Shown here piece after piece: positions 1 to 64,000 of a stretch of DNA of 64,000 bases. The DNA is taken from the NCBI GenBank assembly GCA_963740985.1, contig CAVUGJ010000002.1, positions 4,591,105 to 4,655,104 on the forward strand. Direction: 5' to 3'. This stretch comes from an uncultured Microthrixaceae bacterium (GTDB lineage Bacteria > Actinomycetota > Acidimicrobiia > Acidimicrobiales > Acidimicrobilacustridaceae). The notes beneath the pieces are model-generated. The model had not been told where the DNA came from, did no database searches, and worked only from the letters and a program-made list of their open reading frames with translations. How positions within the stretch are numbered: position 1 is the stretch's first letter; each line of letters starts with the position of its first letter. The translations under genes and the position numbers were made by a program.

Positions 1-122
1 CCGGCACGACCGTGGTGATGGCCACCCACGATCGCGGCATCGTCGACACCATGCGGCGCCGGGTCATCGAGCTCGACCGCGGCGCCATCGTCCGCGACCA
101 GTCGCGCGGCGTCTACGAGTAG
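1..122 (+). CDS. ftsE: Cell division ATP-binding protein FtsE, C-terminal fragment (5' end lies outside the window)
   Basis: Reads ...[39 protein letters not shown] with stop TAG at 120-122. This is an ABC-ATPase C-terminus directly upstream of ftsX. Confidence 0.8.
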
Positions 123-135
123 GACCTCACCCACC

Positions 136-1029
136 ATGCCCAAACTCGATTACGCCGTCCGCGAGACGGCCTCGAACCTCAGTCGCAACTTCACCATCAC
201 CCTGGCGTCGATCATGACCGTGGTGGTGTCGCTGGCCCTGGTCGGCGCGTCGCTGATGCTGCGCCAGGGCGTGCAGAACGCCACCCGGCGCTGGCAGGGC
301 GGCATCGAGTTCGTGGTGTTCATGAAGCCCGATGCCAGCCCGGCCCAGACCAAGGCGGTGGAACAGGACCTGCGCAACAACCCGGAGGTCCAGCGCTTCA
401 CCTACGTCGACCAGCAGGCGTCCTACGCCGAGTTCAAGCAGCTGTTCAAGGGCCAGCCCGACCTGATCACCAGCGTGACCCCCAACGAGCTTCCCCCGTC
501 GTTCCGGGTGGTGCCGGTGAGCAAGAGCGAACAGGCCATCAACACGCTGGGCAACCTGTTCCAGAGCAAGCCCGGCGTGCGTGAGGTGTCCTACGCCTCG
601 GCCACCATCCGGGCGGTGCAGGAGCTGTCACAACGGCTGACGGTGGGCATCATCGTCGTGGCCCTGGTGCTGCTGGGGGCAGCCATCCTGCTGATCTTGA
701 ACACCATCCGCATGGCCATGTTCGCTCGCCGCCGGGAGATCGAGGTCATGAAGCTGGTGGGGGCCACCAACTGGTTCATCCGCGTCCCGTTCATGCTCGA
801 GGGCCTCGTCCAGGGTGTCGTCGGTGCCGGTTTGGCGGTGCTGGCGCTGGCCAGCTTCAAGCCGTTCTTCCAGCGTTGGCTGCCCAACCCGCAGGACTTC
901 CCGCTGGTGAACGGCTTCGTCCTGTCCAGCCGTGAGCTGCTCACCATCTACGCGCTCATGTTCATCACCGGCTGCGTGGTGGGCGTGATCGGTGCCGGCG
1001 TCGCCGTCACCCGTTTCCTCGACGTCTGA
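136..1029 (+). CDS. ftsX: Cell division permease-like protein FtsX
   Basis: 297-aa ORF with N-terminal MPKLDYAVRETASNLSRNFTITLASIMTV, one TM, an extracellular loop, then three C-terminal TMs (FtsX layout). It follows ftsE. Confidence 0.9.
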   Translation: MPKLDYAVRETASNLSRNFTITLASIMTVVVSLALVGASLMLRQGVQNATRRWQGGIEFVVFMKPDASPAQTKAVEQDLRNNPEVQRFTYVDQQASYAEFKQLFKGQPDLITSVTPNELPPSFRVVPVSKSEQAINTLGNLFQSKPGVREVSYASATIRAVQELSQRLTVGIIVVALVLLGAAILLILNTIRMAMFARRREIEVMKLVGATNWFIRVPFMLEGLVQGVVGAGLAVLALASFKPFFQRWLPNPQDFPLVNGFVLSSRELLTIYALMFITGCVVGVIGAGVAVTRFLDV

Positions 1030-1132
1030 CCCGCCCCCGGAGCTCGCGCCGCGCCTTGGGTCCGGCCGCGCCATCTCGGCACGTCTGACCACCGTTTCGG
1101 TGGCTGGATGTGCTCGGTGGCAGGCTCTGGAC

Positions 1133-2018
1133 ATGGACTACACGGAGATCGCCTACGAGGTCGAGGATCAGGTGGCCACGATCACACTCGACCGTCCGGA
1201 TCGACTGAACGCCTTCACCGTGAGGATGATGCGGGAGCTGATCGACGCGTTCGACCAGGTGGATGCCGATGACGACGTGCGGGCCGTCATCGTCACTGGC
1301 CGGGGTCGTGCGTTCTGCGCCGGCGCCGACCTGGCCGGCGGCGGCGACACGTTCAATGCGGATGCCAGCCCGAAGGCCGACGCAGCCGTCGAATCCAGGC
1401 GGGCACGCGATTCGGTGCCGCGGGATGCCGGCGGACGGGTCACGCTGCGCATCTTCGAGTGCACCAAGCCGGTGATCGCAGCCATGAACGGCTCCGCCGT
1501 CGGCATCGGCGTGACCATGACCCTGCCCATGGACATCCGCATCCTGGCCGACCATGCCAAGGTCGGGTTCGTGTTCGCCAGTCGGGGGATCACGCCCGAG
1601 GCCGCGTCGAGCTGGTTCCTGCCCCGCATCGTGGGCATCAGCCAAGCCCTCGAGTGGTGCCTCAGCGCCCGACTGTTCCTGGCCCCCGAGGCCCTGTCCG
1701 GCGGGCTGGTGCGCAGCATCCATCCCGCCGACCAGGTGATGGAGGTGGCCCGAGGTCTGGCCGCCGAGATCGCCACCAACGCGGCACCGGTCTCGGCCAC
1801 GCTGACCCGCCAGATGCTGTGGCGGATGCTGGGGGCCGACCACCCGATGGAGGCCCACAAGCTCGACTCGCGCGCCATCTACGACTCGGGCCGCGGTGCG
1901 CGACGCCCGCGAGGGCGTCACCGCCTTCCTGGAGAAGCGTCCGGCTTCGTGGGTCATGAAGCCGAGCCAGGACCTGCCGGACTGGTACCCGTGGTGGGAG
2001 GACCGCCCCTTCGAATAG
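1133..2018 (+). pseudogene. Enoyl-CoA hydratase/isomerase (crotonase) family protein, interrupted by a frameshift near 1895-1901
   Basis: MDYTEIAYEVEDQVATITLDRPDRLNAF...GRGRAFCAGADL is a crotonase signature. The conserved tail DAREGVTAFLEKRPASWVMKPSQDLPDWYPWWEDRPFE* sits in the next frame (stop TAG 2016-2018). Track ORF 992..3400 is an artefactual read-through. Confidence 0.8.
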
Positions 2019-2173
2019 CTCGGCGACTTGCTCGGCCCTTTGCCCGGCGGGCCTCCCGGCGGGCGCCTTCGGCATCCGGCTTCCATCGGTCCAGCGGCTC
2101 CGGCCTGGCGGCCTGCGCCTTCCGGGCCTCCGGCATCCACCGAATGGAGGCCCGGGCGTGCCACGGTGCGGGC

Positions 2174-3400
2174 ATGGACGAAGGGCCGAGCGCTTCGGCC
2201 GGCACGCCCCCGAGCGCGGGAGCGCCCGCCCCGACCACCCCGACCATCCGAGACCAGATGCCGCCGTGGATCCCGCGCGTCATCCTCCTGGTCTTCCTCG
2301 CCATCGTCGGTCTGCTGGCCGGCAGCTGGCTCCTGACCCGCCTGCACGACCTGCTGCTGACCTTCGTCGTCGCCCTGTTCCTGTCCTTCGCCCTGGAGCC
2401 GGCGGTGGACTCGCTGGCCCGACGCGGATGGCGTCGCGGTCCGGCCACCGCTCTGGTGCTGGTCGTCCTGCTCGGGACGCTGCTCATCTTCTTCGGTCTG
2501 ATCGGCAAGCTGATCGTCGACCAGATCACCCAGTTCATCGACCAGGCCCCGGCCAAGAGCCAGAACCTGGAGCACTGGATCAATCGCAACTTCGGCACCC
2601 ATCTGACCAACAAGCAGATCTCGAAGGAGTTCAACGATCCCAACGGTCCGGTCCGCGGCTTCGCCACGCACCTGGCCGGCAACGCTCTCGGGTTCAGCCT
2701 GAGCGCGCTGGACGTGATCTTCCGATTCTTCACCATCCTGCTCTTCACCTTCTACCTGGTGGCCGACGGGCCTCGCTTCCGTCGGCTCATCTGCTCGTTC
2801 ATGCGACCCGATCGCCAGCGGGAGGTGTTGGCCAACTGGGAGGTGGCGATCCAGAAGACCGGCGGCTACCTCTACTCCCGCCTCCTGCTCGGGATCATCC
2901 AGGCCGTGTTCCACTACATCGCCTTCGTCCTCATCGGCATCCCGTACCCGCTGGCACTGGCCCTGTTCGTGGGCGTGGTCTCCCAGTTCGTGCCGGTGGT
3001 GGGCACCTACATCGCCAACGGCTTCCCGGCCCTGATCGCCCTGGCCGTGGATCCGGTCAAGGCCATCTGGGTGGTCGGGTTCGCGGTGATCTTCCAGCAG
3101 GTGGAGAACTACTTCATGGCCCCGCGCATCACGGCGCGGACGATGTCGCTGCACCCGGCGGTGGCCTTCGGCTCGGTGCTGGCCGGGGCCGGGTTGTTCG
3201 GTGCCATCGGTGCCCTGATCGCCCTGCCCGTGGCCGCGGTGGTGCAGGCCGTGGGATCCACCTACTTCAGCCGCCACGAAGTGGTCGAGTCGCGGATGAC
3301 CGCAGAGCCCGTGCGGCGCCACCGCTGGTTCCGGCGGGGCTCGGACCCCCCCGACGACCCCGACGAATGGACTCCCGAGGCGGCCGCCCCCGATCCGTGA
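2174..3400 (+). CDS. AI-2E family transporter (PerM-like membrane protein)
   Basis: Multi-TM protein ...WIPRVILLVFLAIVGLLAGSWLL...FYLVADGPRFRRLI...VPVVGTYIANGFPALIAL...FQQVENYFMAPRITARTMSLHPA, typical of the AI-2E/PerM family. The start could instead be ATG 2144. Confidence 0.8.
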   Translation: MDEGPSASAGTPPSAGAPAPTTPTIRDQMPPWIPRVILLVFLAIVGLLAGSWLLTRLHDLLLTFVVALFLSFALEPAVDSLARRGWRRGPATALVLVVLLGTLLIFFGLIGKLIVDQITQFIDQAPAKSQNLEHWINRNFGTHLTNKQISKEFNDPNGPVRGFATHLAGNALGFSLSALDVIFRFFTILLFTFYLVADGPRFRRLICSFMRPDRQREVLANWEVAIQKTGGYLYSRLLLGIIQAVFHYIAFVLIGIPYPLALALFVGVVSQFVPVVGTYIANGFPALIALAVDPVKAIWVVGFAVIFQQVENYFMAPRITARTMSLHPAVAFGSVLAGAGLFGAIGALIALPVAAVVQAVGSTYFSRHEVVESRMTAEPVRRHRWFRRGSDPPDDPDEWTPEAAAPDP

Positions 3401-3489
3401 CCAGCCGGTCGGCCGGTAGGATGCAAGCGATCTCGATCGCCGCTGTGGCGCCGAACTTCGACGCCGACGATCATCCCAAAGGAGCAGTC

Positions 3490-4435
3490 ATGCCCTTCGC
3501 CAACCCCGCGCTGAACGAGCGGGTCTTCGACAAGGAGATGGGGGACGACACCCAGGCTGGGTGGGCCTCGCCCGGCGGCCCCGCCACGGGCACAGCCGTT
3601 CCCGCCCCCACGTCTCCCGCCGGCGTGCCGCCCCAGGGGTCGGCGTCGGGCTTCGGCGGCCAGCCGCCAGCCGGCTACGGGGGGATGCGCCAGGCGTCGC
3701 CCACCCCATCGTTCGAGACGACCGACAAGGTCATGACCACCGGTGGCACCTTCACCGCCACCCTGGTCCTGTTCGCCATCCTGCTGGTCGGTGGCTACTT
3801 CGGCTGGAACGCCATCCATGTCACCACACTCACCAACCCGGTGACCCAGGTGGTCGTCCTACTCCATCAACACCCCGCCGGCATGGATCTGGGTCGCCTT
3901 CTTCGCCGCCCTCGGCCTGGGCTTCCTGACCATCTTCAAGCCGAAGCTGGCCCGGGTCAGCGGTCCCGTCTACGCGGTGTGCGAAGGCGCGGTGCTGGGC
4001 GCCATCTCCTCGGCCTACAACCTCCAGTTCAACGGCATCGTGTTGCAGGCCGTCCTGGCCACCCTGGCCGTGTTCGCCACCATGTTGTTCCTCTACGCCA
4101 CGCGCCTGGTCAAGGTGACCGAGCGGTTCCGCCGAATCACCATCTTCGCCATGGTCGGCATCTTCGTGATGTACGCCGTCTCGTTCGTGGCCCAGGCCAT
4201 CACCGGCAACGTGGCCTTCATCAACCAGCCCTCGCTGTTCGGCATCGGCCTGTCGGTGGTCATCGTGATCGTGGCCTCGATGAACCTGATGCTCAACTTC
4301 GACTTCGTCGAGAAGGCGGTGGCCGCCCGGGCCCCCAGGTACATGGAGTGGTACGGCGCCTTCGGGCTGATGATCGCCCTGGTCTGGCTGTACCTCGAGA
4401 TCCTGCGCCTGTTGGCCCTGCTGAACCGCCGCTGA
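3490..4435 (+). pseudogene. Bax inhibitor-1/YccA family membrane protein, frameshift near 3855-3860
   Basis: AAAGGAG sits 5 nt upstream of ATG 3490. MPFANPALNERVFDKEM is followed by a Pro/Gly-rich region. The frame then switches to ...YSINTPPAWIWVAFFAALGLGFLTIFKPKLARVSGPVYAVCEGAVLG..., which is track ORF 3977..4435. Confidence 0.75.
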
Positions 4436-4552
4436 GCCGGGCTCCCCGACGCCCAGTCGGGGCGGCAGACGACTGAGCATCGATCGGTTTGATCGGGCAT
4501 CAGCGCAAACGCGGGGTTCTCAGAATCAGAGTTGCTGGGTAATCTGACCTGT

Positions 4553-5951
4553 ATGTCCATCGTGGAAGCACGAGGACGAGCCGGGAAACAAGCTGGCCGG
4601 CCAGACCACTCGGTTCGTCCCACCACCCACCGGGGACCGTTGGCTCCCCTCATCGAATCGCTGCTGGGCGCCGATCCGCCCGTCAGGTTCGAGGCGTACG
4701 ACGGCACGCGGCTGGGTCCGCCCGACGCCGAGGCCACCCTGGTCGTCCGGTCACCCGATGCGTTGCGCCGCATCGTGACCGCGCCCGGGGAGCTCGGGCT
4801 GGCCCGGGCGTACGTGGCCGGCGACATCGACTTCGAGGGGGACATCTTCGCTGCTCTCGAGGTGCGCCGCCGGTTCGATGGCGCCCGCATCGGCTGGCGC
4901 CAGGTGCTCGACATCCTGCGCATCGCCGGGCCCTCGGTGCTGCGGCCGCTGCCGGCGCCCCCCGAGGAGATGAAGCCCAAGGGTCGGCTGCACTCGATCT
5001 CGCCGCGACGCCACTGCCGTCTCCCACCACTACGACGTCAGCAACGAGTTCTACGCGCTGCTGTTGGGACCGACCATGACCTATTCGTGCGCGGTGTGGG
5101 ACGACCCCGGCGCCCTGCATCCCGACGGCACGCCCGACCCGGCCGGCCTCGACGCCGCCCAACAGGCCAAGTACGAGCTGATCTGTCGCAAGCTCGGGCT
5201 CGAAGCGGGTATGCGCCTGCTCGACGTGGGCTGTGGGTGGGGTGGGATGGTGCGCCACGCCGCTCGCAACTACGGCGTCGAAGCGGTGGGCATCACCGTG
5301 TCGGCCGAGCAGGCCCGATGGGCTCGGGCCCAGGTCGAGGCCGAAGGACTGGCCGACCGGGTGGAGATCCGCCTGCAGGACTACCGCGACGTGCACGACG
5401 GGCCCTACGACGCCATCAGCTCCATCGGCATGTTCGAACACGTCGGCCGGGCCCGCCTGCGTCAGTACTTCCAGGGCCTCTACGACCTGCTGGCCCCCGG
5501 TGGCCGCCTGCTCAACCACGCCATCAGTCGGCCGCCGAACGAGGGCGAGCGCATCAACCCTCGCGGGTTCATGGGTCGCTACGTGTTCCCCGACGGGGAG
5601 CTCATCGAAGTCGGCTCGGTGGTCACCGAACTGCAGTCCCTGGGCTTCGAGGCTCGACACGTCGAGGATCTGCGCGAGCACTACGCCCTCACCCTGCGGG
5701 CCTGGGTGGCCAACCTGGAGGCCGGGTGGGACGAAGCCGTGGCGCTGGTGGGCGAATCTCGGGCCCGCATCTGGCGGCTGTATCTGGCAGGCTGCGCGGT
5801 GAGCTTCGAGGACGGCGACACGGCCATCCACCAGGTGCTGGGCGTCAAGCTCGACCAGGGCCGATCGGGTTTGCCCCTGCGTCCGCGCTGGGAGCGCTTG
5901 TCCCTCAGCCACTGGGGCGTCGGCAACGACGACCCCATCGTGCTGGTGTGA
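4553..5951 (+). pseudogene. cfa: Cyclopropane-fatty-acyl-phospholipid synthase family SAM-dependent methyltransferase, frameshift near 4998-5006
   Basis: The N-terminal part ...PPVRFEAYDGTRLGPPDAEATLVVRSPDALRRIVTAPGELGLARAYVAGDIDFEGD is in one frame. SHHYDVSNEFYALLLGPTMTYSCAVW...LLDVGCGWGGM (SAM motif) continues in another frame and ends at 5951. Confidence 0.8.
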
Positions 5952-5971
5952 CCTGATCGCCTCTGGTTCAC

Positions 5972-7174
5972 ATGCCGATCGAGTTCGATCGTCAGCAGGT
6001 GCTGGCCCACCGCGTCCACATCCACGAGTTCGACCGTCGGGTGGCGCGCCCGGCCGACCTGGCCGTGCTCGACCTCGGCATCCAGGACACCCCCGTGGGC
6101 GCGGCTCGCCAGGCTCTGGCCGCCAGGCTGCCCGGGTCATCCGCTTCCGACGGTGCCCGGTCCGACGACGCCCTGTTCGGGGGAACCGACCCGCTGGCCC
6201 TGGTGTGGTCGCACCGCGGCGCGCCCCACCTGCACCGCGCCGATGATCTGGTCGGACTGGCCCGGGCGCTGTGGCCGTGGTCCGACGCCGACGCCCGGGC
6301 CCGGATGGGACGGGCGGCCACCCGGCTGGTCGGCGCCGGGATCGCACCCTTGGAGGGCCTGCGCCTGACGGCGGAGGCCTGGCACTCGGTGGTGACCGGG
6401 TCGGGACCGGGAGGCCTGACCAAGGGGGAGATCAGTGCGGCCGTGACCGAGCGCCTGCCCGACGAGGTGCCCGAGTGGTGTCGCGGCTGCCAGAGCACCC
6501 ATGTCAACGACCTGCTGTTCCGACTGGGGGCACTGCCCGCCGGGGCTCGGATCGCGCCCGGTCGTACGCCGCTCACCTTCGAACCCGTCGCCCGGTGGGC
6601 GGGGGTGCCGGACAGCCCCGCGGGCACGGACCGCATGGTGTCGTCCTATCTCCGGCTCCTGGGGCCGGCCACCGCGGTGGAGGCGGCCGGGTTCCTGGGG
6701 ACCACGGCCAAGGCCATCGGCGTCGGCGCGGGCGGTGGGCCGGGGGGCGGGCTGGGGGACTGGCCCGAGGGCCTGGTCCAGGTTCGCGTGGATGGCCAGG
6801 ATCGGTGGATGGCCGAGACCGACGTGGAGGAGGTGGCCGCCGCCCCGGCGCCCGAGATGGTGCGGCTGGTCCCGGCCTCAGATCCCTACCTGCAGACCCG
6901 GGATCGGGACTGGCTGGTGCCCGACCCTGCGCATCGCCAGGCGTTGTGGAAGATCCTGTCCAGCCCCGGTGCCGTGCTGGTGGACGGGGAGGTGACCGGG
7001 ATCTGGCGGGCCAAGCAGACCAAGGCGACCAAGTCGGATCCCGAGGGGGCGCTGGTGATCACCGTCGAGGCGTTCGGGCGGCTGTCCCGGACCACCCGGG
7101 GGGCCCTCGACCAGGAGGCCCTCGGGCTGGCCCGGGTGAGAGGACTGGAGACAGCCGAGGTCCGCGTTCCCTAG
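5972..7174 (+). CDS. Winged-helix DNA-binding domain protein, YcaQ/AlkZ-like (possible DNA glycosylase family)
   Basis: 400-aa ORF. QVLAHRVHIHEFDRR...LVWSHRGAPHLH near the N-terminus and ...GAVLVDGEVTGIWRA... near the C-terminus resemble the YcaQ family. High GC3 throughout. Confidence 0.6.
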   Translation: MPIEFDRQQVLAHRVHIHEFDRRVARPADLAVLDLGIQDTPVGAARQALAARLPGSSASDGARSDDALFGGTDPLALVWSHRGAPHLHRADDLVGLARALWPWSDADARARMGRAATRLVGAGIAPLEGLRLTAEAWHSVVTGSGPGGLTKGEISAAVTERLPDEVPEWCRGCQSTHVNDLLFRLGALPAGARIAPGRTPLTFEPVARWAGVPDSPAGTDRMVSSYLRLLGPATAVEAAGFLGTTAKAIGVGAGGGPGGGLGDWPEGLVQVRVDGQDRWMAETDVEEVAAAPAPEMVRLVPASDPYLQTRDRDWLVPDPAHRQALWKILSSPGAVLVDGEVTGIWRAKQTKATKSDPEGALVITVEAFGRLSRTTRGALDQEALGLARVRGLETAEVRVP

Positions 7175-7183
7175 GGTGATCGG

Positions 7184-7981
7184 GTGCCCACCATCACCGC
7201 CAACGGCATCGACCTCTACTACGAACGAGATGGGCACGGTCGACGCCTGCTCTTCTGCAACGGATCGGGCACCACGCTGGCCACCACCGGCTTCCTGGTC
7301 GCACCCTTCCGCCGCCGATTCGACGTGGTGGCCCACGATCAGCGGGGCCTGGGGCGCACGGCCGTCCCGCCGGGGCCGTACACGATGGCGGACTACGCGG
7401 CCGATGCCGTCGCCCTGCTCGACGCGGTGGGTTGGGAGCGCTGTCGGGTGGTGGGCATCAGCTTCGGAGGCATGGTGGCCCAGGAGCTGGCGGTGACCTG
7501 GCCGGAGCGGGTGGAGCGCCTGGGCCTGCTCTGCACCTCGCCGGGCGGTCCTGACGCCGCCTCCTATCCGTTGCACGATCTGGACGATCTCGACGACCAA
7601 GCGCGGGCCGCGGTGTCGATGCGCATCCTCGACAGCCGCTTCACCCCCGAGTGGCTGGCCACCCACGACTTCGACCGCGCCATCGCCGAGGGCATGGCGG
7701 CCAGAGGCCAGGCCCCCCGCACCGAGGAGCAGCGGCGGGGGGAGGCCGCCCAGCTCGAGGCCCGCAGCCACCACGACGTGGTCGACCGGCTGGGTCGGAT
7801 CACCTGCCCCACGCTGGTTGCGTCCGGGCGCTATGACGGCATCGCGCCGGAGGCGAACGGTCGGACCATCGCGGATCGGGTCCCCGGCGCCGAGTTCCGC
7901 CTGTTCGAGGGTGGCCACGCCTTCTTCGGTCAGGACCCCGAGGCCATCCCGGCCGTGCTCGACTTCCTGGACGAGCCTTGA
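7184..7981 (+). CDS. Alpha/beta hydrolase
   Basis: NGIDLYYERDGHG...HDQRGLGRT...GISFGGMVAQELA (GxSxG nucleophile elbow); 265 aa. Confidence 0.85.
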   Translation: MPTITANGIDLYYERDGHGRRLLFCNGSGTTLATTGFLVAPFRRRFDVVAHDQRGLGRTAVPPGPYTMADYAADAVALLDAVGWERCRVVGISFGGMVAQELAVTWPERVERLGLLCTSPGGPDAASYPLHDLDDLDDQARAAVSMRILDSRFTPEWLATHDFDRAIAEGMAARGQAPRTEEQRRGEAAQLEARSHHDVVDRLGRITCPTLVASGRYDGIAPEANGRTIADRVPGAEFRLFEGGHAFFGQDPEAIPAVLDFLDEP

Positions 7982-8457
7982 ACGACCGGGAGGCCGAGGC
8001 GCTCGACTGGGTGGACATCAACCGTCTGCTGGCCCGATACGCGGACGTGGTCAACCGCCGCCAGTGGTCCGAGCTGGACGAGCTGTTCCGGCCCGACGCC
8101 GAGGTGGTGGTGGACCGGGTCACCGCCGATCCCATCCAGATGACCGGTCCCGCGGCGGTTGGCGCCTTCATCGGGGGCGCCATCGAGCGCTTCGGGTTCT
8201 TCGAGCTGGCCGTGCTCAACGCCCGGATCAACGTGGGCGCCGGCGGTGATCCGGACCGGGCCCGCGGGCGGGTCTTCATCACCGAGATCCGCCAGGATCG
8301 CCAGGGTGCCGCCTGGTCGCACACCTACGGCGTCTACCACGACACCTACCGCCGGGTCGACGGCGCCTGGTGGTTCGCCGATCGGGCCTACCAATCCCTG
8401 GCCCGCACGGGCGCCGAGACGGCTTTCGCCTTCCCCTCGAGTGCCAACCTTGACTGA
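7978..8457 (+). CDS. Nuclear transport factor 2 (SnoaL-like) family protein
   Basis: 159-aa ORF with a TTG start overlapping the upstream stop (TTGA). INRLLARYADVVNRRQWSELDELF is a typical SnoaL_4-like N-terminus. Confidence 0.7.
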   Translation: MNDREAEALDWVDINRLLARYADVVNRRQWSELDELFRPDAEVVVDRVTADPIQMTGPAAVGAFIGGAIERFGFFELAVLNARINVGAGGDPDRARGRVFITEIRQDRQGAAWSHTYGVYHDTYRRVDGAWWFADRAYQSLARTGAETAFAFPSSANLD

Positions 8458-9511
8458 CCAGGACTGCATCGACGGCTTGGTCCGTTCGCGGGTGGCGGTC
8501 ACGGGCGCCACCGGGTTCATCGGGGCCCACACCACCCTGGCCCTGCTCGAGGCCGGCCATGCGGTCACCGCCCTGGTGCGCGATCCGGCGCGGGTGGCGC
8601 GCACGCTGGGGCCGCTGGGGGTGTCCGCCGGGGACCTGGATCTGATCATCGGAGACATGAGCGATGCCGATGCCGTGGGTCGAGCCCTCGACGGCGCCGC
8701 GGCCGTGGTCCACTCGGCGGCAGTGGTGTCGCTCGAGAAGGCCCGGGCCGCCGAGGTCCTGGCCGCCAACCCCGAGGGCACCCGCATCGTGGTCGAGGCC
8801 GCCCTGGCCCGCCACCTCGACCCCATCATCTACGTGTCCAGCACGGCGTCGCTGTTCCGTCGCGGCCTCACCTCGCTGCACACCGACCTGGCGCCAGCCG
8901 AGTTGTCGAGCGCCTACGGCCGCTCCAAGGCGCTGGCCGAGACCTGGGTGCGCCAGCGCCAGGACGAGGGCGCGCCCATCGTCATCACCTACCCGGCGTC
9001 GGCCATGGGGCCGCCGGCAGGTCAGGCTTCCGGAGAGGTGTCGGCCGCGGTGGCCACCCATCTGCAGATGGGCTGGCTGCCCCTGCCTCGGGCCGGCTGG
9101 TCGATCGTGGACGTGCGGGACCTGGCCGCCGTGCACCTGGCCGCACTGGTGCCGGGCCACGGTCCGCGCCGCTACATGTGCGGTGGGGTCTACATGACCA
9201 TGGCCGAGCTGGGGGTGATCTACCGCGAGCTGACGGGTCGACGCATGCCGGTGGTGGCGTCGTCGGCCGCGGCGCTGCGCGGTCTGGGTCGTACCGTCGA
9301 CGCCTTGGGGCGCTACGTCTCGTTCGACACCATCTTCACCGGTGAGGCCATGGACATCTTCACCGGATGGGTGCCGACCGACGACCAGCTCACCCACGAC
9401 GAGCTGGGGGTGGCCTGGCGCGATCCCCGCCTCACCCTGGCCGACGAGATCGGGGGCCTGGTCGACGCCGGGCGGGTCAGCTCGGCCCAGGCCGGCGCGC
9501 TCGGCGGCTGA
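8450..9511 (+). CDS. NAD-dependent epimerase/dehydratase family (extended SDR) protein
   Basis: VAVTGATGFIGAHTTLALLEAGHAVTALVRD is a Rossmann GxxGxxG motif; YGRSK carries the catalytic YxxxK. The start is TTG 8450 or GTG 8441, inside track ORF 8159..9511. Confidence 0.8.
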   Translation: MTDQDCIDGLVRSRVAVTGATGFIGAHTTLALLEAGHAVTALVRDPARVARTLGPLGVSAGDLDLIIGDMSDADAVGRALDGAAAVVHSAAVVSLEKARAAEVLAANPEGTRIVVEAALARHLDPIIYVSSTASLFRRGLTSLHTDLAPAELSSAYGRSKALAETWVRQRQDEGAPIVITYPASAMGPPAGQASGEVSAAVATHLQMGWLPLPRAGWSIVDVRDLAAVHLAALVPGHGPRRYMCGGVYMTMAELGVIYRELTGRRMPVVASSAAALRGLGRTVDALGRYVSFDTIFTGEAMDIFTGWVPTDDQLTHDELGVAWRDPRLTLADEIGGLVDAGRVSSAQAGALGG

Positions 9512-9523
9512 CCGCGGCGCCCG

Positions 9524-10120
9524 TCAGCGCAGCGCCGACCAGAGGGTGTAGACGGCCAGGCCGACCAGGATCACCGCGGTGATGATCCGCAGGGTGGTCA
9601 CGTTCATGAACCGCAGCAGGCTCTGACCGCCCACGACGGCCAGGCCGGCGACAGCCCACAGGGCCAGCACCGCTCCCACCGCCACCGACAGCGGCTGGTG
9701 GTACTTGGCGGCCAGGTTGGCGGTCAGGATCTGGGTCAGGTCGCCCCACTCGGCCAGGAAGATCACCACGAAGGCGGTGACCGCCACCCGCCGATGGCTC
9801 TGCTCCTCGCGGTCCACCAGCGCCACCTCGGCCTCCTCATGGGCCGATTCGTTGCGTGCCTCGCGGATGGCCAGCACGGCGCCGAGCAGGAACAGCCCGC
9901 TCACCACCAGGTCGACGGCGCGGTGGCTCAACACGCGGAACAGGGCCACGCCCACCGTGACGGCGATGACGACGTGCACCAGGAAGGCGGCCGCTGCCCC
10001 CGCCCACACGGCCAGCGGACGCCCCTTGGTCGACAGCACCAGGGAGGCGAACATCGTCTTGTCGGGCAGCTCGCCCAAGAAGATGATCGGGAACACGGCG
10101 ACGACGACGGCGAGGTTCAC
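9524..10120 (-). CDS. TMEM165/GDT1 (UPF0016) family cation transporter
   Basis: Two copies of the E-x-G-D-(K/R) motif (FLGELPDKT and FLAEWGDLT) in a 198-aa, 6-TM protein. Confidence 0.85.
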   Translation of the reverse strand: MNLAVVVAVFPIIFLGELPDKTMFASLVLSTKGRPLAVWAGAAAAFLVHVVIAVTVGVALFRVLSHRAVDLVVSGLFLLGAVLAIREARNESAHEEAEVALVDREEQSHRRVAVTAFVVIFLAEWGDLTQILTANLAAKYHQPLSVAVGAVLALWAVAGLAVVGGQSLLRFMNVTTLRIITAVILVGLAVYTLWSALR

Positions 10121-10135
10121 GGCCGAGGGGACGGA

Positions 10136-11725
10136 TCAGATCACGTAGCGGTCGGCCAGGGCCAGGTCCGCGTCGGCGAAGTTGCGCAGGGCCGGCTGGG
10201 TGGCCACTCGGGGGGTGGTGATCAGCCCGCGGAAGGTTCCGTCGTCCAGGCCTCGTGCCAGGTACTGGTCGATGGCCGACCACTGGACGAGCCACTTGTC
10301 CATGGCATCGTCGCCGCCGGCCTGGGCCGGGTCCGGGATGTCGGCCAGGATGCGGCCGAAGGCCCGCCGGTGCACGGCCAGGGCGTGGGTGCAGGTCACC
10401 GGTCCGCAGGTCTGGAGCCACTGGCATCCGTCGGCCAGGGGGAACTCCCGGGCGTGCACGCACGCGCCCAGGAAGCACAGGTCCCACTCCTGGTCGGCCA
10501 GCTCGCGGGTGGCGCCGGCCAGCACGTCCAGGGTGTCGTCCAGGAACACGGCGTCGTCCTCGAGGACCAACACGTTCTGGTAGCCGCGCCGGTCGGCCTC
10601 GGCGATCATGGCCCGCCACGACAGGGTGCAGCCCCGGTGGTGGTTGTCCGGGGTGGCCACCGCGGGGAAGCGCTCGACGCGCCAGGCGATGTCGAGCACC
10701 GCGTAGCGGTGCTGCGCGGCCTGCCAGCGGTCGGTGGCGTCGTCGAGGTTGAGGGCGAAGATGGCGTCGAAGAAGGAGAACGGGTTGGCCACCTGGCGAG
10801 CGGTCTGATCCAGGATGGCCTGGGGGTCGGCCTCCGGCAGGGCGCCCAGGTGCTGGCGGAAGTGGTCCTCCATGGGGGCGACGTCCCATCCCACCTCCCC
10901 CCAACCCAGGCGGTAGTTGCGGATGCGATCCTCCCAGGTGGGCCGGTAGGGCGGACCGCTGGGCCGGGTGAAGCGGTGAGCCCAGCGCACGTCGGGATGG
11001 CACAGCACCCGCCCGCCGCCCTGGCGGACCTTCTCGTGCAGGTACCCCTCCTCGCCGCCGAACCCTCGCAGTCGGGGATTGAGGCCGGGCCAGGCGTCGG
11101 TGCGGCAGGCGAAGAGCCCCAGTCCCTGCATCCCGATGTCGAAGGGCTCCACGCCGGGTTCGTCGATCCGGGGATCGGTGGCCCACTGCCCGTACATCCC
11201 TCCGCCCCAGGTGCCGGCGAAGTGGGTGCCCACCACGTGGCTCAGATCGTCGGAAAGCAACGGACCCTGGATCAGGTCGCGGCTGTCGGGGTGGCGGTCG
11301 AACCAGTCGAGGATGGCGGCCAGGCCGCCGGGGGCCACCAGCACGTGCGAGTCCACGCAGACCACCACGTCGGCGTCGGCCTGGCGGAAGATGAGGTCGC
11401 GGGCGGCGGTGGACCGGTACCCCCGGAAGGGGATGTAGCGCAGCCCGGGCACCCGCTGATCCAGTCCCTTGAGGTCGTGCGCGGCCTCGCCTTCGGGATG
11501 GTTGTCCAGGATCACGAAGCTGAGATCGTCGGCCACCTCGGGGTGGTACAGGCGGATGGCCTGCACCGTGAACCACACCCCGTCGAAGTCGTCGAAGGTG
11601 GCCATGCCCACACACAGGCGGCGATGGCCGACCGGTGGGGTGGCGTCGGGGATGACCCGGGTGGCCTCGTCGGCTTCGGCCAGCTTGCGGGTGAGCTCGC
11701 CGAGGAGCTGCTGAGCGTTGGACAC
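10136..11725 (-). CDS. Two-domain glycosyltransferase (N-terminal GT2-like, C-terminal GT25-like)
   Basis: N-terminal half: CVGMATFDDFDGVWFTVQAIRLYHP...FVILDNHPEG...VCVDSHVLV. C-terminal half: FDAIFALNLDDATDRW...HRGCTLSWRAMIAEA...VLVLEDDAVF (GT25-like pattern). Confidence 0.7.
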   Translation of the reverse strand: MSNAQQLLGELTRKLAEADEATRVIPDATPPVGHRRLCVGMATFDDFDGVWFTVQAIRLYHPEVADDLSFVILDNHPEGEAAHDLKGLDQRVPGLRYIPFRGYRSTAARDLIFRQADADVVVCVDSHVLVAPGGLAAILDWFDRHPDSRDLIQGPLLSDDLSHVVGTHFAGTWGGGMYGQWATDPRIDEPGVEPFDIGMQGLGLFACRTDAWPGLNPRLRGFGGEEGYLHEKVRQGGGRVLCHPDVRWAHRFTRPSGPPYRPTWEDRIRNYRLGWGEVGWDVAPMEDHFRQHLGALPEADPQAILDQTARQVANPFSFFDAIFALNLDDATDRWQAAQHRYAVLDIAWRVERFPAVATPDNHHRGCTLSWRAMIAEADRRGYQNVLVLEDDAVFLDDTLDVLAGATRELADQEWDLCFLGACVHAREFPLADGCQWLQTCGPVTCTHALAVHRRAFGRILADIPDPAQAGGDDAMDKWLVQWSAIDQYLARGLDDGTFRGLITTPRVATQPALRNFADADLALADRYVI

Positions 11726-11743
11726 GGGTGGTCGGTCGAGGCC

Positions 11744-12124
11744 CTAGAAGAGCCCGTTGCCGCCGCGGTAGGCGGCGGCGGCCGAGGCGTAGCGGGCATC
11801 GTCGGAGGCCACGAACTGCCCTTCGTCGTCCCACATCCCGTCCAGGGGGAGTAGGGGAGCCCCGGTCTGGTGGTCGAAGTCGTCGCCGTGGGCACCGGGG
11901 TCATCGCTGGGCCGCGTGAGCTCGATCGTGGGCCGCAGCCGGTCCCACCAGACGCCGTAGGGGAGGTGGCGGGCCCGGACCGTCACCGCGCCGAGGTGGT
12001 CGCGGGCGCTGGCCAGGGCCACGTAGGTGGTGAACGGGAACGGCTCGTCGGTCCGCTCGGTGCCCACCACCGCCACGCCCGCCATCTCGGCACGCCGTGC
12101 GTCCTGGCCCATGTCCCCTATCAT
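11744..12124 (-). CDS. Hypothetical protein (about 126 aa, no recognisable family)
   Basis: Very high GC3 on the minus strand (...PFPFTTYVALASARDHLGAVTVRARHLPYGVWWDRLRPTIELTR...GGNGLF*). Co-directional with the glycosyltransferase 18 bp downstream. Start is ATG 12124 or 12112. Confidence 0.55.
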   Translation of the reverse strand: MIGDMGQDARRAEMAGVAVVGTERTDEPFPFTTYVALASARDHLGAVTVRARHLPYGVWWDRLRPTIELTRPSDDPGAHGDDFDHQTGAPLLPLDGMWDDEGQFVASDDARYASAAAAYRGGNGLF

Positions 12125-12133
12125 GCCAGCCCC

Positions 12134-12403
12134 ATGGCCAGCTCCCCGACCGACCGACCGGTGCGCACCGATGGCCTCGAGATCAACGAGGTGGCCGATG
12201 GACTGGTGGTCTACCAGGCCGCGCCCGAGCGGGTGCACTACCTGAACAACACCGCCGCGGTCGTCTTCGAGCTGTGTGACGGCGCCCGCACCGTGCCCGA
12301 GATCGCCGATGCGGTGGGCGAGCTCTTCTCGCTGACGCGCGCCCCCACGGCCGAGGTCGAGGCCTGCCTGGTGGAGCTGGCGGCCAAGGGGGTCGTGCAA
12401 TAG
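12134..12403 (+). CDS. PqqD family protein (RiPP-recognition-element type peptide chaperone)
   Basis: MASSPTDRPVRTDGLEINEVADGLVVYQAAPERVHYLNNTAAVVFELCDGARTVPEIADAVGELF...EVEACLVELAAKGVV is a classic PqqD pattern (xLNxTAxxIWxLCDG). The part of track ORF 11870.. upstream of 12134 is antisense to the neighbouring gene. Confidence 0.8.
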   Translation: MASSPTDRPVRTDGLEINEVADGLVVYQAAPERVHYLNNTAAVVFELCDGARTVPEIADAVGELFSLTRAPTAEVEACLVELAAKGVVQ

Positions 12404-12414
12404 TCCGCTTCCGG

Positions 12415-13269
12415 TTGCTGTGGCACGAGATCGTGATCGACGTGGACGGGGCAGGCCCCGAGGTGGTCGATCTCGTGCGCTACCTGGTGTCGTCCGCCGA
12501 ACACCCGCTCGATGCCCTGGCCCCCATGCACTACCGCGTGCGTGCCGTCGACCACGGGTGGATGGTGGAGGAGGAGGGGGATCACCTCGAGACGCTGGAC
12601 GATCCCGAGGCGCTGCTCGACCTGCTCTATCGCCGGGTGCACCAGCGGGCCTTCGAGTTGGCGTCGCTGCGAGGCTGGGTACGGCTGCACGCGGCGGTGA
12701 TCGATTTGCGGCCGGACGCCGGGTCCGACCCGGTGCGGCTGGCGCTGGTCGCCCCTTCGGGGACGGGCAAGACCACGCTGGCCTGTCGCCTCCTGCTCGA
12801 CGGGCAGGAGGCGCCGGCCGACGAGAGCACCCTGGTGCGTGACGGCGTGGCGTTGCCCGTGGCTCGCCGGTTCCACCTCAAGCCCGGCCTGGAGGACGTG
12901 GTCACGGGACTGGCCGCCCACACGGTCGGCCTGCCCAGCCTGGCCGACGGGTCGGTCCGGGCGTTCGATCCCGCCGTGGCCGGATTCACCTGGGTGGTGC
13001 AGGAGCGTCCCGTCGATCACGTCGTCCTGGTGGAGCGCCACGCACCCGGGGCATCGGATTCGGTCGCCGCCATGCCCACCTGGCTGGAGCCGACCAGCGC
13101 GGTGGAGGCCATGCCCGTGCTGGTGGATCAGTCGTTCCCCCACCTGGAGCCCACCGGGGAGTTGCTGGCCCAGGTGGCCACCCTGCTGCGCCAGGCGCAG
13201 TGTTGGCGCCTCGGTTTGGGCTCGCTACCCGAGGCCAGCATCCTCCTACGGGATCTGGCCAGCCGCTAG
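12415..13269 (+). CDS. HPr kinase-related P-loop protein (HprK-related kinase)
   Basis: 284 aa with Walker A LVAPSGTGKTTLA in the C-terminal half. Size and context (PqqD upstream, nucleotidyltransferase downstream) match HprK-like kinases of RiPP-type clusters. Confidence 0.65.
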   Translation: MLWHEIVIDVDGAGPEVVDLVRYLVSSAEHPLDALAPMHYRVRAVDHGWMVEEEGDHLETLDDPEALLDLLYRRVHQRAFELASLRGWVRLHAAVIDLRPDAGSDPVRLALVAPSGTGKTTLACRLLLDGQEAPADESTLVRDGVALPVARRFHLKPGLEDVVTGLAAHTVGLPSLADGSVRAFDPAVAGFTWVVQERPVDHVVLVERHAPGASDSVAAMPTWLEPTSAVEAMPVLVDQSFPHLEPTGELLAQVATLLRQAQCWRLGLGSLPEASILLRDLASR

Positions 13270-13357
13270 CATCTCTGGCCAATGTGTCTGAGGCGTTCGC
13301 GCCCAGGCGAGCTGATCTGTTCGGACAGCAAGATTCGTCGAAAGAGGTTGGGTGCAC

Positions 13358-13650
13358 ATGAGCGAGCAGTCGGAAACCGATCCCCTGGGGGGAGACCGCC
13401 GAGCTTTTTGAAGAAGATGGCCGTGGCGGGCTTCGCGGTTCCCGCGGTGGCGACCTTCTCGACCGTCGGCATCGAGGCCGCGTTCGCCCAGACGGCCAAC
13501 GCCTCGGGTACGACCACGACCACGGCGGCCAGCCCGACCACCACCGCCGCCTCCACCACCACGGCCGCGCCGACCACGACGACGACCACCACGGTCCCGC
13601 CGACCACGACGACGACCACGACCACCACCACCCCCGAAATTCCGCGGTGA
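13358..13650 (+). CDS. Small poly-Thr/Pro protein with a twin-arginine signal (about 97 aa once a -1 shift at the T5 run 13405-13409 is applied)
   Basis: ATG 13358 (GAGG 10 nt upstream) gives MSEQSETDPLGGDRRAF, then TGA. Shifting -1 in the TTTTT run gives DRRAFLKKMAVAGFAVPAVATFSTVGIEAAFA|QTANASG... (Tat consensus, h-region, AxA site). The predicted mature part is 53 aa with 29 Thr. Without the shift the ORF starts at ATG 13417. Confidence 0.6.
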
Positions 13651-13687
13651 GGTCGGGCGAGCGCCGAGCTCGCCGTCGACCGGGTTC

Positions 13688-14896
13688 GTGAGCCGCCCGC
13701 CGTCCCAAGCCGTCACCGCGGACGAACGTCAGCTCCTCGCCGCCGCCTTGCACCCAGTCGGGTCGGGCGGCGGCACCGCGTCCGGCCCCGCCTGGCATCG
13801 CCGGGCCTGGGACGGTCCGGCCGGCGCGGGCGCACTGCACCTGGCCGCAGCCCACGATCTGTTGCCGGCCCTGTGGCGGGCCGAGGTGGACCGGGGCACC
13901 TGGACCGAGTTGCCCCCCGACGCCTTCGACGTGGTGCGGACCCGCTTCGCCGGTGGCACCACCCAGCCCGCCCTGCTGGCGCAGCAGGCCCATGCCGCCA
14001 ACCGGGTCCGGGTGGCCGACCTGCTCGACCAGGGCTCGGCAGTGCTCGACGCTCTGGCTGAGGCAGGCATCGATGCGGTGCCGCTGAAGGGGCTGCACGC
14101 GCTCCTTGCCGGCTGGTGGGCCGATCCGGCCAGCCGAGTCATGCGCGACCTCGACGTCCTGGTGGGCGAGACCCAGGCCAACGCGGCCGAGGCGGTGCTG
14201 TCGGGGTTGGGCTACGAGCCGCTGGCTACGGGGCACGACGACTACGGCGACCACGAACGACCGGCTCTGCACCTGCCCCGACGCGACGGCTCCGTCGAGC
14301 TGCACACCGCGCTGGTGGTGTCGCGCTGGCAAGCGGTCCTGCCCGCGTCCGGCGTGCTGGCGGCGGGAGCGCCCCTGTCCACCACCGACGCGGTGATCCA
14401 CTCGATCGCCCACGCCCAACTCCACGACGAGGCGCACCTGCTGGCCCGGCTGCCGTGGCGGGCGCTGCACGAGCTGGCGGTGGTGGCCCGGGGCCCCAGC
14501 GGGCCGGAGGTCGACTGGGATCGGGTACGCCGCCAGTTCACCGCCGTGGGGGCGGTCGCCGCGCTCGACGCCCATCTGTGGCTGGCCATCGACCTCTTCG
14601 CAGCGGAGGTGCCCCGTCCCGCGGGCACGTGGCGCCCCCGTCTGCACCAGTGGTGGAGCGAGACCCTCATGGCCCACCCATCGTGGGCACCGACCTACGA
14701 ATCGGCAGTGTTCGCGCCTCGTGCGCTCTCGGCGCCGCGGATGCGCCAGTTGTACGGCGAGGGCCCGTTGTGGGTGCTGCGGGGCCGGCACGTGACCACG
14801 GCGATGACGACGGCGGTGGCCGGGCGAATCGGCCGGGCCTCAGCCGGCCGAGCTCCAGGCCCTGGTCGACCTGAGCGACATGACCCGCTGAACTAG
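13688..14896 (+). CDS. Nucleotidyltransferase family protein (uncharacterised NTP_transf_5 type)
   Basis: 402 aa. ...GIDAVPLKGLHALLAGWWADPASRVMRDLDVLV...AVLSGLGYEP... matches the DxD/'DLDLLV' core of the PF14907-type family, from memory. Confidence 0.6.
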   Translation: MSRPPSQAVTADERQLLAAALHPVGSGGGTASGPAWHRRAWDGPAGAGALHLAAAHDLLPALWRAEVDRGTWTELPPDAFDVVRTRFAGGTTQPALLAQQAHAANRVRVADLLDQGSAVLDALAEAGIDAVPLKGLHALLAGWWADPASRVMRDLDVLVGETQANAAEAVLSGLGYEPLATGHDDYGDHERPALHLPRRDGSVELHTALVVSRWQAVLPASGVLAAGAPLSTTDAVIHSIAHAQLHDEAHLLARLPWRALHELAVVARGPSGPEVDWDRVRRQFTAVGAVAALDAHLWLAIDLFAAEVPRPAGTWRPRLHQWWSETLMAHPSWAPTYESAVFAPRALSAPRMRQLYGEGPLWVLRGRHVTTAMTTAVAGRIGRASAGRAPGPGRPERHDPLN

Positions 14897-15774
14897 GCCT
14901 GCGTCCCCATCCAGCTGGGTGAGGGAGCGGGGACCCGTTCGAGGGTCGAGCTCACGGGGCCGAACCGGTCCGATCCGGCCTGCCAGTCCTGCCAGGCCGA
15001 CTCCACCTCGGCCCTGTCCCGGGCCACGAAGTTCCACCACATGAGGATCTCCTGGTCGAACGGCGCGCCGCCCAGCAGGAGGGCCCGCGTGGGCTCGTCG
15101 GTGTCGAGGCGTAGTTCCTGGCGACCGGCCCCGAGGTACGCCAGCTCGTCGGATGCCACCCGGTTGCCGTCGACCACCACGTGGCCGGCCAGCACCACCA
15201 GGCCGTGCTCGTGGCCGGGCTCCAGGGGCAGCTCGACCCGTCCGGCCAGGGCCAGATCGGCGCCCATCACGTCGTGGTCGCGCCGGGCCGGCGAGGTGAC
15301 CTCGCCGAGCGTGCCCACCAGCACCTGGGCGTGGCCCTGGGTCAACTCGAGACGGGGGAGCTCGGCGTGGTGCTCGAACGCGGCCGGACCGTGGCGGGTG
15401 GCGTCGGGCTGGGCCACCCAGAGCTGAACGCCGTGGATGTTGGGCGCGGCCAGGCCGCGGCCGTCCTCGGCATGGGCCACGCCGCGGCCGGCCGTCATGA
15501 GGTTCAGCTGGCCCGGGCGGATGGGCTGGTCGGACCCGAGGCTGTCGGTGTGGACCAGCTCGCCGTCGAGCAGCCAGGTGACCGTCTGCAAACCCATGTG
15601 GGGGTGGGGCCCGATCCGGGTGGCCGTCTCGGGGGTGACGGGGGTGGGGCCGAAGTGGTCGAGAAAGCACCACGCCCCGATGGTGCGGTGGGTGCGTCGG
15701 GGCAGGGCTCGACGCACGGTCGCCCCACCCACCTGGGCCGTACGGCTGGAGGTGACCTCGACCACGGGTTCCAT
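14893..15774 (-). CDS. Pirin family protein
   Basis: MEPVVEV...AWCFLDHFGP...GPHPHMGLQTVTWLLDGELVHTDSLG...NLMTAGRGVAHAE is a bicupin pirin signature. The start is ATG 15774 inside the longer track ORF. Confidence 0.9.
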   Translation of the reverse strand: MEPVVEVTSSRTAQVGGATVRRALPRRTHRTIGAWCFLDHFGPTPVTPETATRIGPHPHMGLQTVTWLLDGELVHTDSLGSDQPIRPGQLNLMTAGRGVAHAEDGRGLAAPNIHGVQLWVAQPDATRHGPAAFEHHAELPRLELTQGHAQVLVGTLGEVTSPARRDHDVMGADLALAGRVELPLEPGHEHGLVVLAGHVVVDGNRVASDELAYLGAGRQELRLDTDEPTRALLLGGAPFDQEILMWWNFVARDRAEVESAWQDWQAGSDRFGPVSSTLERVPAPSPSWMGTQA

Positions 15775-15928
15775 CTGCCCATTCTGCCGGGACGACGATC
15801 GCTCACGTCCAGGGGGAGCGGACCGAGTGGCGCCGAGGGCTCGATGGCCCCAGACTGACCGGGCAGACCGAGCGGATACGGGCCCTGGCCGGCTCCCTCG
15901 GGCGACCGACGATGGGGGACCTTCACGC

Positions 15929-17530
15929 ATGCATCGTGCCTCGCGGCTCCTGGTCATCGCCGTGGTGTTGGCCGGCGTGACCCTGGTATCCACCGCCCCG
16001 GCCCACGGCCGTGCCTCGGCGGCGCCCGCATCCCGGCTGGTCCGGGTCGGGGCCACCGATCTGGCCGCCGACGGTCCCATCGGCCACCAGGGCCGGTGGC
16101 TGACCGACGCGTCGGGGCGGGTGGTCATGCTCCACGGCGTCAACCTGGTGGCCAAGGGCATGCAGTCCCCGGCCCAGCGCGGCTTCGACGACGACGACAT
16201 CGCCTGGCTGGCCGACAACGACTTCGACGTGGTCCGCCTGGGCCTGGTGGCCGCCGACGTGATGCCCACCCCGGGTGTGATCGACACGGCCTATCTGGAC
16301 TCGTTCCAGTCCACCGTGAACAAGCTCACCGCCGCTGGCGTCCTGGTGCTGGTCGACCTGCACCAGGACGGCTGGGGGCCGACGTTGGGCTCTGACGGCT
16401 TCCCGGACTGGATGACCATCACCAACGGCGCCACCAACACCCACACCGGGTTCCCGCTGTACTACCTGACCAACCCGGCCATCCAGGCTGCCTTCGACAG
16501 CTTCTGGACCGACGCCGCCGGCCCCGGAGGCGTGACGCTGCAGGACCGGGTGGCGGCCATGTTCGGAGCCCTGGCCGACCGGTTCGCGTCCAATCCGGGG
16601 GTGCTCGGCTACGACCTCATCAACGAGCCCTGGCCGGGCTCTACCTTTGCCGACTGCATCAACCTGCCCGGCGGGTGCCCCACCCTCGACCACGACCGGT
16701 TGGACCCGTACTACGCCCGCATGGACACCGCCCTGAGGGCTGCAGGCGACCACCACCTCGCGTTCGCCGAGCCGTGGACGTTGTTCAACTTCGGTCAGTC
16801 ACAGACCAACATCGGCTTACCCGGCAGCGACCCCGACAGCGGCATGGCCTTTCACTCCTACACCGCCGACGTCGCTCGGGAGCCTGATGTCCTGGCCAAC
16901 GCCCAGGCCTGGTCGACCAGCACCGGCGGCGCGCTGGTGGAGGGTGAGTTCGGAGCCACCCAGGACCCGACCTCCATCGATCGGCAGGTGGACGAGACCG
17001 ACGGGGCCCTGGTGCCGTGGATCTGGTGGTCCTACGACGAGGAGGTGGTGCCGGACCTGACCTTGCCGCCAGGTGGGAGCAACCTCAACGCCGCGGTGGC
17101 CGACGCCCTGATCCGCCCCCATCCGGTGCTGGTGGCGGGCACACCCACCTCCCAGGCCTTCGACGGGTCCACCCGGACGATGACGCTCACCCAGTCCACG
17201 ACGACGCCGAACGGGGAGCCGTCCGCCCCCGGCACGGCCACGGTGGTCGAGGTGCCCGTCCGGCCCTATCCCGACGGGTGGCACGCGGTGGTCACGGGCG
17301 GGACCGTCACCTCGGCACCGAACGTGAGCCCGTTGACGGTGGTGCCCGATCCCGGAGCCTCCACCATGTCGATCACCGTGGAGCCAGGCGCCGCGCCCGT
17401 CACCACGACCGAGGCCCCCACGACGACGGCGGCCCCCGGCGGCTCGTCGACCACCACTGTGGCCCCCGCCGGGGTGCTGCCCGAGCCGGTGGCCGTGCCC
17501 GTGGCCGGCGAGCCGGCGTTCACGGGCTGA
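15929..17530 (+). CDS. Secreted glycoside hydrolase family 5 (endoglycosylceramidase/cellulase-like) with a Thr/Pro-rich C-terminal tail
   Basis: Signal peptide MHRASRLLVIAVVLAGVTLVSTAPAHG. GVNLVAKG..., DLINEPW (acid/base Glu) and EGEFG (nucleophile Glu) are present. The C-terminus reads VTTTEAPTTTAAPGGSSTTT. Confidence 0.8.
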   Translation: MHRASRLLVIAVVLAGVTLVSTAPAHGRASAAPASRLVRVGATDLAADGPIGHQGRWLTDASGRVVMLHGVNLVAKGMQSPAQRGFDDDDIAWLADNDFDVVRLGLVAADVMPTPGVIDTAYLDSFQSTVNKLTAAGVLVLVDLHQDGWGPTLGSDGFPDWMTITNGATNTHTGFPLYYLTNPAIQAAFDSFWTDAAGPGGVTLQDRVAAMFGALADRFASNPGVLGYDLINEPWPGSTFADCINLPGGCPTLDHDRLDPYYARMDTALRAAGDHHLAFAEPWTLFNFGQSQTNIGLPGSDPDSGMAFHSYTADVAREPDVLANAQAWSTSTGGALVEGEFGATQDPTSIDRQVDETDGALVPWIWWSYDEEVVPDLTLPPGGSNLNAAVADALIRPHPVLVAGTPTSQAFDGSTRTMTLTQSTTTPNGEPSAPGTATVVEVPVRPYPDGWHAVVTGGTVTSAPNVSPLTVVPDPGASTMSITVEPGAAPVTTTEAPTTTAAPGGSSTTTVAPAGVLPEPVAVPVAGEPAFTG

Positions 17531-17545
17531 GCCGAAACCCGCCGA

Positions 17546-18820
17546 TCAGAACAGCCCGTCGCCCCAGTGCTGGCCCCGGCTGAGACCCGGCGGGCACGCG
17601 AACAGCGCGCCGCCCGTGTGCTTGATGTACTCGTTGAGGGCGTCGTGGACTCCGAGGCGTTGCTGGAGCTGGATGAATTGAGCCGGCCGCTTCATGTAGG
17701 CCAGGAAGAACAGCCCACCGAGCAACGTGCCCCGGATCGGGTCGATGCCGTCGGTGTAGGAGTAGCCGCGGCGCAGGATGCGCAGCCCGGCGTTCTCCTC
17801 GGGGCTGGCCAGGCGGATGTGAGCGTCGGCGGGGATGACGGGTTGGCCGTCAGCGCCGTTGGCGCCGAAGTCGGGCGTGTCGAACTCGGCGTGGCCGGTC
17901 AGCGGGGCCCCCGACTCCTTGGCTCGGCCGATCACGTTCTCCTGGTCCGACAGCACGTCGCGGTCCCAGTTCTCGATGAACATCCGGATGCGCCGCGCCA
18001 CCAGGTACGACCCGCCCCGCAGCCAGGACTGGTCGGTCTCGTCGCCCACCCACACGTAGCCGTCCATCTGATCGGTGGCCTGGGCCTTGATGTTGCGGGT
18101 GCCGTCCTTGAAGCCCAGGAGGTTGCGGGGGGTGGCCTGGCTGGTGCTGGTGGTGGAGGTGCGACCGAACCCCAGCTCCATCCAGTTGTGCGCGACCACG
18201 CCCATGCCCAGGCGGGCCAGGTTGCGCACGGCGTGGAAGGCCACCAGCGGGTCGTCCGAGCACGCCTGGATACACAGGTCGCCTCCGGTGTAGGCCGGAT
18301 CGAGCTCCTCGTTCGGCAAGGGTGGCAGGGTGGCCAGCAGGGCCGGCTTCCTGGCGGCCAGGCCGAGGCGCTCGTCGAAGAACGAGGGCCCGTACCCGAT
18401 GGTGATGGTCAGGCCGCCCACGGGGGAGCCGACCGCTTCGCCGGTGTCAAGTGGAGGTGCCTGGGGGTTCGAGCTGTCGCCCACCAGCTCGCCCCGGGTC
18501 ATCTTCTCGGCGGCGTCGGTCCAGTCGTGCAACAGATCCCGTACGTCGCTGGCCCGGACGCCGTCGACCAGGTTCAACGACCCGAAGGCCAGCCGGTCCT
18601 GGGCGGGGGTGGCGATGCCGGCCTGGTGGGGGCCGTAGAAGTCGACGGTGGACGACGACGGTTCCGTCGGGGCCTCGGTGGCGTTGGCCACCGCCACCCC
18701 GCTGCCCACCCCCACGGCCAGCGCGCCGCCCCCCACGGCACCCACGGTGGCCAGGAAGCGTCGGCGGGACACGCCTGTGTGCGGCGTCGGCTCCTGGTCG
18801 CCGCGGGCGTCGTCGGGCAC
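17546..18820 (-). CDS. efeB: Dyp-type peroxidase / deferrochelatase EfeB (Tat signal)
   Basis: SRRRFLATVGAVGGGALAVG is a twin-arginine signal and the C-terminus is Dyp-like (...GTLLGGLFFLAYM...). It is the last gene of the efeUOB arrangement. Confidence 0.85.
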   Translation of the reverse strand: MPDDARGDQEPTPHTGVSRRRFLATVGAVGGGALAVGVGSGVAVANATEAPTEPSSSTVDFYGPHQAGIATPAQDRLAFGSLNLVDGVRASDVRDLLHDWTDAAEKMTRGELVGDSSNPQAPPLDTGEAVGSPVGGLTITIGYGPSFFDERLGLAARKPALLATLPPLPNEELDPAYTGGDLCIQACSDDPLVAFHAVRNLARLGMGVVAHNWMELGFGRTSTTSTSQATPRNLLGFKDGTRNIKAQATDQMDGYVWVGDETDQSWLRGGSYLVARRIRMFIENWDRDVLSDQENVIGRAKESGAPLTGHAEFDTPDFGANGADGQPVIPADAHIRLASPEENAGLRILRRGYSYTDGIDPIRGTLLGGLFFLAYMKRPAQFIQLQQRLGVHDALNEYIKHTGGALFACPPGLSRGQHWGDGLF

Positions 18821-18823
18821 GGC

Positions 18824-20002
18824 TCAGCTCACCTGTTGGGAGATCTTGGACAGGGCCTCGGCGTAGGCGTTCACCGCGCCCGACAGCACCTTGCGCTGCG
18901 GGGCGGTGACCGTCGAGTAGTCGACGTAGCTGGTGTTCAGATAGCCCGGGGTGGCCTGATAGGGCGCGAGCGCGGCCAGTACCGCCTGGTCGCGCTGGGT
19001 GATGAGGGCCAGCGTGGCGGGGCTGTGAGCCTGGAGGTAGGGCGTGAACAGGGTGACGATCTCCTGGGCGCCGTCCACGTTGGCCCGGAAGGTGGGCAGG
19101 TCGACGTTGGAGTAGCGCTCCTCCTCACCGCTGATCTTGGAGTCGGCCGCCTCGTTGATCAGATCGGTGGCCCCCGCCGCCATCTCCAGGGGGCTGTACT
19201 GGCCGGAGGACACCAGCGCCTGGAGCTGGGTCTGGTGGGTCACCAGGTCGGCGCACAGCGGCGCCGCCCCGTCGAGGGTCTTGGTCTGGAACAACAGCTG
19301 CTCGATCCGGTGAAACCCCACGAACTGAGCCGGATCGGTCACCGGGTTCTCCCAGCGCCCGTCGATCTGCGTGTCGAGATCTCCCCAGATCTCGGCCACC
19401 GGCTCGATGTGCTCGTAGTACTGGCGGGCCGGCGCATAGGCCAGCTGGGCCTGGGTCAGGTCGCCCGAGGCGATGGCGTCGCAGAAGGCCCGGGTGTGGG
19501 TGATCAGGTCGCCCACGTTCTGGTTGACGTAGGTGTTGTAGCCGGCCACGGCGGTGACCAGCTGGGGATCGGACTGCCAGCTCGCCTTGGTCGAGGAGCC
19601 GGTGACCTCGAGGTCGGCCGTGGACTGCTTGGCCCCGGGGCAGCTGATCTTGTAGGAGCCGGTCTGGAGGGTCACGGTGAAGCCGCCGTCGAGCCCGGGA
19701 GTGAGGTTCTCCTGCTCACCCAGGATGTGCGACAGGTCGTGGGTGCGCAGCTCGGCCTCGGAGACCGCGTCTGCATCCTTGTTCGAGACCTGGAACTCGA
19801 TGGAGCCGGCCGGGACCGAAGCCGGGGTAGGGGCACATCCGGCCGAGGTGAGCACCACCTTGACGGTGGGCGAAGACGATCCACCTGAGCCCGACGTCGC
19901 ACCGGTGGCGGTCTTCGACGAGCTGCCGCAGGCGGCGGCCACCAGGACCAGGGTCAGGCCCAATGTGGCCGCGATCCACGTCGTGGGTCGGCGGGTGGTC
20001 AT
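18824..20002 (-). CDS. efeO: Iron uptake system component EfeO (lipoprotein; cupredoxin-like N-domain plus imelysin/M75-like domain)
   Basis: Lipobox LVAAAC. A cupredoxin-like region (VPAGSIEFQVSNKD) is followed by an imelysin-like region (...YYEHIEPVAEIWGDLD...HRIEQLLF). Start ATG 20002 overlaps the efeU stop. Confidence 0.85.
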   Translation of the reverse strand: MTTRRPTTWIAATLGLTLVLVAAACGSSSKTATGATSGSGGSSSPTVKVVLTSAGCAPTPASVPAGSIEFQVSNKDADAVSEAELRTHDLSHILGEQENLTPGLDGGFTVTLQTGSYKISCPGAKQSTADLEVTGSSTKASWQSDPQLVTAVAGYNTYVNQNVGDLITHTRAFCDAIASGDLTQAQLAYAPARQYYEHIEPVAEIWGDLDTQIDGRWENPVTDPAQFVGFHRIEQLLFQTKTLDGAAPLCADLVTHQTQLQALVSSGQYSPLEMAAGATDLINEAADSKISGEEERYSNVDLPTFRANVDGAQEIVTLFTPYLQAHSPATLALITQRDQAVLAALAPYQATPGYLNTSYVDYSTVTAPQRKVLSGAVNAYAEALSKISQQVS

Positions 20003-20886
20003 CGGGTTGCTCCTTGGGGGTTCGGGGTCGGCGTGGCGCCGGTCAGGGGGACGGGCTCGATGGTTTCGGTGATCGGGGCCGGGCGCCGGCGGGCGGGCCA
20101 GAGCACGACCGCCAGCATGGGGATCAGGTAGGCGATCCAGATCAGACCCTCGGCCTGCACCGGGTAGGGCTGGATGCCCAGCACGCCGGTGACCAGCGAC
20201 GACACGACGGTGCCGGGTCGGACCAGCCAGGACAGGTCGAACAGCTGGGCCTGGCCCACGTTGAGCCAACCGGCCTCGTTGGCGGTGTGGGCCGCGGTCA
20301 TCAGCAGGCCGGCGGCGATGACCACCAGGACGACGCCGGTGACCTTGAAGAACCGGGCCAGGTTGATGCGCAAGCCGCCCTTGTAGATGCCGTAGCCGAT
20401 GATGACGGCCAGGACGATGCCCAGCACGGCGCCCAAGCCGCTGGCCGCCGGATGACCGGAGGCCCGGAAGGCGGCCAGCAGGAACACCGCGGTCTCGAAG
20501 CCTTCTCGCAGCACGGCCAGGAAGGCCATGGTGACCAGGGCGGTGGCCGAGCCCCGGGCCAGGGCCGAGGCGGTGGCGGCTTCCAGGTCACCCTTGAGGT
20601 CGCGGGCGTGGATCCGCATCCAGATGATCATGTAGGTGACCATGCCCACGGCGATCAGTCCGACCGCGGTCTCCAGCTGCTCCTGCTGTCGCTGGGGCAG
20701 ATCGGAGGAGATCACCTCGAGGGCAACCCCCACGGCCACGCAGATGGCCACGGCGGCGGCGGTGCCGATCCACACCTGACGCAGCGCGTCGCGCCGGCCC
20801 TGCTGGGCCAGGAAGGCGGCCACGATGCCCACGATGAGTGCGGCCTCGAGGCCCTCGCGCAGGCCGATGACGAAGGTCGGCAGCAT
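19999..20886 (-). CDS. efeU: FTR1/EfeU family iron permease
   Basis: Two REGxE motifs (GLREGLEAAL and VLREGFETAV) in a 7-TM protein. Confidence 0.9.
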   Translation of the reverse strand: MLPTFVIGLREGLEAALIVGIVAAFLAQQGRRDALRQVWIGTAAAVAICVAVGVALEVISSDLPQRQQEQLETAVGLIAVGMVTYMIIWMRIHARDLKGDLEAATASALARGSATALVTMAFLAVLREGFETAVFLLAAFRASGHPAASGLGAVLGIVLAVIIGYGIYKGGLRINLARFFKVTGVVLVVIAAGLLMTAAHTANEAGWLNVGQAQLFDLSWLVRPGTVVSSLVTGVLGIQPYPVQAEGLIWIAYLIPMLAVVLWPARRRPAPITETIEPVPLTGATPTPNPQGATR

Positions 20887-20933
20887 GACTCAGGGCGCCG
20901 GTGTGGCCGGGTGGACGCTCACGGGGTTGAAGT

Positions 20934-20952
20934 GTAGGTAGGCCTAACAAAG
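20934..20952. promoter_or_regulatory. Possible IdeR/DtxR-type iron box upstream of efeU
   Basis: GTAGGTAGGCCTAACAAAG matches about 12/19 positions of the TTAGGTTAGGCTAACCTAA consensus. It lies in an AT-richer patch 48-66 bp upstream of the efeU start. Confidence 0.35.
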
Positions 20953-21064
20953 CAATGCAAGCTGACCTGCCTCAGATCGTGAGGGTCTCCGGAGTGGCGG
21001 CGGCCGATCCCGTGAAGGCGCTTCGGTGGCGACGCGGCTCACCCGGACCGAGTGGCCGGACGCG

Positions 21065-21106
21065 CCACGATCCCGCTCAACCTTGCCTGCGGGAGCGGGA
21101 TCGTGG
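21065..21106 (-). terminator. Strong hairpin (14-bp perfect stem, 14-nt loop), candidate intrinsic terminator for the 23767->21227 transcription unit
   Basis: CCACGATCCCGCTC (21065-21078) pairs perfectly with GAGCGGGATCGTGG (21093-21106). There is no U-tract, which is common in high-GC actinobacteria. Confidence 0.4.
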
Positions 21107-21226
21107 ATGAGACCCACCGGGCGAACGGAACGGGCCTGATCAGTGCATCGACACGATTGACGGCCAACTCAAGCCCGAGGTCGGACAAACTCCGGTGGGC
21201 CGGGTTGCCGACGGACCGGCGAATGC

Positions 21227-21408
21227 TCAGTGCTTGAGCGGGAGGCCCACGAACGAGTCCAACGTGCCCGGACCGAACCCGTGACGACGGCCGTGTCCGG
21301 TGATCGAGAAGGGGTTGAACGCTCCTGCTGGCCGAGGGTGGCCACCCAGGCGTCGAGCTTTTCGCGGAACGACGCCACGTCCGCTTCGGTGATGACGAGT
21401 TCGGTCAC
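21227..21408 (-). CDS. Small hypothetical protein (about 60 aa) with an internal frameshift near 21318-21324
   Basis: GGAGG lies 7 nt upstream of GTG 21408. VTELVITEADVASFREKLDAWVATLGQQE is in one frame. The high-GC3 continuation (A)FNPFSITGHGRRHGFGPGTLDSFVGLPLKH* is in another (stop 21227-21229). Track ORF 21169..21456 mixes the frames. Confidence 0.45.
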
Positions 21409-21466
21409 GGCTGGGCCTCCACGACGATCGGGTGGTGCCCGATCGACGCTCGTCACCCGGGTGGGG

Positions 21467-23767
21467 TTACACCGGAGCGTCCACCAGCGTGGCGTTCACC
21501 GTGGTCGGGGTGCCGGCCGTGAGGGTGAAGGTGGTGGCGTGGCTCTGCTTGGTGGCGCCCAGGGCCCACTGCAGGGCGAGGTGGTTCGTCGGGTCGCTGA
21601 ACCGGAACTGGTAGCTGCCCGGCGCCACCACGAACAGGTAGGTTCCGTCGCTGGCCGTGGTGGTCTTGGCTTCGAGAGTGTCGGTGCCCGAGACATAGAT
21701 GCGGACGTCGATGCCGGCCACGGGCCCGGTCGCGCCGCTCACGGTGCCGAGGGCGAAGGAAGCCCGCACCGTGGACACGTCGACCTCGGTGCTGGCCCCT
21801 GCGTCGACGGTGACCGCCGGGGCGGACGTCCTCGACGTTCCGCCCCCGTTCCACACGGTGACGGTCCGTTCCGAGGGGTCGGTGAACAGCAGTTGGTAGG
21901 TGCCCGGCGGCAGTCCGCCGATGTCATAGCTGCCTTCGACTTCCGGCTCCTTGGCCACCAGTGGGCCACCGAACCGGTAGACGCGCACCACCGTCTCGAC
22001 TGCCTCGGGGATCCCGTCGGGGGCCGGGTCGGACACCGTCCCGCGGATGTGGCCGGCGAGGACGAGCGCCGCGTCGACCGTGGTGGCCACGCCGCTGCCC
22101 ACCACCACCGGCGCGGCGGCCGCCTGGGAGGCCGCGCCCCCGTTCCAGGCCAGCACCACCCGCCCGGCGGCGTCGCTGAAGCGGACGTTGTAGCTGCCGA
22201 TGGCCAGGCCGGGCAGGCCGTAGTGCCCGCCCGAGTCGGTCTGGGCCTTGGCGGCCAAGGTGCTGGTGCCGGCGTCATAGACCCGTACGTCGATCCCGCC
22301 GACGGGGGTTCCATCGGCGGTGACGGTGCCGGTGATGCCGGGTGGGCAGGTCCAGGTGGCGCCGTTGCTCAGGGTCGAGAGGCCGACGGGGTTCGTAGCT
22401 GCCACTCGGTAGGTGGCTGGGGCGATCGCCGAGTTGTCGGTGAACGCGGTACCGGTCACTTTGGCGATCATGGCGCCGTTGCGGAACACCACATACGCGT
22501 CAGCCGGTGCCTGGGGCTTGGGCGGGGCCGCCGTCCAGCGCAGAGTCGGCGCGCTTCCGCAGGCGGTGGGAATGTGCAGGTTGGTGGGAGGGTTGGGTGG
22601 GGCCAGATCCACGTAGGTGCGATAGGGGCCGGTGACGATGTTGGAGGCGTCCAGCGGGTCCGGGACCTGGCCGACCCCGACGATCTGGCCCGAGTCGTTG
22701 ATGCCGGTCGCCGTGTTGGCCCCGGTGATGATCCCGAACGTCCCCGACGTGGGGTCCCACACCCAGGCCCCGGCGTCGCTGTTGCCCACCACCAGGCCGT
22801 CGTCGTTGACCGCCGTGGCCCCGGCACTGGTGGCCCCGGGAGGCAAGCCCAGATCGGTCATGGTGTGGCTGGCCATGTCGTAGGTGAAGGGATGGGTGGC
22901 TCCGCCGGTGACCGTGCTGTTGCCCACCACCAGGTCGTGAGCGTTGATGGCGGTGGCAGACGAGGTGGTTCCCCCCGGCAGGGTGCCGAGGTCGAGCATG
23001 AAGGAGGTGGAGAAGGGCAACAGGGCGGCGAAGGCATGTGTGGTCAAGCCGGCTCCGCCGTCGGTGGTCTCGCTGCTGCCGACCACGAACCCGGTGTCGT
23101 TCACGCCCAGGGCATCGGAGTTGGTCCCACCGGGCAGCGTGCCCAGGTCGGTCATGGTCAGGGTGGCCAACGTGTCCGAGAAGGCGTGATGGATCCGACC
23201 GCCGCTGCCGTCATCGCGGTCGCTCACCCCGATCGCGGTACCAGTGTTGTTGATGCCATTGGCCGACGAGTTGTCACAGTTCAGGTCGAAGGGTTCGATC
23301 ACGACGCAGGTCCGGTTGCCGATTGTTCCCAGGCTGGCGGGCTCGCCTCCCGTCGCCCACACGGCGGCCAAGGTCGGTCCGGAACCGCCACCGAATTGCG
23401 CCCCGATGGAGGCGGCACCCACGGCCACACCGGCGTTGTTGACCGCGTACGCCGATGCCAACGGGGCCTCCGTCATCCCGAACGGACCGTCCAGCGAGTT
23501 GAGTTCGCTCACATTGGTGTTCGAAGGATCAGTGAGGTAGCCGAACTGCGCCTCGCTGGTCAGTGCCGTCCCGACGACGACCCCGGTGGCGTTCACCGCA
23601 GACGCCGTCGACAGGCCGTTGACGTCGGGCCAGTTCAGATCATGGACCAGCACCAGCGGCTGGGTGGCCGGGCTCCCGCCGCTGGCCTGGGCCGGGCCGG
23701 CGCTGAGGACCCCGACCAGCGGCAGCACCACCACGACTGAGGCGAGCAGGGACAAGACCTTGCGCAT
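21467..23767 (-). CDS. Secreted multi-repeat protein: HAF-type extracellular repeats, FN3-like segment, and repeated carboxypeptidase-regulatory-like beta-sandwich domains
   Basis: Signal peptide MRKVLSLLASVVVVLPLVGVLSAGPAQA. Repeats of the form ...HAF...M(T/L)DLGTLPGG(T)...A.(G/A)(V/I)N..G.VVG. The C-terminal half has four repeats like G.V...G.PV.GIDVR(V/I)Y...GSY.(V/L)RF. Confidence 0.7.
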   Translation of the reverse strand: MRKVLSLLASVVVVLPLVGVLSAGPAQASGGSPATQPLVLVHDLNWPDVNGLSTASAVNATGVVVGTALTSEAQFGYLTDPSNTNVSELNSLDGPFGMTEAPLASAYAVNNAGVAVGAASIGAQFGGGSGPTLAAVWATGGEPASLGTIGNRTCVVIEPFDLNCDNSSANGINNTGTAIGVSDRDDGSGGRIHHAFSDTLATLTMTDLGTLPGGTNSDALGVNDTGFVVGSSETTDGGAGLTTHAFAALLPFSTSFMLDLGTLPGGTTSSATAINAHDLVVGNSTVTGGATHPFTYDMASHTMTDLGLPPGATSAGATAVNDDGLVVGNSDAGAWVWDPTSGTFGIITGANTATGINDSGQIVGVGQVPDPLDASNIVTGPYRTYVDLAPPNPPTNLHIPTACGSAPTLRWTAAPPKPQAPADAYVVFRNGAMIAKVTGTAFTDNSAIAPATYRVAATNPVGLSTLSNGATWTCPPGITGTVTADGTPVGGIDVRVYDAGTSTLAAKAQTDSGGHYGLPGLAIGSYNVRFSDAAGRVVLAWNGGAASQAAAAPVVVGSGVATTVDAALVLAGHIRGTVSDPAPDGIPEAVETVVRVYRFGGPLVAKEPEVEGSYDIGGLPPGTYQLLFTDPSERTVTVWNGGGTSRTSAPAVTVDAGASTEVDVSTVRASFALGTVSGATGPVAGIDVRIYVSGTDTLEAKTTTASDGTYLFVVAPGSYQFRFSDPTNHLALQWALGATKQSHATTFTLTAGTPTTVNATLVDAPV

Positions 23768-23915
23768 GGCACAACCCCCAGATCAGGTGCGTCCCCACCG
23801 CCAGCCTGTCGACCACACCCCAGCGCAGCTGGTCGGTCGACGATGTCGCACTCGGTCCGACCGTAGCGCCGGAGCCACAATCTGTCGATGGTCTGAACGA
23901 GGGTCGGACCCGTCG

Positions 23916-24668
23916 CTACGGCTCGAGGCGATTGGAGTAGCTGGGGAACCGCCAGACGAACGGCTCCATGTCGGCCCGCACGGCCACGCAGCGCCCGGTG
24001 CCGTCGGTGGTGGCCAGTTCCAGCGCGGTGCGGGCGATGGTGGCGGGATCGATGAGGGCGAAGCCGAGCGCGGCCGGGTCGCCACCGCCCATGGCCTCGA
24101 CGGTCATGGGGGTGTCGACCACGCTCGGGCAGACCGCGTCGAGGCTGATGCGGTCGCCAACCAGGTTCGGGGCCGTGGCCTGGACGAAGCCCACCACCGC
24201 GTGCTTGGTCAAGGTGTAGATCGGGTTGGGGGCGAAGGCCACCAGCCCGGCGATCGAGGCCGTGGCCACGATCGCGCCACCGCCTCGCGCCCGCATAGCC
24301 GGAACCACGGCCCGGGTGCCCAGCACCACGCCGTCGATGTTGGCGCCCAGGGTCTGGCGGTAGAGATCGATCGGGAGCTCGTCGATCGGCCCGGTCCAGC
24401 CGTAGCGCCCCGCGTTCAGGTAGGCCACGTCGAGCCCACCCCCCAGCTCGTGGGCCGCGGCCACGGCCCGATCCCACAGCTCGGGGTCATCGACGCTGCC
24501 CACCACGGCTCGACAACCCAGCGTGGCCGCGACCTCGGCGGCCAGCGCCTCGTCGGCGTCGACCGCGACCACCATCGCCCCCTCGGTCATGAAGAGCTCC
24601 GTAGCCACCCGTCCGATGCCGGATCCGGCGCCGGTCACGATGGCGGTCTTGTCGGTGAGCGGGCCCAT
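23916..24668 (-). CDS. SDR family oxidoreductase
   Basis: KTAIVTGAGSGIGR (TGxxxGxG) and YTLTKHAV (YxxxK); 250 aa. Confidence 0.9.
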   Translation of the reverse strand: MGPLTDKTAIVTGAGSGIGRVATELFMTEGAMVVAVDADEALAAEVAATLGCRAVVGSVDDPELWDRAVAAAHELGGGLDVAYLNAGRYGWTGPIDELPIDLYRQTLGANIDGVVLGTRAVVPAMRARGGGAIVATASIAGLVAFAPNPIYTLTKHAVVGFVQATAPNLVGDRISLDAVCPSVVDTPMTVEAMGGGDPAALGFALIDPATIARTALELATTDGTGRCVAVRADMEPFVWRFPSYSNRLEP

Positions 24669-24711
24669 GGGCGGACCGTAGCCCCTCGGGTCGGCGGGCT
24701 ACCGTGCCGCC

Positions 24712-25143
24712 ATGAGCGACGCCACCGAACCGGCCATCACGGGCATCCACCACTTCTCACCCACCGTGAGCGATGTAGAGGCCAGCGCGGCCTGGTACGA
24801 GCGGGTCTTCTCGATGATTCGGGTGCCGGTCACCTTCGCCCACTACGAGCGCGAGGACACCGGCTACGCGGTGATGATGATCGACCCCGTCTCGGGGCTG
24901 GGGATCGGCCTGCACCACAACACAGCGAACCAGGGCGAGGCCTTCGACGAGACCCGGACCGGACTGGACCACATCGGCTTCAAGGTGCCGTCGCGGGAGA
25001 GCCTCGACGCCTGGGTGGCCAAGCTCGACGGCCTCGGCGTCGAGCACTCCGGCATCCGCAACATCGCCGACCCGGTGCCCTTCTCGACTCTGGTCTTCCG
25101 CGATCCCGACAACATCCAGCTCGAGTTCATCTACTCGCCCTGA
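24712..25143 (+). CDS. VOC (glyoxalase/bleomycin-resistance/dioxygenase) family protein
   Basis: ITGIHHFSPTVSDVEASAAWYERVF...LDHIGFKV...FRDPDNIQLEF is a VOC fold pattern. Confidence 0.8.
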   Translation: MSDATEPAITGIHHFSPTVSDVEASAAWYERVFSMIRVPVTFAHYEREDTGYAVMMIDPVSGLGIGLHHNTANQGEAFDETRTGLDHIGFKVPSRESLDAWVAKLDGLGVEHSGIRNIADPVPFSTLVFRDPDNIQLEFIYSP

Positions 25144-25175
25144 CCCGACCAGCCCTTTCGGGCCGGCCGGGAGAG

Positions 25176-25555
25176 TGGAGCTGGAGGGAATCGAACCCTC
25201 GTCCGTCAAGTGGTCACCACCCGTGCTACGACCATTCCCGGATCACGGCCTTGCGGCTGCCGTACCGCCGGGTCAGTGGAGCTTGCGCTCACCGCCTGGT
25301 CTTTCCCAGATGTCAGCGGTCTTTCACGCCGTCAGCGGTCTCTCCCTGCGGTCCTCCACTGCTTCTGTTGCCGGGCGGCAGTGGACAGGCCCCGCGTGCC
25401 ATTGCTGGTCGCAGTGACTCTCTACCGTCTGACTAGGTCAGGCTGCGAGAGCGAACTCGCCATCGGCGGTTCTTTGGGTGCCCCGTTTCAGGAGTCTGAG
25501 CAACTCCGGTCGCACGATGCGGCTCCCGGTCCCAACGTCGAAACCGATCAGCCCC
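25176..25555 (-). ncRNA. ssrA: tmRNA (SsrA)
   Basis: The minus strand starts GGGGCTGATCGGTTTCGACGTTGGG and ends GAGGGTTCGATTCCCTCCAGCTCCA (tRNA-Ala-like acceptor/T-arm; CCA not encoded). The tag ORF GCC GAT GGC GAG TTC GCT CTC GCA GCC TGA encodes ADGEFALAA*. smpB is adjacent. Confidence 0.9.
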
Positions 25556-25669
25556 TGGAATGGATTCAGTTGTGTTCCCCGAAGGGGAGACCCAGCCTAC
25601 TGGCACGGTGCGACACCCGGCTCCCATTTCGACCTGGCGGCATGCCGTCGCCATCCGGGCGCGGAGGGC

Positions 25670-26182
25670 TCACCCGTCGGATGCGGCCGCCGCGCTCTGT
25701 CGGCGGCGGGCATCGGACATGGCCTTGGCCGCGTCGCGATCGGCGTCGCGCTTGGCGATGACCTGGCGCTTGTCGTACTCCCGTCGACCGCGGCCGACGC
25801 CCAGCTCGACCTTGGCTCGCCCCTCCTTGAAGTACAGCGAGAGGGGAACCAGGGTGAGGCGCTCCTGGTCGAGGCGGGCCCGGATGCGGTCGATCTCATT
25901 GCGGTGCAGGAGCAGCTTGCGCTGGCGGTCGAGTTGGTGGCCGTCCGCCTGGCCCGAGTGGCTGTAGGCCGCGATCTGCAGCCCCATCAGCCAGATCTCA
26001 CCGCTGTCGATGCGGGCGAAGCTCTCGGCCAACTGCACGTTGCCCTCCCGCAGCGACTTGACCTCGCTGCCCTGCAGGGCGATGCCGGCCTCGTAGGTGT
26101 CGAGGATCTCGTAGTCGCGCCGAGCCTGGCGGTTGGTGGCCACCGCCCGCGGTCCGTTCGGCTTGTTCGACTTGGAGGCCAT
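25670..26182 (-). CDS. smpB: SsrA-binding protein SmpB
   Basis: MASKSNKPNGPRAVATNRQARRDYEILDTYEAGIALQGSEVKSLREG...KLLLHRNEI...LVPLSLYFKEGRAKVELGVGRGRREYDKR is the canonical SmpB sequence. Confidence 0.95.
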   Translation of the reverse strand: MASKSNKPNGPRAVATNRQARRDYEILDTYEAGIALQGSEVKSLREGNVQLAESFARIDSGEIWLMGLQIAAYSHSGQADGHQLDRQRKLLLHRNEIDRIRARLDQERLTLVPLSLYFKEGRAKVELGVGRGRREYDKRQVIAKRDADRDAAKAMSDARRRQSAAAASDG

Positions 26183-26247
26183 AGGGCCTTCGAGGCTACC
26201 GGGGCGCACGCCTCGGGGTGGCCGACGGCCCGGTAGCCTCGACGCCG

Positions 26248-26670
26248 ATGTTGCGCCTGAGCCGCCGGAACTACCTGGAGATCATCGGCCACGCCTATGA
26301 GGGGCTCCCGGACGAGGCCTGCGGCCTGCTCGGTGGACGGGCCGGTGTGGGCGCCGTCCCCGACGGCCGGGTGGACGTGTTCTACCCCTGCGCCAACACG
26401 GCCGAATCGAGCCGGGTCTACACCGTCGACGGACGCGATCACCTGCGAGCCGACCGTGACGCGGAGGATCGTGGCCTGGAGATCCTGGGCGTCGTCCACA
26501 GCCACACCCACACCGAGGCGTACCCCTCGCCCACCGACGTGGCCCAGGCCCCGGATCCGAGTTGGCACTACGTCATCGTGTCGCTCAAGCGCGAGGCGCC
26601 CGTCCTGCGCAGCTACCGCATCGTGGACGGGGCCATCGCCGAGGAGCCCGTCGCCCTGGAGGATCGCTGA
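26248..26670 (+). CDS. Mov34/MPN/JAMM family metalloprotease (Mec-like)
   Basis: EACGLLGG...GVVHSHTHTEAYPSPTD carries the JAMM motif H-x-H-x7-S-x2-D; about 140 aa. Confidence 0.85.
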   Translation: MLRLSRRNYLEIIGHAYEGLPDEACGLLGGRAGVGAVPDGRVDVFYPCANTAESSRVYTVDGRDHLRADRDAEDRGLEILGVVHSHTHTEAYPSPTDVAQAPDPSWHYVIVSLKREAPVLRSYRIVDGAIAEEPVALEDR

Positions 26671-26691
26671 CCTGAGCCCCTCGAGCCGGGA

Positions 26692-28686
26692 ATGGGCCCA
26701 CTGGTGCATGTCGATCGGCCCCTCCAGGCCGTAGACTCGCCTGTCACTTCTCTGAGGATCGACTGGTTGAGCATCCCTGACCCCACCCCCGATCGCGACC
26801 AGCGCCCTGCCCGGCCTCAGCCCGGGCCGACGGCGGACGGGGATCCCAACGTCCTGCGTCACTACGTCGGGGTGCTGCGGCGCCGCTACTACTGGATCGT
26901 GCTGGGTCTGGTGGTCGGACTGGTGGGCGGGTTCGTCTCCACGCTGTTCGTGCACGTGAGCCACGACCCGGTCAGCTACTACAAGGCCACCAACACCCTG
27001 CTCGCCCCCACGTCGAACTCCAGCGCCGGCGACAACTCGTCGCAGATCAACCTCCAGCAGGCGGCCTTCCTGCTGCGCTCGGCGGCGGTGACCAACGAGG
27101 TGGCCAAGAAGCTGGACGTGACCGCCGACGTGGTCAACAACCAGCTGGCCGCCAGTCCCCGCAGCGACGTGCAGGCGGTGGACGTGACCGCCATCTCCAC
27201 CGATCCCAAGAAGGCGGTGCAGATGGCCAACGTGGCCGCCACCGCCCTCAACGAGTACGTCCTGTCCGAGACCCGCACGCAGTACACCCAGGATGTCGGC
27301 ACGGCCAAGAAGAAGGTCGACGACCTCCAGAGCCAGCAGAGCGCCCTCGAGGCCTCGCTCACCGAGAAGGGCGCCAACCCCGACCTGATCAACGCCCAGA
27401 TCGAGTCGACGGTGAACCAGTACCGCGTCGAGTACGACCAGTACCAGGCGCTCCTCACCGCGGGGTTCCCCACCGCCGGGATGTCCACCGCCGCGCCGGC
27501 CACCCCGGTGCAGATCAGCGGTCGGGCCTACCAGTACCGCCTCAGCCAGAACATCAACAGCCGAGGGGCCATCAACGGGGTCGCCGCCGCCCCGCCGACC
27601 TTCGACGAGACCGACCTGAGCACGGCTCCGCCCGTGTCGAAGAAGCTGCGACTGGCCATCGGGGCGACCGCCGGACTGGTGATGGGCGTCGCCACCGCCT
27701 TCCTGGTCGAGGCCTGGGACGACCGTCTCCGCCGACGTGACCGGGTCGAGGCCATCACGGGCTTCCCGGTCATCGCCGAGATCCCCAAGCTGACCCGCCA
27801 GCAGGCGCGTGACCACTCCATCCCGGCGGTGGACGCACCGGGTTCGCGGGCCGCGGAACGCTACCGGGCCGCCCGCACTGCCATCCTGTTCGGACTGGAC
27901 CACGTGAGCCGGCCCGACGACGACCAGGGCACCGGTCGGGTCTTCGCGCCGGTGGTCATGGTGACCTCGCCCAACCCGGGCGAAGGCAAGACGACCACGG
28001 TGGCCAGCCTGGCCGCGGTGCTCGGCGACAACGGCCTGCGCACGCTGGTCATCGACTGCGACTTCCGCAAGCCGGCCGTGTCGCGCTACCTGGCTCCCAG
28101 CCTGAACCTGGTCGAGCCGGGCCTCCCGGTGCCCACCCGCCTGGAGGGGGTCTCGTTCCTGGCGGCTCCCCGCAGCATCGACAGTCCGGCCGACGCCGTG
28201 ACCCGGCTGCGCCAGGCGGTGGCCGAGTTCCGCAGCCAGTTCGACCTGCTCCTGCTGGACACCCCGCCGATGCTGACCACCAACGACGCCAGCGACCTGC
28301 TGGGGGTGGCTGACGCGGTGGTGATGGTGCTGCGTGCCGGCCAGACGCGCACCGGGCCGGCTCAGCGTGCGTCGATCGTGTTGAACCGCTTCCGGGCCGA
28401 GGTCCTGGGGGTGGTGTTCAACGGGTGCGAGGACTCCGAGATGGACAGCTACTACGGCTATGGCGACAGCTACGGCTACGGCTACCTCGACGCCTCCCGA
28501 ACGCCCGTGGAGCGACCGGGAGCTCCGACTCCGCCGTCGACCGCACCGCCGGCGCCGCCACTGGCCGCCCGCAACGGCCGAGCCACGACGCCGGTGGCCG
28601 ATGCGTCGGCTCCGACGACCCCGGTCACGGGAGCTCCTACGACCCCGACCCCACCGGCTGCGCCCCCGTCGTCGGGGGGGACTTGA
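26692..28686 (+). CDS. Polysaccharide biosynthesis tyrosine autokinase / chain-length determinant (Wzc-like)
   Basis: Wzz-like N-terminal half with TMs and a coiled coil. Walker A VTSPNPGEGKTTTVASLA; LVIDCDFRKP; DLLLLDTPP. C-terminal Tyr cluster SYYGYGDSYGYGYLD. The start is uncertain (TTG 26766 has a GAGGA RBS). Confidence 0.85.
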   Translation: MGPLVHVDRPLQAVDSPVTSLRIDWLSIPDPTPDRDQRPARPQPGPTADGDPNVLRHYVGVLRRRYYWIVLGLVVGLVGGFVSTLFVHVSHDPVSYYKATNTLLAPTSNSSAGDNSSQINLQQAAFLLRSAAVTNEVAKKLDVTADVVNNQLAASPRSDVQAVDVTAISTDPKKAVQMANVAATALNEYVLSETRTQYTQDVGTAKKKVDDLQSQQSALEASLTEKGANPDLINAQIESTVNQYRVEYDQYQALLTAGFPTAGMSTAAPATPVQISGRAYQYRLSQNINSRGAINGVAAAPPTFDETDLSTAPPVSKKLRLAIGATAGLVMGVATAFLVEAWDDRLRRRDRVEAITGFPVIAEIPKLTRQQARDHSIPAVDAPGSRAAERYRAARTAILFGLDHVSRPDDDQGTGRVFAPVVMVTSPNPGEGKTTTVASLAAVLGDNGLRTLVIDCDFRKPAVSRYLAPSLNLVEPGLPVPTRLEGVSFLAAPRSIDSPADAVTRLRQAVAEFRSQFDLLLLDTPPMLTTNDASDLLGVADAVVMVLRAGQTRTGPAQRASIVLNRFRAEVLGVVFNGCEDSEMDSYYGYGDSYGYGYLDASRTPVERPGAPTPPSTAPPAPPLAARNGRATTPVADASAPTTPVTGAPTTPTPPAAPPSSGGT

Positions 28687-28856
28687 GCTAGGTCCGCCCC
28701 AACCGCGATGCCCACCATCCCCGTTCGAGATGGGACTTTGCTACGGTGAACGGGTCGTGGCAGGTCCATCTGGGGAGGGTGTGATGGGCCGCCGGGCGGG
28801 CACATTGCGAACGGTCCACCCCTGACGAGACTCCCGATCCCTCAGAAGGCGCTGCG

Positions 28857-30464
28857 TTGCTCGAGCAGATCGAACCCCGGCATGGCACCCACCTCAGCCA
28901 GACGGATGAGATCGTGTCGCTGAACCCGCCGCGGGTCGACGACCGAGGTGAGGGTGCCCAGGATGGCGCCGGCCACCAAGACCTGTCCTCGCTCGACCTG
29001 GGTCTGTCCGCCCTGGCGTCCGACGCCCCGCCGCCGCCCCGGCGCCAATGGGAGCGGCGACTGCTGGGCGCGGTGGTGCTGGCCGACGCGCTGGCTGTGC
29101 TCCTGGCCAGCCTGGTGTCGTGGGCGTTGCGCAACCAGACCGGTGGCACCTCCATCACCGTCGGCTCGACCGAGGTTCCCTACCTGGTCCTGGCCATCCT
29201 GGCCGTTCCGGTGTGGCTGTTGTTCCTGGCCGTGGGCGGCGCCTACGACCCGTCCCTGCTGGGTGACGGGGCCGTCGAGTACTCGAAGGTGGCCAGCATG
29301 GCCGCCGGCCTGCTGACCGTGGTGTGCGCGGTGTCGTTCCTGTTCAACATCGACCTGTCCCGCAGCCTCATCGCGGTGTTCTTCCCCGCCCTGGTGGTGT
29401 TCGGCGTGTTCAACCGTTGGGTGGTGCGCAAGTCCCTGCACCGACGGCGTCTGCGTGGCGAGGCTCTCCGTCAGATCGTGGTGGTGGGCGATGCCGCGTC
29501 GGTGGCCCACCTCGATGCCCATCTGAAGCGCCTCACCCACGCCGGATACCAGGTGGTCGGCGCGTACCTGCCCGACAGCACCCGTGACGATCCGCTCACC
29601 ACCGCCTCGGAGTTCCCGCCCGTGCGGGGCGAGCCCGACCAGCTGATCACCGATCTCGACGCCATGGAGGTGGACGCCATCGCCGTCACCGGCCACGGGC
29701 TGTTCCACTCCGAGTCGCTGCGGTCGCTGGCCTGGCGCCTGCACGGCACCGGCATCCAGCTGCTGATGGCCCCCGACCTGGTCGACATCGCCGGGCCCCG
29801 CATCGTGTCGCGTCCGGCGGGCGGGCTGCCCATGCTGCTGGTGGAGGAGCCCCGCACCACTGGCCCGGCCCGGGTCATCAAGTCGGTCACCGAGCGGGTG
29901 CTGGCGCTGGTCATCCTGGTCGTGACCCTGCCTATCCTGTTGATCCTGGCCCTGCTGATCAAGCTGACCAGCCGCGGGCCGGTGCTGTTCCGCCAGGTCC
30001 GGGTGGGTCGCGACGGCATGACCTTCGAGATGCTCAAGTTCCGCTCCATGGTGGAGGACGCTGACCGCCAGCGCTCCAAGCTGCTCGAGCTCAACGAGGG
30101 CGACGGCCCGCTGTTCAAGATCCGACGCGATCCCCGGGTCACCCCCCTCGGTCGGTGGCTACGGCGCTACTCGCTCGACGAGCTGCCGCAGCTGTGGAAC
30201 GTGGTGCGCGGGGACATGGCCATGGTCGGCCCTCGACCACCGCTGCCCAGCGAGGTGGCCAAGTACGGCGGCGACATCGGGCGTCGCCTGATGGTCAAGC
30301 CCGGCATCACCGGTCTCTGGCAGGTGAGCGGTCGGGCCGAGCTGTCGTGGACCGAAGCGGTGCGCATCGACCTGTATTACGTGGAGAACTGGTCCCTGGC
30401 GCTCGACATGGCCATCTTGGTGAAGACGGCCAAGACTGTGCTCACCGCTTCAGGCGCCTACTAG
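28857..30464 (+). CDS. Exopolysaccharide priming enzyme: polyprenyl glycosylphosphotransferase (bacterial sugar transferase family)
   Basis: N-terminal TMs, a central Rossmann-like domain, and the C-terminal signature ...GPVLFRQVRVGRDGMTFEMLKFRSM...DPRVTPLGRWLRRYSLDELPQLWNVVRGDMAMVGPRPP...PGITGLWQVSGR. The start is uncertain. Confidence 0.9.
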   Translation: MLEQIEPRHGTHLSQTDEIVSLNPPRVDDRGEGAQDGAGHQDLSSLDLGLSALASDAPPPPRRQWERRLLGAVVLADALAVLLASLVSWALRNQTGGTSITVGSTEVPYLVLAILAVPVWLLFLAVGGAYDPSLLGDGAVEYSKVASMAAGLLTVVCAVSFLFNIDLSRSLIAVFFPALVVFGVFNRWVVRKSLHRRRLRGEALRQIVVVGDAASVAHLDAHLKRLTHAGYQVVGAYLPDSTRDDPLTTASEFPPVRGEPDQLITDLDAMEVDAIAVTGHGLFHSESLRSLAWRLHGTGIQLLMAPDLVDIAGPRIVSRPAGGLPMLLVEEPRTTGPARVIKSVTERVLALVILVVTLPILLILALLIKLTSRGPVLFRQVRVGRDGMTFEMLKFRSMVEDADRQRSKLLELNEGDGPLFKIRRDPRVTPLGRWLRRYSLDELPQLWNVVRGDMAMVGPRPPLPSEVAKYGGDIGRRLMVKPGITGLWQVSGRAELSWTEAVRIDLYYVENWSLALDMAILVKTAKTVLTASGAY

Positions 30465-32853
30465 CCCAGTCGGCTCGGTCGGGTCTCAGCCCGCGGTCGC
30501 CGTCGGCCGCGGGTCGACGTCGGCCCACGGCGATGGATCGTCCGACCAAGCTCGCTCGGTGCCCGGCGCGGCGCAGGGGCACCACCGGGCAGGGAAGCGA
30601 TTCGGCCTCCACTCCGGCTACGTCGGCCACCACGGCCTGGATGCGGGCCGCGAAGGCCTCGGCCGAGAACAGGGCGGCCCGAGCCTCGATGATGGTCCGA
30701 TCCCACGAGCGGGAGCGCAGCTGCAGCAGGCCCCGGCACACGTCGGCCGGTCGGGTCCCGTCGAACAGCACGCCCGTCTCGCCTTCGACCACCGTCTCGG
30801 GGAAGCCGCCCTCGCGCACGGCCACCACCGGCGTCCCGAACTGCATGGCCTCGAGGGGGGTCAGCCCGAAGTCGTCGTGGGCCGCGGTGACCAGGGCCTC
30901 GGCGTTGGCGTAGAGCCATCGCAACTGGTCGTCGCGCACCTCTTCGAGCCACACGGTGCCTGCCGGGGCGAAGGCGTCGAGGCGGGCTCGGTCAGGTCCG
31001 CGGCCCACCACCACCAGGCGGGTGGGCCTGGCCGCGCCAGCGCCCTGGTTGAGCAGCTCGACGCCACCCAGCACGGCGTCGATGCGCTTGTAGGGGAGCA
31101 GCCGCGACACCGTCAGCAGGAAGCCTGGCTCGAGGCCGGGAACCGGGACGTGGTGCCCGGCCCGGTTCAGTCCGGGGGGCGGGTGCACGATCTCGGACTC
31201 GCGCCCCCAGTGGCGACGCACCCGATCGCGGGTCACCGCCGAGTTGACCAGGATCACGTCGGCGGCCGCGGCGTTGCGCCGGTCCCACCGTCGCAACGGC
31301 GCCGCGAACGGAGCCAGACCCAGTCGGTACCAGAACGGCATGCCGTCGAGGTACTCCTCGGACTGGTAGAGCCAACGGGCGGTGTTGTGGACGTAGAGGA
31401 CCTTGGCGCCGCTGGTGCGCATGCCGTGAGCCCATCCGGGTGTGCTGCAGACCGTGACGTCGGCGTCGACGTGCATGCGACTGACCACCGGGGCCAGCAC
31501 GGGCAGGGCCAGGCGCGGGTTGCGCCGCAACGTCCCCAGGCGCTGCAAGGGGCTGGTGATGACCCGCGCCTCGCCGAACGAGCTGAAGGTGCGAGCCTGT
31601 TCGTGGACGGTGGTATGGATGGCCGCCTCGGGGAAGGTGTCGTGAAGCGCCAGCACCACCCGTTCGGCACCGCCGCGCTGGGTCAGGTAGTCATGCGCGA
31701 TGGCCACCGACGGTCGCGTCGGGGTGTCTGTCGAGGTGGACGAAGCGACGCCGTCGCGTGCCGGGGTGCCGCGCCCCTTCCGGGCGCGCCCGAGGAGACG
31801 CGGTCGCCGGCCCTGGGAGACCGTGTCCAGGTAGAGCGCCTCGAGATCGTCCACGTGGCGCTCGATGCGGAACTGCGCCTCGAAGCGCTCCTGCAGCCGG
31901 CGGGAGGCCGCGGCCCGACGGGTCGGATCCAGGGCCAGGATGCGAAGCCGGGTGGCCGCTCCCTCCACGTCGCCAGGTACGAACAGCGTCTCGGGCGTGA
32001 CCGGGCCCAGGGTCTCCAGGTGGCCGCCCCCGGCCGCGGCCACCACCGGCAGACCGGCGGCCATGGCCTCGACCACGGTCAGACCGAAGGCCTCGTCGGG
32101 GCGGGGGGCCAACAGGATGGAGGCCGTGGCCATCCGGGCCAGGACGTCGGGATCGTGGCCCACGAAGTCGATCGAGTCGGCTACGCCCAGTTGCTCGGCC
32201 AGTGCTTCGAGCTGCGCCCCCTGGGCCCCGCTTCCGGCCACCACCAGGCGCCAGCCCAGCGCGGGCAAACCCGAGCGCTCCCAGGCCTGGAGGGCCACGT
32301 CGGTGGCCTTCTCCAGCTCGAGGCGTTGGGCCACCAACACGATGGGCTCCCGGACGGCGACGTCCTCGGTGGCCACGGGGGTCGGGGCGGGGATGCCCAT
32401 CGTGACCACCCGGGGGTTGCCCGGCGCGGTCAGGGCCACGTAGTCGCTGACCGCCACCTCGACGCCCAACCCGGCACGCAGGCTGCGGTAGGCCAGGCGG
32501 GTGAGAGGCGAATGGCCCCGTCCGCCGGCGAAGTGCAGCGTGCTGACCACGGGTCGACGCATCAGCGCGGCCGGGCCGATGGTGGCGATGTCGGCCGCGG
32601 TCATGTGGGTGTGCAGGACGTCGGGTCGAGGGCCGGCCATGGCCTGACGGCCGATCTCGAGGAGGGTGTCGGCGGGCAGGTAGGTGACCTCGGTGTCGTC
32701 CAGGGCGGCCCGCATCAAGGCGGGTTGGCCACCCAGCACCGACACCTGATGGCCGCGCCGGGCCAACTCCGGGGCCACATAGGTCAGGTATCGTTCAACG
32801 CCAGCGAAACCGCTGGATCGGACGAGGTGTCGGATGTGCAGACGACGGCTCAT
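30442..32853 (-). CDS. Tandem fusion of two GT4-type glycosyltransferase modules in one ORF
   Basis: Module 1: MSRRLHIRHLVRSSGFAGVERY...EAFGLTVVEAMAAGLPVV. An Arg/Ser/Thr linker follows. Module 2: VAIAHDYLTQRGGAERVV...DDFGLTPLEAMQFGTPVV. No in-frame stop separates them. An internal GTG at 31708 could start module 2 separately. Confidence 0.7.
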   Translation of the reverse strand: MSRRLHIRHLVRSSGFAGVERYLTYVAPELARRGHQVSVLGGQPALMRAALDDTEVTYLPADTLLEIGRQAMAGPRPDVLHTHMTAADIATIGPAALMRRPVVSTLHFAGGRGHSPLTRLAYRSLRAGLGVEVAVSDYVALTAPGNPRVVTMGIPAPTPVATEDVAVREPIVLVAQRLELEKATDVALQAWERSGLPALGWRLVVAGSGAQGAQLEALAEQLGVADSIDFVGHDPDVLARMATASILLAPRPDEAFGLTVVEAMAAGLPVVAAAGGGHLETLGPVTPETLFVPGDVEGAATRLRILALDPTRRAAASRRLQERFEAQFRIERHVDDLEALYLDTVSQGRRPRLLGRARKGRGTPARDGVASSTSTDTPTRPSVAIAHDYLTQRGGAERVVLALHDTFPEAAIHTTVHEQARTFSSFGEARVITSPLQRLGTLRRNPRLALPVLAPVVSRMHVDADVTVCSTPGWAHGMRTSGAKVLYVHNTARWLYQSEEYLDGMPFWYRLGLAPFAAPLRRWDRRNAAAADVILVNSAVTRDRVRRHWGRESEIVHPPPGLNRAGHHVPVPGLEPGFLLTVSRLLPYKRIDAVLGGVELLNQGAGAARPTRLVVVGRGPDRARLDAFAPAGTVWLEEVRDDQLRWLYANAEALVTAAHDDFGLTPLEAMQFGTPVVAVREGGFPETVVEGETGVLFDGTRPADVCRGLLQLRSRSWDRTIIEARAALFSAEAFAARIQAVVADVAGVEAESLPCPVVPLRRAGHRASLVGRSIAVGRRRPAADGDRGLRPDRADWASRRLKR

Positions 32854-32952
32854 GTGGGGGGACCCGCCCACCCCTCCAGTCGGGGCCGTGGGCCAGCTAA
32901 CGGAGGTACGGGGGTACTCTCCGACTGGGGGCATATTTAGTCATATGTATAC

Positions 32953-34254
32953 TTGGAGCCTGTCGGCCAACCAGGGATCATTGTGAGGCGATTTCTGGTG
33001 GCGGCTCCCGTTGCCGCGGCCCAGTTGGTCGTCGCCACGCTGGCGGCCAGCGAACCCGCGGTGGCCCTGGGACTGGTCGGCGGTCTGGGCGGTCTGGCCA
33101 TCATCCTGGTCGCCCCGCTGGTGCTGCTGATCGGGGTGTTCCCCGGCACCTTCGCCTACTGGCGGGTGGGCCCCGCCTCGGTGGACATGAGCGTCACCGA
33201 CGCCCTGACCATCCTGGGCATCCTGGCCGCCTTGCCCTTCGTGCCGTGGCGCAGCCCCGTACTGCGCCGGATCCTCGTGGCCACCGCGGCCTACGCCGCC
33301 CTGCTGGCCCTGACCGTGGTGGCCCACCCGGCCCAGCGCTCGGCCGTCGAGGTGGTCCACCAGGTGTCGTTGGTGGCCGGGGCCATGCTCATCGGCTCGG
33401 CCGTCGCCCAGTTGGGCCAGGTCCGCCTGGCCCTACGTGTGCTCGTGCTCACCTGCGGGGTCATCTCGTTGGCCGCCGCCCTCGACACCCTGGCCCATCA
33501 CCTGCAACCCGCCTACCCCTTCGGCATCCAGAAGAACGCGGCCGGCGACCTCGTCGTGATGGGCTTGGTGGTGCTGCTGACCGTGCCCCACCGCCTCGGT
33601 TGGCGACGGTTCTGGATCAGTGTGGCGTCGGTGACCCTGCTGGTGGGTCTGGCCGCCAGTGAATCGCGGGGCGCGGCACTGGCGCTGGTGGTGGTCTTCG
33701 CTCTGCACCTGATGCGCCAACGCCGGCTCGGGACCGTCAGCCGCATCACCCGCCTGGCTCCGCTGCTGATCGTGGCCAGCGTGGTCCTCATCGCCATCAG
33801 CGTGGTCACGTACCAGGACCGCGACCTCAACCCCACGACCGAGAAGTTCAACAGCGTGAACACGAGGCTCGACACCTACAGCTACGCCATCCAGCAGAAG
33901 TGGGAGCCGAACCTGGTCTTCGGGGCCGGCCTCAAGTGGTTCTTCGCGCCCGATTCCACCTATGGGGTGCCCCACGATCTGGTCATCGACGAGCTGTCCG
34001 AGGCCGGGCTGGTGGGCTTGTTGGGGATGGTCGTGCTGCTGTGGGTGATCGTGGCCGCCATGCGGCGGTCCTCGAGCGACCTGGGTGAAGCTGGGTACCT
34101 GGCGGTGGTGGCCCACATCCTGCAGGCCTCGGTGGACGTGTTCTGGGTGGCCGGCCCCGGCACCCTGCCGTTCCTGATCGTGGGGTTGGTGGTGGGCGAC
34201 GAGCAGCAGGCCGACGCGGACCGCCCGGTCCGCGTCCTGGCCTTCGCCGGGTGA
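32953..34254 (+). CDS. O-antigen ligase/polymerase family membrane protein (Wzy-like)
   Basis: About 12 predicted TMs with a central loop ...ASESRGAALALVVVF... typical of the O-antigen ligase (Wzy_C) domain. The start is uncertain (GTG 32984 is possible). Confidence 0.7.
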   Translation: MEPVGQPGIIVRRFLVAAPVAAAQLVVATLAASEPAVALGLVGGLGGLAIILVAPLVLLIGVFPGTFAYWRVGPASVDMSVTDALTILGILAALPFVPWRSPVLRRILVATAAYAALLALTVVAHPAQRSAVEVVHQVSLVAGAMLIGSAVAQLGQVRLALRVLVLTCGVISLAAALDTLAHHLQPAYPFGIQKNAAGDLVVMGLVVLLTVPHRLGWRRFWISVASVTLLVGLAASESRGAALALVVVFALHLMRQRRLGTVSRITRLAPLLIVASVVLIAISVVTYQDRDLNPTTEKFNSVNTRLDTYSYAIQQKWEPNLVFGAGLKWFFAPDSTYGVPHDLVIDELSEAGLVGLLGMVVLLWVIVAAMRRSSSDLGEAGYLAVVAHILQASVDVFWVAGPGTLPFLIVGLVVGDEQQADADRPVRVLAFAG

Positions 34255-35471
34255 GCCGGGACGGGTCCGCACCCGCCGGGCTGGCTGTGCTGCGCGTCTA
34301 CCACTCGGGCGTGGTGGGCGAGTGGCGCGGGCGAGACCGAGCCCTGCGGGCGCTCGGGGTGGACGTCGTGTTGGTGAGCGCTCGTCGCTGGAACGAAGGG
34401 GGTGGAGACGTCGCCCTCGTGGCCGGTGACGACGCCTTCGTGGTCTCGGCGCGGACGCTGGGTCGCCATCCCTACCGGTTCGTGTACGACCCCCGGCCCC
34501 TGTGGCGGGCGTTGCGCGCCCGTCCCGTCGACCTCATCGATGTGCACGAGGAGCCCGCCAGCCTGGCCGCGGCCGAAGTGATGGTGCTGGCCCGCCTGGC
34601 CGGGCGCGGCGCACCGATGTGCCTGTACTCGGCCCAGAACATCCACAAGCGGTTCCCCGTGCCGTTCCGCTGGATCGAGCGGGCCACGCTGCGTCGGGCG
34701 GCGGGCATCCACACCTGCAACCAGCAGGCCGGGCGCATCCTTCGCCACAAGGGCTTCGCCGGCAGGATCGCCGATCTCGGACTCGGAGTCGACGTCGAGC
34801 GCTTCGCGCCCGAACCGGGTGGCGACGAGCGCGCCACCGCTACCCCCAGCGTGCCCGTCGCCGATCTCCGGATCGGCTACGTGGGTCGCCTCGAGCCCCA
34901 CAAGGGGGTGGAGGTGCTGGTGGCGGCCGTGGCGGCCACCCCCGGGGTGGTGCTCGAGATCGTGGGTGACGGGCCATCCCGGTCCAGCATCGAGCGAGCC
35001 ATCGAGCGCGGCGGCGTCGATCACCGGGTCGCGCTGGTCGGCCACTCGGACCCCGATGCGCTTCCGGCCACCTACCGGCGACTGGACGTGGTGGTGGTGC
35101 CGTCGCTTCAGACCCCGGCGTGGGTCGAGCAGTTCGGTCGGGTGGCGGTGGAGGCCATGGCCTCGGGCGTGGCCGTAGTGGCATCGCGCACGGGCGCCCT
35201 GCCCGAGGTGGTGGGCCAGGCGGCCTGGTTGGTCGAGCCGGGTGACGTGGCTGGTCTGGCTCAGGCTCTGGGCGCGCTGCGCGACGACCCTGCGGCGCGG
35301 GCTCGCCTGGCCGTGGCCGGGACCCGTCGGGCCCAGCACTACGGCTGGACGTCGGTGGCCCAGCGCCAGGTGTCGCTGTACCGACAGGTCGTCGTCGACG
35401 CCGCTCCAAAAGAACCCGGTCGACAGGTAGAATCCTTACCGCTCAACTCAACAATCCCCGCGGAGTCCTGA
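34251..35471 (+). CDS. Glycosyltransferase family 4 protein
   Basis: GTG start overlaps the upstream stop (GTGA). ...GYVGRLEPHKGVEVL...VVPSLQTPAWVEQFGRVAVEAMASGVAVV... is an E-x7-E type GT4 C-domain. Confidence 0.85.
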   Translation: MSRDGSAPAGLAVLRVYHSGVVGEWRGRDRALRALGVDVVLVSARRWNEGGGDVALVAGDDAFVVSARTLGRHPYRFVYDPRPLWRALRARPVDLIDVHEEPASLAAAEVMVLARLAGRGAPMCLYSAQNIHKRFPVPFRWIERATLRRAAGIHTCNQQAGRILRHKGFAGRIADLGLGVDVERFAPEPGGDERATATPSVPVADLRIGYVGRLEPHKGVEVLVAAVAATPGVVLEIVGDGPSRSSIERAIERGGVDHRVALVGHSDPDALPATYRRLDVVVVPSLQTPAWVEQFGRVAVEAMASGVAVVASRTGALPEVVGQAAWLVEPGDVAGLAQALGALRDDPAARARLAVAGTRRAQHYGWTSVAQRQVSLYRQVVVDAAPKEPGRQVESLPLNSTIPAES

Positions 35472-35474
35472 CCG

Positions 35475-36422
35475 ATGCCTGTCGCCTCGTCTGTGCTCGA
35501 TCTGATCGGCAACACGCCGATGGTGGACGTCAGCTCCCTCAGCCCGAACCCGAAGGTGCGCATCCTGGCCAAGATGGAAGGCCAGAACCCGGCGGGCTCG
35601 GTGAAGGACCGCATCGCCCTCCAGATGATCGCCGAGGCCGAGGCCGACGGCACGCTGACCCCGGGCAAGACCTTGATCGAGCCGTCGTCGGGCAACACCG
35701 GCATCGCCATGGCCATGATCGCCAAGATCAAGGGCTACCCGATCAAGATCGTGCTCCCCGAGAACGTGTCGGTGGAGCGTCGCCAGCTGCTCGAGGTCTG
35801 GGGGGCCGAGATCATCTCCTCGCCCGGCGCGGAGGGTTCCAACGGCGCGGTGCGCATGGCCCAGGCCCTGGCCGCCGAGCACCCGGACTGGGCCTTCCTG
35901 TACCAGTACGCCAACGAGGCCAACCCCCGGGCCCACTACCGCACCACCGGACCCGAGATCTGGCGCGACTGCCCCGAGATCACCCACTTCGTGGCCGGGT
36001 TGGGCACCAGCGGCACCCTCATGGGGGTGGGGACCTTCCTCAAGGAGCAGAACCCGGCCATCCAGGTCATCGCGGTGGAGCCACCGCTGGGCGAGAAGGT
36101 CGAAGGGCTGCGCAACCTGGACGAGGGCTACATCCCGCCGGTGTACGAGAAGTGGGGCGGCCCTGAGCTGCTCGACCGCAAGCGGGTGGTGCGTCCCCGC
36201 GAGTCGATCGAGTGGACGCGGCGGCTGGGTGAGGTCGGCATCTTCTCGGGCATCTCCGCCGGCGCGGCCATGGCGGGGTCGGTGCGGGTGGCCGGCGACA
36301 TCGAGGCGGGCACCATCGTGTTCATCGTGTGCGACTACGGCTGGAAGTACCTCTCCACCGGCGCCTGGACCGACGACATCGACGAGGTCGTGTCGCGGGC
36401 CGAGAAGATCATCTACTTCTGA
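35475..36422 (+). CDS. cysM: Cysteine synthase, CysM type (similar to the O-phosphoserine/CysO-thiocarboxylate dependent enzyme of mycobacteria)
   Basis: GNTPMV...NPAGSVKDRIAL (PLP Lys)...EPSSGNTGIAMA...ENVSVERRQLLEVWGAEI...ITHFVAGLGTSGTLMG...CDYGWKYLSTGAW. Collinear with my recollection of M. tuberculosis CysM. Confidence 0.85.
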   Translation: MPVASSVLDLIGNTPMVDVSSLSPNPKVRILAKMEGQNPAGSVKDRIALQMIAEAEADGTLTPGKTLIEPSSGNTGIAMAMIAKIKGYPIKIVLPENVSVERRQLLEVWGAEIISSPGAEGSNGAVRMAQALAAEHPDWAFLYQYANEANPRAHYRTTGPEIWRDCPEITHFVAGLGTSGTLMGVGTFLKEQNPAIQVIAVEPPLGEKVEGLRNLDEGYIPPVYEKWGGPELLDRKRVVRPRESIEWTRRLGEVGIFSGISAGAAMAGSVRVAGDIEAGTIVFIVCDYGWKYLSTGAWTDDIDEVVSRAEKIIYF

Positions 36423-36634
36423 TCAGACCTTCGCCGCACCGGCGGAGAGCGGTCGGTCCCTGCGCACCGCGGGGCTCTCCGCCAGCCCCGCGGGCGCTCC
36501 CTCCGAAGAGAGGGATCTGCCGACTGGCCGTTCCCGGCTCCAGGGGGCGGCTCCGGGAACGGGGCCAATCGGCTACCAGGCCCACCACGGTCGCTGGTAT
36601 GCCAGACAGAGTCAGCCGCGGGTGGCCGGATACG

Positions 36635-36660
36635 GATTTCTGGTGATTTCCCAAGATTTC
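36635..36660 (+). promoter_or_regulatory. Three helically phased GATTTC direct repeats upstream of the ECF sigma gene
   Basis: GATTTC occurs at 36635, 36645 and 36655, exactly 10 bp apart, in an otherwise GC-rich 300-bp intergenic region 70-95 bp upstream of ATG 36731. Confidence 0.35.
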
Positions 36661-36730
36661 CCGCGGGCCTGTATCCACCCGGCCCGAGGTTGCTCTGTTT
36701 CGCGGTCCCCACATCTCGACAGGCCTCCGT

Positions 36731-37324
36731 ATGGACATCGACACCGCCCCTAGACTCCCGGCCATGCGGCCCGACTTCTCTGAGCTCGTGGACCGGGCCC
36801 GCGGCGGTGACGGCGAGGCCTGGCGCCAGATCGTGGACGGGTTGCAAGGGGTGGTGTGGCGAGCGGTCAGCGGCTTCGGGCTCTCCTCGGAGGACCGCAA
36901 GGACGTGTTCGCGGCCGCCTTCTTCCGGCTCTTCGAGCGACTCGACACCATCCGCGAACCGCACAAGCTGCCGGGCTGGATCGCCACCACCACCCGCAAC
37001 GAGGCCCTCACCCTGGTTCGGGCCCGTCAGCGCACCGAGCCCCGTGACGCGATCGGCGACGATGACGCCGACGCCGACGCCGTCGAGCAGAGCCTGTTGG
37101 ACACCGAGCTGGTGGATGCGCTGCGGCGAGCGCTGAATCGCCTGGCGCCCGCGTGTCGCCAGCTGCTGGAACTGCTCACCGCCGATCCGGCCCTGTCCTA
37201 CGACGAGATCGCGGTGGTCCTGGACATGCCCCGGGGCAGCATCGGCCCGTCCCGTCAGCGCTGCCTCGACCGGCTGCGCCACAGTGCGGAGCTGAGCGCC
37301 TTCGTGGAAGGGACGGTTCGATGA
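36731..37324 (+). CDS. ECF-type sigma-70 family RNA polymerase sigma factor
   Basis: Region 2: ...AWRQIVDGLQGVVWRAVSGFGLSSEDRKDVFAAAFFRLFERL...KLPGWIATTTRNEAL. Region 4: ...LAPACRQLLELLTADPALSYDEIAVVLDMPRGSIGPSRQRCLDRLR. The start may instead be ATG 36764. Confidence 0.85.
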   Translation: MDIDTAPRLPAMRPDFSELVDRARGGDGEAWRQIVDGLQGVVWRAVSGFGLSSEDRKDVFAAAFFRLFERLDTIREPHKLPGWIATTTRNEALTLVRARQRTEPRDAIGDDDADADAVEQSLLDTELVDALRRALNRLAPACRQLLELLTADPALSYDEIAVVLDMPRGSIGPSRQRCLDRLRHSAELSAFVEGTVR

Positions 37325-37776
37325 GCGAGCCCGGCGACCTGCACGACGACGACGCCCTTCTGGCCGAGCTGGGGCGCGCCCTGGATCGCCTCGATCCGGT
37401 GCCCCCCGACGCGGTCGAGGCCGCCATCGCCGCCGGCGGGCTGGGCCGGATCAACGACGAGCTGGCCACGCTGGTGGTCGACTCCCTGCTCGATGCCGGT
37501 CCGCTCGTCCGCCACGACGGTCCGGCGCCGCGACAGCTCAGCTTCACCACCGCCCACCTCAGCCTGGAGATCGAGCTGGCGGCCGATGGTGAGACCCTCC
37601 TGGGTGCGGTCTCGCCCGCTTCGGTGGTCGAGGTCGAGAGCGAGGGACCAGGTGCCGTGGCCGGGACCCGCAGCGACGAGTTGGGACGGTTCCGGCTGGC
37701 CCTGGGTCAGGGATGGTGCCGTCTGCGCGTTCGGGCGTCCGGGGTCTCGCTGGTGACCCCGGTCATCGTGCGCTGA
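37321..37776 (+). CDS. Sigma-factor-associated hypothetical protein (151 aa, no TM; candidate soluble anti-sigma/partner)
   Basis: ATG overlaps the sigma stop (ATGA). The N-terminus is acidic (MSEPGDLHDDDALLAELGRALDRLDPVPPDAVEAA). The C-terminal half is beta-rich and ends ...DELGRFRLALGQGWCRLRVRASGVSLVTPVIV. Confidence 0.6.
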   Translation: MSEPGDLHDDDALLAELGRALDRLDPVPPDAVEAAIAAGGLGRINDELATLVVDSLLDAGPLVRHDGPAPRQLSFTTAHLSLEIELAADGETLLGAVSPASVVEVESEGPGAVAGTRSDELGRFRLALGQGWCRLRVRASGVSLVTPVIVR

Positions 37777-40615
37777 GGGCTGCGTCATCGCCGCCCACGC
37801 ACACGAAGGTGGCGGCCCCCAACCCCGGTTCGTCCACCGCCGCCCGAGCCAGGGCCGCGGCCGGCGCCCGGCCGGCGGCCAGCTGGTGGTGCAGCGCCAC
37901 CATGAGGGAGCGGGTGGCATCGTCAGGGACGGCGGTGACGGGCGCGATGACGTCGCGCACCCCCATGCCGATGAGCGTGGCCGCGGTGCCCAGCAGCTCG
38001 TCGCCGGATCGGACGGCCACGGTGGCGGCCTCACAGGCAGACAACACGACCAGGCGGGGGGCCTGACGCACCCGCTCGAGGTCGTAGACGGTGAGCGGAC
38101 CGTCGGCCAGTCGCACCGACGAGAAGAGCGGGCTGTCGGCCCGGAAGGTGCCGTGGGCCGCCAGGTGCACCACCTCGGCTCGTTCGATGGCGCCCAGCAC
38201 GGCCTCGACGGTGGCCGCCCGACCGACCAGCACCTCGGCGCCGGGGTAGAGGTGGGCCAGGCGACGCACCTCGGCCCGGGCCCCGGGCAGGTCGGGTCCC
38301 GCGATCAGCGCGGTCCGGCTCCCGCCCGAGCCAGCGGTGGCCGAAGCAACCGTCGCGGCCATCCACACCGCCGCGCTGGGGGCCACGGTGGTGGGCCGCC
38401 CGGCCAAGCTGGGCAGCGCCGACCAGGCCACCCCGTACAGCGAGCCGGTGGGCACCACGATGACGCCGGGTACCTCCTGGGCGGACCCCACCGACGCCAG
38501 GAGCGGGGCCACCAACAGCTCGTCCAGCCGGGCCGCGCTCTGCGAGACGGCCGATGGGACCGGATCGACCCGACGTCGGCGGCGGGCCCCCGACGACCGG
38601 TTCGACGGCACCGCCAGCCATCGGCGCAGGGCGAAGAGCAGATAGTCCCGCTCGCGCTCCACCTCCACAGCCGGACCCAAGGGGTGATGGGCCAGGCGAC
38701 CCCGGTGCAGCGTGATGGCGTGCAGCTCACCGTCGAGCTCGACATACTCGATGAGGGCCCGGGGGCCCACCGTCCGTCGCAGTCGAGGCAGGTCCAATCG
38801 GGCCGAGCGGTGCTGATCCGCGGAACCGTCGGTGCCGAGGTCGCGTGCCTGGCGGGTCCGGTGCCGGATGGTGTCCTCCAGGGCGCGGGCCTGCCGGCGC
38901 AACGCCACGGTCTCGTCGTCGGCCGGGTCGTCCGGATCGCCGGTCTGGCCGATGGTCTCGCGCAACTCGGTGTCGACCTGGCGCAGGGCGGTGAGGTCGG
39001 CGGCCAGCCGGGCGTCGTCGGGTGGGCGCACCCGGGGCCGGGTCAGGGCCCGGGCCCGTCCCCGTTCGGCCCACTCCAGCAGCGGCGCCGGCCGCCCGTC
39101 GGCCAGGGCCAGACGGGTGCCCAGGCGGGTCAGCTCGCTGCCGTGGCCCGCCGCGCCGGTGCGCAGCTCGGTGGCGCCCAGCGTGGCGCGATAGCGGTCG
39201 ATGACGCCCAGACCGGCCACCAACGCCCGTCGGGCCGCGGTGGGGTCACCGTCGGCCAGGTGGAGCAGCGCGGCGGCGTGCCAGGCCTGGGCCCGCTGCT
39301 CGGCCGGTCCACGGCGGCGGGCGGCGGCGGCGTCGGTCAGCTCGCGCCGGGCAACGGCGGGACGTCCCAGGGCCAGTGCCAGGCGGCCCACGAAGGTACG
39401 CACGTGGACCGCCTCGATGGGCCAGCCCTGGCGTTCGAGCTCCAGGGCCAGGTCCTGGCTGCGACCCAAGAGGTCCCCGGGCGGGCGATCGTCGTCCTGG
39501 GAGGCCAGCACCTCGGCCTGGATGCCGACGTAGCGAGCCTGGGCGGCCCAGGGTCGACGTTGGGTGAGGTCGAACTGGTCGGCCGCCACCTGCGCCTCAC
39601 GGGCCGCTTCGCCGTACTGGCCGTGGGCCAACAGGGCTCTCGCGGCCAGCAGGCGGGTCTCGTTCAGATGGCTCTGGTCGCCGCTGGCCGCCACCGCGGC
39701 CAGGGCGGCTCGGGCCGTCGACACCGCCTCGTTGGCCAGGCCGGCCAGCAGCAGGACGTCGCAGCGGTCGGCGAGCAGGACGGCGTTGCCCAGCTGGGCG
39801 TCTTCCAGGCGGGCGTAGGCCGCCTCGGCCCGCTCCAGGGCGGCCAGGGCGGCGGGCAGGTCGCCCCGACGTCCCTGGGCGAAGGCGATGTTGTGCGCGG
39901 CCATGGCCGCCAGCGACGGCAGATCCCGGGCCTGGGCGATGCGTTCGCTCTGGGCCAGGTCCTCGAGCGCCCCGGCCGGGTCGCCCTGATAAGCCCGCAG
40001 CGCGCCCCGGTTCAGCCGCAGGCGGGCGATCGAGTACTGGTCGTCGACCTGGGTCAACAGTCGCAGCGCCCGTCGCAGGATGGTCTGGGCCTCGGTGAGG
40101 TGGCCGGTCCGCTGGCGCAGGAAGCCGTAGAGCATCTCCACCTGTCCCCGCGTGGAAGGCGGGGTCAGATGGCGGGCCTGGGCCAGCTCCCGTTCGGCCC
40201 CGTCGGTGTCGCCCAGGCCGAGCAGGGACACCGACAAGGAGGCCCGGGCCAGCGCCAGGGTCTCGATCCGGGCCTGGTCGGCCTGGCCTTCCGGTGGATC
40301 GGCCGGGGCCACGCTGGCCTGGATGGCTTCCTGGTAGCTGGCCACCGCCTCGGCGCTGGCGCGCAGCTCGTGGCTGGTCAGGCCCACCACCCAGGCGGCG
40401 CGTGCGGCCACGACGGGGTCGGTGGTGGCCTGCCGGAGGCGTTTGGTCTCGTCCCGGGCCCGGGCGGGATCGCGGTGGCGGCGTTCGGCCAACTCGGCCA
40501 GCTGAGTCAGCTGAATCCGTTGACGGGTCCGCGCCGCCTGTCCCGCCGTCCCGGCCACGGGACGGATCGTAAGCCAGTCCGGGCGTTCACGCCGACGGCA
40601 CCGCCCGACCGTCAC
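37763..40615 (-). CDS. TPR-repeat CHAT domain protein (caspase-like protease), about 950 aa
   Basis: Long helical-repeat region followed by a C-terminal CHAT domain: ...AEVVHLAAHGTF (catalytic His)...PRLVVLSACEAA (catalytic Cys). Start taken as GTG 40615 (alternative GTG 40558). Track ORF residues upstream of that are antisense to the PVYAT repeat. Confidence 0.8.
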   Translation of the reverse strand: MTVGRCRRRERPDWLTIRPVAGTAGQAARTRQRIQLTQLAELAERRHRDPARARDETKRLRQATTDPVVAARAAWVVGLTSHELRASAEAVASYQEAIQASVAPADPPEGQADQARIETLALARASLSVSLLGLGDTDGAERELAQARHLTPPSTRGQVEMLYGFLRQRTGHLTEAQTILRRALRLLTQVDDQYSIARLRLNRGALRAYQGDPAGALEDLAQSERIAQARDLPSLAAMAAHNIAFAQGRRGDLPAALAALERAEAAYARLEDAQLGNAVLLADRCDVLLLAGLANEAVSTARAALAAVAASGDQSHLNETRLLAARALLAHGQYGEAAREAQVAADQFDLTQRRPWAAQARYVGIQAEVLASQDDDRPPGDLLGRSQDLALELERQGWPIEAVHVRTFVGRLALALGRPAVARRELTDAAAARRRGPAEQRAQAWHAAALLHLADGDPTAARRALVAGLGVIDRYRATLGATELRTGAAGHGSELTRLGTRLALADGRPAPLLEWAERGRARALTRPRVRPPDDARLAADLTALRQVDTELRETIGQTGDPDDPADDETVALRRQARALEDTIRHRTRQARDLGTDGSADQHRSARLDLPRLRRTVGPRALIEYVELDGELHAITLHRGRLAHHPLGPAVEVERERDYLLFALRRWLAVPSNRSSGARRRRRVDPVPSAVSQSAARLDELLVAPLLASVGSAQEVPGVIVVPTGSLYGVAWSALPSLAGRPTTVAPSAAVWMAATVASATAGSGGSRTALIAGPDLPGARAEVRRLAHLYPGAEVLVGRAATVEAVLGAIERAEVVHLAAHGTFRADSPLFSSVRLADGPLTVYDLERVRQAPRLVVLSACEAATVAVRSGDELLGTAATLIGMGVRDVIAPVTAVPDDATRSLMVALHHQLAAGRAPAAALARAAVDEPGLGAATFVCVGGDDAALSAR

Positions 40616-40650
40616 CCCACCAACTCGAGTCCGACCAAGGAGGCAACACC

Positions 40651-42036
40651 GTGAGCAACATCGACGATGGGCAGGGTGGCCGGGAGCGGCCGACCGGACC
40701 GTGGACCGATCGGGTCCGGTTCGGGTCCCGGGCGGGGAGCGATCCGTTCGCCTACCGCCCGGGCCAGGTGGTGGCCGGGGCCGGGGACGCCTGTCGGGCC
40801 GCGGTGACGGAGCTGGCCGCGGAGGCGTCGGTGACCGACCTGGGTGCGAGCTTGCACGTCTCGGGTGTGGACGATGCCCTGGGGCTGGTCGATGACCTGC
40901 AGGCGCGGGGTCACCGGGCGCATCCCAACCACGTGTACTTCGCCCACGACGTGGGCGGGTGCGAGTGTTGCCCGCCCCATCCGGCCTCGGGATCGGGTCC
41001 CGGCGCCAACCCGGTGTACGCCACGCCGGTGTACGCGACGCCGGTGTATGCGACGCCGGTGTATGCGACGCCGGTGTATGCGACGCCGGTGTACGCGACG
41101 CCGGTGTATGCGACGCCTGTGTATGCGACGCCGGTGTACGCGACACCTGTGTACGCCACCGTGCCGGTGCACAGCAGCGCTCGCCCAGTGCCGCCGGGGA
41201 CGCCCATGGCCGAGCTCGTCCGGGACTATCACCGTGGCGACGACCGGGCTTCAGCCAACGTGATCGTGCTCGACACGGGGCTGGCTTCCCACCCGTTCCG
41301 GCCGGCGGCTTTGGCCGATCCCTCGCCCATCCATGCCGCTTCCCCGGCGGACGAGGATCGGCCCGACGAGAACGACGACCACCTGCTCGATCCCGCCGCC
41401 GGGCACGGCACCTTCGTGGCCGGGGTGGTCGATCAGGTGGCCCCGGGCTGCGCCATCACCATCCACCGCGTGCTCTCGACCTTCGGCGACGGCGACGAGG
41501 TGGCCATCGCCGCCTGCCTCGACGCCATCGAGCCCGAGGATCCGGCCCGCACCATCCTGAACCTGTCCTTCGGCGGCTACGTCCTCGACCACCCCCACCT
41601 GCTGGCCCGGGCCGTCCGGCGCCTCCAGCGGCTGGGTGTGGTGGTGGTGGCCTCGGCTGGCAACGACGCTACGTGCCGGCCCACCTATCCGGCGGCGCTG
41701 GACGGAGTGGTGTCGGTGGGCGCGGTGGGCCCGGGGGGTCCGGCGCCGTTCACCAACTACGGCCCGTGGGTCCGGGCCTGCGCCCCCGGGGTCGATCTGC
41801 TCAGCGCCTTCTTCCGCGGCGTCGACGTCAGCGAGGCCGTCCCCGGCGTGCCGGGAGACTTCGATGGCTGGGCGGTGTGGAGCGGGACCTCGTTCGCCGC
41901 GCCGGTGGTGGTGGGCGCGCTGGCCGCCACCATGCACGCCGTGGGCTGTTCGGCGGCCGAGGCCGTCAACCGGGTCATCGACGCCCCGGCCCTGATGCGC
42001 ATCCCCTATCTGGGAACGGTGGTGAACCTGGCCTGA
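40651..42036 (+). CDS. S8 family serine peptidase (subtilase) without a signal peptide, with an N-terminal domain, a Cys-rich motif and a 10x PVYAT repeat
   Basis: AAGGAGG lies 7 nt upstream of GTG 40651. Catalytic triad contexts are VIVLDTGL (Asp), AAGHGTFVAG (His) and WSGTSFAAP (Ser). GCECCPPHP and the repeats precede the catalytic domain. No N-terminal hydrophobic segment. Confidence 0.85.
   Translation: MSNIDDGQGGRERPTGPWTDRVRFGSRAGSDPFAYRPGQVVAGAGDACRAAVTELAAEASVTDLGASLHVSGVDDALGLVDDLQARGHRAHPNHVYFAHDVGGCECCPPHPASGSGPGANPVYATPVYATPVYATPVYATPVYATPVYATPVYATPVYATPVYATPVYATVPVHSSARPVPPGTPMAELVRDYHRGDDRASANVIVLDTGLASHPFRPAALADPSPIHAASPADEDRPDENDDHLLDPAAGHGTFVAGVVDQVAPGCAITIHRVLSTFGDGDEVAIAACLDAIEPEDPARTILNLSFGGYVLDHPHLLARAVRRLQRLGVVVVASAGNDATCRPTYPAALDGVVSVGAVGPGGPAPFTNYGPWVRACAPGVDLLSAFFRGVDVSEAVPGVPGDFDGWAVWSGTSFAAPVVVGALAATMHAVGCSAAEAVNRVIDAPALMRIPYLGTVVNLA
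41011..41160 (+). repeat. 10 tandem copies of a 15-bp unit (CCGGTGTAYGCGACG) encoding PVYAT, inside the S8 peptidase gene
   Basis: Ten head-to-tail units were read directly. All differences between units are synonymous third-position changes (ccg/cct, tac/tat, gcc/gcg, acg/aca/acc). Confidence 0.95.
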
Positions 42037-42058
42037 GGCCATCTGACCGTGGCCCCGG

Positions 42059-42940
42059 GTGCGGCCCTACGCTGGCCGGGTGGACCCTCGTCCCATCGGC
42101 ATGTTCGACAGCGGCTTCGGCGGGCTCACGGTGGCCCGGGCCGTCATCGACCTGCTCCCGGACCAGTCGCTGGTGTACGTGGGCGACACCGACCGCTACC
42201 CCTACGGTCCGCGGCCACTGGCCGAGGTGCGCGAGTACGCCCTGCAGATCGGTACCTGGCTGGTGCGCGAGCACGAGGTGAAGGTGCTGGTGGTGGCGTG
42301 CAACACCGCGGCCGCAGCCGCGCTCGACGAGCTGGGCGACCAGCTCGGGGTGCCGGTGATCGGCGTGATCGAACCGGGCGTGCGGGCCATGTTGTCGGCC
42401 ACGACCAGCGGCCATGTCGGGGTGATCGGCACCGTCGGGACCATCTCGTCGGGGGCGTACCAGCGGGTGGTGGCCACCATGTCCGACGAGGTCAAGCTCA
42501 CCTGCGCGGCGTGTCCCGGGTTCGTCGAGTTCGTGGAGCGGGGTGACTTCGACGGGGATCAGGTCCACGTGCTGGCCGAACGCCTGCTGGCCCCGATGCA
42601 CGACGCCGGCATCGACACGTTGCTGCTGGGGTGCACCCACTACCCCTACCTGGCCCGCACCATCGCCGACGTGATGGGTCGCGACGTGGTCCTGGTGTCG
42701 TCGGCGGACGAAACTGCCTTCGCCCTGGCCGCCGCCCTGGGCCGGTCCCGACCCGCGTCGAGCCCGGGCGCCGCGGGCGGCGGGCCGCGGCACCGGTGGT
42801 TCTCCTCCGGCGACCTGGGATCGTTCCAGTCGCTGGGTCAACGACTGCTCGGCCCCGAGCTCGACCAGGCCGAAGCCCTGGTCTGGGCCGATCCGACCGC
42901 CAGTTCGCGGCCCCCGCTCGACGGCCCGGGGCGCCCATGA
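42059..42940 (+). CDS. murI: Glutamate racemase
   Basis: PIGMFDSGFGGLTVARAV...YVGDTDRYPYG...VVACNTAAAAAL...LLGCTHYP, with both catalytic Cys motifs. Confidence 0.95.
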   Translation: MRPYAGRVDPRPIGMFDSGFGGLTVARAVIDLLPDQSLVYVGDTDRYPYGPRPLAEVREYALQIGTWLVREHEVKVLVVACNTAAAAALDELGDQLGVPVIGVIEPGVRAMLSATTSGHVGVIGTVGTISSGAYQRVVATMSDEVKLTCAACPGFVEFVERGDFDGDQVHVLAERLLAPMHDAGIDTLLLGCTHYPYLARTIADVMGRDVVLVSSADETAFALAAALGRSRPASSPGAAGGGPRHRWFSSGDLGSFQSLGQRLLGPELDQAEALVWADPTASSRPPLDGPGRP

Positions 42941-43728
42941 GCCTCGAGATCACCGTCCTCGGGTGTTCCGGGAGCTATCCGGGTCCCGGGGACGCGGCCA
43001 GCGGCTACCTGCTGCGCGGCGGCGGGGCCACGGTGGTCATGGACCTGGGTCCGGGCACGCTGGCCAACCTGCAGCGACACGTGCCGCTCTCGGCCATCGA
43101 CGCGGTCGTCCTGACCCATCGCCACCCGGACCACTGGACCGACCTGGCCGGTCTGCACACCGCGGTCAAGTACGGCTCGGATCGTGAGGGGCTCCAGGTG
43201 TGGGGAACGCCCGAGGGTCGCCAGATGGCCGAGGAGCTGACCGGCGGACTGGCCCCGACGCTGGACTGGCGCGACATCGGCGCCGGCTCGCTGCTGGTGG
43301 TGGACGGCCTGTGCTTCACCTTCGGGCCCACCGAGCACTACGTCCCCTGCTTCGCGGTGCGGGTCGACGGCCCGGCCGGCGAGTTGCTGGTGTATTCGGC
43401 CGACACCGGCCCGGGCTGGCCCATCACCGCGCTCACCTCGGCCTCGCCGGTGTTCGCCGGGCGGCCCGAGGCGTCCCGGCCCATCGACCTGCTCCTGTGT
43501 GAGTCGACCCACCTGGCGTCGCGCGAAGGCGAGGGAGTGCTGCACCTGAGCGGGCGCCAGGCCGGCGTCCTGGCGCGCTCGGTGGGTGCGCGACGATTGA
43601 TGCTCACCCACCTGTGGCCCACCGACGATCCCGAAGATCACCGGGCCGAGGCCGTCGACGCGTTCGGTGCCCCTGTCGAGCTCGCCGTCACCAACCAGAC
43701 CTACGACGTCGGGAGACCGCCACCGTGA
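42937..43728 (+). CDS. MBL-fold metallo-hydrolase
   Basis: ATG overlaps the murI stop (ATGA). [16 protein letters not shown]...[14 protein letters not shown] carries the HxHxDH motif. Confidence 0.85.
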
Positions 43729-43753
43729 ACCAGCTTTCCCCGAGCACCACCCG

Positions 43754-44491
43754 ATGAGGCCCGACGGCCGCCAGCCCGACGAGTTGCGCCCCATCGGCTT
43801 CGAGCGGGACTTCACCACCCAGACCGCCGGGTCGGTGCTGGTGACCGCGGGCAACACGATGGTGCTGTGCACGGCCACCATCGACGACGACGTGCCCCGG
43901 TGGATGCGGGGTTCGGGCAAGGGCTGGGTCACCGCCGAGTACTCGATGCTGCCGGGGTCATCCAACGAGCGCATCCGCCGGGAGGTGTCCAAGGGCAGTC
44001 CCGGTGGCCGCACCCACGAGATCCAACGACTCATCGGTCGGTCGCTGCGCGCCGTGTGCGACATGGTGGTGCTGGGGGAGCGTCAGGTGATCGTCGACTG
44101 CGACGTGCTCCAGGCCGACGGGGGGACCCGCACCGCCTCCATCAACGGGGGCTACCTGGCGCTGCACGACGCCCTCACCCGCCACGTCCAGCGCGGGGTC
44201 ATCGCCGAGCACCCGTTGACCGAGGCCTGTGCCGCCGTGTCGGTCGGGATCGTGGGGGGCGTGCCCATCCTCGACCTGCCCTACGTGGAGGACTCCAACG
44301 CCGAGGTGGACATGAACGTGGTCATGACCCAGTCCGGCCGTTTCATCGAGGTGCAGGGCACGGCCGAGGGCATGGCCTTCAGTCGCGACGAGCTCGACGA
44401 GCTGCTCCGCCTGGCCGAGGTCGGCGTGAACCAGATCGTCGATCTGGGCGCCCAGCTGCTGGCCGAGCCACCTGCGCCGCGCCCCGCCTGA
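43754..44491 (+). CDS. rph: Ribonuclease PH
   Basis: [14 protein letters not shown]...[16 protein letters not shown]...[13 protein letters not shown]...[17 protein letters not shown]...[19 protein letters not shown] is the canonical RNase PH sequence. Confidence 0.95.
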
Positions 44492-44492
44492 G

Positions 44493-45149
44493 GTGACGCC
44501 ACCGAGCGGGGCTGACTCGCGGCCCACCCTGGTGGTGGCCTCGGCCAATCCGGACAAGGTGGCCGAGATCGCCGCGGTGCTCGGCGACGCGGTCGTGCTG
44601 CGTCCCCGTCCCGTCGAGGTGGGCGAGGTGGTGGAGGACGCCGACACCCTGGAGGGCAACGCCCGGCTCAAGGCGGTGGCCATCGCCTCGGCCACCGGTC
44701 AGGCGGCGGTGGCCGACGACACCGGCCTCGAGGTGGCGGCACTGGGCGGGGCACCGGGGGTCTACTCGGCCCGCTACGCCGGCGAGGATGTCGGCTACGC
44801 CGACAACGTGGCCAAGCTCCTGGTGGAGCTCGAGCGGGTGGGCGCCCGCGGACCTGCGGCGCGCGCCGCTCGGTTCCGCACCGTGGCGCTGGTGCGCTGG
44901 CCCGACGGGCGGGAGCTGGCGGTGGAGGGAGAGGTCCGGGGCTCCATCGCCGAGGCTCCTCGGGGTGACCGCGGCTTCGGCTACGACCCGGTGTTCGTCC
45001 CCGACGAGCTGGACAGCACACCGGGCCATCGGACCTTCGCCGAGATGACCGCCGACGAAAAGCACGCGGTGAGCCATCGCGGCCGCGCCTTTCGAGCCCT
45101 GGCCGAGGCCCTGGCCGACCTCGACTCGACCGCTGACCCCGCCATCTGA
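44493..45149 (+). CDS. rdgB: RdgB/HAM1 family non-canonical purine NTP pyrophosphatase
   Basis: LVVASANPDKVAEI...VEDADTLEGNARLKA...ADDTGLEV.ALGGAPGVYSARYAG...GFGYDPVF...TFAEM....K...SHRGRAF. It follows rph, as in many bacteria. Confidence 0.9.
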   Translation: MTPPSGADSRPTLVVASANPDKVAEIAAVLGDAVVLRPRPVEVGEVVEDADTLEGNARLKAVAIASATGQAAVADDTGLEVAALGGAPGVYSARYAGEDVGYADNVAKLLVELERVGARGPAARAARFRTVALVRWPDGRELAVEGEVRGSIAEAPRGDRGFGYDPVFVPDELDSTPGHRTFAEMTADEKHAVSHRGRAFRALAEALADLDSTADPAI

Positions 45150-45164
45150 CCCCGCCCCCTGATC

Positions 45165-45216
45165 TCGAAATCCGTGGAGAAATGCACACCCAAGGGGTGT
45201 TTCTCCACGGATTTCG
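45165..45216. repeat. Palindromic hairpin element, copy 1 (17-bp perfect arms)
   Basis: CGAAATCCGTGGAGAAA (45166-45182) pairs perfectly with TTTCTCCACGGATTTCG (45200-45216). The loop contains a further ACACCC/GGGTGT pairing. It lies between the convergent rdgB and DUF559 genes. Confidence 0.9.
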
Positions 45217-45231
45217 CTGAGGGTCGGGGAA

Positions 45232-46152
45232 TCAGGCCGCCCGCGAGATGGGCTGGCAAAGTATCCGCCTCACGTAGTCGGGCCGCTGGGTGACCTGGTG
45301 CCAGGTGAACCTCAGCACCGTCCAGCCGGCCAGGTGGAGTTCGTTGGCGCGCACGCGATCGTCCTGAAAGACATCGAACCGGGAGTGAGACTCGTAGCCG
45401 TCCACTTCGATGGCGATCCGCAGCTCCACCAGGGCGAAGTCGATCCGTCGTCGCCGGCCCCCGATCACCACCGGGTGCTGAAAGGTCAACCCGTCGATGC
45501 CCGCCTTGCGGCACAGCTCATCCAGCCGGCTCTCGAGCCGCGTCCGCCCGATGGTGAGCTCCGCGCCGGTGCGTCCGTCGAGCACCTCGCGCAACGTCCC
45601 GCATCCTGATCGACCCCGAGCCGAGAGGGCATCGAGTGTGGCGCGAACCGCGGTGGCCGACACCAGACGCCGCCCGATCAGATCGTCGAGCGTGTTCTCG
45701 ACGGCGAACCTCGGGGCGACCGCTCCCAGGTCGACGAGTAGGCGCAGGGGGGTGGTCACCGGAACACCGCGGTGCACGATGACCTGGTCGGCCGACAGGT
45801 CTAATGATCGGTGCACCACGACTCCCGGCAGGCAGTCGCTGCCGAACCCGGTGGTGACCAACTCGATGCCGTCGGTGTCGATGCCGGGGTCGACCCCCCA
45901 CATCCGGGCCGCGCTGCGATGCGACGCCGCTCGAAGTCCGTTCATGGCCAGACAAGCGGCCAGCACACGCTGCTCGAAGGTCGGGACCGAGCCCGCCACC
46001 CGGTACACCCCGCGGTGTAGACGCTCGAGATGACCGCCGCGCACGCGGTGGTCGATCATCCGTGGCGTCAGCCCGAGCGCCTGTAGCTGCCGGGTGCTGA
46101 CCAGCGCGTGTTGGGTGGAGGCAAGGCGGGAGAGCTCAGCTGGATCAACCAT
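45232..46152 (-). CDS. DUF559 (Vsr-like endonuclease fold) protein with an AbiEi_4-like N-terminal wHTH domain
   Basis: N-terminus: LASTQHALVSTRQLQALGLTPRMIDHRVRGGHLERLHRGVYRV. C-terminus: IDFALVELRIAIEVDGYESHS...DRVRANELHLAGWTVLRFTWHQV is the DUF559 signature. Confidence 0.8.
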   Translation of the reverse strand: MVDPAELSRLASTQHALVSTRQLQALGLTPRMIDHRVRGGHLERLHRGVYRVAGSVPTFEQRVLAACLAMNGLRAASHRSAARMWGVDPGIDTDGIELVTTGFGSDCLPGVVVHRSLDLSADQVIVHRGVPVTTPLRLLVDLGAVAPRFAVENTLDDLIGRRLVSATAVRATLDALSARGRSGCGTLREVLDGRTGAELTIGRTRLESRLDELCRKAGIDGLTFQHPVVIGGRRRRIDFALVELRIAIEVDGYESHSRFDVFQDDRVRANELHLAGWTVLRFTWHQVTQRPDYVRRILCQPISRAA

Positions 46153-46195
46153 GCCGCCAGTTCACTCGGAGGGTGTGACATACCCGTTCAGCCCT

Positions 46196-46246
46196 CGAAA
46201 TCCGTGGAGAAACCCACACCCAGGGGGTGTTTCTCCACGGATTTCG
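46196..46246. repeat. Palindromic hairpin element, copy 2 (arms identical to copy 1)
   Basis: CGAAATCCGTGGAGAAA (46196-46212) and TTTCTCCACGGATTTCG (46230-46246). Same orientation as copy 1. The loop differs by a few bases (CCCACACCCAGGGGGTG). Confidence 0.9.
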
Positions 46247-46294
46247 GGAGGGGTCGGGAGGGGGCGGATTTCGGGAGGGGTCGGGAGGGGGCGG
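46241..46294. repeat. Exact 27-bp tandem duplication abutting hairpin copy 2
   Basis: ATTTCGGGAGGGGTCGGGAGGGGGCGG occurs twice head-to-tail (46241-46267 and 46268-46294). Copy 1 has a single diverged version (ATTTCGCTGAGGGTCGGGGA). Confidence 0.9.
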
Positions 46295-46303
46295 CTCCGG
46301 CGG

Positions 46304-47318
46304 TCACCAGTTGCGGAGGTCGACGGGCCAGGTGTCCACCACCTGGTCGCCTCGGACCACGTGCATCCGCTCGTGGTAGGCCACGGTGGGGTCCACGTGG
46401 CCGGGATGGACCCGGATGCGTTCGCCCACCGACATCGGCGGCTCGCCCCGGCGGCCGAAGGTGAGGTGCTCGTCGGAGCAGAACCACACCTTGTACCCGG
46501 GCGGATCGACCACGGTCGGGTTGCCGTGGTCCATGCCCAGCGCCTTGAGACCCACGTCAGCCACGGCGTAGCCGGCATCGGGGTTGGCCGAGATGACGGT
46601 GCCGGCCAGCGACAGCGCGGCCTCGAAGGGCAGGTCGAGGGCGCCGTAGGCCGTGTCCATGAGCAGGTAGGAGCCGGCCTGGAGCTCGGTGATCCAGGTG
46701 TTGAGGTCCCAGGTGCCGGTGCCGCCACCAGAGATCGACATCGCCGCCGACCGCGGCATGGGCCTGCACCAGCAGGGCCATCGACTCGGCCACGCCGGAT
46801 GCTCGGGCGGCGCGGTCCTCCAGACCGACCAGATGGCCCTCGTAGCCCATCACGCCCCGCACCTCGAGGCCGAGAGCCCGGGCCTGGTCCGCCAATCGAC
46901 CGGCTTGGTCGGGGGGACAGCCGCAGCGGGGAAGGCCGACGTTCACGTCGATGAGCACCTCGGGTACACCGCCGGTGGCGGCGGCGGCGATCGTCTCGGG
47001 GGAGTCGACCGCCACCGTGACCCGGGCGCCCTGGTCGACTAGCGCGCCCAGCCGCCGGGCGTCGAGCACCTCGTTGGCCAGTAGCAGGTCGTGGACCAGC
47101 CCCGCCTCGGCCATGCCCTCCATCTCCCGGATGGTGGCGCAGCAGAACCCGGGGTGACCGGCGTCGGCCAGGTGGCGAGCCAGGGCGGTGGACTTGAACG
47201 CCTTCACGTGCGGGCGAAGGGCCGCGCCGGGCCAGCGGGCGGCCATGGTGGCGATGTTGGCGTCCAGTCGGTCGAGGTCGACCACCAGCGCCGGGGTGGG
47301 GAGCTCGTCCACGCGCAC
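46304..47318 (-). pseudogene. D-serine dehydratase-like / D-threonine aldolase family PLP enzyme (alanine racemase N-terminal fold), frameshift near 46745-46752
   Basis: N-terminal part: MRVDELPTPALVVDLDRLDANI...LRPHVKAFKS (PLP Lys). C-terminal part in another frame: ISGGGTGTWDLNTWITELQAGSYLLMDTAY...RIRVHPGHVDPTVAYHERMHVVRGDQVVDTWPVDLRNW*. Confidence 0.75.
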
Positions 47319-47401
47319 GCTGCGACCCTACGCCGAGGCATGCCGACAGGGGCGGGGTTAGCGTCGACACGTCCGATTGATCGAGTCACTGGGGAGCCTC
47401 C

Positions 47402-48670
47402 ATGTCCGCCGACGACGAGATGGTGCAGGTGCCGCGCCGGGAGTGGGAAGCAATGCAGGCGCAGCTCGCCGACGGTGAGCGGCCCGACCGCCGCCCCACG
47501 TCCGTGGTGGAGCCCGGCACACGGTCGGTGGGTGGGCTCACCGGCCGACGAGGCGTGCTCAAGCACGGCGCCTTGCTCATGGCCGGGGCGGTGGTTGGGG
47601 CGTCCGCCTTGGTGGTGGCGGAGGCGGGTCCGGCCGAGGCCACCACCGGGACGATGAAGTTCGGCGCCACCAACAACGCCGCGGCCACCAACACCACGCT
47701 CAAGGCCACCGCCAATCCGACCTTCACGGTGGCCAACACTGCCGGCGGGATCTCGGTGCTGGCCACCGACCTCGGGTCGGGGACCGGGACCCCGCTCGAG
47801 GTGGCGGTCGACAACGCGCTCAACACCAGCCCCATGGCCCTGTTCAGCAGCGTCGGCAGCGGTGACGGGATTCAGAGCACCATGTTCGGGGGTCCGGGCA
47901 CGGCCGTGACCGGGGCGATCCAGGCGGGTGGTTCGGGGACGGGCGTCGGGGTGCACGGCACCATCGAGGTGCACGGGAACTCGAGCGCGGCGGTCCAGGC
48001 CGACACCATCGGCCTCGGCCCGGCGCTGGCCGCCACCATCGACAGCGTGGCCAACTTCCAGCCCGCCATCCTGACCACGACCAACGGTCGCGGGGCCGGG
48101 CTGTCGGCCAGCCTCACCCAGGCCGCGAACCCCGCGCCGGCGGTGGACGCCAACACCAACGGGGTGGGCCCCGCCGTGGCCGGCACCATCGACAACGCCG
48201 CCAGCGCGGCCAGCGCCGTGTCGGGCACCACCAACGGCACCGGCGCGGCCGTGGTGGGCCAGATCACCAACGCGTCGAGCTCGTCGGTGGCGGTGGGCGG
48301 GGTCACCAACGGCACCGGCGCGGCCTTCGGTGGACTGGCGGTCGGCGCCGGCCCTGCGGTTCGGGCCACGGTGTGGGGCACGGGCGCCGGAGTGGTCGCC
48401 CAGGTCGTCGTTCCCTCCAACAGCCAGGCGGCGGTGTCCGCCTCCACCGCCGGCACCGGCGCGGCGGTCCAGGGCTCGGCCACGGGTGCCGGGAGCCGCG
48501 GCGGCGTGTTCGGGGGCGTGGCCGCGCAACTTCAGCTGGTGCCGGGCGCGGCGTCGTCGCATCCCAGCTCGGGTCAGACGGGCGATCTCTACCTCGACAG
48601 CGCCAGCCGCCTCTGGCTGTGCACCACCGGCGGCAGTACCGCCACCTGGAAGCAGGTCCAGCTGGCGTAG
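47402..48670 (+). CDS. Tat-signal secreted repetitive Gly/Ala/Thr-rich protein (hypothetical)
   Basis: GGGGAG RBS. About 45 aa of charged N-terminal extension, then GRRGVLKHGALLMAGAVVGASALVVA (twin-arginine signal). Degenerate repeats of about 20 aa follow (...TNG.GAAV.G.I.NA.S...AV). The C-terminus is GDLYLDSASRLWLCTTGGSTATWKQV. Confidence 0.65.
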   Translation: MSADDEMVQVPRREWEAMQAQLADGERPDRRPTSVVEPGTRSVGGLTGRRGVLKHGALLMAGAVVGASALVVAEAGPAEATTGTMKFGATNNAAATNTTLKATANPTFTVANTAGGISVLATDLGSGTGTPLEVAVDNALNTSPMALFSSVGSGDGIQSTMFGGPGTAVTGAIQAGGSGTGVGVHGTIEVHGNSSAAVQADTIGLGPALAATIDSVANFQPAILTTTNGRGAGLSASLTQAANPAPAVDANTNGVGPAVAGTIDNAASAASAVSGTTNGTGAAVVGQITNASSSSVAVGGVTNGTGAAFGGLAVGAGPAVRATVWGTGAGVVAQVVVPSNSQAAVSASTAGTGAAVQGSATGAGSRGGVFGGVAAQLQLVPGAASSHPSSGQTGDLYLDSASRLWLCTTGGSTATWKQVQLA

Positions 48671-48754
48671 GGGCCGGGCCATCTTCGACCCGCCGGGGTG
48701 GCCAGCGGCCCCTGGAAGGGTCCGGGAGCCCTAAAGTCGCAGGTCACACCCCAC

Positions 48755-48839
48755 GCACCAGTGGCGGAATCAGGCAGACGCGCAGGGTTTAGGTCCCTGT
48801 GCCCGAAAGGGCGTCCGGGTTCGATTCCCGGCTGGTGCA
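48755..48839 (+). tRNA. tRNA-Leu (anticodon TAG)
   Basis: Manual fold: acceptor GCACCAG/CTGGTGC, D-stem GCG/CGC, anticodon stem CAGGG/CCCTG with loop TTTAGGT, long variable arm GCCC-GAAA-GGGC, T-arm CCGGG-TTCGATT-CCCGG, discriminator A. CCA is not encoded. Confidence 0.9.
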
Positions 48840-48853
48840 CTGCATCGGAAGCC

Positions 48854-49440
48854 TCAGTCGAACCACGGTGTTGCGAGGCCGGCGGAGATCACACGGTCGG
48901 CTGCTCGTAGCCCAGCGTCGACGCGGCGTGTCACCTTGGCCAGGGACCGCTCGGTGCGCGTGGCGCGGAGTAGCGAGTCAGCCTGGATTTGCCGCAGCCC
49001 GACAAGGGCGGTGGCGGCGATCGCGGCACGCGGATCGCCCTCCTACGAGGCCGTGACGAGTCGCGAGAGCGGTCGCAACGGCGGTCGTGCAGACCTCCTT
49101 GCGTCCGCTCAGCTGGGCACTGAGGGAGGGCGTCGTTCGAATCAGCTCGCCAAATCGGTGAAGGCCTCCGATCGCCACGGAGTCGTCCCCGTGTCGCGGC
49201 CGAGTCGAGGAGCCGCCGCAGTCGCGATCCAATGCGTCGACGACGGCGATGACGGGGTCGCCGGCGGACTCGCCCACGGCTGCTACAAGCGCCTCCGCAG
49301 CCGGCTCGAGCCGATCGAGGATCAGGGACTCCTTGGTGGGGATGTAGTTGAAGACACATCTTGACGAGGCGGGTCTGCGGGCACCTCGTGTCGATGCTCG
49401 TGCATCATCCAAGAGTCGCGAGACGACCTCGGCGGCGGCT
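48854..49440 (-). pseudogene. TetR family regulator remnant (frameshift near 49030; no credible start codon)
   Basis: ...ARRPASSRCVFNYIPTKESLILDRL... (HTH end / FNYFPxKE-like motif) is in the frame of track ORF 48978..49733. The tail ...DPRAAIAATALVGLRQIQADSLLRATRTERSLAKVTRRVDAGLRAADRVISAGLATPWFD* is in another frame (stop 48854-48856). Confidence 0.5.
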
Positions 49441-49461
49441 GTGAACGAATCCGGCTTGGGC

Positions 49462-50067
49462 TCATCTGCCGACGCTGAGGGCGAGGAGGGTATTGACCGC
49501 AGTTTCGAACGGACGGGTACTCCGTTGCACCTGGGCGAGTAGAAGCCCTCCTTGGAGCGTGGCGAGGAGAGTCGTGGCGAGGTCGTCCGGGTCGATGTCG
49601 GACGGGAGTTTCCCGTCGGCATGAAGGGATCTGAGTCCATCGCTGATGGCGGCGGCCCACTGATCGAATCCTGCCGCGATGAGCGCTCGGGCCTCGGGGT
49701 CGCTCTCGGCGAGTTGACCAACGAGCGAACCAAGTTGGCAGCCGCCTTTCGCTTGGGTCCGCCTCGCTGCGGTGATCACCATGTTCCGCCAGGCTTCGAC
49801 TCCGTTCCCGCTGTCGAGCGCGTGCCGATTGCGTTCGACGATGGTGTCGGCTTGGTAGTCGATGACCGCCTGCACGAGTTCGTTCTTGTCGGCGAAGTAG
49901 TGGGTCATCTGAGACCCGCTGACTCCCGCCGCGGCCCTGACGTCTTCCAAGGTCGCGCCCAACACCCCGCGCTCATGGATCAGGGCGGCGGCCTCCTCCA
50001 CGATCCGTGCCCGGGTGCGCGCCCCCTTGGGCGTGAGTCTCGGCCGGTCACTCGTCTCGTCGACCAT
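49462..50067 (-). CDS. TetR/AcrR family transcriptional regulator
   Basis: ARTRARIVEEAAALIHERGVLGATLEDVRAAAGVSGSQMTHYFADKNELV is a TetR N-terminal HTH; 201 aa. Confidence 0.9.
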   Translation of the reverse strand: MVDETSDRPRLTPKGARTRARIVEEAAALIHERGVLGATLEDVRAAAGVSGSQMTHYFADKNELVQAVIDYQADTIVERNRHALDSGNGVEAWRNMVITAARRTQAKGGCQLGSLVGQLAESDPEARALIAAGFDQWAAAISDGLRSLHADGKLPSDIDPDDLATTLLATLQGGLLLAQVQRSTRPFETAVNTLLALSVGR

Positions 50068-50165
50068 GCATCGATGCTAACAGCGATTCTGGGTTTGACA
50101 ACCCAGTTCCGGACTGTCAGAGTGGGTTTCGAAACCCATTCTGGGACGAGAGGACGACGGATCGC

Positions 50166-50915
50166 ATGACTGACCTAGAAGGCAAGACAGCTCTGGTAAC
50201 GGGCTCGACGAGCGGTATCGGCAAGGCCACGGCCATCGCGCTGGCCGCCCGCGGCGCTCACGTACTGGTAGTCGGACGCGATGAACAACGAGCCAAGGAC
50301 GTGGTCGCCGAGATCGCAGGCAGGGGCGGCAGCGCATCGTTCAGGCTCACCACATTGGGCGACCTCGAATCGGCCCAGGACCTGGTCGAGTGGGCCACTG
50401 AGGCGGGCGACGGTCACGTCGACATCCTCATCAACAACGCTGGCGTCGCCTTGCTCGGACCAAGCAACGCAGCCACCGAAGCAGAGTTCGACGAGACCTT
50501 CGCACTCAACGTCAAGATTCCCTTCTTCCTCGTCGCATCCTTGGCACCGGCCATGGCCGAACGCGGATGGGGCTCGATCGTCAACATCTCCACGATGGTC
50601 GCCAGCTTCGGACAGGCCGGCATGGCCCTGTACGGCGCCAGCCGAGCAGCTCTCGAACTGCTGACGAAGGCCTGGGCCGCCGAGTACGGCGCAAGTGGGG
50701 TTCGGGTCAACGCCGTTGCTCCCGGCCCGACGCGCACCCGCATGATGGAAAGTGTCCCTGACGAGATGGTGAACCAGCTCGCAGCACTGGCACCAGCGGG
50801 TCGCGTAGCTGAGCCCGAGGAACTTGCTGCGGCGATCGTCTTCCTGGCCAGTGACGATGGCAGCTTCGTGCACGGGGTCACGCTTGCGGTCGACGGCGGC
50901 CGGGTCGCGACCTAA
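50166..50915 (+). CDS. SDR family oxidoreductase
   Basis: GKTALVTGSTSGIGKATA and YGASRAAL (YxxxK-like region); 249 aa. Divergent from the TetR gene. Confidence 0.9.
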   Translation: MTDLEGKTALVTGSTSGIGKATAIALAARGAHVLVVGRDEQRAKDVVAEIAGRGGSASFRLTTLGDLESAQDLVEWATEAGDGHVDILINNAGVALLGPSNAATEAEFDETFALNVKIPFFLVASLAPAMAERGWGSIVNISTMVASFGQAGMALYGASRAALELLTKAWAAEYGASGVRVNAVAPGPTRTRMMESVPDEMVNQLAALAPAGRVAEPEELAAAIVFLASDDGSFVHGVTLAVDGGRVAT

Positions 50916-50988
50916 CACCAGCCGTGCCACGGTGACGCGGTGTGAAGACGTAGACGGCGGATCAATCTAACCATCGAGGAGTATCAAT

Positions 50989-51309
50989 ATGAGTGCATAC
51001 GTAGTTGTCGAATTCACGGTCAATGACCCGGAAATGTACCGTGAGAAATACGCCCCAATTGCCGGGCAGACGGCCAAAGCTCATGGAGGTGAGGTAATCG
51101 CCGCCGGCAACTGGGAGGTCCTGCACGGCGATGGGTCGCTCACTTCAGGAGCACTCGTGCGGTTTACCGACGTTGCGACGGCCCTCCGGTGGTACAACTC
51201 GCCTGAATACCAGCAGCTCATCGATGTCCGAAGTGTCGCGATGGATGCCCGCTTCAGGTTGCTTGACGGCATCCCTACGCCCACAGAAGGTGGGACGGAG
51301 TCCGAATGA
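50989..51309 (+). CDS. DUF1330 domain protein
   Basis: MSAYVVVEFTVNDPEMYREKYAPIAGQTAKAHGGEVIAAG...VRFTDVATALRWYNSPEYQQL is the characteristic DUF1330 pattern. Sampled lines here are about 46% GC. Confidence 0.8.
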   Translation: MSAYVVVEFTVNDPEMYREKYAPIAGQTAKAHGGEVIAAGNWEVLHGDGSLTSGALVRFTDVATALRWYNSPEYQQLIDVRSVAMDARFRLLDGIPTPTEGGTESE

Positions 51310-52226
51310 GCGAACTGCCAGGAAAGACCGTTCTCATCACCGGTGCCAACGCCGGGATCGGCAAGGAGGTAGCCCGGCAACTGGCGTCACGGCCCGAGAT
51401 AGCCCGCATCTACTTGGCGTGCCGGAACCAGGATCGGGCGACAACGGCAAAGGCCGAGCTCGAAGCCGCGACCGGCCGCCGGATCTTCGATATCGTTCTC
51501 ATGGACGTCGCCGACCTGGGTTCGGTCCGCGCTGGCCTTGCGGCCATCGACGGATCCATTGATGCGCTGGTCATGAACGCTGGTGTCATTGGCCCGCAGT
51601 CGATGGACTTGACCGCTGACGGGGTCACCATTGTGTTCGCGACGAACGTCCTTGGCCACGTCGTCCTCCTCGAAGGGCTCCTAGCCGAGGGGCGCCTTGG
51701 CGAGGTTGCGGTCTTCGCCGGAAGTGAAGCAGTCAGGGGGGTCCCGAAGTTGCGGATGAAGGGGCCATCGTTCGTCTCAACCTCAGCCGACGAGCTCGCC
51801 ACTGTCATCGACGGCAGCTACTTCGCCAGCGGAAAACCTGACTTCAACCTTGCTTTCGGGCAGGCCAAGTACATTGGCGCCCTATGGATGGGCTACCTGG
51901 CCCGCCAACACCCCGAGCGCCGCTTCATCACCGTGAGCCCCGGCAACACCACCGGCACCCAAGCAGCCAGTGACCTCCCATTGCCGATGCGTATAGCGGC
52001 CAAATACGTCATGCCCACCCTGGGTCTCTCCCACACACTGGACGTGGGCGCGAAGCGACTGGTCGACGGTGTCACCGACCCGACCCTGTCGAGCGGCGCG
52101 TTCTACGCCAGCGCGGCCAACAAGTTGAAGGGCCCCGTGGTCAACCAAGCGGACATCTTCCCCGACTTGGCTAACCCATCCTTTCAGGACCACGCCAACG
52201 AGGCCATCCACCGCTTCGTCACCTAG
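51306..52226 (+). CDS. SDR family NAD(P)-dependent oxidoreductase (retinol-dehydrogenase-like)
   Basis: ATGA overlap with the upstream gene. GKTVLITGANAGIGKEVARQLA and YGQAKYIGAL (YxxxK); 306 aa. Confidence 0.85.
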   Translation: MSELPGKTVLITGANAGIGKEVARQLASRPEIARIYLACRNQDRATTAKAELEAATGRRIFDIVLMDVADLGSVRAGLAAIDGSIDALVMNAGVIGPQSMDLTADGVTIVFATNVLGHVVLLEGLLAEGRLGEVAVFAGSEAVRGVPKLRMKGPSFVSTSADELATVIDGSYFASGKPDFNLAFGQAKYIGALWMGYLARQHPERRFITVSPGNTTGTQAASDLPLPMRIAAKYVMPTLGLSHTLDVGAKRLVDGVTDPTLSSGAFYASAANKLKGPVVNQADIFPDLANPSFQDHANEAIHRFVT

Positions 52227-52367
52227 TGACGTTCGGACTGCTGGGTGTCAAGGGTCTGAGGGGGAGCTGTCCTAGCCGCCGACTCGGTCGAAGGGCTGCT
52301 TGCGGGTTCCAGCGGAGCCTCAGTCGGATTAAAAGCAGTCCCACTAGGTGCATCAAGTCCGGACGCG

Positions 52368-52762
52368 TCAGACCGGGTGCGGGACCTGCGGCACGGGCGG
52401 CGCCGGGGTGAGGCCGTGGCGGGTCATCACCGCCATGAGGGCGCCGGGATCGGGCGGGCCGTCGGGGGACCGGTCCAACGCCTCGGCGATCTCGTGGAAG
52501 TACGCGGGCGTGAACACGCCGGGCGTAGCTACCGAGAGGAACACGCCGTCGACGTTGCCGGCGTTCTCGAAGTCGTGGACCTGCCTCGACCGACGAACAC
52601 CGCATCGCCGCGATGCAGCTGCCGGACTTCGCCGTCGCAGCGGACGGTGAAGGTCCCTTCGAGGACGTAGAGCGTCTCGTCGAACCCGTCATGGCTGTGG
52701 GGGGGAGGGACGAACGCGCCCGCCGGCACCCGGGTCTCGAAGACCGTGGACCGCGCCCGCAT
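52368..52762 (-). pseudogene. Cupin domain protein, frameshift near 52581-52586
   Basis: ...VPAGAFVPPPHSHDGFDETLYVLEGTFTVRCDGEVRQLHRGDAVFVGRG, then a frame change to QVHDFENAGNVDGVFLSVATPGVFTPAYFHEIAEAL...* (stop 52368-52370). The GxxVxVPRGxVHxFxN-type motif is split. Confidence 0.7.
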
Positions 52763-53150
52763 GCTCGACGACGTGCACGCCGCCGGCTATCTCGACGTGG
52801 TGCCGGCCCACGCCGCCGTGCTGCGCTACCCCGGGCCCGACGGTCGCCGGCCATCCGATCTGGCGGTCGAGGCGGGGATGTCCCGCCAGGCCATGAACTA
52901 CCTCCTCGGCCAGCTCGAGCAACTTGGCTACCTGGTGCGCGGCGACGACGACACCGACGGGCGATCTCGCCGGGTCTCCCTCACCGAGCGCGGCTGGGCG
53001 GTCCGACAGTGCCTTCGCGACTCGGTGACGGCGATCGAGGCTGAGCTCGAGGTCGAGCTCGGTCACCGCCAGCTCGACCAGCTCCGCTCCCTGCTGGTCG
53101 AGCTGAACCAGTCGTCCGTCGTCGTCGGCTTCCGGCGCCGAGTGCAGTAA
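52746..53150 (+). CDS. MarR family transcriptional regulator
   Basis: ...VVPAHAAVLRYPGPDGRRPSDLAVEAGMSRQAMNYLLGQLEQLGYLVRGDDDTDGRSRRVSLTERG is a winged-helix MarR core. Start is GTG 52746 or ATG 52761. Confidence 0.8.
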   Translation: MDRARMLDDVHAAGYLDVVPAHAAVLRYPGPDGRRPSDLAVEAGMSRQAMNYLLGQLEQLGYLVRGDDDTDGRSRRVSLTERGWAVRQCLRDSVTAIEAELEVELGHRQLDQLRSLLVELNQSSVVVGFRRRVQ

Positions 53151-53169
53151 CGCCGCAGGTGCGCAGCAC
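53122..53169 (+). repeat. 48-bp direct repeat, copy A (forms the last codons of the MarR gene plus downstream sequence)
   Basis: TCGTCGGCTTCCGGCGCCGAgtgcaGTAAC-GCCGCAGGTGCGCAGCAC. About 88% identical to 56675-56723. Confidence 0.85.
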
Positions 53170-53184
53170 GTGCGGGGCGTCGGC

Positions 53185-54885
53185 TCAGGTTCGTGTCATG
53201 TCGACGATCCTCCGCGCCCGGGTGACCCAGGAGCGCTGCGGGCTCCTGCGGGCGACGAGACGCTGCCAGGTCACCACGCCGACACCGGAGGCGACAAGGC
53301 CCGGGATCGAGATGCCGCCGACGGTCGGGCCGGACTTGCGGGAGATGAGCTGGGCGCCGGCCATGATCGATGCGGCGGTGACGACACCGTCGACGAGACG
53401 GTCGACGGCCTGGTCGGCGTCGTGGACCCGGAAGTCGACGCCGAGGGTGCCGGTCCGGATCTGCTGCAGGATGGCCTCGATCTCGTCGGGTAGGTCACCG
53501 AGCAGGTGGTCCCAGCTGCGGGCGGATCGCCCGACGCCTCGAAGGATGCGCCGGGGGTCGAAGCGTTCGAGCAGCATCTTGTGGACGTAGGGCTCGAGCA
53601 ACTCGTTGACGCGGACTTCGGTCCCCACCCCCCGGCCGAGTCCCTGGAGGCGCAGCAGCACCCGGAAGAGCAGGGCCAGGTCGGCGGGGAGCACGAGCTT
53701 GTAGTCGTGGAGCAGCTGCATGCCGCTGCTGACGATGGCGTTCATGTCGAGCTCGCCGACCCCGACGAGCAGGTACCGGTTGAGCCAGGTTTCGATGCCG
53801 GCTCGGAGCTGGGCGGTGTCGACGCCCGGCGGGGGTGTGGTGAGCTCCAGCACGATGTCGATGAGCGAGTCGACGTCGCGGGTTCCGATGGCGATGACCA
53901 TCGTCTCGAGTTGGCGACGGCGCTGCCCGGTGAGGCGTCCGATGTCGCCGAAATCGAGGATGCCCATGTGGGTGCCATCGGGAAGCAGGAAGTTCCCGGG
54001 GTGGGGATCGGCGTGGTAGATGCCGTCACGGAAGATCATCTCGAGATAGACATCGGCGGCCCGATGGACGAGCTCCTCGACGTCCCATCCCGATGCCTCG
54101 ACGCTGGCCCGGTCGGTGAACGGGCGACCTGAGATCATCGACATGGTCAGGACGTTGTGGCTCGACCGATCGGGGTACGGCGTCGGGATGACCACGTCGG
54201 TCTCGTCGGCGAAGTTGCGTCGGAACCGCTGGAGGTTCCCGAGCTCCTGGCCGAGGTCGATGGCGGCTCCCATCATGGTGGCGAACTCATCGATGAGGAT
54301 GGTGGGCCGCAGCTGCGCGATCTCGGGGTCCTCGTGTTCCAGATAGTCGGCGATCGCCGCCATCAACTCGAGATCCTCCTGGACCCGGACACCGGCCCCG
54401 TCGTGCAGCACCTTCACGGCGACAGTTGTTCCGTCCTCGAGGACCGCCCGATGCACCTGGGCGACCGAACCTGAGGCGAACGGTTCCGACTCGAACGAGG
54501 CGTACAGCTTCGTCACGGGCCCGCCCAGGTCGGACTCCACTCGGCGCTGGGCCACCCCGGGTGGATCGACCGGCACGTCGGCCTGCAGCTTCTCGAGCTC
54601 CGCCGCGATGTCCTCACCCACGACGTCGGGGCGGAGGCTCAGCATCTGTCCGAACTTGATCCAGGTGGTCCCCAGTTCGGTCAGGGCGTTTCGCAGCCGG
54701 GCCCCGTCGGAGGCCTCGAGGTCCTCGGGGGCCATCTTGCGGTCGATCAGCTGCTCCACGGGCCCGACGCCGGCGATCCCGGCCCCTCGAGCCGCCCACG
54801 CCGCCAGGCCGTGGTGCGCCAGCACCCTCGCGATCTCGTTCAACCTCGCTCGGTGTTTGACGAGCGACTCAGCCAGATCGGCCAT
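53185..54885 (-). CDS. ABC1/UbiB (AarF) family atypical kinase
   Basis: ...LGTTWIKFGQMLSLRPDVV...EPFASGSVAQVHRAVLEDGTTVAVKV...YHADPHPGNFLL...DFGDIGRL; 566 aa with C-terminal TM segments. Confidence 0.9.
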   Translation of the reverse strand: MADLAESLVKHRARLNEIARVLAHHGLAAWAARGAGIAGVGPVEQLIDRKMAPEDLEASDGARLRNALTELGTTWIKFGQMLSLRPDVVGEDIAAELEKLQADVPVDPPGVAQRRVESDLGGPVTKLYASFESEPFASGSVAQVHRAVLEDGTTVAVKVLHDGAGVRVQEDLELMAAIADYLEHEDPEIAQLRPTILIDEFATMMGAAIDLGQELGNLQRFRRNFADETDVVIPTPYPDRSSHNVLTMSMISGRPFTDRASVEASGWDVEELVHRAADVYLEMIFRDGIYHADPHPGNFLLPDGTHMGILDFGDIGRLTGQRRRQLETMVIAIGTRDVDSLIDIVLELTTPPPGVDTAQLRAGIETWLNRYLLVGVGELDMNAIVSSGMQLLHDYKLVLPADLALLFRVLLRLQGLGRGVGTEVRVNELLEPYVHKMLLERFDPRRILRGVGRSARSWDHLLGDLPDEIEAILQQIRTGTLGVDFRVHDADQAVDRLVDGVVTAASIMAGAQLISRKSGPTVGGISIPGLVASGVGVVTWQRLVARRSPQRSWVTRARRIVDMTRT

Positions 54886-54923
54886 CGAGGCCCTCCCTGG
54901 TTCGTTGACGGTCTATCTGGGGG

Positions 54924-55367
54924 TCATGATGCCCCAGACCCCGGTGGGCTGCCGGGTGGTTCAGCACCTCCGAGGAGCAGCTGGTGGACCTGCTGAGTCA
55001 GGTCGTGGCTGAGGCGCGTGAGCTCGGTGTTCTCGCGGAGCAACGTGGTCACGTCCGAGTAGTCCTGGTCGGCCTTGGCCTGCTGGAAGGACGCTTGACG
55101 GTTCTGGCCGATCATGACGAACGTCGACAGGAAGATGGCCTCGAGCGACACGATGAGCGTCAGCGTGGGCCACGGACTCCTCTCGAACACCAACATCCAC
55201 AGCGCGAACAGGGCCACGTGCAGGTAGACGAAGTTCATCGACCCGGCGAATGCGGTGATCCGGTCGGCGACCCGCAACTGAACATCTGAGGCTCGTTGCT
55301 CGAACTGGTCCACCACCGCCGGGTGATGCAGGGTGGCGGGATCGAGCCTTGGAAGCGGTTTGAGCAC
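54924..55367 (-). CDS. DUF1003 domain membrane protein
   Basis: AGGAGG lies 9 nt upstream of GTG 55367. ...VADRITAFAGSMNFVYLHVALFALWMLV...LTLIVSLEAIFLSTFVMIGQNRQASF....ADQDY is the DUF1003 pattern. It sits upstream of the ABC1 kinase gene. Confidence 0.75.
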   Translation of the reverse strand: MLKPLPRLDPATLHHPAVVDQFEQRASDVQLRVADRITAFAGSMNFVYLHVALFALWMLVFERSPWPTLTLIVSLEAIFLSTFVMIGQNRQASFQQAKADQDYSDVTTLLRENTELTRLSHDLTQQVHQLLLGGAEPPGSPPGSGAS

Positions 55368-55493
55368 GGGTTGGTACCTCCTGATCGTCCCCGCCGGACG
55401 GCGGCTGTCCTGTCGAGATCTTGTCGCGAACGGGTGTCCGCCCGACACGAAAACCGCCGGGTCACCGAGCGCGCCAGGATTAGGGTGCCGGGC

Positions 55494-56654
55494 ATGAGCG
55501 GCCAGGCCGACGCGGTCTCGACGGGCGGCGATGTCCGAGCGGCACGCGAACTGTTCGCGGCCACGCGGAACGCGGCCTACTTCAACACCGCGGCGGTGGG
55601 TTTGGCCAGCCGCGCCCTGGTCGCGGCCTACCACGACTACATCGACGAGTGGGCGGAGCAGGGTCTCGACTATGTCCGGGCCGAGGGCGCGGCGGAGCGG
55701 GCCCGGGCCTCGGTGGCGGGCCTGATCGGTGCCGACCCGGCTGACGTCGCCTTGATCGCGTCGGTGTCGGCCGCGGCCGGTCTGGTTGCCGCCCAGTTCG
55801 GCCCGGCGTCTCGAGGGCAGAACGTCGTGATCGGCGAGCGGGAGTACAGCTCGAATCACTACCCGTGGCGACTACTGGTCAACAAGGGCTACGAGGTTCG
55901 ACAGGTCCCCTTCCGCAATGGCGGTCTGGCCCCCGACGACATCGCCACACATGTCGACGGAGGGACCGTCCTGGTCGCATTCAGCGGGATCCAGACGGCG
56001 ACGGGGCACCGCTCTGACATCGCCGCCATCAGCGCCCTTGCGCGGGCGGTGGGGGCAGTGGTGTTCGTCGACGGTTCACAGCTCGTGGGCGCGTTGCCGG
56101 TGGCACCGGATCTCGATGCCATCGACGTGTTGGCCACGGCCGATCACAAGTTCCTGTTGAACGCCGGCCGAGGTCTCGGTTATTGCTACCTGTCGCGTGA
56201 GATCCGGGACCGCTTCGTACCGATCAACGCGGGCTGGAAGGCGGGACGCGTTCCCTTCGAGAGCTTCTTCGGGCCGAACATGGACTTGTCGCCGACGGCT
56301 TCGCGCTTCGACAACTCGATCAGCTGGCTGGCGGCCATCGGGAACCAAGCTGCGCTCTCGGTCTTCGACACCTTCGGCGCCGAGGCCATCTACGCGCGAA
56401 ACCGCGAGTTGGCGGACACGCTCAGGGCATCGCTCGGCGATGTCGGCTGGGCTCCGGTCGATCTGCCGGTGGACAACCGCAGCAGCATCGTGTCGACGCC
56501 TCTGGGTGATGCCGAACCCGGCCCGCTGCTGGCCGAGTTGAAGCGGCGCGGTGTCGTGTGTTCAGCCCGCGACGGCAACCTGCGCCTGGCCATCCACTTC
56601 TACAATCACGAAGAGGACATAGAGCAGGTCACGACCGCCCTCTCCGAGCTCTGA
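55494..56654 (+). CDS. Aminotransferase class V-fold PLP-dependent enzyme
   Basis: ...AAYFNTAAVGLASRAL...SGIQTATGHRSDI...VFVDGSQLVGALPV...DVLATADHKFLLNAGRGLGYCYL (PLP Lys in DHKF); 386 aa. Confidence 0.8.
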   Translation: MSGQADAVSTGGDVRAARELFAATRNAAYFNTAAVGLASRALVAAYHDYIDEWAEQGLDYVRAEGAAERARASVAGLIGADPADVALIASVSAAAGLVAAQFGPASRGQNVVIGEREYSSNHYPWRLLVNKGYEVRQVPFRNGGLAPDDIATHVDGGTVLVAFSGIQTATGHRSDIAAISALARAVGAVVFVDGSQLVGALPVAPDLDAIDVLATADHKFLLNAGRGLGYCYLSREIRDRFVPINAGWKAGRVPFESFFGPNMDLSPTASRFDNSISWLAAIGNQAALSVFDTFGAEAIYARNRELADTLRASLGDVGWAPVDLPVDNRSSIVSTPLGDAEPGPLLAELKRRGVVCSARDGNLRLAIHFYNHEEDIEQVTTALSEL

Positions 56655-56674
56655 TCGACGAACACGCCGTCCAT

Positions 56675-56723
56675 CTCGTCGGCTTCCGGCGCCGACCGGA
56701 GTAACAGCCGCAGGTGCGCAGCA
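56675..56723 (+). repeat. 48-bp direct repeat, copy B (intergenic, just after the aminotransferase stop)
   Basis: TCGTCGGCTTCCGGCGCCGAccggaGTAACAGCCGCAGGTGCGCAGCAC. It retains the same reading frame and TAA stop as copy A (VGFRRRPE* versus VGFRRRVQ*). Confidence 0.85.
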
Positions 56724-56868
56724 CCGAGCGCGGGCCGGGGCCGGTTCCTGGGGCAATTGCCCCATGACAGCCGACGGGGTTCGGCGCGACCGTGAGCCCG
56801 AACCAACTCATTGCGGGAGGAGTCCAGATGGCGATTCGAGTCCTGCCCCGATCGGGAGACCTGCGCTC

Positions 56869-57693
56869 ATGATCGCCGAGTGGGCGTCGTGGGATCGACG
56901 CGTATCGGGCCCGGCTGATGCGGCCACCTCGGTGCTCTTGCTGCCGGGTGGCATGTGCACAGCCATGCAGTACGAGGAGTTGATGGCTGAGCCGACGCTG
57001 GCCGACGTGCGTCTCGTCGCCGTCACGCTACCCGGGCACGGTGGCCGACCGCCCTTGGCGGATGACTCCATGGAGAACTACGCGCGACTGACGTCTGGGC
57101 TTGCGGCCGAACTCGGCTGCGATGCGGTCGTGGGATTCAGCATGGGGTCCAACGTGGCCTTGGAGATGGTCGGGTCAGGTGGCTTCTCCGGGCCCGTGGT
57201 CCTGTTGGCGCCGAGCTTCTCGCGCCAGGACGAGGCGGCGTTCCTCCGTGGCCTCGATCGGCTGGCGCGTGGGTTCGGTCACCTGCCGTTCTCCGCCATG
57301 TTGAAGATGGTCGGCCAAGCGGTGAAAGGCAGCCCGCTGCCGCCGGAGCGGCTCGAGGCTCTGGTGGGGGAGCTTCGCAACAACGACCCTCGCGTCATGC
57401 GCAGCGCGATCCACGAGTACCTGCGCTACCTCGACAAGTACGGGTCGGTGGCACCCCGGCTGTGCGAGGCGGGAGTGCCGGCCTGGGTGGTGCACGGGGA
57501 GAAGGGCGACGGCGGCGTCACCGCCGACGAGCGCCGGACACTCGAGGCCTGTCCGCAGATCACGCTGGTCACCTTGCCCGGCGGGAGCTTCTTCACACCC
57601 AACGAAGAACCCGGTCTGGTGGCGGAGCTCGTTCTCCAGGCGCTCAAGGCCACGAAACCCGCGACGGGCCGTGACCACACGAGTGCCGGCTGA
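56869..57693 (+). CDS. Alpha/beta hydrolase
   Basis: ...VLLLPGGMCTAMQYEEL...VAVTLPGHGG...VVGFSMGSNVALEM (GxSxG)...WVVHGEKGDGG. Start taken as ATG 56869 within track ORF 56764..57693. Confidence 0.75.
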   Translation: MIAEWASWDRRVSGPADAATSVLLLPGGMCTAMQYEELMAEPTLADVRLVAVTLPGHGGRPPLADDSMENYARLTSGLAAELGCDAVVGFSMGSNVALEMVGSGGFSGPVVLLAPSFSRQDEAAFLRGLDRLARGFGHLPFSAMLKMVGQAVKGSPLPPERLEALVGELRNNDPRVMRSAIHEYLRYLDKYGSVAPRLCEAGVPAWVVHGEKGDGGVTADERRTLEACPQITLVTLPGGSFFTPNEEPGLVAELVLQALKATKPATGRDHTSAG

Positions 57694-57825
57694 TCCGGAC
57701 CACGCCGGGGTTCTGTCGACCTGGTCGATGAAGTCGACGATCAGGTGATCGGCGCGCAACGGCCCCCAGCTCAGCTCCGGCGGGAGAGCGAGCACGGGGG
57801 CCGTGGCGAGTGGCACCTTACAGTG

Positions 57826-58151
57826 TCAGCTCAGCAATACCTCACCTACGCCGCATTCGGCCACGGCCTTGAGCCGTCGCAAGGTCTCCTGAAGGTTCGC
57901 CTCCAGGTCGGCTCGGCGGTCGGTGACGCCCATGAGCCAGCGATCGGCGAGGCGGAAGCACCAGGGCAGGTCTCGCAGCGTCTCGAACGACTCCGTGACC
58001 TCGGTGCCGTCGGCCATCGCTTGGAACCGAGAGGTCCAGCGGGTGGCGTCGTGACCGCGCCCATCCGCCCGACATCAGAGACGAGGTCATACAGCTCGCC
58101 CGGGGTGGCCGAGATGTGGATGCTCGCCTGGCCGCGTGCCCCGGCCTTCAC
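57826..58151 (-). pseudogene. SRPBCC (polyketide cyclase/dehydrase-like) family remnant with frameshift and apparent internal deletion
   Basis: MKAGARGQASIHISATPGELYDLVSDVGRMG in one frame. ...HDATRWTSRFQAMADGTEVTESFETLRDLPWCFRLADRWLMGVTDRRADLEANLQETLRRLKAV...* in another. The total of 326 nt is not a multiple of 3 and is about 50-60 codons shorter than typical family members. Confidence 0.6.
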
Positions 58152-58537
58152 GATGCGACGTCGAGGGCCACGAGCATCGCCGCGGTGTCGTTGGCGAAGT
58201 GGGCGGTGGCGACCTTCCCGTCGAGGATGGTCCAGGTGTGGACCTCGGGCACGTCGAAGGCCCGCCCGGTCGACGGCACCGAGCCGGTGATCCGACCCAC
58301 CTGGATCACCTGTCCGTCCGCCTCGAACATCGCCTCGGTGGTCAGCACCGAGTCGGTCATCGTGACGAGCGTCGCCGCGAACTCGGTCACCCCGGCGTGA
58401 CCGACGTGGCGACCGCCCCAGGGAAGGCGCTCATCCTGGGTGATCACGCAGTCGGTGGCGCTCAGGTCGAGCAGGCGATCGAGGTCTCGCTGGGCGAACG
58501 CCTCGTAGATCTCCGCGACCAGTTCCATGTCAGACAT
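58148..58537 (-). CDS. Nuclear transport factor 2 (SnoaL-like) family protein
   Basis: AGGAGG lies 6 nt upstream of ATG 58537. MSDMELVAEIYEAFAQRDLDRLLDLSATDCVI... is a typical SnoaL-like sequence of 129 aa. Confidence 0.75.
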   Translation of the reverse strand: MSDMELVAEIYEAFAQRDLDRLLDLSATDCVITQDERLPWGGRHVGHAGVTEFAATLVTMTDSVLTTEAMFEADGQVIQVGRITGSVPSTGRAFDVPEVHTWTILDGKVATAHFANDTAAMLVALDVAS

Positions 58538-58555
58538 GTCGAACCTCCTGGTATC

Positions 58556-58590
58556 TACTTCGGTAACCGAAGCTTTGGTGTCCGAAGTAT
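58556..58590. promoter_or_regulatory. Candidate MarR operator: nested inverted repeats built on CTTCGG/CCGAAG
   Basis: TACTTCGG(58556-63)-TAA-CCGAAG(58567-72)-N10-CCGAAGTA(58583-90). It sits in the 64-bp divergent region between the SnoaL-like gene and the MarR gene. Confidence 0.45.
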
Positions 58591-58601
58591 CATCGATCCC
58601 T

Positions 58602-59054
58602 GTGACCCCGTCAAGCCCCCTTCCCGAGGACCGGCTGGCCGTCGGCCAGTTGCTCGGCCGGCTGCTGCACCACTTCCGCACCGAGCTGTTCGCCGAGCGC
58701 CACGGCCGCTACCCGGACCTGCGGTACCCGCACCTCCAGATCTGGGGCAACGTCGGCATCGACGGCATCCGTCTCACCACGCTGGCTGATCGGGCCAACC
58801 TGGGCCTGCCCGCCTGCTCGGAGCTGGTCGACGACCTCCAACGGCTCGGCTACCTCGAGCGGCGCCCCGACCCCACCGATGGTCGCGCCAAGCTGATCTT
58901 CCCTACGGTTCGAGGTCGCGAGGTCCTCGACGCCGCGGGTCTTGCCGTCGCCGATCTGGAGCAGCGGTGGCGGGACAGCCTCCCGGCGGGGGAGTTCGAC
59001 CGCGCCTGTCGAACCCTCGACGAGCTCCTGCGGACCCTCGAGGAACCCGGCTGA
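58602..59054 (+). CDS. MarR family transcriptional regulator
   Basis: ...LRYPHLQIWGNVGIDGIRLTTLADRANLGLPACSELVDDLQRLGYLERRPDPTDGRAKLIFPTVRG. GC3 only becomes coding-like after about 58600, so GTG 58602 is preferred over the track start 58527. Confidence 0.75.
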   Translation: MTPSSPLPEDRLAVGQLLGRLLHHFRTELFAERHGRYPDLRYPHLQIWGNVGIDGIRLTTLADRANLGLPACSELVDDLQRLGYLERRPDPTDGRAKLIFPTVRGREVLDAAGLAVADLEQRWRDSLPAGEFDRACRTLDELLRTLEEPG

Positions 59055-59131
59055 GCCCGGCTGCGAGTCGGCGTCACCGCCGTCCTCCTTTGGTACCCGC
59101 GAGCCGCGAGCGCGTCATTGTCGGCTGTGGG

Positions 59132-62119
59132 TCAGCCCAGGCCGTGGGCCTGGCCGATCTTGCCCGCCTCGATGCGATTGGTGCAGTCGAGCTTGCGCAG
59201 GATGTTGGAGACGTGGACGCTCACCGTCTTCTTGCTGATGAACAGCGACTCGGCGATCTCGCCATCGCGTCGACCGGCGGCGAGCTGGCCCAGCACCTCG
59301 ACCTCCCGCGGCGTCAACCCGAGACCGCTCGCCGCCATCGAGCTCGGGTTCACGTCGGTGCCCTCCACCTCGACGAGCACGATGCGCGCGCGCTGGGCCA
59401 GGCGTTCGGTCCGGGCTCTGAGCGAGACCATCCCCAGCGTCGTGCTGAGCCGCCACGCCTCCTGGAGCGCCTGTTCGGCCCGACTTCGTTCGGACCGCTC
59501 CTCGAGCAACGCCTCGGCCTCGCGCCAGCGGCAGTAGGCGGTCGGATAGGGCTCGCTGGCCTCGGCCCATCGGCCGGCGGCCTGGGCCCACAGTTCGGGG
59601 TCGGACCGGTGCAGGCGCGATTGCTCAGCCGTGCACAACGACGCCAGGGCGGCGGCGCGAAACGTGCACCGGCCGCCTCGCGCCTCGGGCGCGGCCACGG
59701 CCTGCTGCGCCTCCTCGACCAGGCCCTGGGCCAACAGCCGCCCCTTGTCGACGTCGAAGCCACCTCCGTCGGCCCGGGACTCCTGGAGCTGGTCGGCCAG
59801 CGCCCGCACCCCCAGGGCGCACATCTCGGGGGTGTACTCCTCGTCGTCGGTGGCCGCGGCCAGGGCCAGCGCTTCTTCGATCTGGGCGTAGGCCTCGGCC
59901 GGTCGGTTCTCTTCCAGGGCCAGATCGGCCGCCAGAATGTGGTACCCACCTCGCTGTTACACGTCGGAGAGCGCGGCGGTGAACCCGTCGCTGATCACCA
60001 GTTGGTCGGCCGCCTCCTGGAGGTTCCCGCGGCGGATGGCGATGGCCGCGCGCGCCAGGGACGGGGAGGCGGCACAGGCCCCCAGACCCCGGTCGCCGAC
60101 CTGGACGAGCAGCGCGTCCGCCTCCTCGTAGCGAGCCAGGCGCAGGAGTGCGTCCGCGCTGTTGGCGGCGGCGGATTCCAGCCGCACGCCCCACAGCTCT
60201 TCGCCCACCGCGGCGTTGTCGAAGACCAGGGAGGCCGCTTCTTCGAGCCGACCGGAGTCGGCCAGGAGTCCGCACAGGTTGCCGTAGGCCCGGTTGAGAT
60301 CCTCGGGGCTGCCGACCTCCTCGGCGATCTGCAGCGCTTCGCGCATCTGCGCGATGCCTTCCTCGTGGTGACCGAGCCAGCTCTGGCAACAGCCCAGGGT
60401 GTTGCGGGCGTGGCCCTCCTCCGCCCGCGCCCCGACCGCTTGGGCCGCGGCGATCGCCTCATGGCATCGAGTCATCGCTTCCTGGGTCCGCGACATCATC
60501 ATGAGCCCGCGTGCTTCTTCGGCCAGCACCCGGGCCAGCTCCGCTGATGGTCGGTCGGCGGGCAGCAGCGCTACCGCATGGTGGTAGGCGTCGAAGGCGG
60601 CCTGGGAGTCGCCGACGGCCCAGCAGTTGCGCCCGAGTAGGGCGTAGATGCGAGCCACCGCCGCGGGCTCGGCGATCGGGTCGGCCGCGGCGATGGCGGC
60701 CCGGGCCAGCTCCACCGAGCGCGGACCGTCCCCGGCCAGGTAGGCGACGTGGGAGGTCGTCTCCAGCAGCGCCACGCACTCGGCGTCGGTCGGGCGATCC
60801 GACTCGGGCAGGCGGTCGAGGGCGGAGAGAGCCCGCTCGAGGTGGGTGAGCGCTTCGGGGAAGGCCCACAGCTCGCCCGCCTCGTCGGCCGCCTCCACCG
60901 ACGTGCTGAGCGCGTCGGCCCACTCCCCGGCGGCCCACCAGTGAGGGGCCAGCTCGGCGGCGCGGTGTCCCGGGTCGGCTGATCCCAGTGACTGATCGGC
61001 ACGCAGCGCCGTCGCCACCTGGAGGTGGAGGCGCCGGCGCTCGCCGGGCAGGCGCGCCGAGTAGACCGCCTCGCGCAGCAGGGCGTGGCGGAACTGGTAG
61101 CCCGACCCGTTGGCGTCGACCACCAGGATCTGGTTGTCGATGAGCTCGTTGAGCACGTCGTCGAGCGCGTCGGCTTCGAGCGGGGCCACGGCCGCTAGCA
61201 GCCGGTGGTCGGTGGTGGCGCCGGCGGCGGAAGCCAAGCCGAGCAGTTGTTGGGCCGCCGTGGACAAGGCCTCGACGCGGGTCATGATCACATCTTGGAG
61301 CTCGATCGGCAGCGACGGGCTGTGGCGAGCAGCGGTCAGCTCTTCGGCGAAGTAGGCGTTTCCCTGCGAGCGGGCCCACACCGCCTCCACCAGCGTCCAC
61401 TCCGGCTGATGGCCCAGCAGGCCTTCGATCAGCGCGGCCGTGTCGTCGCGGCCGAGGCCGTGCAGCTGGAGCGACGTGACCCGGGCGTGTCGGCTGAGCT
61501 CGCTCAACCATGGTCGCAACTCGTGGCCCCGTCCGAGCTCCTCACCGCGATAGGTGCCGACGAGCAGCACCCGGGCCTCGGTGAGGTTGCGGGTGAGGAA
61601 GCTCAACAGCTCGGCGGTACCGGAGTCCGCCCAGTGCAGGTCCTCGAGCACCAGCACCGACGTCGACCGCTGCGCCAGCCGCAGGACGGCAGCCAGGATC
61701 GACTCGAACAGGCGGGTCTTGGCCAGCTCCGCCGCCAGCGGAGGCACCGCCGAGTACCGCTCCGCCGGATCCTCTCGACCCGGTGCTCGCTCACCCAGCC
61801 CGGAGGCCAGCGGGCCCAGGATCTCGTCGGAGGCGGGTTCGCCCAGCTGTTGGGCCACGTCGCGGAGGACCCCGACGATGGGACCGTAGGGCAGGCCGCC
61901 GCCGTCCATCGGCACGCAGACACCGGTGGCGGCCAGCCCTCCGCCACTGCGGGCTCGATCGCAGAGCTCCTCCACCAGCCGGGTCTTGCCGATTCCCGCC
62001 TCGCCGCCCATCAGGACGGTCACGGCATGCCCCGCGGCGGCCAGATCGAGCTGATCAGCGAGGAGGTCCAACTCCTCGGTCCGGCCGACGAACCCTGGAC
62101 GCGATACCCGATGGCTCAC
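59132..62119 (-). pseudogene. Large ATP-binding LuxR-family (LAL/MalT-like) regulator, about 995 codons, interrupted by one in-frame TAA (59957-59959)
   Basis: N-terminus: FVGRTEELDLL...VLMGGEAGIGKTRLVEEL (AAA/NACHT-like P-loop). TPR-like middle region. C-terminus: LTPREVEVLGQLAAGRRDGEIAESLFISKKTVSVHVSNILRKL (LuxR HTH). Track ORFs 59957..62119 and 59132..59824 are in the same frame, separated only by the TAA. Confidence 0.8.
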
Positions 62120-62252
62120 GACCGCAGTGTCGCACCCGGCCCGTCGACGCGGATCGGGAACTCTCCTTAGATCGCGGCGCCGAACTCCCTACTAGCATCG
62201 GCCGAGGGCCGCGGGCCAGGGTCCCGAACACCCGACGAGCACGGAGCAGCCG

Positions 62253-62645
62253 ATGAGCGACGCCGCCCAGACGAAGATCACCGGTGTCGGCACGGTGGGG
62301 ATCCACGTTTCCGACCAGGACCGGGCACTTGCCTTCTACCGCGACGTCCTCGGATTCGAGGTGCGCCGGGACATGCCCTTCGGCGACGGCGGCCGCTGGC
62401 TCGAGGTGGCACCCCCCGGGGCGCCCACCTCCATCGCCCTCATGGGGGCCCACGACCAGGTCCCGGTCGGGATCGACACCGGCATCCGGCTGTTCACCGC
62501 CGACGCCGACGGCGATCACGCTGCCCTGGTGGCCCAAGGCGCCGACGTGGATGCCGAGATCCTGCGCATGGGCGACTTCGTCCCTCCGATGTTCACCTTC
62601 CGCGACCCCGACGGGAACACCCTCTACATCGTCCAGGGAAGCTGA
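62253..62645 (+). CDS. VOC family (glyoxalase-like) protein
   Basis: GVGTVGIHVSDQDRALAFYRDVLGFEV...FRDPDGNTLYIVQ; 130 aa. Confidence 0.85.
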   Translation: MSDAAQTKITGVGTVGIHVSDQDRALAFYRDVLGFEVRRDMPFGDGGRWLEVAPPGAPTSIALMGAHDQVPVGIDTGIRLFTADADGDHAALVAQGADVDAEILRMGDFVPPMFTFRDPDGNTLYIVQGS

Positions 62646-62713
62646 GCCGACCGCAGCGACGAGGTGTCGAGGCCCGTGCGCCCGGTCGGCTGACCGGCTG
62701 AACCCGGTCGGGG

Positions 62714-63687
62714 TCAGGGGATGAGCAGCACCCGACCGAAGGACTGACGGCTCTCGATGTAGGCGTGGGCGGCGGCGGCTTCGGCCAGGGGATACGTGCG
62801 GTCGATCACCACCGCCAGCGTGCCGTCGGCCACCCGTTGGAACAGGTCGCTGATCATGGCATAGGCGCGAGTGCCGGTGAACAGCTCCGCGCCCAGGAAG
62901 TAGCCGGTGAGCGACTGGTTGTTGCCCCGGAGGTTCGAGATGTCCAGGGGCTGGGCGGCCTGGCGTCCGGCGTCGCCGACCGTCACGCACCGGCCGCGGT
63001 AGGCCAGGGCCGACAGGCTGTCCTGGAGCACCTGGCCACCCACCGACTCGACGATGACGTCGGCCCCGCGACCGTCGGTCAGTCGCCTCACCTCCTCCAC
63101 GAAGTCGGTGGTCCGGTAGTTGATGCCGTGGTCCAGGCCCAGGTCGACCAGGCGTTCGAGCTTGGCGTCGGAGGAGGCGGTGGCCAACACGGTGGCACCG
63201 GCCGCGGCGGCCAGCTGGACCGCGGCGATGCCTACGCCACTTCCGCCCGCCTGGATCAGGGCGGTCTCGCCGGCCTGGAGTCGACCGAACTCGAACAGGC
63301 AGTCCGAGGCGGTGCCGAACGGGATGGGGATGGCCGACGCCGGCTCCACGTCCAGTCCGGCCGGCACGGCCCAGCACACCGCCTCGGGCACGGCCCGCAG
63401 CTCGGCGTGGGACCCGTCGAAGCTGACCGTCACCACCGTGTCGCCCTCGGCGAAGCGGGTCACGGCCGGGCCCACGGCCAACACCGTGCCGGCCGCCTGG
63501 TAGCCGACGATGTGGGGACCGACACCGACCGGCGCGCCGGTGTCGCCCGCGCCAACGTGTCGCCGCCCTCGATGCTGATGGCCCGAACCTGGATCAACAC
63601 GTCGCCCGGTCCCGGCTCGGCGTCGGGGACGTCGGCCAGGTGCAGGACCTCGGGTGGTCCGGGATGGTCGTAGACGGCAGCCTTCAT
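62714..63687 (-). pseudogene. Zinc-binding alcohol dehydrogenase / NADPH:quinone oxidoreductase family (MDR), frameshift near 63545-63552
   Basis: MKAAVYDHPGPPEVLHLADVPDAEPGPGDVLIQVRAISIEGGDTL, then a frame change to ...GDTGAPVGVGPHIVGYQAAGTVLAVGPAVTRF...LIQAGGSGVGIAAVQLA (GxGxxG)...SFGRVLLIP*. Confidence 0.8.
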
Positions 63688-63768
63688 GGCGGTCTCGCTT
63701 CCGGGGGTGACGAGTGGTCCACGGGGCACCCTAGGGCCGTCCGCCGCCAACCGATACGCTGACCAGCC

Positions 63769-64000
63769 GTGACCGACACCTCACGGCCCACCCGCATCGA
63801 CGTCCGGCCAGTGACCAGCATCATCGGCGCCGAGATCGACGGCGTCGACCTGGCTCACCCGTTGGAGCCGGCCGTGGTCGACGAGGTGACCGAGGCGCTG
63901 TTGCGGTGGAAGGTGCTCTTCTTCCGTGACCAACCCATCACCGCCGATCAGCAGCTGGCCTTCGCCCGGGCCTTCGGCCAGCCCACGGCCGCCCATCCCG
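63769..64000 (+). CDS. TauD/TfdA family dioxygenase, N-terminal fragment (3' end lies outside the window)
   Basis: GTG 63769: VTDTSRPTRIDVRPVTSIIGAEIDGVDLAHPLEPAVVDEVTEALLRWKVLFFRDQPITADQQLAFARAFG is a typical TauD N-terminus. Confidence 0.75.
   Translation, partial: MTDTSRPTRIDVRPVTSIIGAEIDGVDLAHPLEPAVVDEVTEALLRWKVLFFRDQPITADQQLAFARAFGQPTAAHP

Follow-up and report, generated by a model that had tools for sequence, protein, structure and literature searches.

A recurrent PqqD-glycosyltransferase cassette in Acidimicrobiia as a candidate pathway to a secreted, mucin-like peptide

Introduction

PqqD domains act as the peptide-recognition, or peptide-binding, modules of RiPP pathways. Glycocins are folded, disulfide-stapled peptides bearing one or two sugars, and they are made with double-Gly leaders and ABC/C39 exporters and without PqqD. 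In the serine-rich repeat glycoproteins (GtfA/B, SecA2/SecY2), dense cytoplasmic O-glycosylation of Ser/Thr repeats is followed by a special export route for the modified protein. For the HPr-rel-A system, which pairs a kinase (TIGR04352) with a PqqD protein (TIGR04353), we know of no described substrate. In lasso peptides, a kinase acts on the linear precursor and a nucleotidyltransferase adds a hexose to the phosphate (PMC8498205), a precedent that an earlier note on the present DNA had given correctly. RiPP precursors bearing a signal peptide have been described as highly unusual (PMC12452194; PMC11626156, PMC13056109).

In this study, we have analysed a 64,000-nt stretch of DNA (the window; assembly GCA_963740985.1, contig CAVUGJ010000002.1, positions 4,591,105-4,655,104 of the forward strand) from an uncultured Microthrixaceae bacterium (GTDB lineage Bacteria; Actinomycetota; Acidimicrobiia; Acidimicrobiales; Acidimicrobilacustridaceae), and within it the cassette at 10136-14896. 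We consider it fairly probable that this cassette is a RiPP-like pathway whose product is a small glyco(phospho)peptide of mucin-like character, secreted or bound to the surface; its chemistry and export are put forward here as a model. Our literature search found no paper describing such a system.

Results

Genes of the cassette

All the genes that the earlier note had placed in this region were located there, with the coordinates and sizes of the PqqD-like, P-loop and nucleotidyltransferase genes, the orphan gene and the divergent glycosyltransferase gene confirmed, and its domain assignments were backed by HMMs and predicted folds. The features are as follows.

10136..11725, minus strand: two-domain glycosyltransferase, 529 aa, N-terminal GT-A and C-terminal GT25-like
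11744..12124, minus strand: conserved orphan protein, 126 aa by the longest start
12134..12403, plus strand: PqqD-family protein, putative RiPP recognition element, 89 aa
12415..13269, plus strand: HprK/PEPCK-fold P-loop kinase, 284 aa, Walker A APSGTGKTT
13340..13347, plus strand: Shine-Dalgarno-like GAAAGAGG, 10 nt upstream of the precursor ATG, read off the sequence
13358..13650, plus strand: precursor peptide gene, frameshifted in the window, repaired product 97 aa
13358..13488, plus strand: leader and Tat-type signal region, 44 aa after repair
13405..13409, plus strand: T5 run, one base short relative to all relatives (GC-TTTTTG against GCGTTCCTG, alignment A2)
13489..13647, plus strand: core of 53 aa with 29 Thr (QTANASG, Thr runs, PEIPR), the presumed modification target
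13656..13674, plus strand: GC-rich hairpin GGCGAGC-N5-GCTCGCC, shortly after the precursor stop codon
13688..14896, plus strand: PF14907 (NTP_transf_5) nucleotidyltransferase-fold protein, 402 aa, DLDVLV

Nearby, a Dyp peroxidase (17546-18820) bears an RRRFL Tat-type signal, which suggests that the source organism may use the Tat pathway, and a neighbouring GH5 cellulase has a Thr/Pro-rich linker.

The PqqD assignment of the 89-aa product stands, its PF05402 match (E 5e-8) exceeding the gathering score. The kinase had been read as HPr-kinase-like, which holds for its fold (AF2 model with pLDDT 91.6; Foldseek matches to PEPCK and HprK/P folds) and for the match of its family profile to HPr kinase 1ko7, but not at the TIGR04352 cutoff, where it scores only 36 bits against 200 (E 4e-9). 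The PqqD protein likewise scores 23 bits against a cutoff of 35 for TIGR04353, and since both scores lie far under the cutoffs the cassette is not an HPr-rel-A system. Residues S115, G116, G118, K119, T121, D136, E137 and S138 of the kinase are invariant, its homologues bear PF27840 ScmC, and a weak FomB match was also seen. The 402-aa protein is a nucleotidyltransferase as claimed (PF14907, E 1.5e-20), with the motif KG.H...DP..R...D.D.L plus DH and E.H kept across cassettes.

The glycosyltransferase had been described as a GT2-like/GT25-like fusion: GT2 is matched above threshold (E 4.4e-6), whereas the GT25 HMM falls below it (E 0.007) and that domain is backed instead by the fold of COLGALT1. 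With its AF2 model (pLDDT 93.5) as query, Foldseek gave as top matches COLGALT1, at E 1e-19 to 1e-17, and ppGalNAc-T2/T4/T10/T12, at E near 1e-13, although GT-A folds are so widespread that such similarity does not prove a peptide acceptor. The GT-A domain has an invariant D125-S-H127 (DxH). No signal peptide or TM segment was seen by inspection, and the enzyme is predicted to be cytoplasmic. Among its 1406 homologues some are fused to PqqD (P0116, P0143, P0148, P0160, P0192); together with the likeness to COLGALT1 and the mucin-type ppGalNAc-Ts, these fusions lend support to the earlier idea of a mucin-like glycopeptide. The orphan gene lies directly upstream of the glycosyltransferase gene, and its GC3 frame supports coding. 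The conserved part of its product starts at ...GTERTDEPFPF, orthologues occur in related loci L001-L006, L018, L030, L036 and L041, and no match was found among Pfam, NCBIfam and PADLOC families. In L007, L008, L011 and L024, the family HMM matches large glycosyltransferases at their N-termini, so that the orphan protein appears to be a glycosyltransferase-associated domain of unknown function.

The precursor peptide and its frameshift

The precursor had been taken for an intact ORF of about 97 aa, which it is not in the window: it is split by a 1-nt deletion in the T5 run. ATG 13358 opens MSEQSETDPLGGDRRAF, followed by TGA at 13409-13411, and the remainder (FLKKMAVAG...poly-Thr) is in the -1 frame, within ORF 13282-13650. 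GCG TTC CTG in the relatives corresponds to GC- TTT TTG in the window, which is therefore one base short. Adding one T yields a 97-aa protein 99% identical to the L003 orthologue, from which the gene differs by 24 synonymous and 1 non-synonymous changes. Intact orthologues of 96-97 aa are present in L001-L004, and TCGAAAGAGGT is unchanged in all five sequences when the window is aligned with these close relatives.

The repaired protein consists of an acidic N-terminus, the motif DRRAFLKK, an h-region, AFA/Q and the core, for which the earlier count of 29 Thr in 53 residues was confirmed and whose frame has a GC3 of 0.95-0.97. By motif inspection, the N-terminal features (DRRAFLKK, a moderately hydrophobic h-region and a signal-peptidase site predicted, by inspection only, after AFA at 13486-13488) are those of a canonical Tat signal. 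All 13 sequences of alignment A3 have RR-x-F-L-K-K, and more divergent members show the close variants RRAFIRR, RRAFIQK and RRSLVKK; in the family, a hydrophobic stretch and then a small-x-small site follow the RR motif, and in L023 a lipobox (LAGC) occupies the position of the signal-peptidase site. Residues R14, R15, F17, L18, K19, K20, F26, P29, F34, G38, A44, Q45 and S50 are invariant across clades. The conservation thus reaches into the h-region (F26, P29, F34, G38), where it exceeds the needs of a generic signal. Within one clade the leader is 90% identical and the tail 57%, a pattern of conserved leader and variable core as in RiPP precursors. A leader profile retrieved 420 cluster representatives, small proteins in nearly all cases; in about half of this wider family the tail is not rich in Thr.

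For the peptide gene dN/dS is 0.013-0.09, whereas its six neighbouring genes give 0.14-0.48 at comparable dS. This ratio alone cannot separate the strands, because the antisense frame shares third codon positions; that antisense frame has stops in L007, L024 and L040. By this measure the precursor is the most constrained gene of the cassette. The hairpin after its stop codon, which may serve in attenuation or processing, keeps its stem and varies in its loop in L001-L003; its folding energy is not significant (z -0.48), and it is not conserved among distant cassettes.

Recurrence of the cassette

We compared 27 non-redundant related loci with enough flank, from Acidimicrobiia MAGs and metagenomes. 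A PqqD gene is present in 27/27, and in each it is adjoined by a small gene of 69-143 aa with RRxFLKK or a close variant, usually followed by a Ser/Thr-rich tail. The kinase is present in 19 loci, at identities down to 37%, and such a small ORF lies beside it in 19/19; the recurrence on which the earlier note had staked its proposal was thus found. This recurrence in every related cassette and the strong purifying selection indicate that the precursor gene is not a chance ORF.

The same note had placed the kinase and the nucleotidyltransferase at the core, a view that does not survive the comparison, as cassettes exist without one or both. The PF14907 gene belongs to cassette types A and C and is absent from types B, D and E. 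Cassettes L022 and L023 hold only the glycosyltransferase, PqqD (58% identical to that of the window) and the peptide; L028 and L054 have the nucleotidyltransferase without the kinase; and L007, L020 and L024 instead contain a methyltransferase together with other glycosyltransferases. PqqD and four glycosyltransferases likewise accompany P0248, a divergent member of the leader family. In all cassette types the peptide gene is found within the operon and between the enzymes, while accessory enzymes are swapped around it, and flanking genes vary from clade to clade in the annotated cassettes. The constant partners are PqqD and glycosyltransferases; the kinase and the PF14907 nucleotidyltransferase are add-ons. 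The reported lack of a lasso cyclase, B2 protease and ABC exporter holds within about 7 kb in the annotated cassettes, except in L005/L019, which have a MarR gene followed by two ABC-transporter genes roughly 1.2 kb past the nucleotidyltransferase; the conserved gene set includes no leader protease or ABC exporter.

Discussion

The closest described systems share parts of this cassette. As in the paeninodin (PadeK) and pseudomycoidin (PsmK/PsmN) lasso clusters, a small precursor gene has next to it genes for a PqqD-type protein, a homologue of HPr kinase and a nucleotidyltransferase of the PF14907 type. Unlike in these systems, there is no lasso cyclase or B2 protease, and the ABC pair stands only by the L005/L019 clade and outside the conserved set. 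The precursor differs too, with its Tat-type signal and a poly-Thr core that lacks C-terminal Ser, and glycosyltransferases are constant where kinase and nucleotidyltransferase are optional. The HPr-rel-A families show the same pairing and are the best or near-best NCBIfam matches, but the cassette proteins are not equivalogs and form a separate Acidimicrobiia clade. The glycosyltransferase finds its best structural matches in COLGALT1 (GT25), for the two-GT-A architecture, and in the ppGalNAc-Ts (GT27), for the N-terminal domain, and as in mucin-type O-glycosylation the acceptor would be a Thr-rich unstructured repeat. The eukaryotic enzymes, however, are lumenal membrane proteins acting after translocation, the ppGalNAc-Ts with a lectin domain besides, whereas the cassette enzyme, at only 13-19% sequence identity, would be cytoplasmic, apparently guided by a recognition protein, and would act before export. 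Glycocins of the sublancin/SunS type are also ribosomal peptides that receive their sugars in the cytoplasm, from a GT-A (GT2) enzyme, but the cassette has no disulfide-stapled peptide, double-Gly leader or ABC/C39 exporter. The L024 cassette encodes a GT2-TPR protein, an architecture that we take to be that of SunS. Serine-rich repeat glycoproteins follow the same logic but are very large LPXTG adhesins of Firmicutes exported via aSec, without components homologous to this cassette of Acidimicrobiia, with its cores of about 50 aa and Tat signal. Finally, bufferins/oxazolins and lipoprotein-pathway RiPPs also use a general export signal in place of a classical leader, but with Sec or lipoprotein signals, MNIO enzymes and DUF2063 partners; the present cassette combines a signal of Tat type with a PqqD protein and with glycosyltransferases or a kinase.

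Based on these comparisons, we propose that the N-terminal region of about 44 aa serves as both conserved leader and Tat signal. PqqD would bind this leader, as suggested by the known roles of PqqD, its invariant co-occurrence and its fusions to glycosyltransferases, and would offer the poly-Thr core to cytoplasmic enzymes. The two-domain glycosyltransferase, probably with the orphan protein, would O-glycosylate Thr, given its fold match to ppGalNAc-Ts and COLGALT1. In the source clade, the kinase may then phosphorylate a hydroxyl, either of Thr or of a sugar, and the PF14907 enzyme may decorate the product further, by analogy with PsmK/PsmN; the analogy of phosphate first and hexose second is weakened by the cassettes with a nucleotidyltransferase and no kinase. 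The poly-Thr peptide would be glycosylated, and probably phosphorylated, in the cytoplasm ahead of Tat export. The bulky, hydrophilic, unstructured product would leave via Tat, and signal peptidase would remove the leader. Tat tolerates unstructured hydrophilic cargo of 100-120 aa (PMC6708511).

Other readings have to be weighed against this proposal. The system could be dead in the source genome, the precursor being a pseudogene through a real 1-nt mutation, as the window with its T5 run and in-frame TGA would have it. We think this unlikely: the 24 synonymous changes against 1 non-synonymous speak for selection until very recently, a second frameshift relative to L003 lies near 5002-5004 in an unrelated conserved gene, and other MAGs of the group are also frameshifted, including poly-Thr read as poly-His, a pattern that looks like long-read indel errors. 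As relatives carry the ORF intact, the deletion is most likely an assembly error. Another reading is that the N-terminal region is a Sec signal, or only a RiPP leader resembling a Tat signal, with release by a protease and another export route, or action inside the cell. The h-region, conserved far beyond generic signals as expected of a recognition sequence, fits such a leader, and were the deletion real, a start at TTG (13408) or ATG (13417) would give MKKM..., a Sec-like signal without the RR pair; we nevertheless hold this reading to be quite improbable in view of the invariant RR-x-F-L-K-K and its variants with hydrophobic stretch and small-x-small site, the L023 lipobox, and the conserved set without leader protease or ABC exporter.

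It is more doubtful still that the Thr-rich protein is an ordinary envelope protein, subject if at all to Pmt-type mannosylation after export, and only co-regulated with enzymes that act elsewhere. Secreted proteins of actinobacteria commonly have Thr/Pro-rich linkers, the GH5 cellulase next door included, HprK-like folds include small-molecule kinases (compare the weak FomB and PEPCK matches), and an envelope glycopolymer or a small molecule is imaginable as target; but PqqD domains bind peptides and are fused to this very glycosyltransferase family, the peptide gene keeps its place between the enzymes as these are exchanged, and its leader is conserved beyond export needs. It seems to us extremely improbable that the cassette belongs to an ordinary lasso-peptide cluster, or that the small ORF is a product of chance low complexity. 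High-GC DNA does yield many spurious ORFs, and some lasso clusters combine PqqD with an HprK-like kinase and PF14907 (PMC8498205), but no annotated neighbourhood has an Asn-synthase-like cyclase or a protease of the transglutaminase-like kind, from 4553 to 20886 the window is colinear with L003, and the ORF is conserved and constrained and occurs in 420 cluster representatives.

In conclusion, the cassette points to an undescribed route by which a group of uncultured actinobacteria may make a secreted, mucin-like, sugar-coated peptide.

Gene content of the cassette

The interval 10136-14896 of the window, whose G+C is about 71%, carries six genes that are backed by the ORF list and by the codon-position GC plot:

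10136-11725, minus strand: GT529, a two-domain glycosyltransferase of 529 aa; GT2 E 4.4e-6, GT25 E 0.007 (below threshold)
11744-12124, minus strand: orphan ORF of 126 aa, directly upstream of GT529, without known family
12134-12403, plus strand: PqqD protein, 89 aa; PF05402 E 5e-8
12415-13269, plus strand: P-loop protein with APSGTGKTT (the kinase), 284 aa; TIGR04352 E 4e-9
end at 13650, plus strand: Thr-rich small ORF (the precursor)
13688-14896, plus strand: nucleotidyltransferase with DLDVLV, 402 aa; PF14907 E 1.5e-20

All genes claimed by the earlier note are found where it placed them, and profile searches uphold, at the level of domains, its assignments of PqqD (PF05402, 33.6 bits against a gathering score of 23.4), PF14907 (74.3 against 31.2 bits) and GT2 (PF00535, 27.2 against 23.3 bits). 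Its GT25 assignment stands in part: PF01755 stays below threshold in GT529 (16.6 against 24 bits), but is recorded on homologues, and the fold matches COLGALT1. Likewise, all components of the cassette are present and the count of 29 Thr in the 53 residues of the mature part is correct, but the key small ORF, evidently read as if whole, is frameshifted in the window.

A scan for promoters and terminators found none, Rfam matched only a tmRNA and a tRNA, both elsewhere in the window, and PADLOC gave no defence-system match. The longest-ORF start codons of the divergent orphan and PqqD genes are 9 bp apart (12124-12134), in the window and in the related locus L003 alike; either the genes really begin further inside these ORFs, or they have overlapping promoters and leaderless transcripts. 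A hairpin after the precursor stop was rejected: its stem is kept in close relatives and lost in distant cassettes, and its energy is not significant (z -0.48).

Frameshift in the precursor gene

In the Thr-rich frame, the GC3 signal begins only near 13370. In the window, GAAAGAGG precedes an ATG at 13358, which opens MSEQSETDPLGGDRRAF, with a TGA stop at 13409-13411, and the remainder of the precursor (FLKKMAVAGFAV...) is read in the -1 frame. Four related contigs carry an uninterrupted gene of 96-97 aa (MSEQSETDPLGGDRRAFLKKMAVAGFAVPAVATFSTVGIEAAFAQTANASG, then Thr runs), and the DNA alignment (GCG TTC CTG in relatives, GC- TTT TTG here) leaves the window one base short in a T5 run. With one T inserted, the product has 97 aa and 99% identity to the nearest orthologue; the differences between the two genes are 24 synonymous and 1 non-synonymous.

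A programmed -1 frameshift at C-TTT-TTG-A is unlikely, because the relatives carry an uninterrupted ORF and no slippery run. A real pseudogene is possible, but an assembly error is most likely, given that comparison with L003 also reveals a second frameshift in the window, near 5002-5004 in a methyltransferase gene unrelated to the precursor, and that in sister MAGs the kinase and glycosyltransferase genes are split and poly-Thr is read as poly-His. The methyltransferase gene (CMAS-like, 4553-5948) is split over two frames, its L003 orthologue being 90-95% identical, which suggests assembly indels in the window. Elsewhere in the family, ACC ACC of the poly-Thr tail appears as CAC CAC in L018 (5134-5472), L019 (1063-1536) and L022 (8615-8896), which yields poly-His/Asp; these tails are probably frameshift artefacts of the low-complexity run, and the His-rich family members that protein databases list may have arisen in this way too.

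Recurrence and cassette types

Among 5.8 billion proteins, only 60 homologues of the kinase could be detected. Every contig that could be read has a small ORF of the precursor's design right after the kinase gene, even where the kinases are only 37-40% identical, and the recurrence that the earlier note had proposed as a test is borne out. A DNA pattern encoding RRAFLKKMA, run on a single genome for each GTDB species, gave 13 stretches, ten of them directly after PqqD and kinase genes, and two matches that are unrelated proteins. The kinase is visible before the end of locus L017, on the same contig as L001, where both PqqD and kinase are present; L014 has a true family peptide at its very start and is readable on the downstream side only. 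The pattern KKM..F[AT]VP added 26 further true members from metagenomes, whereas degenerate patterns from the kinase alignment, run against GTDB genomes, gave 600 matches and no true relative. ORFs proposed by a GC3-based filter were discarded, being "shadows" on the strand opposite the kinase and peptide genes.

Pooling gave 27 non-redundant loci whose flank measures about 1.2 kb or more, many of them from one long-read MAG project and named in their records as uncultured Acidimicrobiia (Microthrixaceae, Acidimicrobiaceae). A PqqD gene is nearby in all 27, and no counter-example was found. Gene content, taken from deposited gene calls and tblastn, falls into five types.

Cassette types and the loci in which they occur
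Type A: orphan-GT529 divergent from PqqD-kinase-peptide-nucleotidyltransferase (window, L001-L006, L018, L030, L036)
Type B: PqqD-kinase-peptide-GT2-methyltransferase, further glycosyltransferases upstream (L007, L014, L015, L020)
Type C: GT529 facing peptide-PqqD-nucleotidyltransferase, without kinase (L028, L054)
Type D: GT529, peptide and PqqD only (L022, L023)
Type E: glycosyltransferases-PqqD-GT1-peptide-GT2/TPR (L024, L025)

L011 is intermediate (PqqD-kinase-peptide-GT2-nucleotidyltransferase), L023 has an additional PqqD-glycosyltransferase fusion, and the type E peptide tail consists of GNQT/PNQT repeats. From these five types it follows that the constant set is the peptide, PqqD and at least one glycosyltransferase. 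The kinase and nucleotidyltransferase, which the earlier note had taken as the core, are tailoring add-ons, as in lasso clusters: the kinase occurs in only 19 of the 27 loci, and L028 and L054 have the nucleotidyltransferase without it. In L005, about 1.2 kb beyond the nucleotidyltransferase, the gene for a MarR regulator is followed by a pair of ABC-transporter genes, an arrangement that recurs in L019.

The precursor

The precursor is a genuine, constrained gene. Among four close genomes its dN/dS is 0.013-0.09, against 0.14-0.48 at similar dS for PqqD, kinase, nucleotidyltransferase, GT529, orphan and the flanking GDT1 gene. This ratio alone cannot choose the strand, since third codon positions are common to the antisense frame; the sense strand is instead fixed by the start codon and Shine-Dalgarno, the signal-peptide features, the operon direction, independent gene calls, and the stops that interrupt the antisense frame in L007, L024 and L040.

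It has the make-up of a RiPP precursor: a short gene beside tailoring enzymes, in 1-2 copies per cassette, with a conserved leader and a variable core (identity in clade B 0.90 for the leader vs 0.57 for the tail). R14, R15, F17, L18, K19, K20, F26, P29, F34, G38, A44, Q45 and S50 are invariant across clades. By inspection, the leader has the Tat features of an S/T-R-R-x-F-L-K motif, a moderately hydrophobic h-region and A-x-A cleavage; orthologues, and the window after repair, read DRRAFLKK...AFA/Q, in which RR, F, L, K and K are invariant. L005, from an Acidimicrobiaceae MAG, has tandem copies (4125-4409 and 4534-4812) that are 99% identical.

A profile of the first 55 residues, searched against 1.84 billion proteins, gave 420 cluster representatives, almost all of 53-220 aa. 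About a quarter have Ser/Thr-rich tails, and about another quarter N-Q or N-x-T repeats (GNQT, PNQT, NPNQ) in place of poly-Thr, as in L024 (5700-6131), the homologous proteins P0238, P0245 and P0248, and others. This subgroup shares its leader with the poly-Thr members and adjoins PqqD and several glycosyltransferases; as the repeats replace poly-Thr, its acceptor chemistry may differ. In L023, the precursor (8616-8906, minus strand) has a lipobox, LAGC, after a Tat-like h-region, and its product is Thr/Pro-rich; the lipobox means that the product may be lipid-anchored, and hints at a role at the cell surface.

The tailoring proteins

GT529 belongs to a family with 1406 matches, including fusions with a PqqD domain, one of which has PqqD inserted between both glycosyltransferase domains. 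A PDB sequence search gave no match to GT529. Its AF2 model, built from 45 sequences (pLDDT 93.5), best matches human COLGALT1 in the PDB (E 1e-19 to 1e-17, two-GT-A architecture), and about forty polypeptide GalNAc-transferase entries match the N-terminal domain (E ~1e-13). COLGALT1, a collagen hydroxylysine galactosyltransferase, and the GalNAc-transferases are both protein O-glycosyltransferases. D125 and H127 of the D125-S-H127 motif are invariant, and this motif matches the DxH metal motif of ppGalNAc-Ts. GT529 thus has the GT-A fold and metal-binding DxD/DxH motif of GT2/GT25 glycosyltransferases. It falls outside GT27, for the likeness is structural and limited to the GT-A domain (about 320 aligned columns, 16-19% identity), and its second domain is GT25-like, not a ricin-type lectin. 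No signal peptide or transmembrane segment was seen in GT529 by inspection, so it is presumably cytoplasmic. The orphan is part of the system: an HMM made from it matches large glycosyltransferases of types B and E at their N-termini.

A GDT1-family cation transporter gene (9524-10120, minus strand) adjoins the DxH-type GT529 in the window and in L001-L003. TMEM165, the eukaryotic GDT1 homologue, supplies Mn2+ for Golgi glycosylation; as the gene is absent from more distant cassettes, its adjacency may be mere synteny.

The kinase belongs to the HprK/PEPCK-like P-loop kinase superfamily by its Walker A context and fold. SGxGKT and DES are invariant, the family profile matches HprK 1ko7 (E 1.6e-4), and in Foldseek the model (pLDDT 91.6) finds PEPCK (E 3e-7) and HprK/P (E 1e-5). 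The nucleotidyltransferase conserves KG...D.D.L (Pol-beta-type G...D.D), DH and E.H; a PDB sequence search with it gave no match. The earlier note had pointed to the "HPr-rel-A system", and both of its models stay below their curated equivalog cutoffs: TIGR04352 gives the kinase 35.9 bits (E 4.4e-9) against a trusted cutoff of 200 bits, and its homologues P0018 and P0056 39 and 29 bits, while TIGR04353 gives PqqD 23.2 bits (E 1e-4) against 35 bits. PqqD scores higher on the generic model TIGR03859, also below its cutoff. With such scores, kinase and PqqD are relatives of that system, not members.

Other features of the window

A GH5 cellulase gene (15929-17530, plus strand) encodes a Thr-rich linker near its end and the C-terminus ...PVAGEPAFTG; FTG also ends the Tat-leader small proteins P0233 (...PRFTG), P0235 (...PSFTG) and P0240 (...PKFTG). 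It could be a common C-terminal sorting or processing tag, or the GH5 linker could be another glycosyltransferase substrate. The tmRNA gene (25173-25555, minus strand) has the tag ADGEFALAA. Just after tRNA-Leu (48755-48840, plus strand), G+C falls to 0.63 between 50 and 52 kb, possibly the mark of an integrated element.

Discussion

Starting from the observed gene content, synteny, constraint, motifs and folds, we infer that PqqD would bind the conserved leader of the adjacent precursor, as their co-occurrence and the PqqD-glycosyltransferase fusions suggest. GT529, with the orphan protein, would then O-glycosylate the Thr-rich core in the cytoplasm, and the kinase would phosphorylate Thr or a sugar hydroxyl. 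The strong conservation within the h-region suggests that the signal peptide itself may be the recognition element. Cofactor-containing Tat substrates have signal-binding chaperones, and the part of PqqD may, speculatively, be likened to theirs. The PF14907 enzyme would extend the product, by analogy with PsmK/PsmN, where a hexose is added to the peptide phosphate (PMC8498205). The modified, hydrophilic and unstructured peptide would finally leave via Tat, which accepts 100-120 aa of unstructured hydrophilic cargo (PMC6708511), and be cleaved after AFA. That the organism has Tat substrates is suggested by a neighbouring EfeUOB-like iron-uptake operon (17546-20886, minus strand; Dyp peroxidase, M75/cupredoxin protein, FTR1), whose Dyp peroxidase has an RRRFL Tat-type signal.

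Of the earlier interpretation, three elements are supported, namely the Thr-rich peptide as substrate, its Tat-type leader and the idea of a glyco-peptide, but kinase and nucleotidyltransferase are accessory, not central. We tentatively propose, as a reading with a real chance of being right though short of an even one, an undescribed RiPP-like class in which the Tat signal is the leader read by PqqD, and PqqD, in the manner of a Tat "proofreading" chaperone, retains the precursor while ppGalNAc-T/COLGALT1-like glycosyltransferases complete their work in the cytoplasm, with kinase and nucleotidyltransferase adding to the product in Acidimicrobiia, so that a bacterial mucin-type glyco(phospho)peptide is exported fully modified via Tat. 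Such a class would comprise 420 or more clusters of precursors and over 1,000 homologues of the glycosyltransferase.

Known systems differ from this arrangement. The Pfam lists of every neighbourhood lack both a lasso cyclase (Asn-synthetase-like C) and a transglutaminase-like protease (B2), so the cassette is not a lasso cluster, in agreement with what the earlier note had read from the window. Glycocins combine a C39/ABC exporter with leaders of the double-Gly type; as the cassette has no such combination, we reject that assignment. The signal-peptide-bearing RiPP precursors described so far, themselves called highly unusual, have only Sec or lipoprotein signals (PMC12452194, PMC11626156, PMC13056109), unlike the Tat-type signal of the cassette precursor. 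Two papers on RRE mining mention RRE-glycosyltransferase fusions only generically, and the literature covered, which takes in few subscription journals so that absence is not proof, gives no account of the arrangement seen in the cassette. There is a fair chance that the system, as recognition-element-dependent tailoring of ribosomal peptides, merits a class of its own.

If this is true, it would represent a new RiPP logic with a Tat signal as leader, and a new class of Tat cargo, namely pre-glycosylated unstructured peptides. It would also provide candidate substrates for the orphan PqqD plus HprK-kinase and PF14907 families, as well as peptide glycosyltransferases guided by a recognition element that would be usable in glyco-engineering. 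Bacteria would then use enzymes structurally akin to the mucin and collagen glycosyltransferases of eukaryotes to produce mucin-like peptides with dense O-glycosylation and possibly phosphoglycosylation. In the uncultured Acidimicrobiia (Microthrixaceae) that host the cassette and abound in soil and sludge, the product could shape the cell surface, a biofilm or foaming.

What the first reader, a model, noticed from the sequence alone, without database searches (positions are those of the whole stretch)
13358..13650. The microprotein gains a textbook Tat signal only after a -1 shift in a TTTTT run, and its poly-Thr tail shows internal DNA duplication
SEEN: ATG 13358 reads MSEQSETDPLGGDRRAF and stops at TGA 13409-13411. 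Shifting -1 inside T5 (13405-13409) gives ...DRRAFLKKMAVAGFAVPAVATFSTVGIEAAFA|Q..., which is the S/T-R-R-x-F-L-K consensus followed by a hydrophobic core and an AxA cleavage site. The downstream frame alone (ATG 13417) gives a signal-like peptide with no charged n-region. The Thr tract contains a near-exact duplication CCGCCGACCACGACGACGACCAC (about 13569-13591 and 13597-13619), which suggests replication-slippage growth. INFERENCE: a 1-nt homopolymer deletion (assembly error or phase-variable OFF state) is the most likely explanation. A programmed -1 slip on GCU-UUU-UGA is a less likely alternative.
Basis: partly seen in the sequence, partly recalled or inferred. Interest (0 to 1): 0.65.

Follow-up and report, generated by a model that had tools for sequence, protein, structure and literature searches.

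The report
Split gene for secreted threonine-rich microprotein
The two small reading frames are one conserved gene for a 97-residue, threonine-rich exported protein, and the apparent break is one missing T in a run of six, most likely a long-read assembly error and not programmed recoding.

Summary
ATG 13358 reads 17 codons to TGA 13409-11, and one extra T in the T5 run (13405-09) gives a 97-aa protein with D-R-R-A-F-L-K-K, a 19-residue uncharged core and A-F-A|Q.

The joined frame is the real gene. More than 20 relatives carry the RR motif in frame. Codon differences from close relatives are almost all synonymous (14:1, 16:2).

A short-read contig from another soil sample matches the window exactly over 158 nt, except that it has T6.

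The window also has two more single-base frameshifts in conserved enzymes (~5003, ~46736). Sister Nanopore-only MAG loci carry several frameshifts each. The only other T5 record comes from an ENA run that is probably Nanopore too.

Probabilities:
- Consensus artefact: about 0.68.
- Genuine T6>T5 slippage allele: about 0.25.
- Programmed -1 frameshift: about 0.02, because it is not conserved and has no specific stimulator.

The 30-nt duplication in the Thr tract is real (28/30; P about 0.04) but old. Tract length is identical across about 8.5% DNA divergence.

By-product: this microprotein family always sits beside a GT2 glycosyltransferase. An NTP_transf_5 gene is nearby in most loci, and usually also a PqqD chaperone and an HPr-kinase-like kinase. 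That makes it a likely modification substrate.

The parts
13340..13348 (+). Shine-Dalgarno-like GAAAGAGGT, 10 nt upstream of ATG 13358
   Evidence: Direct reading. The same GAAAGAGG/AAGGAG element precedes the ATG in the orthologues.
13358..13408 (+). First 17 codons of the microprotein gene: acidic n-region plus the twin arginines (MSEQSETDPLGGDRRAF). In the window this frame then hits TGA 13409-11.
   Evidence: These codons are conserved in frame with the rest of the gene in all relatives.
13405..13409 (+). T5 run, the site of the one-base deficit. Run X5 has T6 here. Other relatives read GCG TTC CTG or GCG TTT TTG.
   Evidence: It is the only A/T homopolymer of 5 or more in the 64 kb.
13408..13488 (+). 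Rest of the signal or leader region in the -1 frame: LKK, then the uncharged core MAVAGFAVPAVATFSTVGI (13417-13473), then EAAFA with the predicted cleavage after A44 (13486-88).
   Evidence: Invariant family columns are F26, P29, V31, F34, G38 and A44.
13489..13650 (+). Mature part, 53 aa, of which 29 are Thr (QTANASG, Thr/Ala/Pro tract, PEIPR), plus stop TGA 13648-50.
   Evidence: The tract length is identical in L011, L012 and L013.
13555..13619 (+). Tandem duplication with a 30-nt period inside the Thr tract (2.2 copies). The exact 22-nt repeat lies at 13568-89 and 13598-619.
   Evidence: 28/30 identity; synonymous-shuffle P = 0.037.
13651..13680 (+). Stem-loop just after the stop codon (core GGCGAGC-N5-GCTCGCC, 13656-74). 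The stem is conserved and the loop varies among relatives.
   Evidence: window, L002, L003, L011, L012; z-scores -1.0 to -2.8.
12134..12403 (+). PqqD-family peptide chaperone (RRE-type), 89 aa
   Evidence: PF05402, E = 6.5e-8. TIGR04353 scores 22.8 bits, below its cutoff. Syntenic in the related loci.
12415..13269 (+). HPr-kinase-like / ScmC-like P-loop kinase, 284 aa
   Evidence: TIGR04352 HprK_rel_A scores 35.9 bits, far below its cutoff of 200. Homologues carry precomputed PF27840 (ScmC) and PF07475. The sequence contains the Walker A motif GTGKTT.
13688..14896 (+). NTP_transf_5 nucleotidyltransferase-fold protein, 402 aa
   Evidence: PF14907, E = 1.5e-20. Syntenic in most related loci; absent from the held stretch of L014.
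10136..11725 (-). Two-domain glycosyltransferase (GT2, with a weak GT25 match), 529 aa, divergently transcribed
   Evidence: Conserved next to the cassette.

Best explanation
There is one gene here, not two. It encodes a 97-aa preprotein:
- an acidic n-region;
- D-R-R-A-F-L-K-K;
- a 19-residue uncharged core;
- A-F-A|Q;
- a 53-aa mature peptide that is 55% threonine.

In the organism the codons read GCT TTT TTG (T6). The window shows T5 because one T was dropped when the long-read (Nanopore-only) consensus was built. The break is therefore an artefact, and the protein is made by ordinary translation from ATG 13358.

Shown:
- The joined frame is the one under purifying selection.
- All relatives are in frame.
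- A T6 version of this exact sequence exists in short-read data.
- The window holds other single-base frameshifts.

Inferred:
- The window comes from a Nanopore-only assembly.
- The second T5 record is not technologically independent.
- The N-terminus works as a Tat signal.
- The peptide is modified in the cytoplasm by the neighbouring glycosyltransferase, nucleotidyltransferase-fold protein and kinase, and is then exported.
For: 1. In-frame DRRAFLKK (or RRxF) occurs in L002-L010, L011-L013, L014-L016, P0062-P0064, and contigs of runs X12, X16, X17 and X18.

2. Over the first 51 codons of the joined frame, the window differs from L002 by 14 synonymous and 1 non-synonymous codon, and from L003 by 16 and 2. 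L012's gene DNA is 269/294 identical, yet its protein differs by one residue.

3. Run X5 has a 159-nt contig at depth 2.6 that covers 13274-13431 with 0 mismatches and one extra T. Its study is Illumina: contigs are 151 nt, and I recognise the sequence at the ends of an X3 contig as Nextera adapter.

4. The window has two more single-base frameshifts in conserved genes, at ~5003 (CMAS methyltransferase) and ~46736 (D-Ser-dehydratase-like). Relatives lack the extra base, and removing it restores full-length Pfam domains.

5. Sister long-read loci carry several frameshifts within a few kb: L002 in GT2, the kinase and the Thr tail; L006 in NTP_transf_5 and the tail; L011 in GT2, the kinase, NTP_transf_5 and pirin. 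None of the seven short-read or JGI loci I translated (L005, L007-L010, L012, L013) is broken.

6. The MFD long-read MAGs are Nanopore-only with one round of Medaka. The ENA project holds the Nanopore data, while the project's short reads are at NCBI.
Against: - L001, a Logan contig of run ERR10755946, is 99.9% identical to window 12232-14478, differs at two SNPs (13719, 14102) and also has T5. If that run is Illumina, or comes from another sample, T5 is real. I could not establish its platform.
- The T6 observation rests on one contig at depth 2.6.
- R10.4.1 super-accurate reads usually-mers correctly, so a majority T5 call would need low coverage or a context-specific error.
- Over roughly 8-9 kb of same-strain short-read overlap, the T run is the only indel difference. 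The window is therefore not generally poor.
Confidence: 0.68

Rival explanations
1. T5 is a genuine allele. Slipped-strand mispairing shortened the lineage-specific T6 run (GCT TTT TTG), so this strain carries a null or strongly reduced copy of the microprotein gene, while sister cells in other soils carry T6. This may be a plain loss-of-function polymorphism, or a low-rate reversible ON/OFF switch.
For: - T5 appears in two records that differ at two SNPs, and T6 appears in a third.
- The run is the only A/T homopolymer of 5 or more in 64 kb, so it is the most slippage-prone site.
- The window matches same-strain short-read contigs everywhere else.
Against: - Platform is confounded: both T5 records are probably Nanopore-derived (inference).
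- Relatives have no homopolymer here; they read GCG TTC CTG. No conserved contingency tract exists.
- By my recollection, 5-6 nt is short for classical phase variation.
- The gene is under strong purifying selection.
- Two other frameshifts in the same window look like errors.
Confidence: 0.25
2. Programmed -1 ribosomal frameshift. With UGA in the A site, P-site tRNA-Phe slips from UUU (13406-08) to UUU (13405-07). UUG is then read and the full Tat preprotein is made from a T5 mRNA.
For: - Perfect re-pairing is possible on C-UUU-UUG-A, and the product would be exactly the orthologous sequence.
- An SD-like GGGGGGAG ends 10 nt upstream of the run.
- A 90-nt fold starting 8 nt downstream scores z = -2.25.
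Against: - It is not conserved. All relatives encode the protein in one frame, several with no slippery run at all.
- The T6 contig from X5 has identical flanks, including the SD-like element, so those elements did not evolve for recoding.
- In-frame orthologues fold as well or better (z = -2.2 and -2.5), while the 60 nt immediately downstream score z = +0.4.
- The 17-aa zero-frame product has no evident function.
Confidence: 0.02
3. This reading is conditional on T5 being real. The allele is not dead. Ribosomes terminating at TGA 13409-11 restart at the overlapping TTG 13408-10 (TTGA) and make MKKMAVAGF...AFA|Q. That product is a Sec-type signal in place of the Tat-type one, so one base in the T run would switch the export route.
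For: - The TTG is in frame and overlaps the stop codon.
- The product has a KK n-region, the same hydrophobic core and the same AxA site.
Against: - There is no evidence that TTG is used.
- The nearest SD-like GGAG ends 13 nt upstream, a poor spacing.
- This product would lose the n-region residues that are invariant in the family (S2, R14, R15, F17).
- It depends on T5 being genuine.
Confidence: 0.03

Closest known systems
Twin-arginine (Tat) signal peptides (S/T-R-R-x-F-L-K consensus; TIGR01409; small Tat targets such as TIGR02811 formate_TAT)
   Same: - R-R-A-F-L-K at residues 14-19.
- A long acidic n-region.
- A weakly hydrophobic, Gly/Thr-containing 19-residue core.
- An A-x-A cleavage site.
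- Weak profile matches: TIGR02811 22 bits (E = 1.5e-4) and TIGR01409 12.3 bits.
   Different: - D, not S/T, precedes RR.
- Both profile scores fall below the curated cutoffs.
- The 'signal' is the most conserved part of the protein across the family, which is unusual for signal peptides.
- The cargo is a 53-aa low-complexity peptide, not a folded cofactor protein.
Homopolymer indel errors in Nanopore-only assemblies
   Same: - The one-base deficit lies in the longest A/T run of the window.
- Other single-base frameshifts occur in the same window and in sister Nanopore-only MAGs.
- Short-read data show the longer run.
   Different: - The run is only 6 nt, within the range R10.4.1 usually resolves.
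- A second record shares T5.
Phase-variable contingency genes (homopolymer tracts in surface or secreted protein genes)
   Same: - A homopolymer lies early in the ORF of an exported protein.
- T5 and T6 are both seen among near-identical sequences.
   Different: - The tract is short and lineage-specific.
- It is absent from relatives.
- The observed variation is confounded with sequencing platform.
Programmed -1 frameshift sites (dnaX A-AAA-AAG with an upstream SD and a downstream hairpin; IS element transposases)
   Same: - A slippery run that allows re-pairing.
- An SD-like element about 10 nt upstream.
- A GC-rich fold downstream.
   Different: - No conservation of the shift.
- No specific stimulator.
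- No use for the zero-frame product.
Peptide-modifying HPr-kinase homologue plus nucleotidyltransferase pairs (paeninodin PadeK; pseudomycoidin PsmK/PsmN) and the HPr-rel-A and SynChlorMet (ScmC) cassettes
   Same: - The cassette holds a PqqD chaperone, an HPr-kinase-like P-loop kinase and an NTP_transf_5 protein around a small peptide gene.
- In lasso systems the kinase phosphorylates a Ser hydroxyl, and the nucleotidyltransferase adds hexose to that phosphate (PMC8498205).
   Different: - No lasso cyclase or protease genes were seen in the flanks examined.
- The peptide has a Tat-like N-terminus and a poly-Thr core with no conserved C-terminal Ser.
- The TIGR04352 and TIGR04353 scores are far below their cutoffs.
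- One branch of the family (L017-L019) lacks the PqqD and kinase genes.
Serine-rich repeat glycoproteins of Gram-positive bacteria (glycosylated in the cytoplasm, exported by the accessory Sec system). This comparison is from my own knowledge.
   Same: An exported protein rich in hydroxy-amino acids, encoded next to soluble glycosyltransferases. This fits modification before export and a need for a special export route.
   Different: - It is tiny (53-aa mature peptide).
- It is rich in Thr, not Ser.
- It has a Tat-type rather than an aSec signal.
- No cell-wall anchor was seen.
- The glycosylation itself is untested.

Membership tests
Tat signal peptide | Twin-arginine consensus (S/T)-R-R-x-F-L-K within about the first 35 residues | tested here: met
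   The joined frame has D-R-R-A-F-L-K at residues 13-19. R14, R15 and F17 are invariant in the 9-sequence alignment. RR.FLK occurs nowhere else in the six-frame translation of the window.
Tat signal peptide | Uncharged, moderately hydrophobic h-region of at least 13 residues, followed by an A-x-A signal peptidase I site | tested here: met
   MAVAGFAVPAVATFSTVGI is 19 residues with mean Kyte-Doolittle hydropathy 1.75. It is followed by A-F-A|Q at residues 42-45.
Tat signal peptide | Score above the curated cutoff of the TIGR01409 TAT_signal_seq profile (or a TatP/SignalP call) | tested here: not met
   12.3-12.8 bits against a cutoff of 16.7. TIGR02811 scores 22 bits against 48.45. No Pfam Tat-signal model matched at a meaningful E-value. 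TatP and SignalP are not among the tools.
Tat signal peptide | Export depends on TatABC and on the RR pair | not testable with these tools
   This needs RR>KK mutants and a tat deletion in a surrogate host.
Programmed -1 ribosomal frameshift | Slippery sequence that lets the P-site (and A-site) tRNA re-pair in the -1 frame | tested here: met
   On GC-UUU-UUG-A, tRNA-Phe can move from UUU 13406-08 to UUU 13405-07.
Programmed -1 ribosomal frameshift | The two-frame arrangement is conserved in orthologues | tested here: not met
   All relatives encode one continuous ORF.
Programmed -1 ribosomal frameshift | A stimulatory element specific to the shifting gene | tested here: not met
   The window's fold scores z = -2.25. 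In-frame orthologues L004 and L005 score -2.22 and -2.54. The proximal 60 nt score z = +0.40.
Phase-variable contingency locus | Tract length varies within a population independently of sequencing platform | tested here: inconclusive
   The window and L001 show T5 and X5 shows T6. However, the T5 records are probably Nanopore-derived and the T6 record is Illumina.
Phase-variable contingency locus | The repeat tract is maintained among related strains or species | tested here: not met
   The closest relatives read GCG TTC CTG (L002, L003, L011-L013).
HPr-rel-A system (TIGR04352 kinase plus TIGR04353 PqqD) | Kinase and PqqD score above the equivalog cutoffs | tested here: not met
   HprK_rel_A scores 35.9 bits against 200, and PqqD_rel_X scores 22.8 against 35. 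The proteins are related to this system but are not members.
RiPP-type precursor peptide | A small ORF next to a PqqD/RRE protein and tailoring enzymes, with a conserved leader and a variable core | tested here: met
   The microprotein follows PqqD and the kinase in L002-L004 and L006-L016 (L005 is cut off upstream). GT2 is adjacent wherever the flank is held, and NTP_transf_5 is present in most. The N-terminal 51 residues are conserved, while the tail is conserved only in composition. Exception: L017-L019 lack PqqD and the kinase.
RiPP-type precursor peptide | Demonstrated post-translational modification and leader removal | not testable with these tools
   This needs expression and mass spectrometry.

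The most novel reading that the evidence does not exclude
The microprotein is the dedicated substrate of a previously undescribed peptide-modification system of Acidimicrobiia. Under this reading:
- Its unusually conserved twin-arginine N-terminus serves both as the leader recognised by the PqqD chaperone and as the Tat export signal.
- The poly-Thr core is phosphorylated and/or glycosylated in the cytoplasm by the HPr-kinase-like kinase, the NTP_transf_5 protein and the GT2 glycosyltransferase.
- The bulky product then leaves through Tat. That would make it a Tat-routed counterpart of phosphoglycosylated lasso peptides and of serine-rich repeat glycoproteins.

A rarer add-on is that T5 is genuine, and one base in the T run toggles the gene off or shifts export from Tat to Sec.
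Probability: 0.4. Interest if true: 0.6.

Novelty: new member of a known kind. Interest (0 to 1): 0.27.

Why it matters
As posed, the finding is mostly a caution. A textbook motif that appears only after a frame shift points here to a one-base consensus error, or to a trivial slippage allele, in a long-read MAG. It does not point to recoding. Three such breaks in 64 kb show that single-base frameshifts in this kind of assembly should be checked against short reads before any biological reading.

The useful by-product is the gene itself. It belongs to an unannotated, strongly conserved family of Tat-type, threonine-rich microproteins that sits beside a GT2 glycosyltransferase, usually an NTP_transf_5 protein, and usually a PqqD chaperone and an HPr-kinase-like kinase. 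This offers a concrete candidate substrate for a class of cassettes (HPr-rel-A / ScmC-like) for which I know of no identified peptide. It is also a testable case of cytoplasmic peptide modification followed by Tat export.

Tried and rejected
- **Protein search with the corrected 51-aa N-terminus.** It found no candidate even though family members exist. This is a limit of the word index, not evidence of absence.
- **Exact-product look-ups.** I tried the NTP_transf_5 gene, the GT2 gene and the frameshifted enzyme ORFs. None is on record, so I could not test whether ERR10755946 reproduces the other two frameshifts.
- **Platform of ERR10755946.** Paper and supplement searches and a NANOPORE-filtered run search gave nothing.
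- **More same-strain reads over the T run.** X2's contig stops at 13396. X28, X32, X8 and X9 have no coverage there. X4's contig begins at 13409 and was not recovered on the narrower stretch.
- **PRF stimulator search.** The folds are not specific to the window. Rejected.
- **Promoter and terminator scan of 11.7-15 kb.** Nothing found.
- **rRNA operon guess for 49-52.7 kb.** I proposed this from the high depth, but Rfam shows no rRNA there.
- **GC3 and codon-usage frame scan.** The output was noisy. Only candidates confirmed by Pfam and by relatives were kept.
- **Transcriptional slippage.** Set aside without a test, because from my own knowledge a run of five T is too short.

Full report
**1. 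The observation**

- ATG 13358 opens a 17-codon frame, MSEQSETDPLGGDRRAF, which ends at TGA 13409-11.
- The run 13405-09 is T5.
- Reading one base back, or adding one T, continues LKKMAVAGFAVPAVATFSTVGIEAAFAQTANASG, followed by a Thr-rich tail, to TGA 13648-50. The total is 97 aa.

The joined N-terminus has these features:
- R-R-A-F-L-K at residues 14-19;
- a 19-residue uncharged core with mean hydropathy 1.75;
- A-F-A|Q.

The motif RR.FLK occurs nowhere else in about 128,000 six-frame codons of the window. It is therefore unlikely to be a chance match at the joint.

A GAAAGAGGT Shine-Dalgarno-like element lies 10 nt upstream of ATG 13358. The same element is conserved in relatives.

Minor corrections:
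- The residue before RR is D.
- The first copy of the duplication is at 13567-89.

The duplication is a tandem repeat with a 30-nt period (13555-13619). It scores 28/30, with an exact 22-mer at 13568-89 and 13598-619. A synonymous-codon shuffle reaches that length in 3.7% of trials.

**2. The joined frame is the gene**

Searches with neighbouring proteins and with a DNA pattern recovered orthologous loci.

| Source | Loci |
|---|---|
| GTDB genomes (Microthrixaceae, Acidimicrobiaceae, other Acidimicrobiales MAGs) | L002-L007 |
| JGI metagenomes | L008-L010, L012, L013, L017-L019 |
| ENA assemblies | L011, L014 |
| An NCBI genome and a Logan contig | L015, L016 |

- Every one of these encodes the RR motif in frame with the hydrophobic core.
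- Short contigs of relatives in runs X12, X16, X17 and X18 also carry the extra base.

The selection signal is strong. Over the first 51 codons of the joined frame:
- the window differs from L002 by 14 synonymous and 1 non-synonymous codon;
- it differs from L003 by 16 synonymous and 2 non-synonymous codons.

L012's gene DNA is 91.5% identical, yet its protein differs only in the last residue. The Thr tract has exactly the same length. The gene is therefore real and strongly constrained. The tract duplication is old and not actively expanding.

**3. What happened at the T run**

- Close relatives read GCG TTC CTG.
- A more distant clade reads GCG TTT TTG or TTA.
- In run X5, a soil metagenome, a 159-nt contig at depth 2.6 covers 13274-13431. 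It has no mismatch and one extra T, so it reads GCT TTT TTG, i.e. T6.

That run's study is Illumina. Its contigs are 151 nt. I recognise the sequence at the ends of an X3 contig as Nextera adapter.

The window's lineage therefore carries a T6 run, and the window is one T short of it. T5 at 13405 is the only A/T homopolymer of 5 or more in the 64 kb.

**4. Artefact or allele?**

*Evidence for an artefact*

(a) The window holds two more single-base frameshifts in conserved enzymes.
- One is an extra base at ~5003 in a CMAS-type methyltransferase.
- The other is an extra base at ~46736 in a D-Ser-dehydratase-like gene.
- Relatives in short-read data lack these bases.
- Removing them restores full-length Pfam domains.

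(b) Sister long-read loci each carry several frameshifts within a few kb.
- L002 is broken in GT2, the kinase and the Thr tail.
- L006 is broken in NTP_transf_5 and twice in the tail.
- L011 is broken in GT2, the kinase, NTP_transf_5 and pirin.
- None of the seven short-read or JGI loci I translated (L005, L007-L010, L012, L013) is broken.

(c) The Microflora Danica long-read MAGs, to which those sister loci belong, are Nanopore-only. They were polished with one round of Medaka (PMC12313526).

*Evidence for a real allele*
- L001 is a Logan contig of run ERR10755946. It is 99.9% identical to window 12232-14478, differs at two SNPs and also has T5.
- The paper's data statement places the Nanopore data in the ENA project and the project's short reads at NCBI. 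An ERR run holding this strain is therefore probably Nanopore. That is an inference; I could not verify it.
- Over about 8-9 kb where same-strain short-read contigs overlap the window, the T run is the only indel difference.

*Weighing*

| Reading | Probability |
|---|---|
| Consensus artefact | about 0.68 |
| Genuine T6>T5 slippage allele | about 0.25 |
| Tat-to-Sec switch through TTG 13408 | about 0.03 |
| Programmed -1 frameshift | about 0.02 |

**5. Programmed recoding**

The site would allow a P-site slip: UUU to UUU, with UGA waiting in the A site. An SD-like GGGGGGAG ends 10 nt upstream. Three observations argue against recoding:
- The two-frame layout is unique to this sequence.
- The T6 contig has the same flanks.
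- The downstream fold scores z = -2.25, which in-frame orthologues match at -2.2 and -2.5. The proximal 60 nt score z = +0.4.

If T5 were genuine, two things could follow. Some leaky slippage might occur. Alternatively, ribosomes might restart at the overlapping TTG 13408 (TTGA), giving MKKMAVAGF..., a Sec-type signal. Neither is supported by any evidence.

**6. What the gene is**

*The family.* It is small and unannotated.
- An exhaustive profile-free search with the 77-aa ORF found four 50%-identity clusters.
- The JGI records name the neighbouring kinase only as a hypothetical protein.
- Members share S2, R14, R15, F17, F26, P29, V31, F34, G38, A44, S50 and G51. After that, only a Thr/Ser/Pro/Ala-rich composition is shared.
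- The N-terminal 'signal' is thus the most conserved part. That is typical of RiPP leaders and unusual for signal peptides.

*The Tat profiles.* TIGR01409 scores 12.3 bits against a cutoff of 16.7. TIGR02811 scores 22 bits, also below its cutoff. The Tat assignment therefore rests on the motif and the layout.

*The neighbourhood.*
- The gene sits directly after a PqqD chaperone and an HPr-kinase/ScmC-like P-loop kinase in L002-L004 and L006-L016. L005 is cut off just upstream, so its neighbours are not visible.
- A GT2 glycosyltransferase lies beside it wherever the flank is held. An NTP_transf_5 protein is present in most loci. L014 instead shows GT2 and a methyltransferase downstream.
- L017-L019 keep only the microprotein, GT2-TPR and NTP_transf_5.
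- L004 carries two tandem copies.
- A conserved stem-loop follows the stop codon.

*Proposed mechanism.* In lasso-peptide systems an HPr-kinase homologue phosphorylates a Ser hydroxyl. A nucleotidyltransferase-fold enzyme then adds hexose to that phosphate (PMC8498205). By analogy, I infer that the Thr tract is modified in the cytoplasm and the product is exported by Tat. This is inference only.

*Family membership.* The kinase and the PqqD protein score far below the HPr-rel-A equivalog cutoffs. I file them as related to that system, not as members.

**7. Verdict**

- The break itself is ordinary and probably not a feature of the organism.
- The gene and its cassette are a new member of known kinds: a Tat-type small secreted protein in a RiPP-like tailoring cassette. 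They are worth a modest follow-up.

Noticed in passing
window 4553-5951 (+), break at ~5003: A CMAS-type (cyclopropane fatty-acyl / mycolic acid synthase) methyltransferase gene is split by one extra base in CGCCGCG. A 98.7%-identical short-read contig (run X1) lacks that base. Removing it gives 465 aa with a full PF02353 domain.
   Followed up: yes
window 46304-47318 (-), break at ~46735-46737: A D-serine-dehydratase-like gene (Ala_racemase_N plus D-ser_dehydrat) is split by one extra base. Relatives in runs X1 and X19 lack it. Removing it gives a 340-aa stop-to-stop reading frame (start codon not assigned) with both domains complete.
   Followed up: yes
window 4994-5001 and 46731-46738: Both extra-base frameshifts lie in or next to the 8-mer TCGATCTC, which occurs only 9 times in 64 kb. 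This may be a context- or methylation-linked basecalling error (GATC is very frequent here, 456 sites), or a coincidence.
   Followed up: partly
L002 (450-3990), L006 (3518-5033), L011 (1365-6591): These long-read-type assemblies of relatives carry several frameshifts within a few kb: L002 in GT2, the kinase and the Thr tail; L006 in NTP_transf_5 and the Thr tail; L011 in GT2, the kinase, NTP_transf_5 and pirin. The short-read or JGI loci I translated are intact.
   Followed up: partly
L004 3129-3410 and 3538-3816: The microprotein gene is present as two tandem copies. The first 51 codons encode identical residues, while the C-termini differ slightly (LPIPG against LPIPT).
   Followed up: partly
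window 13651-13680; L002, L003, L011, L012 equivalents: A conserved stem-loop (GGCGAGC...GCTCGCC, with a variable loop) lies between the microprotein stop codon and the NTP_transf_5 start. It could be an attenuator or an mRNA-stabilising hairpin of the kind seen after RiPP precursor genes.
   Followed up: partly
L017-L019 (microprotein at L017 4001-4342): A distant branch of the family keeps the microprotein, GT2-TPR and NTP_transf_5 but has no PqqD or kinase upstream (SurE sits there instead). GT2 and NTP_transf_5 may therefore be the core partners.
   Followed up: no
window 48755-48839 and 49000-52500: A tRNA gene is followed by a stretch of lower GC (0.61-0.67 against 0.70) that encodes a TetR regulator and two SDR oxidoreductases. 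Short pieces of it recur at 98% identity or more, and at high depth, in several soil metagenomes. It may be an acquired island. It is not an rRNA operon.
   Followed up: partly
window 25173-25555 (-): A full-length tmRNA gene (Rfam RF00023, 66.7 bits).
   Followed up: no
window 13405-13409: This T5 run is the only A/T homopolymer of 5 or more in the whole 64-kb window. Apart from it, only three G7 or C7 runs turned up in the scan (A/T runs of 5 or more, G/C runs of 7 or more).
   Followed up: yes

Follow-up and report, generated by a model that had tools for sequence, protein, structure and literature searches.

[quoted passage not shown]

The genes for an ECF sigma factor, a small soluble partner, a TPR-CHAT protease and an S8 subtilase lie together in the 64-kb stretch of DNA analysed here (the window), and they form a real, conserved, actinobacterial unit and not a chance juxtaposition. 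The locus is very probably a chromosomal signalling module of the ECF54 type in an Acidimicrobiia (Microthrixaceae-like) bacterium, the type being assigned by gene context. The best overall explanation that we can offer is a protease-operated module for sigma release, and we give even chances to its working through the steps proposed below. Huang et al. (2015, J Bacteriol 197:2517) reportedly described the ECF54 group together with its conserved genomic context. The combination of genes is no new discovery, having already been published as that context: ECF54 sigma factors are accompanied by carboxypeptidase-like, subtilase and CHAT proteins, have no recognised anti-sigma factor and have been proposed to be under proteolytic control (PMC8999054; PMC7826278). 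New here are a conserved GTATC-N17-CTCT promoter before the sigma gene, a divergent copy of that promoter in front of a structured RNA, the non-catalytic, 151-aa identity of the ECF54 "carboxypeptidase", and a model-based reading of the subtilase as what looks like a zymogen. In the literature searched, we found no ECF54 member that had been studied by experiment, and no regulator of one either.

Results

Layout of the locus

An earlier, sequence-only reading of this DNA had described four genes with an ATGA overlap, a 14-bp convergent overlap, intact catalytic motifs, a GCECCPP motif and ten PVYAT repeats, and our analysis confirms the coordinates of all of these. The features of the locus are as follows.

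36425 to 36607, minus strand: putative structured RNA that follows the divergent promoter; candidate for sigma-dependent expression as a 5' leader or sRNA
36608 to 36633, minus strand: second, divergent GTATC-N17-CTCT, an exact match to the ECF-type promoter motif
36635 to 36660, plus strand: three GATTTC units at exact 10-bp spacing, between the two divergent -35 elements
36671 to 36696, plus strand: GTATC-N17-CTCT motif 34 nt ahead of the ATG; putative promoter for autoregulation of the sigma-partner operon
36731 to 37324, plus strand: ECF sigma factor, 197 aa, sigma2 and sigma4 only, without fused extension (Pfam, TIGR02937)
37321 to 37776, plus strand: partner, 151 aa, predicted soluble, with two N-terminal helices and a CarboxypepD_reg-like beta-sandwich; candidate anti-sigma factor
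37763 to 40615, minus strand: TPR-CHAT cysteine protease; start probably GTG 40558 (931 aa), not 40615 (950 aa)
37835 to 38539, minus strand: CHAT catalytic domain, with His821 at 38153-38155 and Cys861 at 38033-38035
40651 to 42036, plus strand: S8 protease, 461 aa, a putative cytoplasmic pro-subtilase with N-terminal domain, Cys/His junction, repeat linker and catalytic domain
40930 to 40983, plus strand: HVYFAH-x-C-x-CCPPHP, the conserved junction motif that closes the S8 N-terminal domain
41011 to 41160, plus strand: 10 x PVYAT, a 15-nt tandem repeat encoding a disordered, lineage-variable linker (S8 aa 121-170)

The ATGA at 37321-37324 joins the stop codon of the sigma gene to the start codon of the partner gene, and the two genes are translationally coupled. 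At its 3' end (37763), the TPR-CHAT gene runs into the partner gene, which produces the 14-bp convergent overlap. The CHAT and S8 genes do diverge, as had been read, but the 35-bp gap given for them is doubtful: it assumes the GTG at 40615, while a gap of 92 bp, with GTG 40558 as the start, is more likely and is favoured by the gene call of the orthologue in L001 (L numbers denote related loci) and by alignment A3. The S8 gene has a strong ribosome-binding site (AAGGAGG). On both sides the module is bordered by the housekeeping genes that had been claimed, with a CysK/CysM-family cysteine synthase on the left and glutamate racemase (murI) on the right, the latter followed by an MBL-fold gene, RNase PH and RdgB.

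Kyte-Doolittle profiles revealed no signal-peptide-like or transmembrane hydrophobic stretch in any of the four proteins, the sole maximum above 1.6 being a buried helix after the catalytic Ser of the S8 protease. The profile bears out the earlier statement that this protease has no signal peptide, and all four proteins are predicted on this basis to be cytoplasmic and soluble.

The sigma factor matches Sigma70_r2 (2.7e-8), Sigma70_r4 and r4_2 in Pfam as well as TIGR02937 (sigma70-ECF; 64 bits versus a cut-off of 42.9), and among solved structures it is closest to RpoE and SigE. Translation might instead begin at M12 (36764). With published ECF54 the module shares the minimal sigma2-sigma4 build, the actinobacterial host, the absence of a canonical anti-sigma factor and the CarboxypepD_reg-like, Peptidase_S8 and CHAT neighbours, all of which are present in the window; this likeness is drawn from gene context. 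The host differs in being an Acidimicrobiia/Microthrixaceae-type genome.

Conservation among actinobacterial relatives

Synteny of the four genes was found in relatives across Actinomycetota. The sigma gene lies directly upstream of the partner gene in all 33 related loci with upstream sequence, and stop/start overlaps between the two recur in several other loci. Both CHAT and S8 are adjacent in 12 of the 17 loci that are fully flanked. Microthrixaceae MAGs provide the closest loci, and the position between cysteine synthase and murI is fixed in several Microthrixaceae genomes; the remaining loci come from Mycobacteriales, Saccharothrix, Plantactinospora and Jatrophihabitantaceae. Three gene orders occur, namely that of the window, one in Saccharothrix (L010 and L011) and one in Plantactinospora (L015). 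All-against-all ORF clustering of the 17 loci yielded no fifth conserved family, and the 4Fe-4S cluster neighbour of ECF54 named by Casas-Pastor et al. 2021 (PMC7826278) is not among the conserved families in that clustering.

The two gene pairs are separable. In the other 5 fully flanked loci (L004, L014, L016, L017 and L018), the sigma-partner pair stands without an adjacent CHAT/S8 pair, so that linkage in cis to the proteases is not a requirement. L014, L016 and L018 have no CHAT or S8 gene within 10 kb, and in L004/L019 an insertion of approximately 44 kb parts the pairs on one contig, with both halves kept. Such separability would suit two unrelated pairs, sigma-partner and CHAT-S8, that happen to lie side by side. 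However, co-location has been kept through three gene orders in distant actinobacterial orders, and the combination was independently reported as the ECF54 context (PMC8999054), which makes chance a very improbable explanation.

The sigma promoter and a divergent structured RNA

Ten related loci, spread over several actinobacterial lineages, also carry GTATC-N17-CTCT upstream of the sigma gene, and their spacer is likewise 17 nt long. The variant of L007 has an 18-nt spacer, and the motif is found before the sigma genes of L020, L025 and L033 as well. The entire 64-kb window contains only two exact matches, the second being the divergent copy, which has a PWM score of 23.3 compared to 13.6 for the next-best site in the window. 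A divergent promoter pair recurs in L001, L003, L004, L020 and L025, and L023 has a minus-strand copy of the motif. The GATTTC units between the two promoters start at 36635, 36645 and 36655, out of 7 such units in the whole window, and L001 and L003 carry similar repeats.

No ORF of at least 20 aa starts downstream of the divergent promoter. The candidate RNA at this position has a folding energy of -112.1 kcal/mol (z -5.0) for the minus strand and -102.5 kcal/mol (z -3.2) for the plus strand. Seven loci from two clades have conserved its first approximately 95 nt, and across these 7 loci there are compensatory double changes at 5 base pairs. A comparison with Rfam gave no family match. In L004, the stretch homologous to the candidate RNA precedes a gene with MFS_1 and cNMP_binding domains.

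The distribution of the motif also bears on the place of the proteases. The CHAT-S8 intergenic region of the window contains no GTATC-N17-CTCT, and because of this absence we place the proteases upstream of sigma and not in its regulon. In L005, CHAT and S8 are 56 bp apart, and a full-score motif in this gap immediately precedes the ribosome-binding site of S8, so that S8 is a sigma target at least in this locus. The latter observation would fit a reading in which the proteases are outputs, with CHAT and S8 belonging to the sigma regulon and serving, for example, in remodelling or cell death during stress or differentiation, and Casas-Pastor et al. indeed warn that ECF neighbours may be targets instead of regulators (PMC7826278). 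We nevertheless consider outputs improbable, given that the motif is lacking before S8 or CHAT in the window and in L001, L003, L006-L008 and L012, and that the window's only second site faces away from the proteases.

The 151-residue partner

The sole family match of the partner is to CarboxypepD_reg, covering residues 95-146 and remaining below threshold (26 bits, cut-off 32). In the AF2 model (pLDDT 76), a sandwich of 8 strands (71-145) is predicted with high confidence, helices 10-23 and 29-57 have low confidence, and the linker at 58-60 is disordered. Low confidence is what would be expected of helices in a segment that orders upon binding. Judged from this model, the partner is a non-catalytic protein and not a peptidase. 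Clustered at 50% identity, its family numbers 3254 representatives, of which the best 150 are almost all approximately 150 aa long.

Searches of the partner by sequence and fold for Csx30 and for anti-sigma folds, through which the sequence-only reading had hoped to recognise it, gave no match. With Foldseek, the model hit nothing in the PDB at E <= 1e-3, and Csx30 was absent among the 50 best matches; a partner profile found nothing below E 0.3 among PDB sequences. The class I anti-sigma domain consists of four helices, often with an HxxxCxxC motif. Compared to this class (ASD, zf-HC2), the partner has two predicted helices only, no Cys/His motif and no family match. Pfam and NCBIfam searches of the partner, together with the absence of a TM segment, likewise gave no zf-HC2/RskA-type or membrane-anchored anti-sigma factor by the sigma gene. 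Within the module, the partner is the best anti-sigma candidate, and on balance we lean towards its being a sigma-binding inhibitor.

The absence of a canonical anti-sigma domain beside the sigma gene would equally suit a different arrangement, in which CHAT and/or S8 degrade the sigma factor itself and thereby keep its level low, with the partner acting as adaptor or protector instead of inhibitor; the gene linkage speaks for it as much as for the main model. Three points make direct degradation of sigma unlikely. In the published ECF54 proposal, the CarboxypepD_reg protein was taken for a peptidase, whereas here it is small (151 aa) and, by its model, non-catalytic. Strict 1:1 adjacency with start/stop overlap is a signature of sigma/anti-sigma pairs. 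Finally, the sigma-partner pair also occurs without adjacent proteases. In the most economical model, the partner would retain the sigma factor until proteolysis removes the partner.

The two proteases

Pfam assigns a CHAT domain to residues 693-927 of the TPR-CHAT protein (1.2e-35), and TPR_12 is matched as well. It contains HLAAHG and LSACE, and the alignment columns of H821 and C861 do not vary among 9 orthologues, showing that the catalytic His and Cys claimed earlier are at conserved positions. Several PDB chains deposited as "CHAT domain protein" (8d9f, 7x8a and 7y83) are taken here to be Csx29 of Craspase complexes. As a single sequence, the CHAT protein matched nothing in the PDB. A profile of the orthologues matched TPR proteins strongly and the Csx29 chains weakly (E about 5e-4), the latter within profile positions 745-833 only, i.e., approximately 90 positions of the catalytic core, consistent with distant homology of this core to Csx29.

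The S8 protein matches Peptidase_S8 (3.2e-21). Its Asp, His and Ser are likewise at conserved positions, as the triad D208 (41272-41274), H252 (41404-41406) and S414 (41890-41892) is invariant in 61 homologues. In the AF2 model (pLDDT 82, pTM 0.83), an N-terminal beta-alpha-beta-beta-alpha-beta domain (aa 23-96) has pLDDT values above 90, residues 115-172 are below 50, and the catalytic domain matches subtilisins (E 6e-15). Much as in I9 subtilase zymogens, the N-terminal domain of the model is packed confidently on a canonical subtilisin fold, and PNHV(F/Y), a conserved motif that can be likened to those zymogens, closes the putative prodomain. Unlike them, it has no sequence match to Inhibitor_I9 (Pfam) or to PDB propeptides (profile search), no signal peptide precedes it, and a disordered repeat linker of approximately 70 residues plus C-x-CCPPHP separates it from the catalytic domain. 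From the predicted topology and the PNHV(F/Y) motif, the S8 protein looks like a zymogen with a prodomain.

Within the junction motif, which includes the GCECCPP at aa 103, H94, F97, P109, H110 and P111 are invariant in 16 sequences, with H99, C104 and C107 nearly so, and the pattern holds across 61 sequences too. The linker varies between lineages: S8 orthologues have PVYAS, PMYAS or PVYGT at varying copy number, or are repeat-free. That one or both of the linked proteases relieve the inhibition of sigma by the partner is plausible, even if we would stop short of calling it probable.

Comparison with Craspase and other systems

In Craspase, Csx29 cleaves Csx30, which binds and inhibits CASP-sigma, and this sigma factor is positively autoregulated (PMC10028731); the sequence-only reading had stated the cleavage and inhibition correctly. 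Its description of the module as Craspase-like holds for the logic, since both systems combine a TPR-CHAT protease with a protein, sigma-binding in Craspase and putatively so here, whose gene adjoins that of an ECF-like sigma factor, and with positive, here putative, autoregulation of sigma. It does not hold for homology: the 151-aa partner is unrelated to Csx30 in sequence and fold searches, and the CHAT profile reaches Csx29 only at the weak E value given above. The S8 protease is a component of the module and not of Craspase. Cas7-11, crRNA, a CRISPR array and Csx31 are all missing from the module, and the activating signal cannot be Cas7-11-bound target RNA, unlike in Craspase. The earlier claim that there is no CRISPR component is sound, as no CRISPR array or spaced direct-repeat family was detected in the 64-kb window and no Cas-like family among the conserved neighbours in 17 loci.

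Other systems offer partial parallels. In CalpL-CalpT-CalpS of type III CRISPR (10.1101/2024.05.08.593097), a soluble protease cleaves a soluble anti-sigma factor, which frees an ECF-like sigma factor; CalpL is a Lon-SAVED protease activated by cyclic oligoadenylate, whereas the module has no SAVED or CARF domain. In a type III-B system, SAVED-CHAT activates a PCaspase zymogen in a proteolytic cascade (10.1101/2023.06.23.546230), providing a precedent for a two-step cascade from CHAT to S8 that, for the module, we purely infer. The second protease of that system is caspase-like and its trigger cyclic oligoadenylate, whereas the second protease of the module belongs to S8. Membrane anti-sigma factors are removed by successive proteases, DegS, RseP and ClpXP in the case of RseA, and also for RsiW, and the sigma operon is autoregulated (PMC10028731). 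Compared to these, the components of the module are predicted to be cytoplasmic and soluble, and the proteases are from other families.

CHAT and S8 proteases with repeat sensors also occur in conflict systems (PMC12642450, PMC8195603), and the sequence-only reading had named an abortive-infection-type switch as one option. An antiphage system of this kind would be a CRISPR-free defence resembling Craspase or the gasdermin-type protease systems. PADLOC gives weak matches that would agree with this, one with a generic subtilase model (2.9e-12) and one with BovA (5e-4). However, PADLOC-DB 2.0 gave no system-level match, its hits being confined to the generic subtilase and to weak single-protein matches (BovA and IetS), with sigma and partner unmatched. 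In addition, there is no effector gene or fifth conserved gene, no relatives are found on viral contigs, the window is free of CRISPR arrays, and the fixed position between cysteine synthase and murI indicates vertical inheritance as opposed to a mobile island. A defence role is thus not borne out, and we regard it as quite unlikely.

Discussion

In the sigma-release model that we prefer, the partner would be a soluble anti-sigma factor, with the two poorly ordered N-terminal helices gripping sigma and the beta-sandwich serving as a handle. A cytoplasmic cue, received via the long TPR array, would activate CHAT, which would then cut the partner; the likeliest place is the disordered linker near Arg64, a residue that is nearly invariant. 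CHAT may also cut the disordered linker or the prodomain of the S8 zymogen, and S8 would complete the degradation. The freed sigma factor would amplify its own operon and, in this lineage, would also fire the divergent promoter before the structured RNA, the homologous stretch of which in a relative may be the leader of an MFS/cNMP-binding transporter gene. Tentatively, and with more doubt than confidence, one could go further and view the module as a guide-RNA-independent counterpart of Craspase and CalpL, in which a cascade of TPR-CHAT and pro-subtilase cleaves a new class of soluble anti-sigma factors and so releases ECF54 sigma factors, the structured RNA or transporter leader being the local output.

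For the most part, our finding re-identifies a catalogued gene context, and its worth lies in a well-defined experimental target more than in surprise. The GTATC-N17-CTCT motif is an immediate handle on the regulon, and for the output the divergent structured RNA offers a concrete candidate. If the partner is indeed an anti-sigma factor that is removed by CHAT and S8, this would constitute a new, wholly cytoplasmic route of sigma activation, spanning a large actinobacterial family of about 3250 partner clusters at 50% identity, and ECF54 would gain its missing regulator. The triad co-opted by type III CRISPR would then be a widespread housekeeping signalling device of actinobacteria, and the module would provide a non-CRISPR reference for tracing how sigma factors fell under the control of Csx29-type proteases.

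The four genes and their ECF54 context

The sequence-only reading of this locus described an ECF sigma gene, a small partner, a TPR-CHAT protease and a subtilase, and its observation was accurate. All four genes were found when the ORFs were listed and the sequence was read directly, as follows.

36731-37324, plus strand: ECF sigma factor, 197 aa; family searches give Sigma70_r2 and r4, and TIGR02937 above its cut-off.
37321-37776, plus strand: partner, 151 aa; the sole family match is a sub-threshold one to CarboxypepD_reg at aa 95-146.
Ending at 37763, minus strand: TPR and CHAT protein (CHAT below); CHAT domain at aa 693-927 (1.2e-35).
40651-42036, plus strand: subtilase (S8 below), 461 aa; Peptidase_S8 (3.2e-21), preceded by a strong AAGGAGG ribosome-binding site.

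The translational coupling of the sigma and partner genes was read directly as an ATGA stop/start overlap, and the CHAT gene is indeed convergent with the partner gene, overlapping it by 14 bp. The motifs HLAAHG and LSACE are present in CHAT, and in S8 GCECCPP lies at aa 103 and PVYAT is repeated exactly ten times over aa 121-170. The partner was described as soluble and the subtilase as cytoplasmic, and none of the four proteins has a signal-peptide-like or membrane segment in a Kyte-Doolittle scan. One detail needs amending: CHAT and S8 are divergent as described, but the 35-bp gap between them requires a CHAT start at GTG 40615. This is doubtful, because the gene call in a close relative (locus L001) and a nine-sequence alignment favour GTG 40558, giving a protein of 931 aa and a gap of 92 bp.

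The housekeeping flanks are a CysK/CysM-family cysteine synthase gene on one side and glutamate racemase (murI) on the other, followed by an MBL-fold gene, RNase PH and RdgB. The MBL-fold gene (42937-43728) matches, below threshold, a model for cyclic-nucleotide phosphodiesterases, and protease-associated MBL effectors have been described (PMC12642450). We rejected it as such an effector, as it belongs to a housekeeping run after murI that is shared with the related loci L001 and L019, and in other taxa it does not accompany S8. Further along, at 46238-46291, the 27-nt unit CGGATTTCGGGAGGGGTCGGGAGGGGG is present as a perfect tandem duplication.

Members of the actinobacterial sigma group ECF54 adjoin carboxypeptidase, subtilase and CHAT proteins, according to section 3.3 of PMC8999054 (citing Casas-Pastor 2021 and Huang et al. 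2015), and Casas-Pastor et al. (PMC7826278) list the group among those without a clear regulator. The module fits this definition in domain content, host phylum, the minimal build of the sigma factor and the lack of a canonical anti-sigma factor. It is a new example, assigned by context, of an already described gene context, here in an Acidimicrobiia genome. The literature searched yielded no experiment on any ECF54 member.

Linkage of the four genes in relatives

Relatives were collected with the partner as probe. A word-indexed search recovered only 23, and an exhaustive profile search gave 3254 cluster representatives at E <= 1e-3 (1858 at <= 1e-10), the best 150 of which are nearly all approximately 150 aa long. 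Scans of genomes (with a profile of 15 closer partner sequences) and metagenomes led to 33 further loci, L001 and L002 were added through exact-protein look-ups, and synteny was read by searching every locus with the window proteins (tblastn). The partner lies directly downstream of the sigma gene in every locus with upstream sequence (33/33), and among 17 fully flanked loci, 12 have both protease genes within 5 kb. Their order and orientation vary:

Gene orders of the module, with the strand of the genes in brackets
Window type: sigma, partner, CHAT (-), S8 (+)
Saccharothrix, L010 and L011: sigma, partner, S8 (-), CHAT (+)
Plantactinospora, L015: S8 (+), sigma, partner, CHAT (+)

The unit is kept in relatives from Acidimicrobiia, Mycobacteriales, Pseudonocardiales and Micromonosporales. 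A coincidental neighbourhood would be hard to reconcile with CHAT and S8 remaining linked to the pair through rearranged gene orders, and retention of the four genes from Acidimicrobiia to Micromonosporales argues for a functional linkage. The linkage itself is real. In one Microthrixaceae MAG, cysteine synthase-MFS-sigma-partner and CHAT-S8-murI lie approximately 44 kb apart on one contig (L004, approximately 600.5-621.0 kb, and L019, approximately 555.5-576.4 kb); this is apparently the window arrangement, split by an insertion with Dyp-peroxidase and other genes.

All-against-all clustering of the ORFs of 17 loci revealed no fifth conserved gene family, so that the module comprises four genes and no linked effector. 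The sole extra recurring family, a ROK-type sugar kinase read by eye, lies at varying distances and was judged coincidental. The lack of a linked effector also bears on the possibility that the module is a defence system, which has little support. PADLOC gives matches, but only generic or weak ones to single proteins; the window contains no CRISPR array, relatives are absent from the viral contigs searched, and in related genomes the module keeps its place on the chromosome.

Some loci deviate from the common pattern. In L003 (10001-13312) and L019 (6844-9914), CHAT, partner and S8 are split over several reading frames, which may reflect assembly indel errors or real pseudogenes. Three Saccharothrix loci (L014, L016 and L018; 10440-13770) carry the sigma-partner pair without CHAT and S8, beside a large secreted protein that, from its N-terminal sequence, we guess to be a GH92-like mannosidase. 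In Saccharothrix L009-L011 the protease genes do adjoin the pair; the genus therefore has paralogous or reduced versions of the module.

Two proteases with conserved catalytic residues

The catalytic residues claimed for both proteases occupy conserved positions. In CHAT, H821 and C861 are kept in all nine aligned orthologues, within a highly conserved core, H(L/I/V)AAHG...FRxDxPLFS...LSAC(E/D), and the N-terminal 690 or so residues are TPR-rich. The single sequence has no match in the PDB; a profile matches many TPR proteins there and also reaches the "CHAT domain protein" chains 8d9f, 7x8a and 7y83 (E about 5e-4), which we take to be Csx29 of Craspase, the type III-E CRISPR protease complexes. 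As that match is confined to approximately 90 positions of the catalytic core, we do not count CHAT as a Csx29 orthologue; the resemblance appears to amount to a common architecture and distantly homologous protease folds.

In S8, D208, H252 and S414 are invariant among 61 homologues. In an AlphaFold model (overall pLDDT 82, pTM 0.83), the N-terminal residues 23-96 form a beta-alpha-beta-beta-alpha-beta domain (pLDDT above 90), residues 115-172, the repeat region, are disordered, and after these comes a canonical subtilisin domain that matches subtilisins with E 6e-15. The N-terminal domain has no match to Inhibitor_I9 in Pfam or, by PDB profile search, to solved propeptides; from the model we infer that S8 may be a cytoplasmic pro-subtilase with an I9-like prodomain. 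This domain closes with a conserved PNHV(F/Y)FAH, followed by C-x-CCPPHP, and the linker after the junction is repetitive:

40930-40983 (aa 94-111): junction motif HV(F/Y)FAH-x-C-x-CCPPHP, invariant or nearly so in 16-61 homologues.
41011-41160, plus strand: PVYAT run, a 15-nt tandem repeat of ten units.

H94, F97, P109, H110 and P111 are invariant in the homologue alignment, and H99, C104 and C107 nearly so; the Cys/His motif might serve in processing, or as a metal or redox switch. A 4Fe-4S protein near ECF54 genes is mentioned by Casas-Pastor et al. (PMC7826278). The pentapeptide repeat differs in both unit (PVYAT, PVYAS, PMYAS, PVYGT) and copy number between the window and its close relatives L001, L003 and L005 and is absent from Mycobacteriales and Saccharothrix orthologues, a variability by lineage that marks it as a flexible linker and not a recognition element. 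The repeat also explains the weak Extensin_1 matches of many Acidimicrobiales S8 homologues.

A putative anti-sigma factor

In an AlphaFold model of the partner (24-sequence alignment, pLDDT 76), two helices (10-23 and 29-57) have low confidence and are followed by a disordered hinge at approximately 58-60 and an eight-strand beta-sandwich at 71-145, modelled with high confidence. The family alignment shows a helix signature (DDxLLxxL...DPVP...(D/E)ELAxLxxDS), a close to invariant Arg64 in the hinge, and a sandwich signature (DxLGRFR...GxxR). No catalytic motif is found in the partner, so the "carboxypeptidase" of the ECF54 literature is not a peptidase.

A comparison of the partner with Csx30, the substrate of Csx29, and with anti-sigma folds had been suggested; neither emerged from fold or sequence searches. 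Foldseek of the model against the PDB gave nothing at E <= 1e-3 and generic beta-sandwiches at 9e-3 or worse, and neither Csx30 nor any anti-sigma factor ranked in its top 50; the partner profile found nothing meaningful among PDB sequences, and the N-terminal 67 aa have no match in Pfam. Two homologues were considered as Rosetta-stone fusions and rejected. P0173 appears to result from read-through, by a frameshift, from sigma region 4, and in P0038, where the N-terminal helical module occurs twice in tandem before the beta-sandwich, that module is merely duplicated. Poorly ordered helices on a folded handle are compatible with a small and soluble anti-sigma factor becoming ordered upon binding, and we consider such a role for the partner slightly more likely than not.

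A shared promoter motif and a candidate divergent RNA

Aligning the sequence upstream of the sigma genes revealed the motif GTATC-N17-CTCT (usually CCTCTgtt). The 17-nt spacer is constant in ten loci of several lineages, L007 has an 18-nt variant, and three metagenome loci also have the motif. Exactly two perfect copies occur in the window, both with a PWM score of 23.3, compared to 13.6 for the next best site:

36671-36696, plus strand: promoter motif of the sigma gene, ending 34 nt ahead of its ATG.
36608-36633, minus strand: divergent copy, facing away from the sigma gene.
36635-36660: three GATTTC repeats at exactly 10-bp spacing, filling the gap between the divergent -35 elements.
36425-36607, minus strand: hairpin-rich region of approximately 180 nt after the divergent promoter, a candidate RNA.

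The first copy is the expected, putative autoregulatory ECF promoter. Together with the 1:1 adjacency and the start/stop overlap of sigma and partner genes, it makes up a pattern typical of sigma/anti-sigma operons that use positive feedback. The promoter pair recurs in L001, L003, L004, L020 and L025, and L023 has a minus-strand copy. The GATTTC triplet accounts for three of the seven occurrences in the window, and L001 and L003 have repeats of a similar kind; these could act as a site for a regulator or as an UP-like element.

No ORF starts downstream of the divergent copy. The minus strand of 36425-36607 folds with -112 kcal/mol (z -5.0), compared to -102 (z -3.2) for the plus strand. The first 95 nt or so of the RNA are conserved in seven loci from two clades, with five base pairs kept by compensatory double changes, and Rfam gave no family, only a chance-level match. 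In the window the RNA heads toward the 3' end of the cysteine synthase gene, and in L004 the homologous element is the leader of a transporter gene (MFS_1 + cNMP_binding). We consider it a candidate sigma-dependent sRNA or leader. In the Mycobacteriales-type loci L006 (8009-9253) and L013 (8056-9273), both on the minus strand, a weaker divergent motif, GGTATC-N17-CTCA, faces a gene, which in L006 encodes a RicinB_lectin_2 protein and in L013 has a similar N-terminus. Divergent targets of the sigma factor seem to vary among lineages.

The motif is missing ahead of CHAT and S8 in the window and in most relatives, which has consequences for the possibility that the proteases are members of the sigma regulon. 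L005 hints at such control: a full-score copy at 13062-13087, within the 56-bp CHAT-S8 gap and directly before the S8 ribosome-binding site, probably puts S8 under the sigma factor in that lineage. However, a sigma-type promoter is mostly lacking from the protease genes, which favours placing the proteases upstream of the sigma factor over counting them among its targets.

Proposed mechanism and precedents

We propose, with some reserve, that the linked proteases relieve inhibition by the partner. The sigma factor would be sequestered by the partner until the TPR array reads a cytoplasmic cue and CHAT is activated; the partner would then be removed by CHAT, by S8 once that is itself activated, or by both, and the sigma factor would amplify its own operon and fire the divergent promoter. 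Precedents for such logic are CalpL-CalpT-CalpS, the SAVED-CHAT-to-PCaspase cascade and Csx29-Csx30-CASP-sigma for protease, anti-sigma and sigma factor (PMC10028731, which also discusses sequential RseA proteolysis). Alternatively, and this is how the literature words it, the sigma factor itself might be what the proteases degrade. As to the Craspase-like logic originally suggested, neither Csx30 homology nor a Cas7-11 or CRISPR component was found, and the comparison is useful as an analogy but fails as a claim of membership.

Given that the gene context was already described, four points are new here: the "carboxypeptidase" is reread as a likely anti-sigma factor, S8 has a zymogen-like build, a promoter motif is defined, and an RNA is put forward as a candidate output. 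The module is not a surprise; it is a good experimental target.
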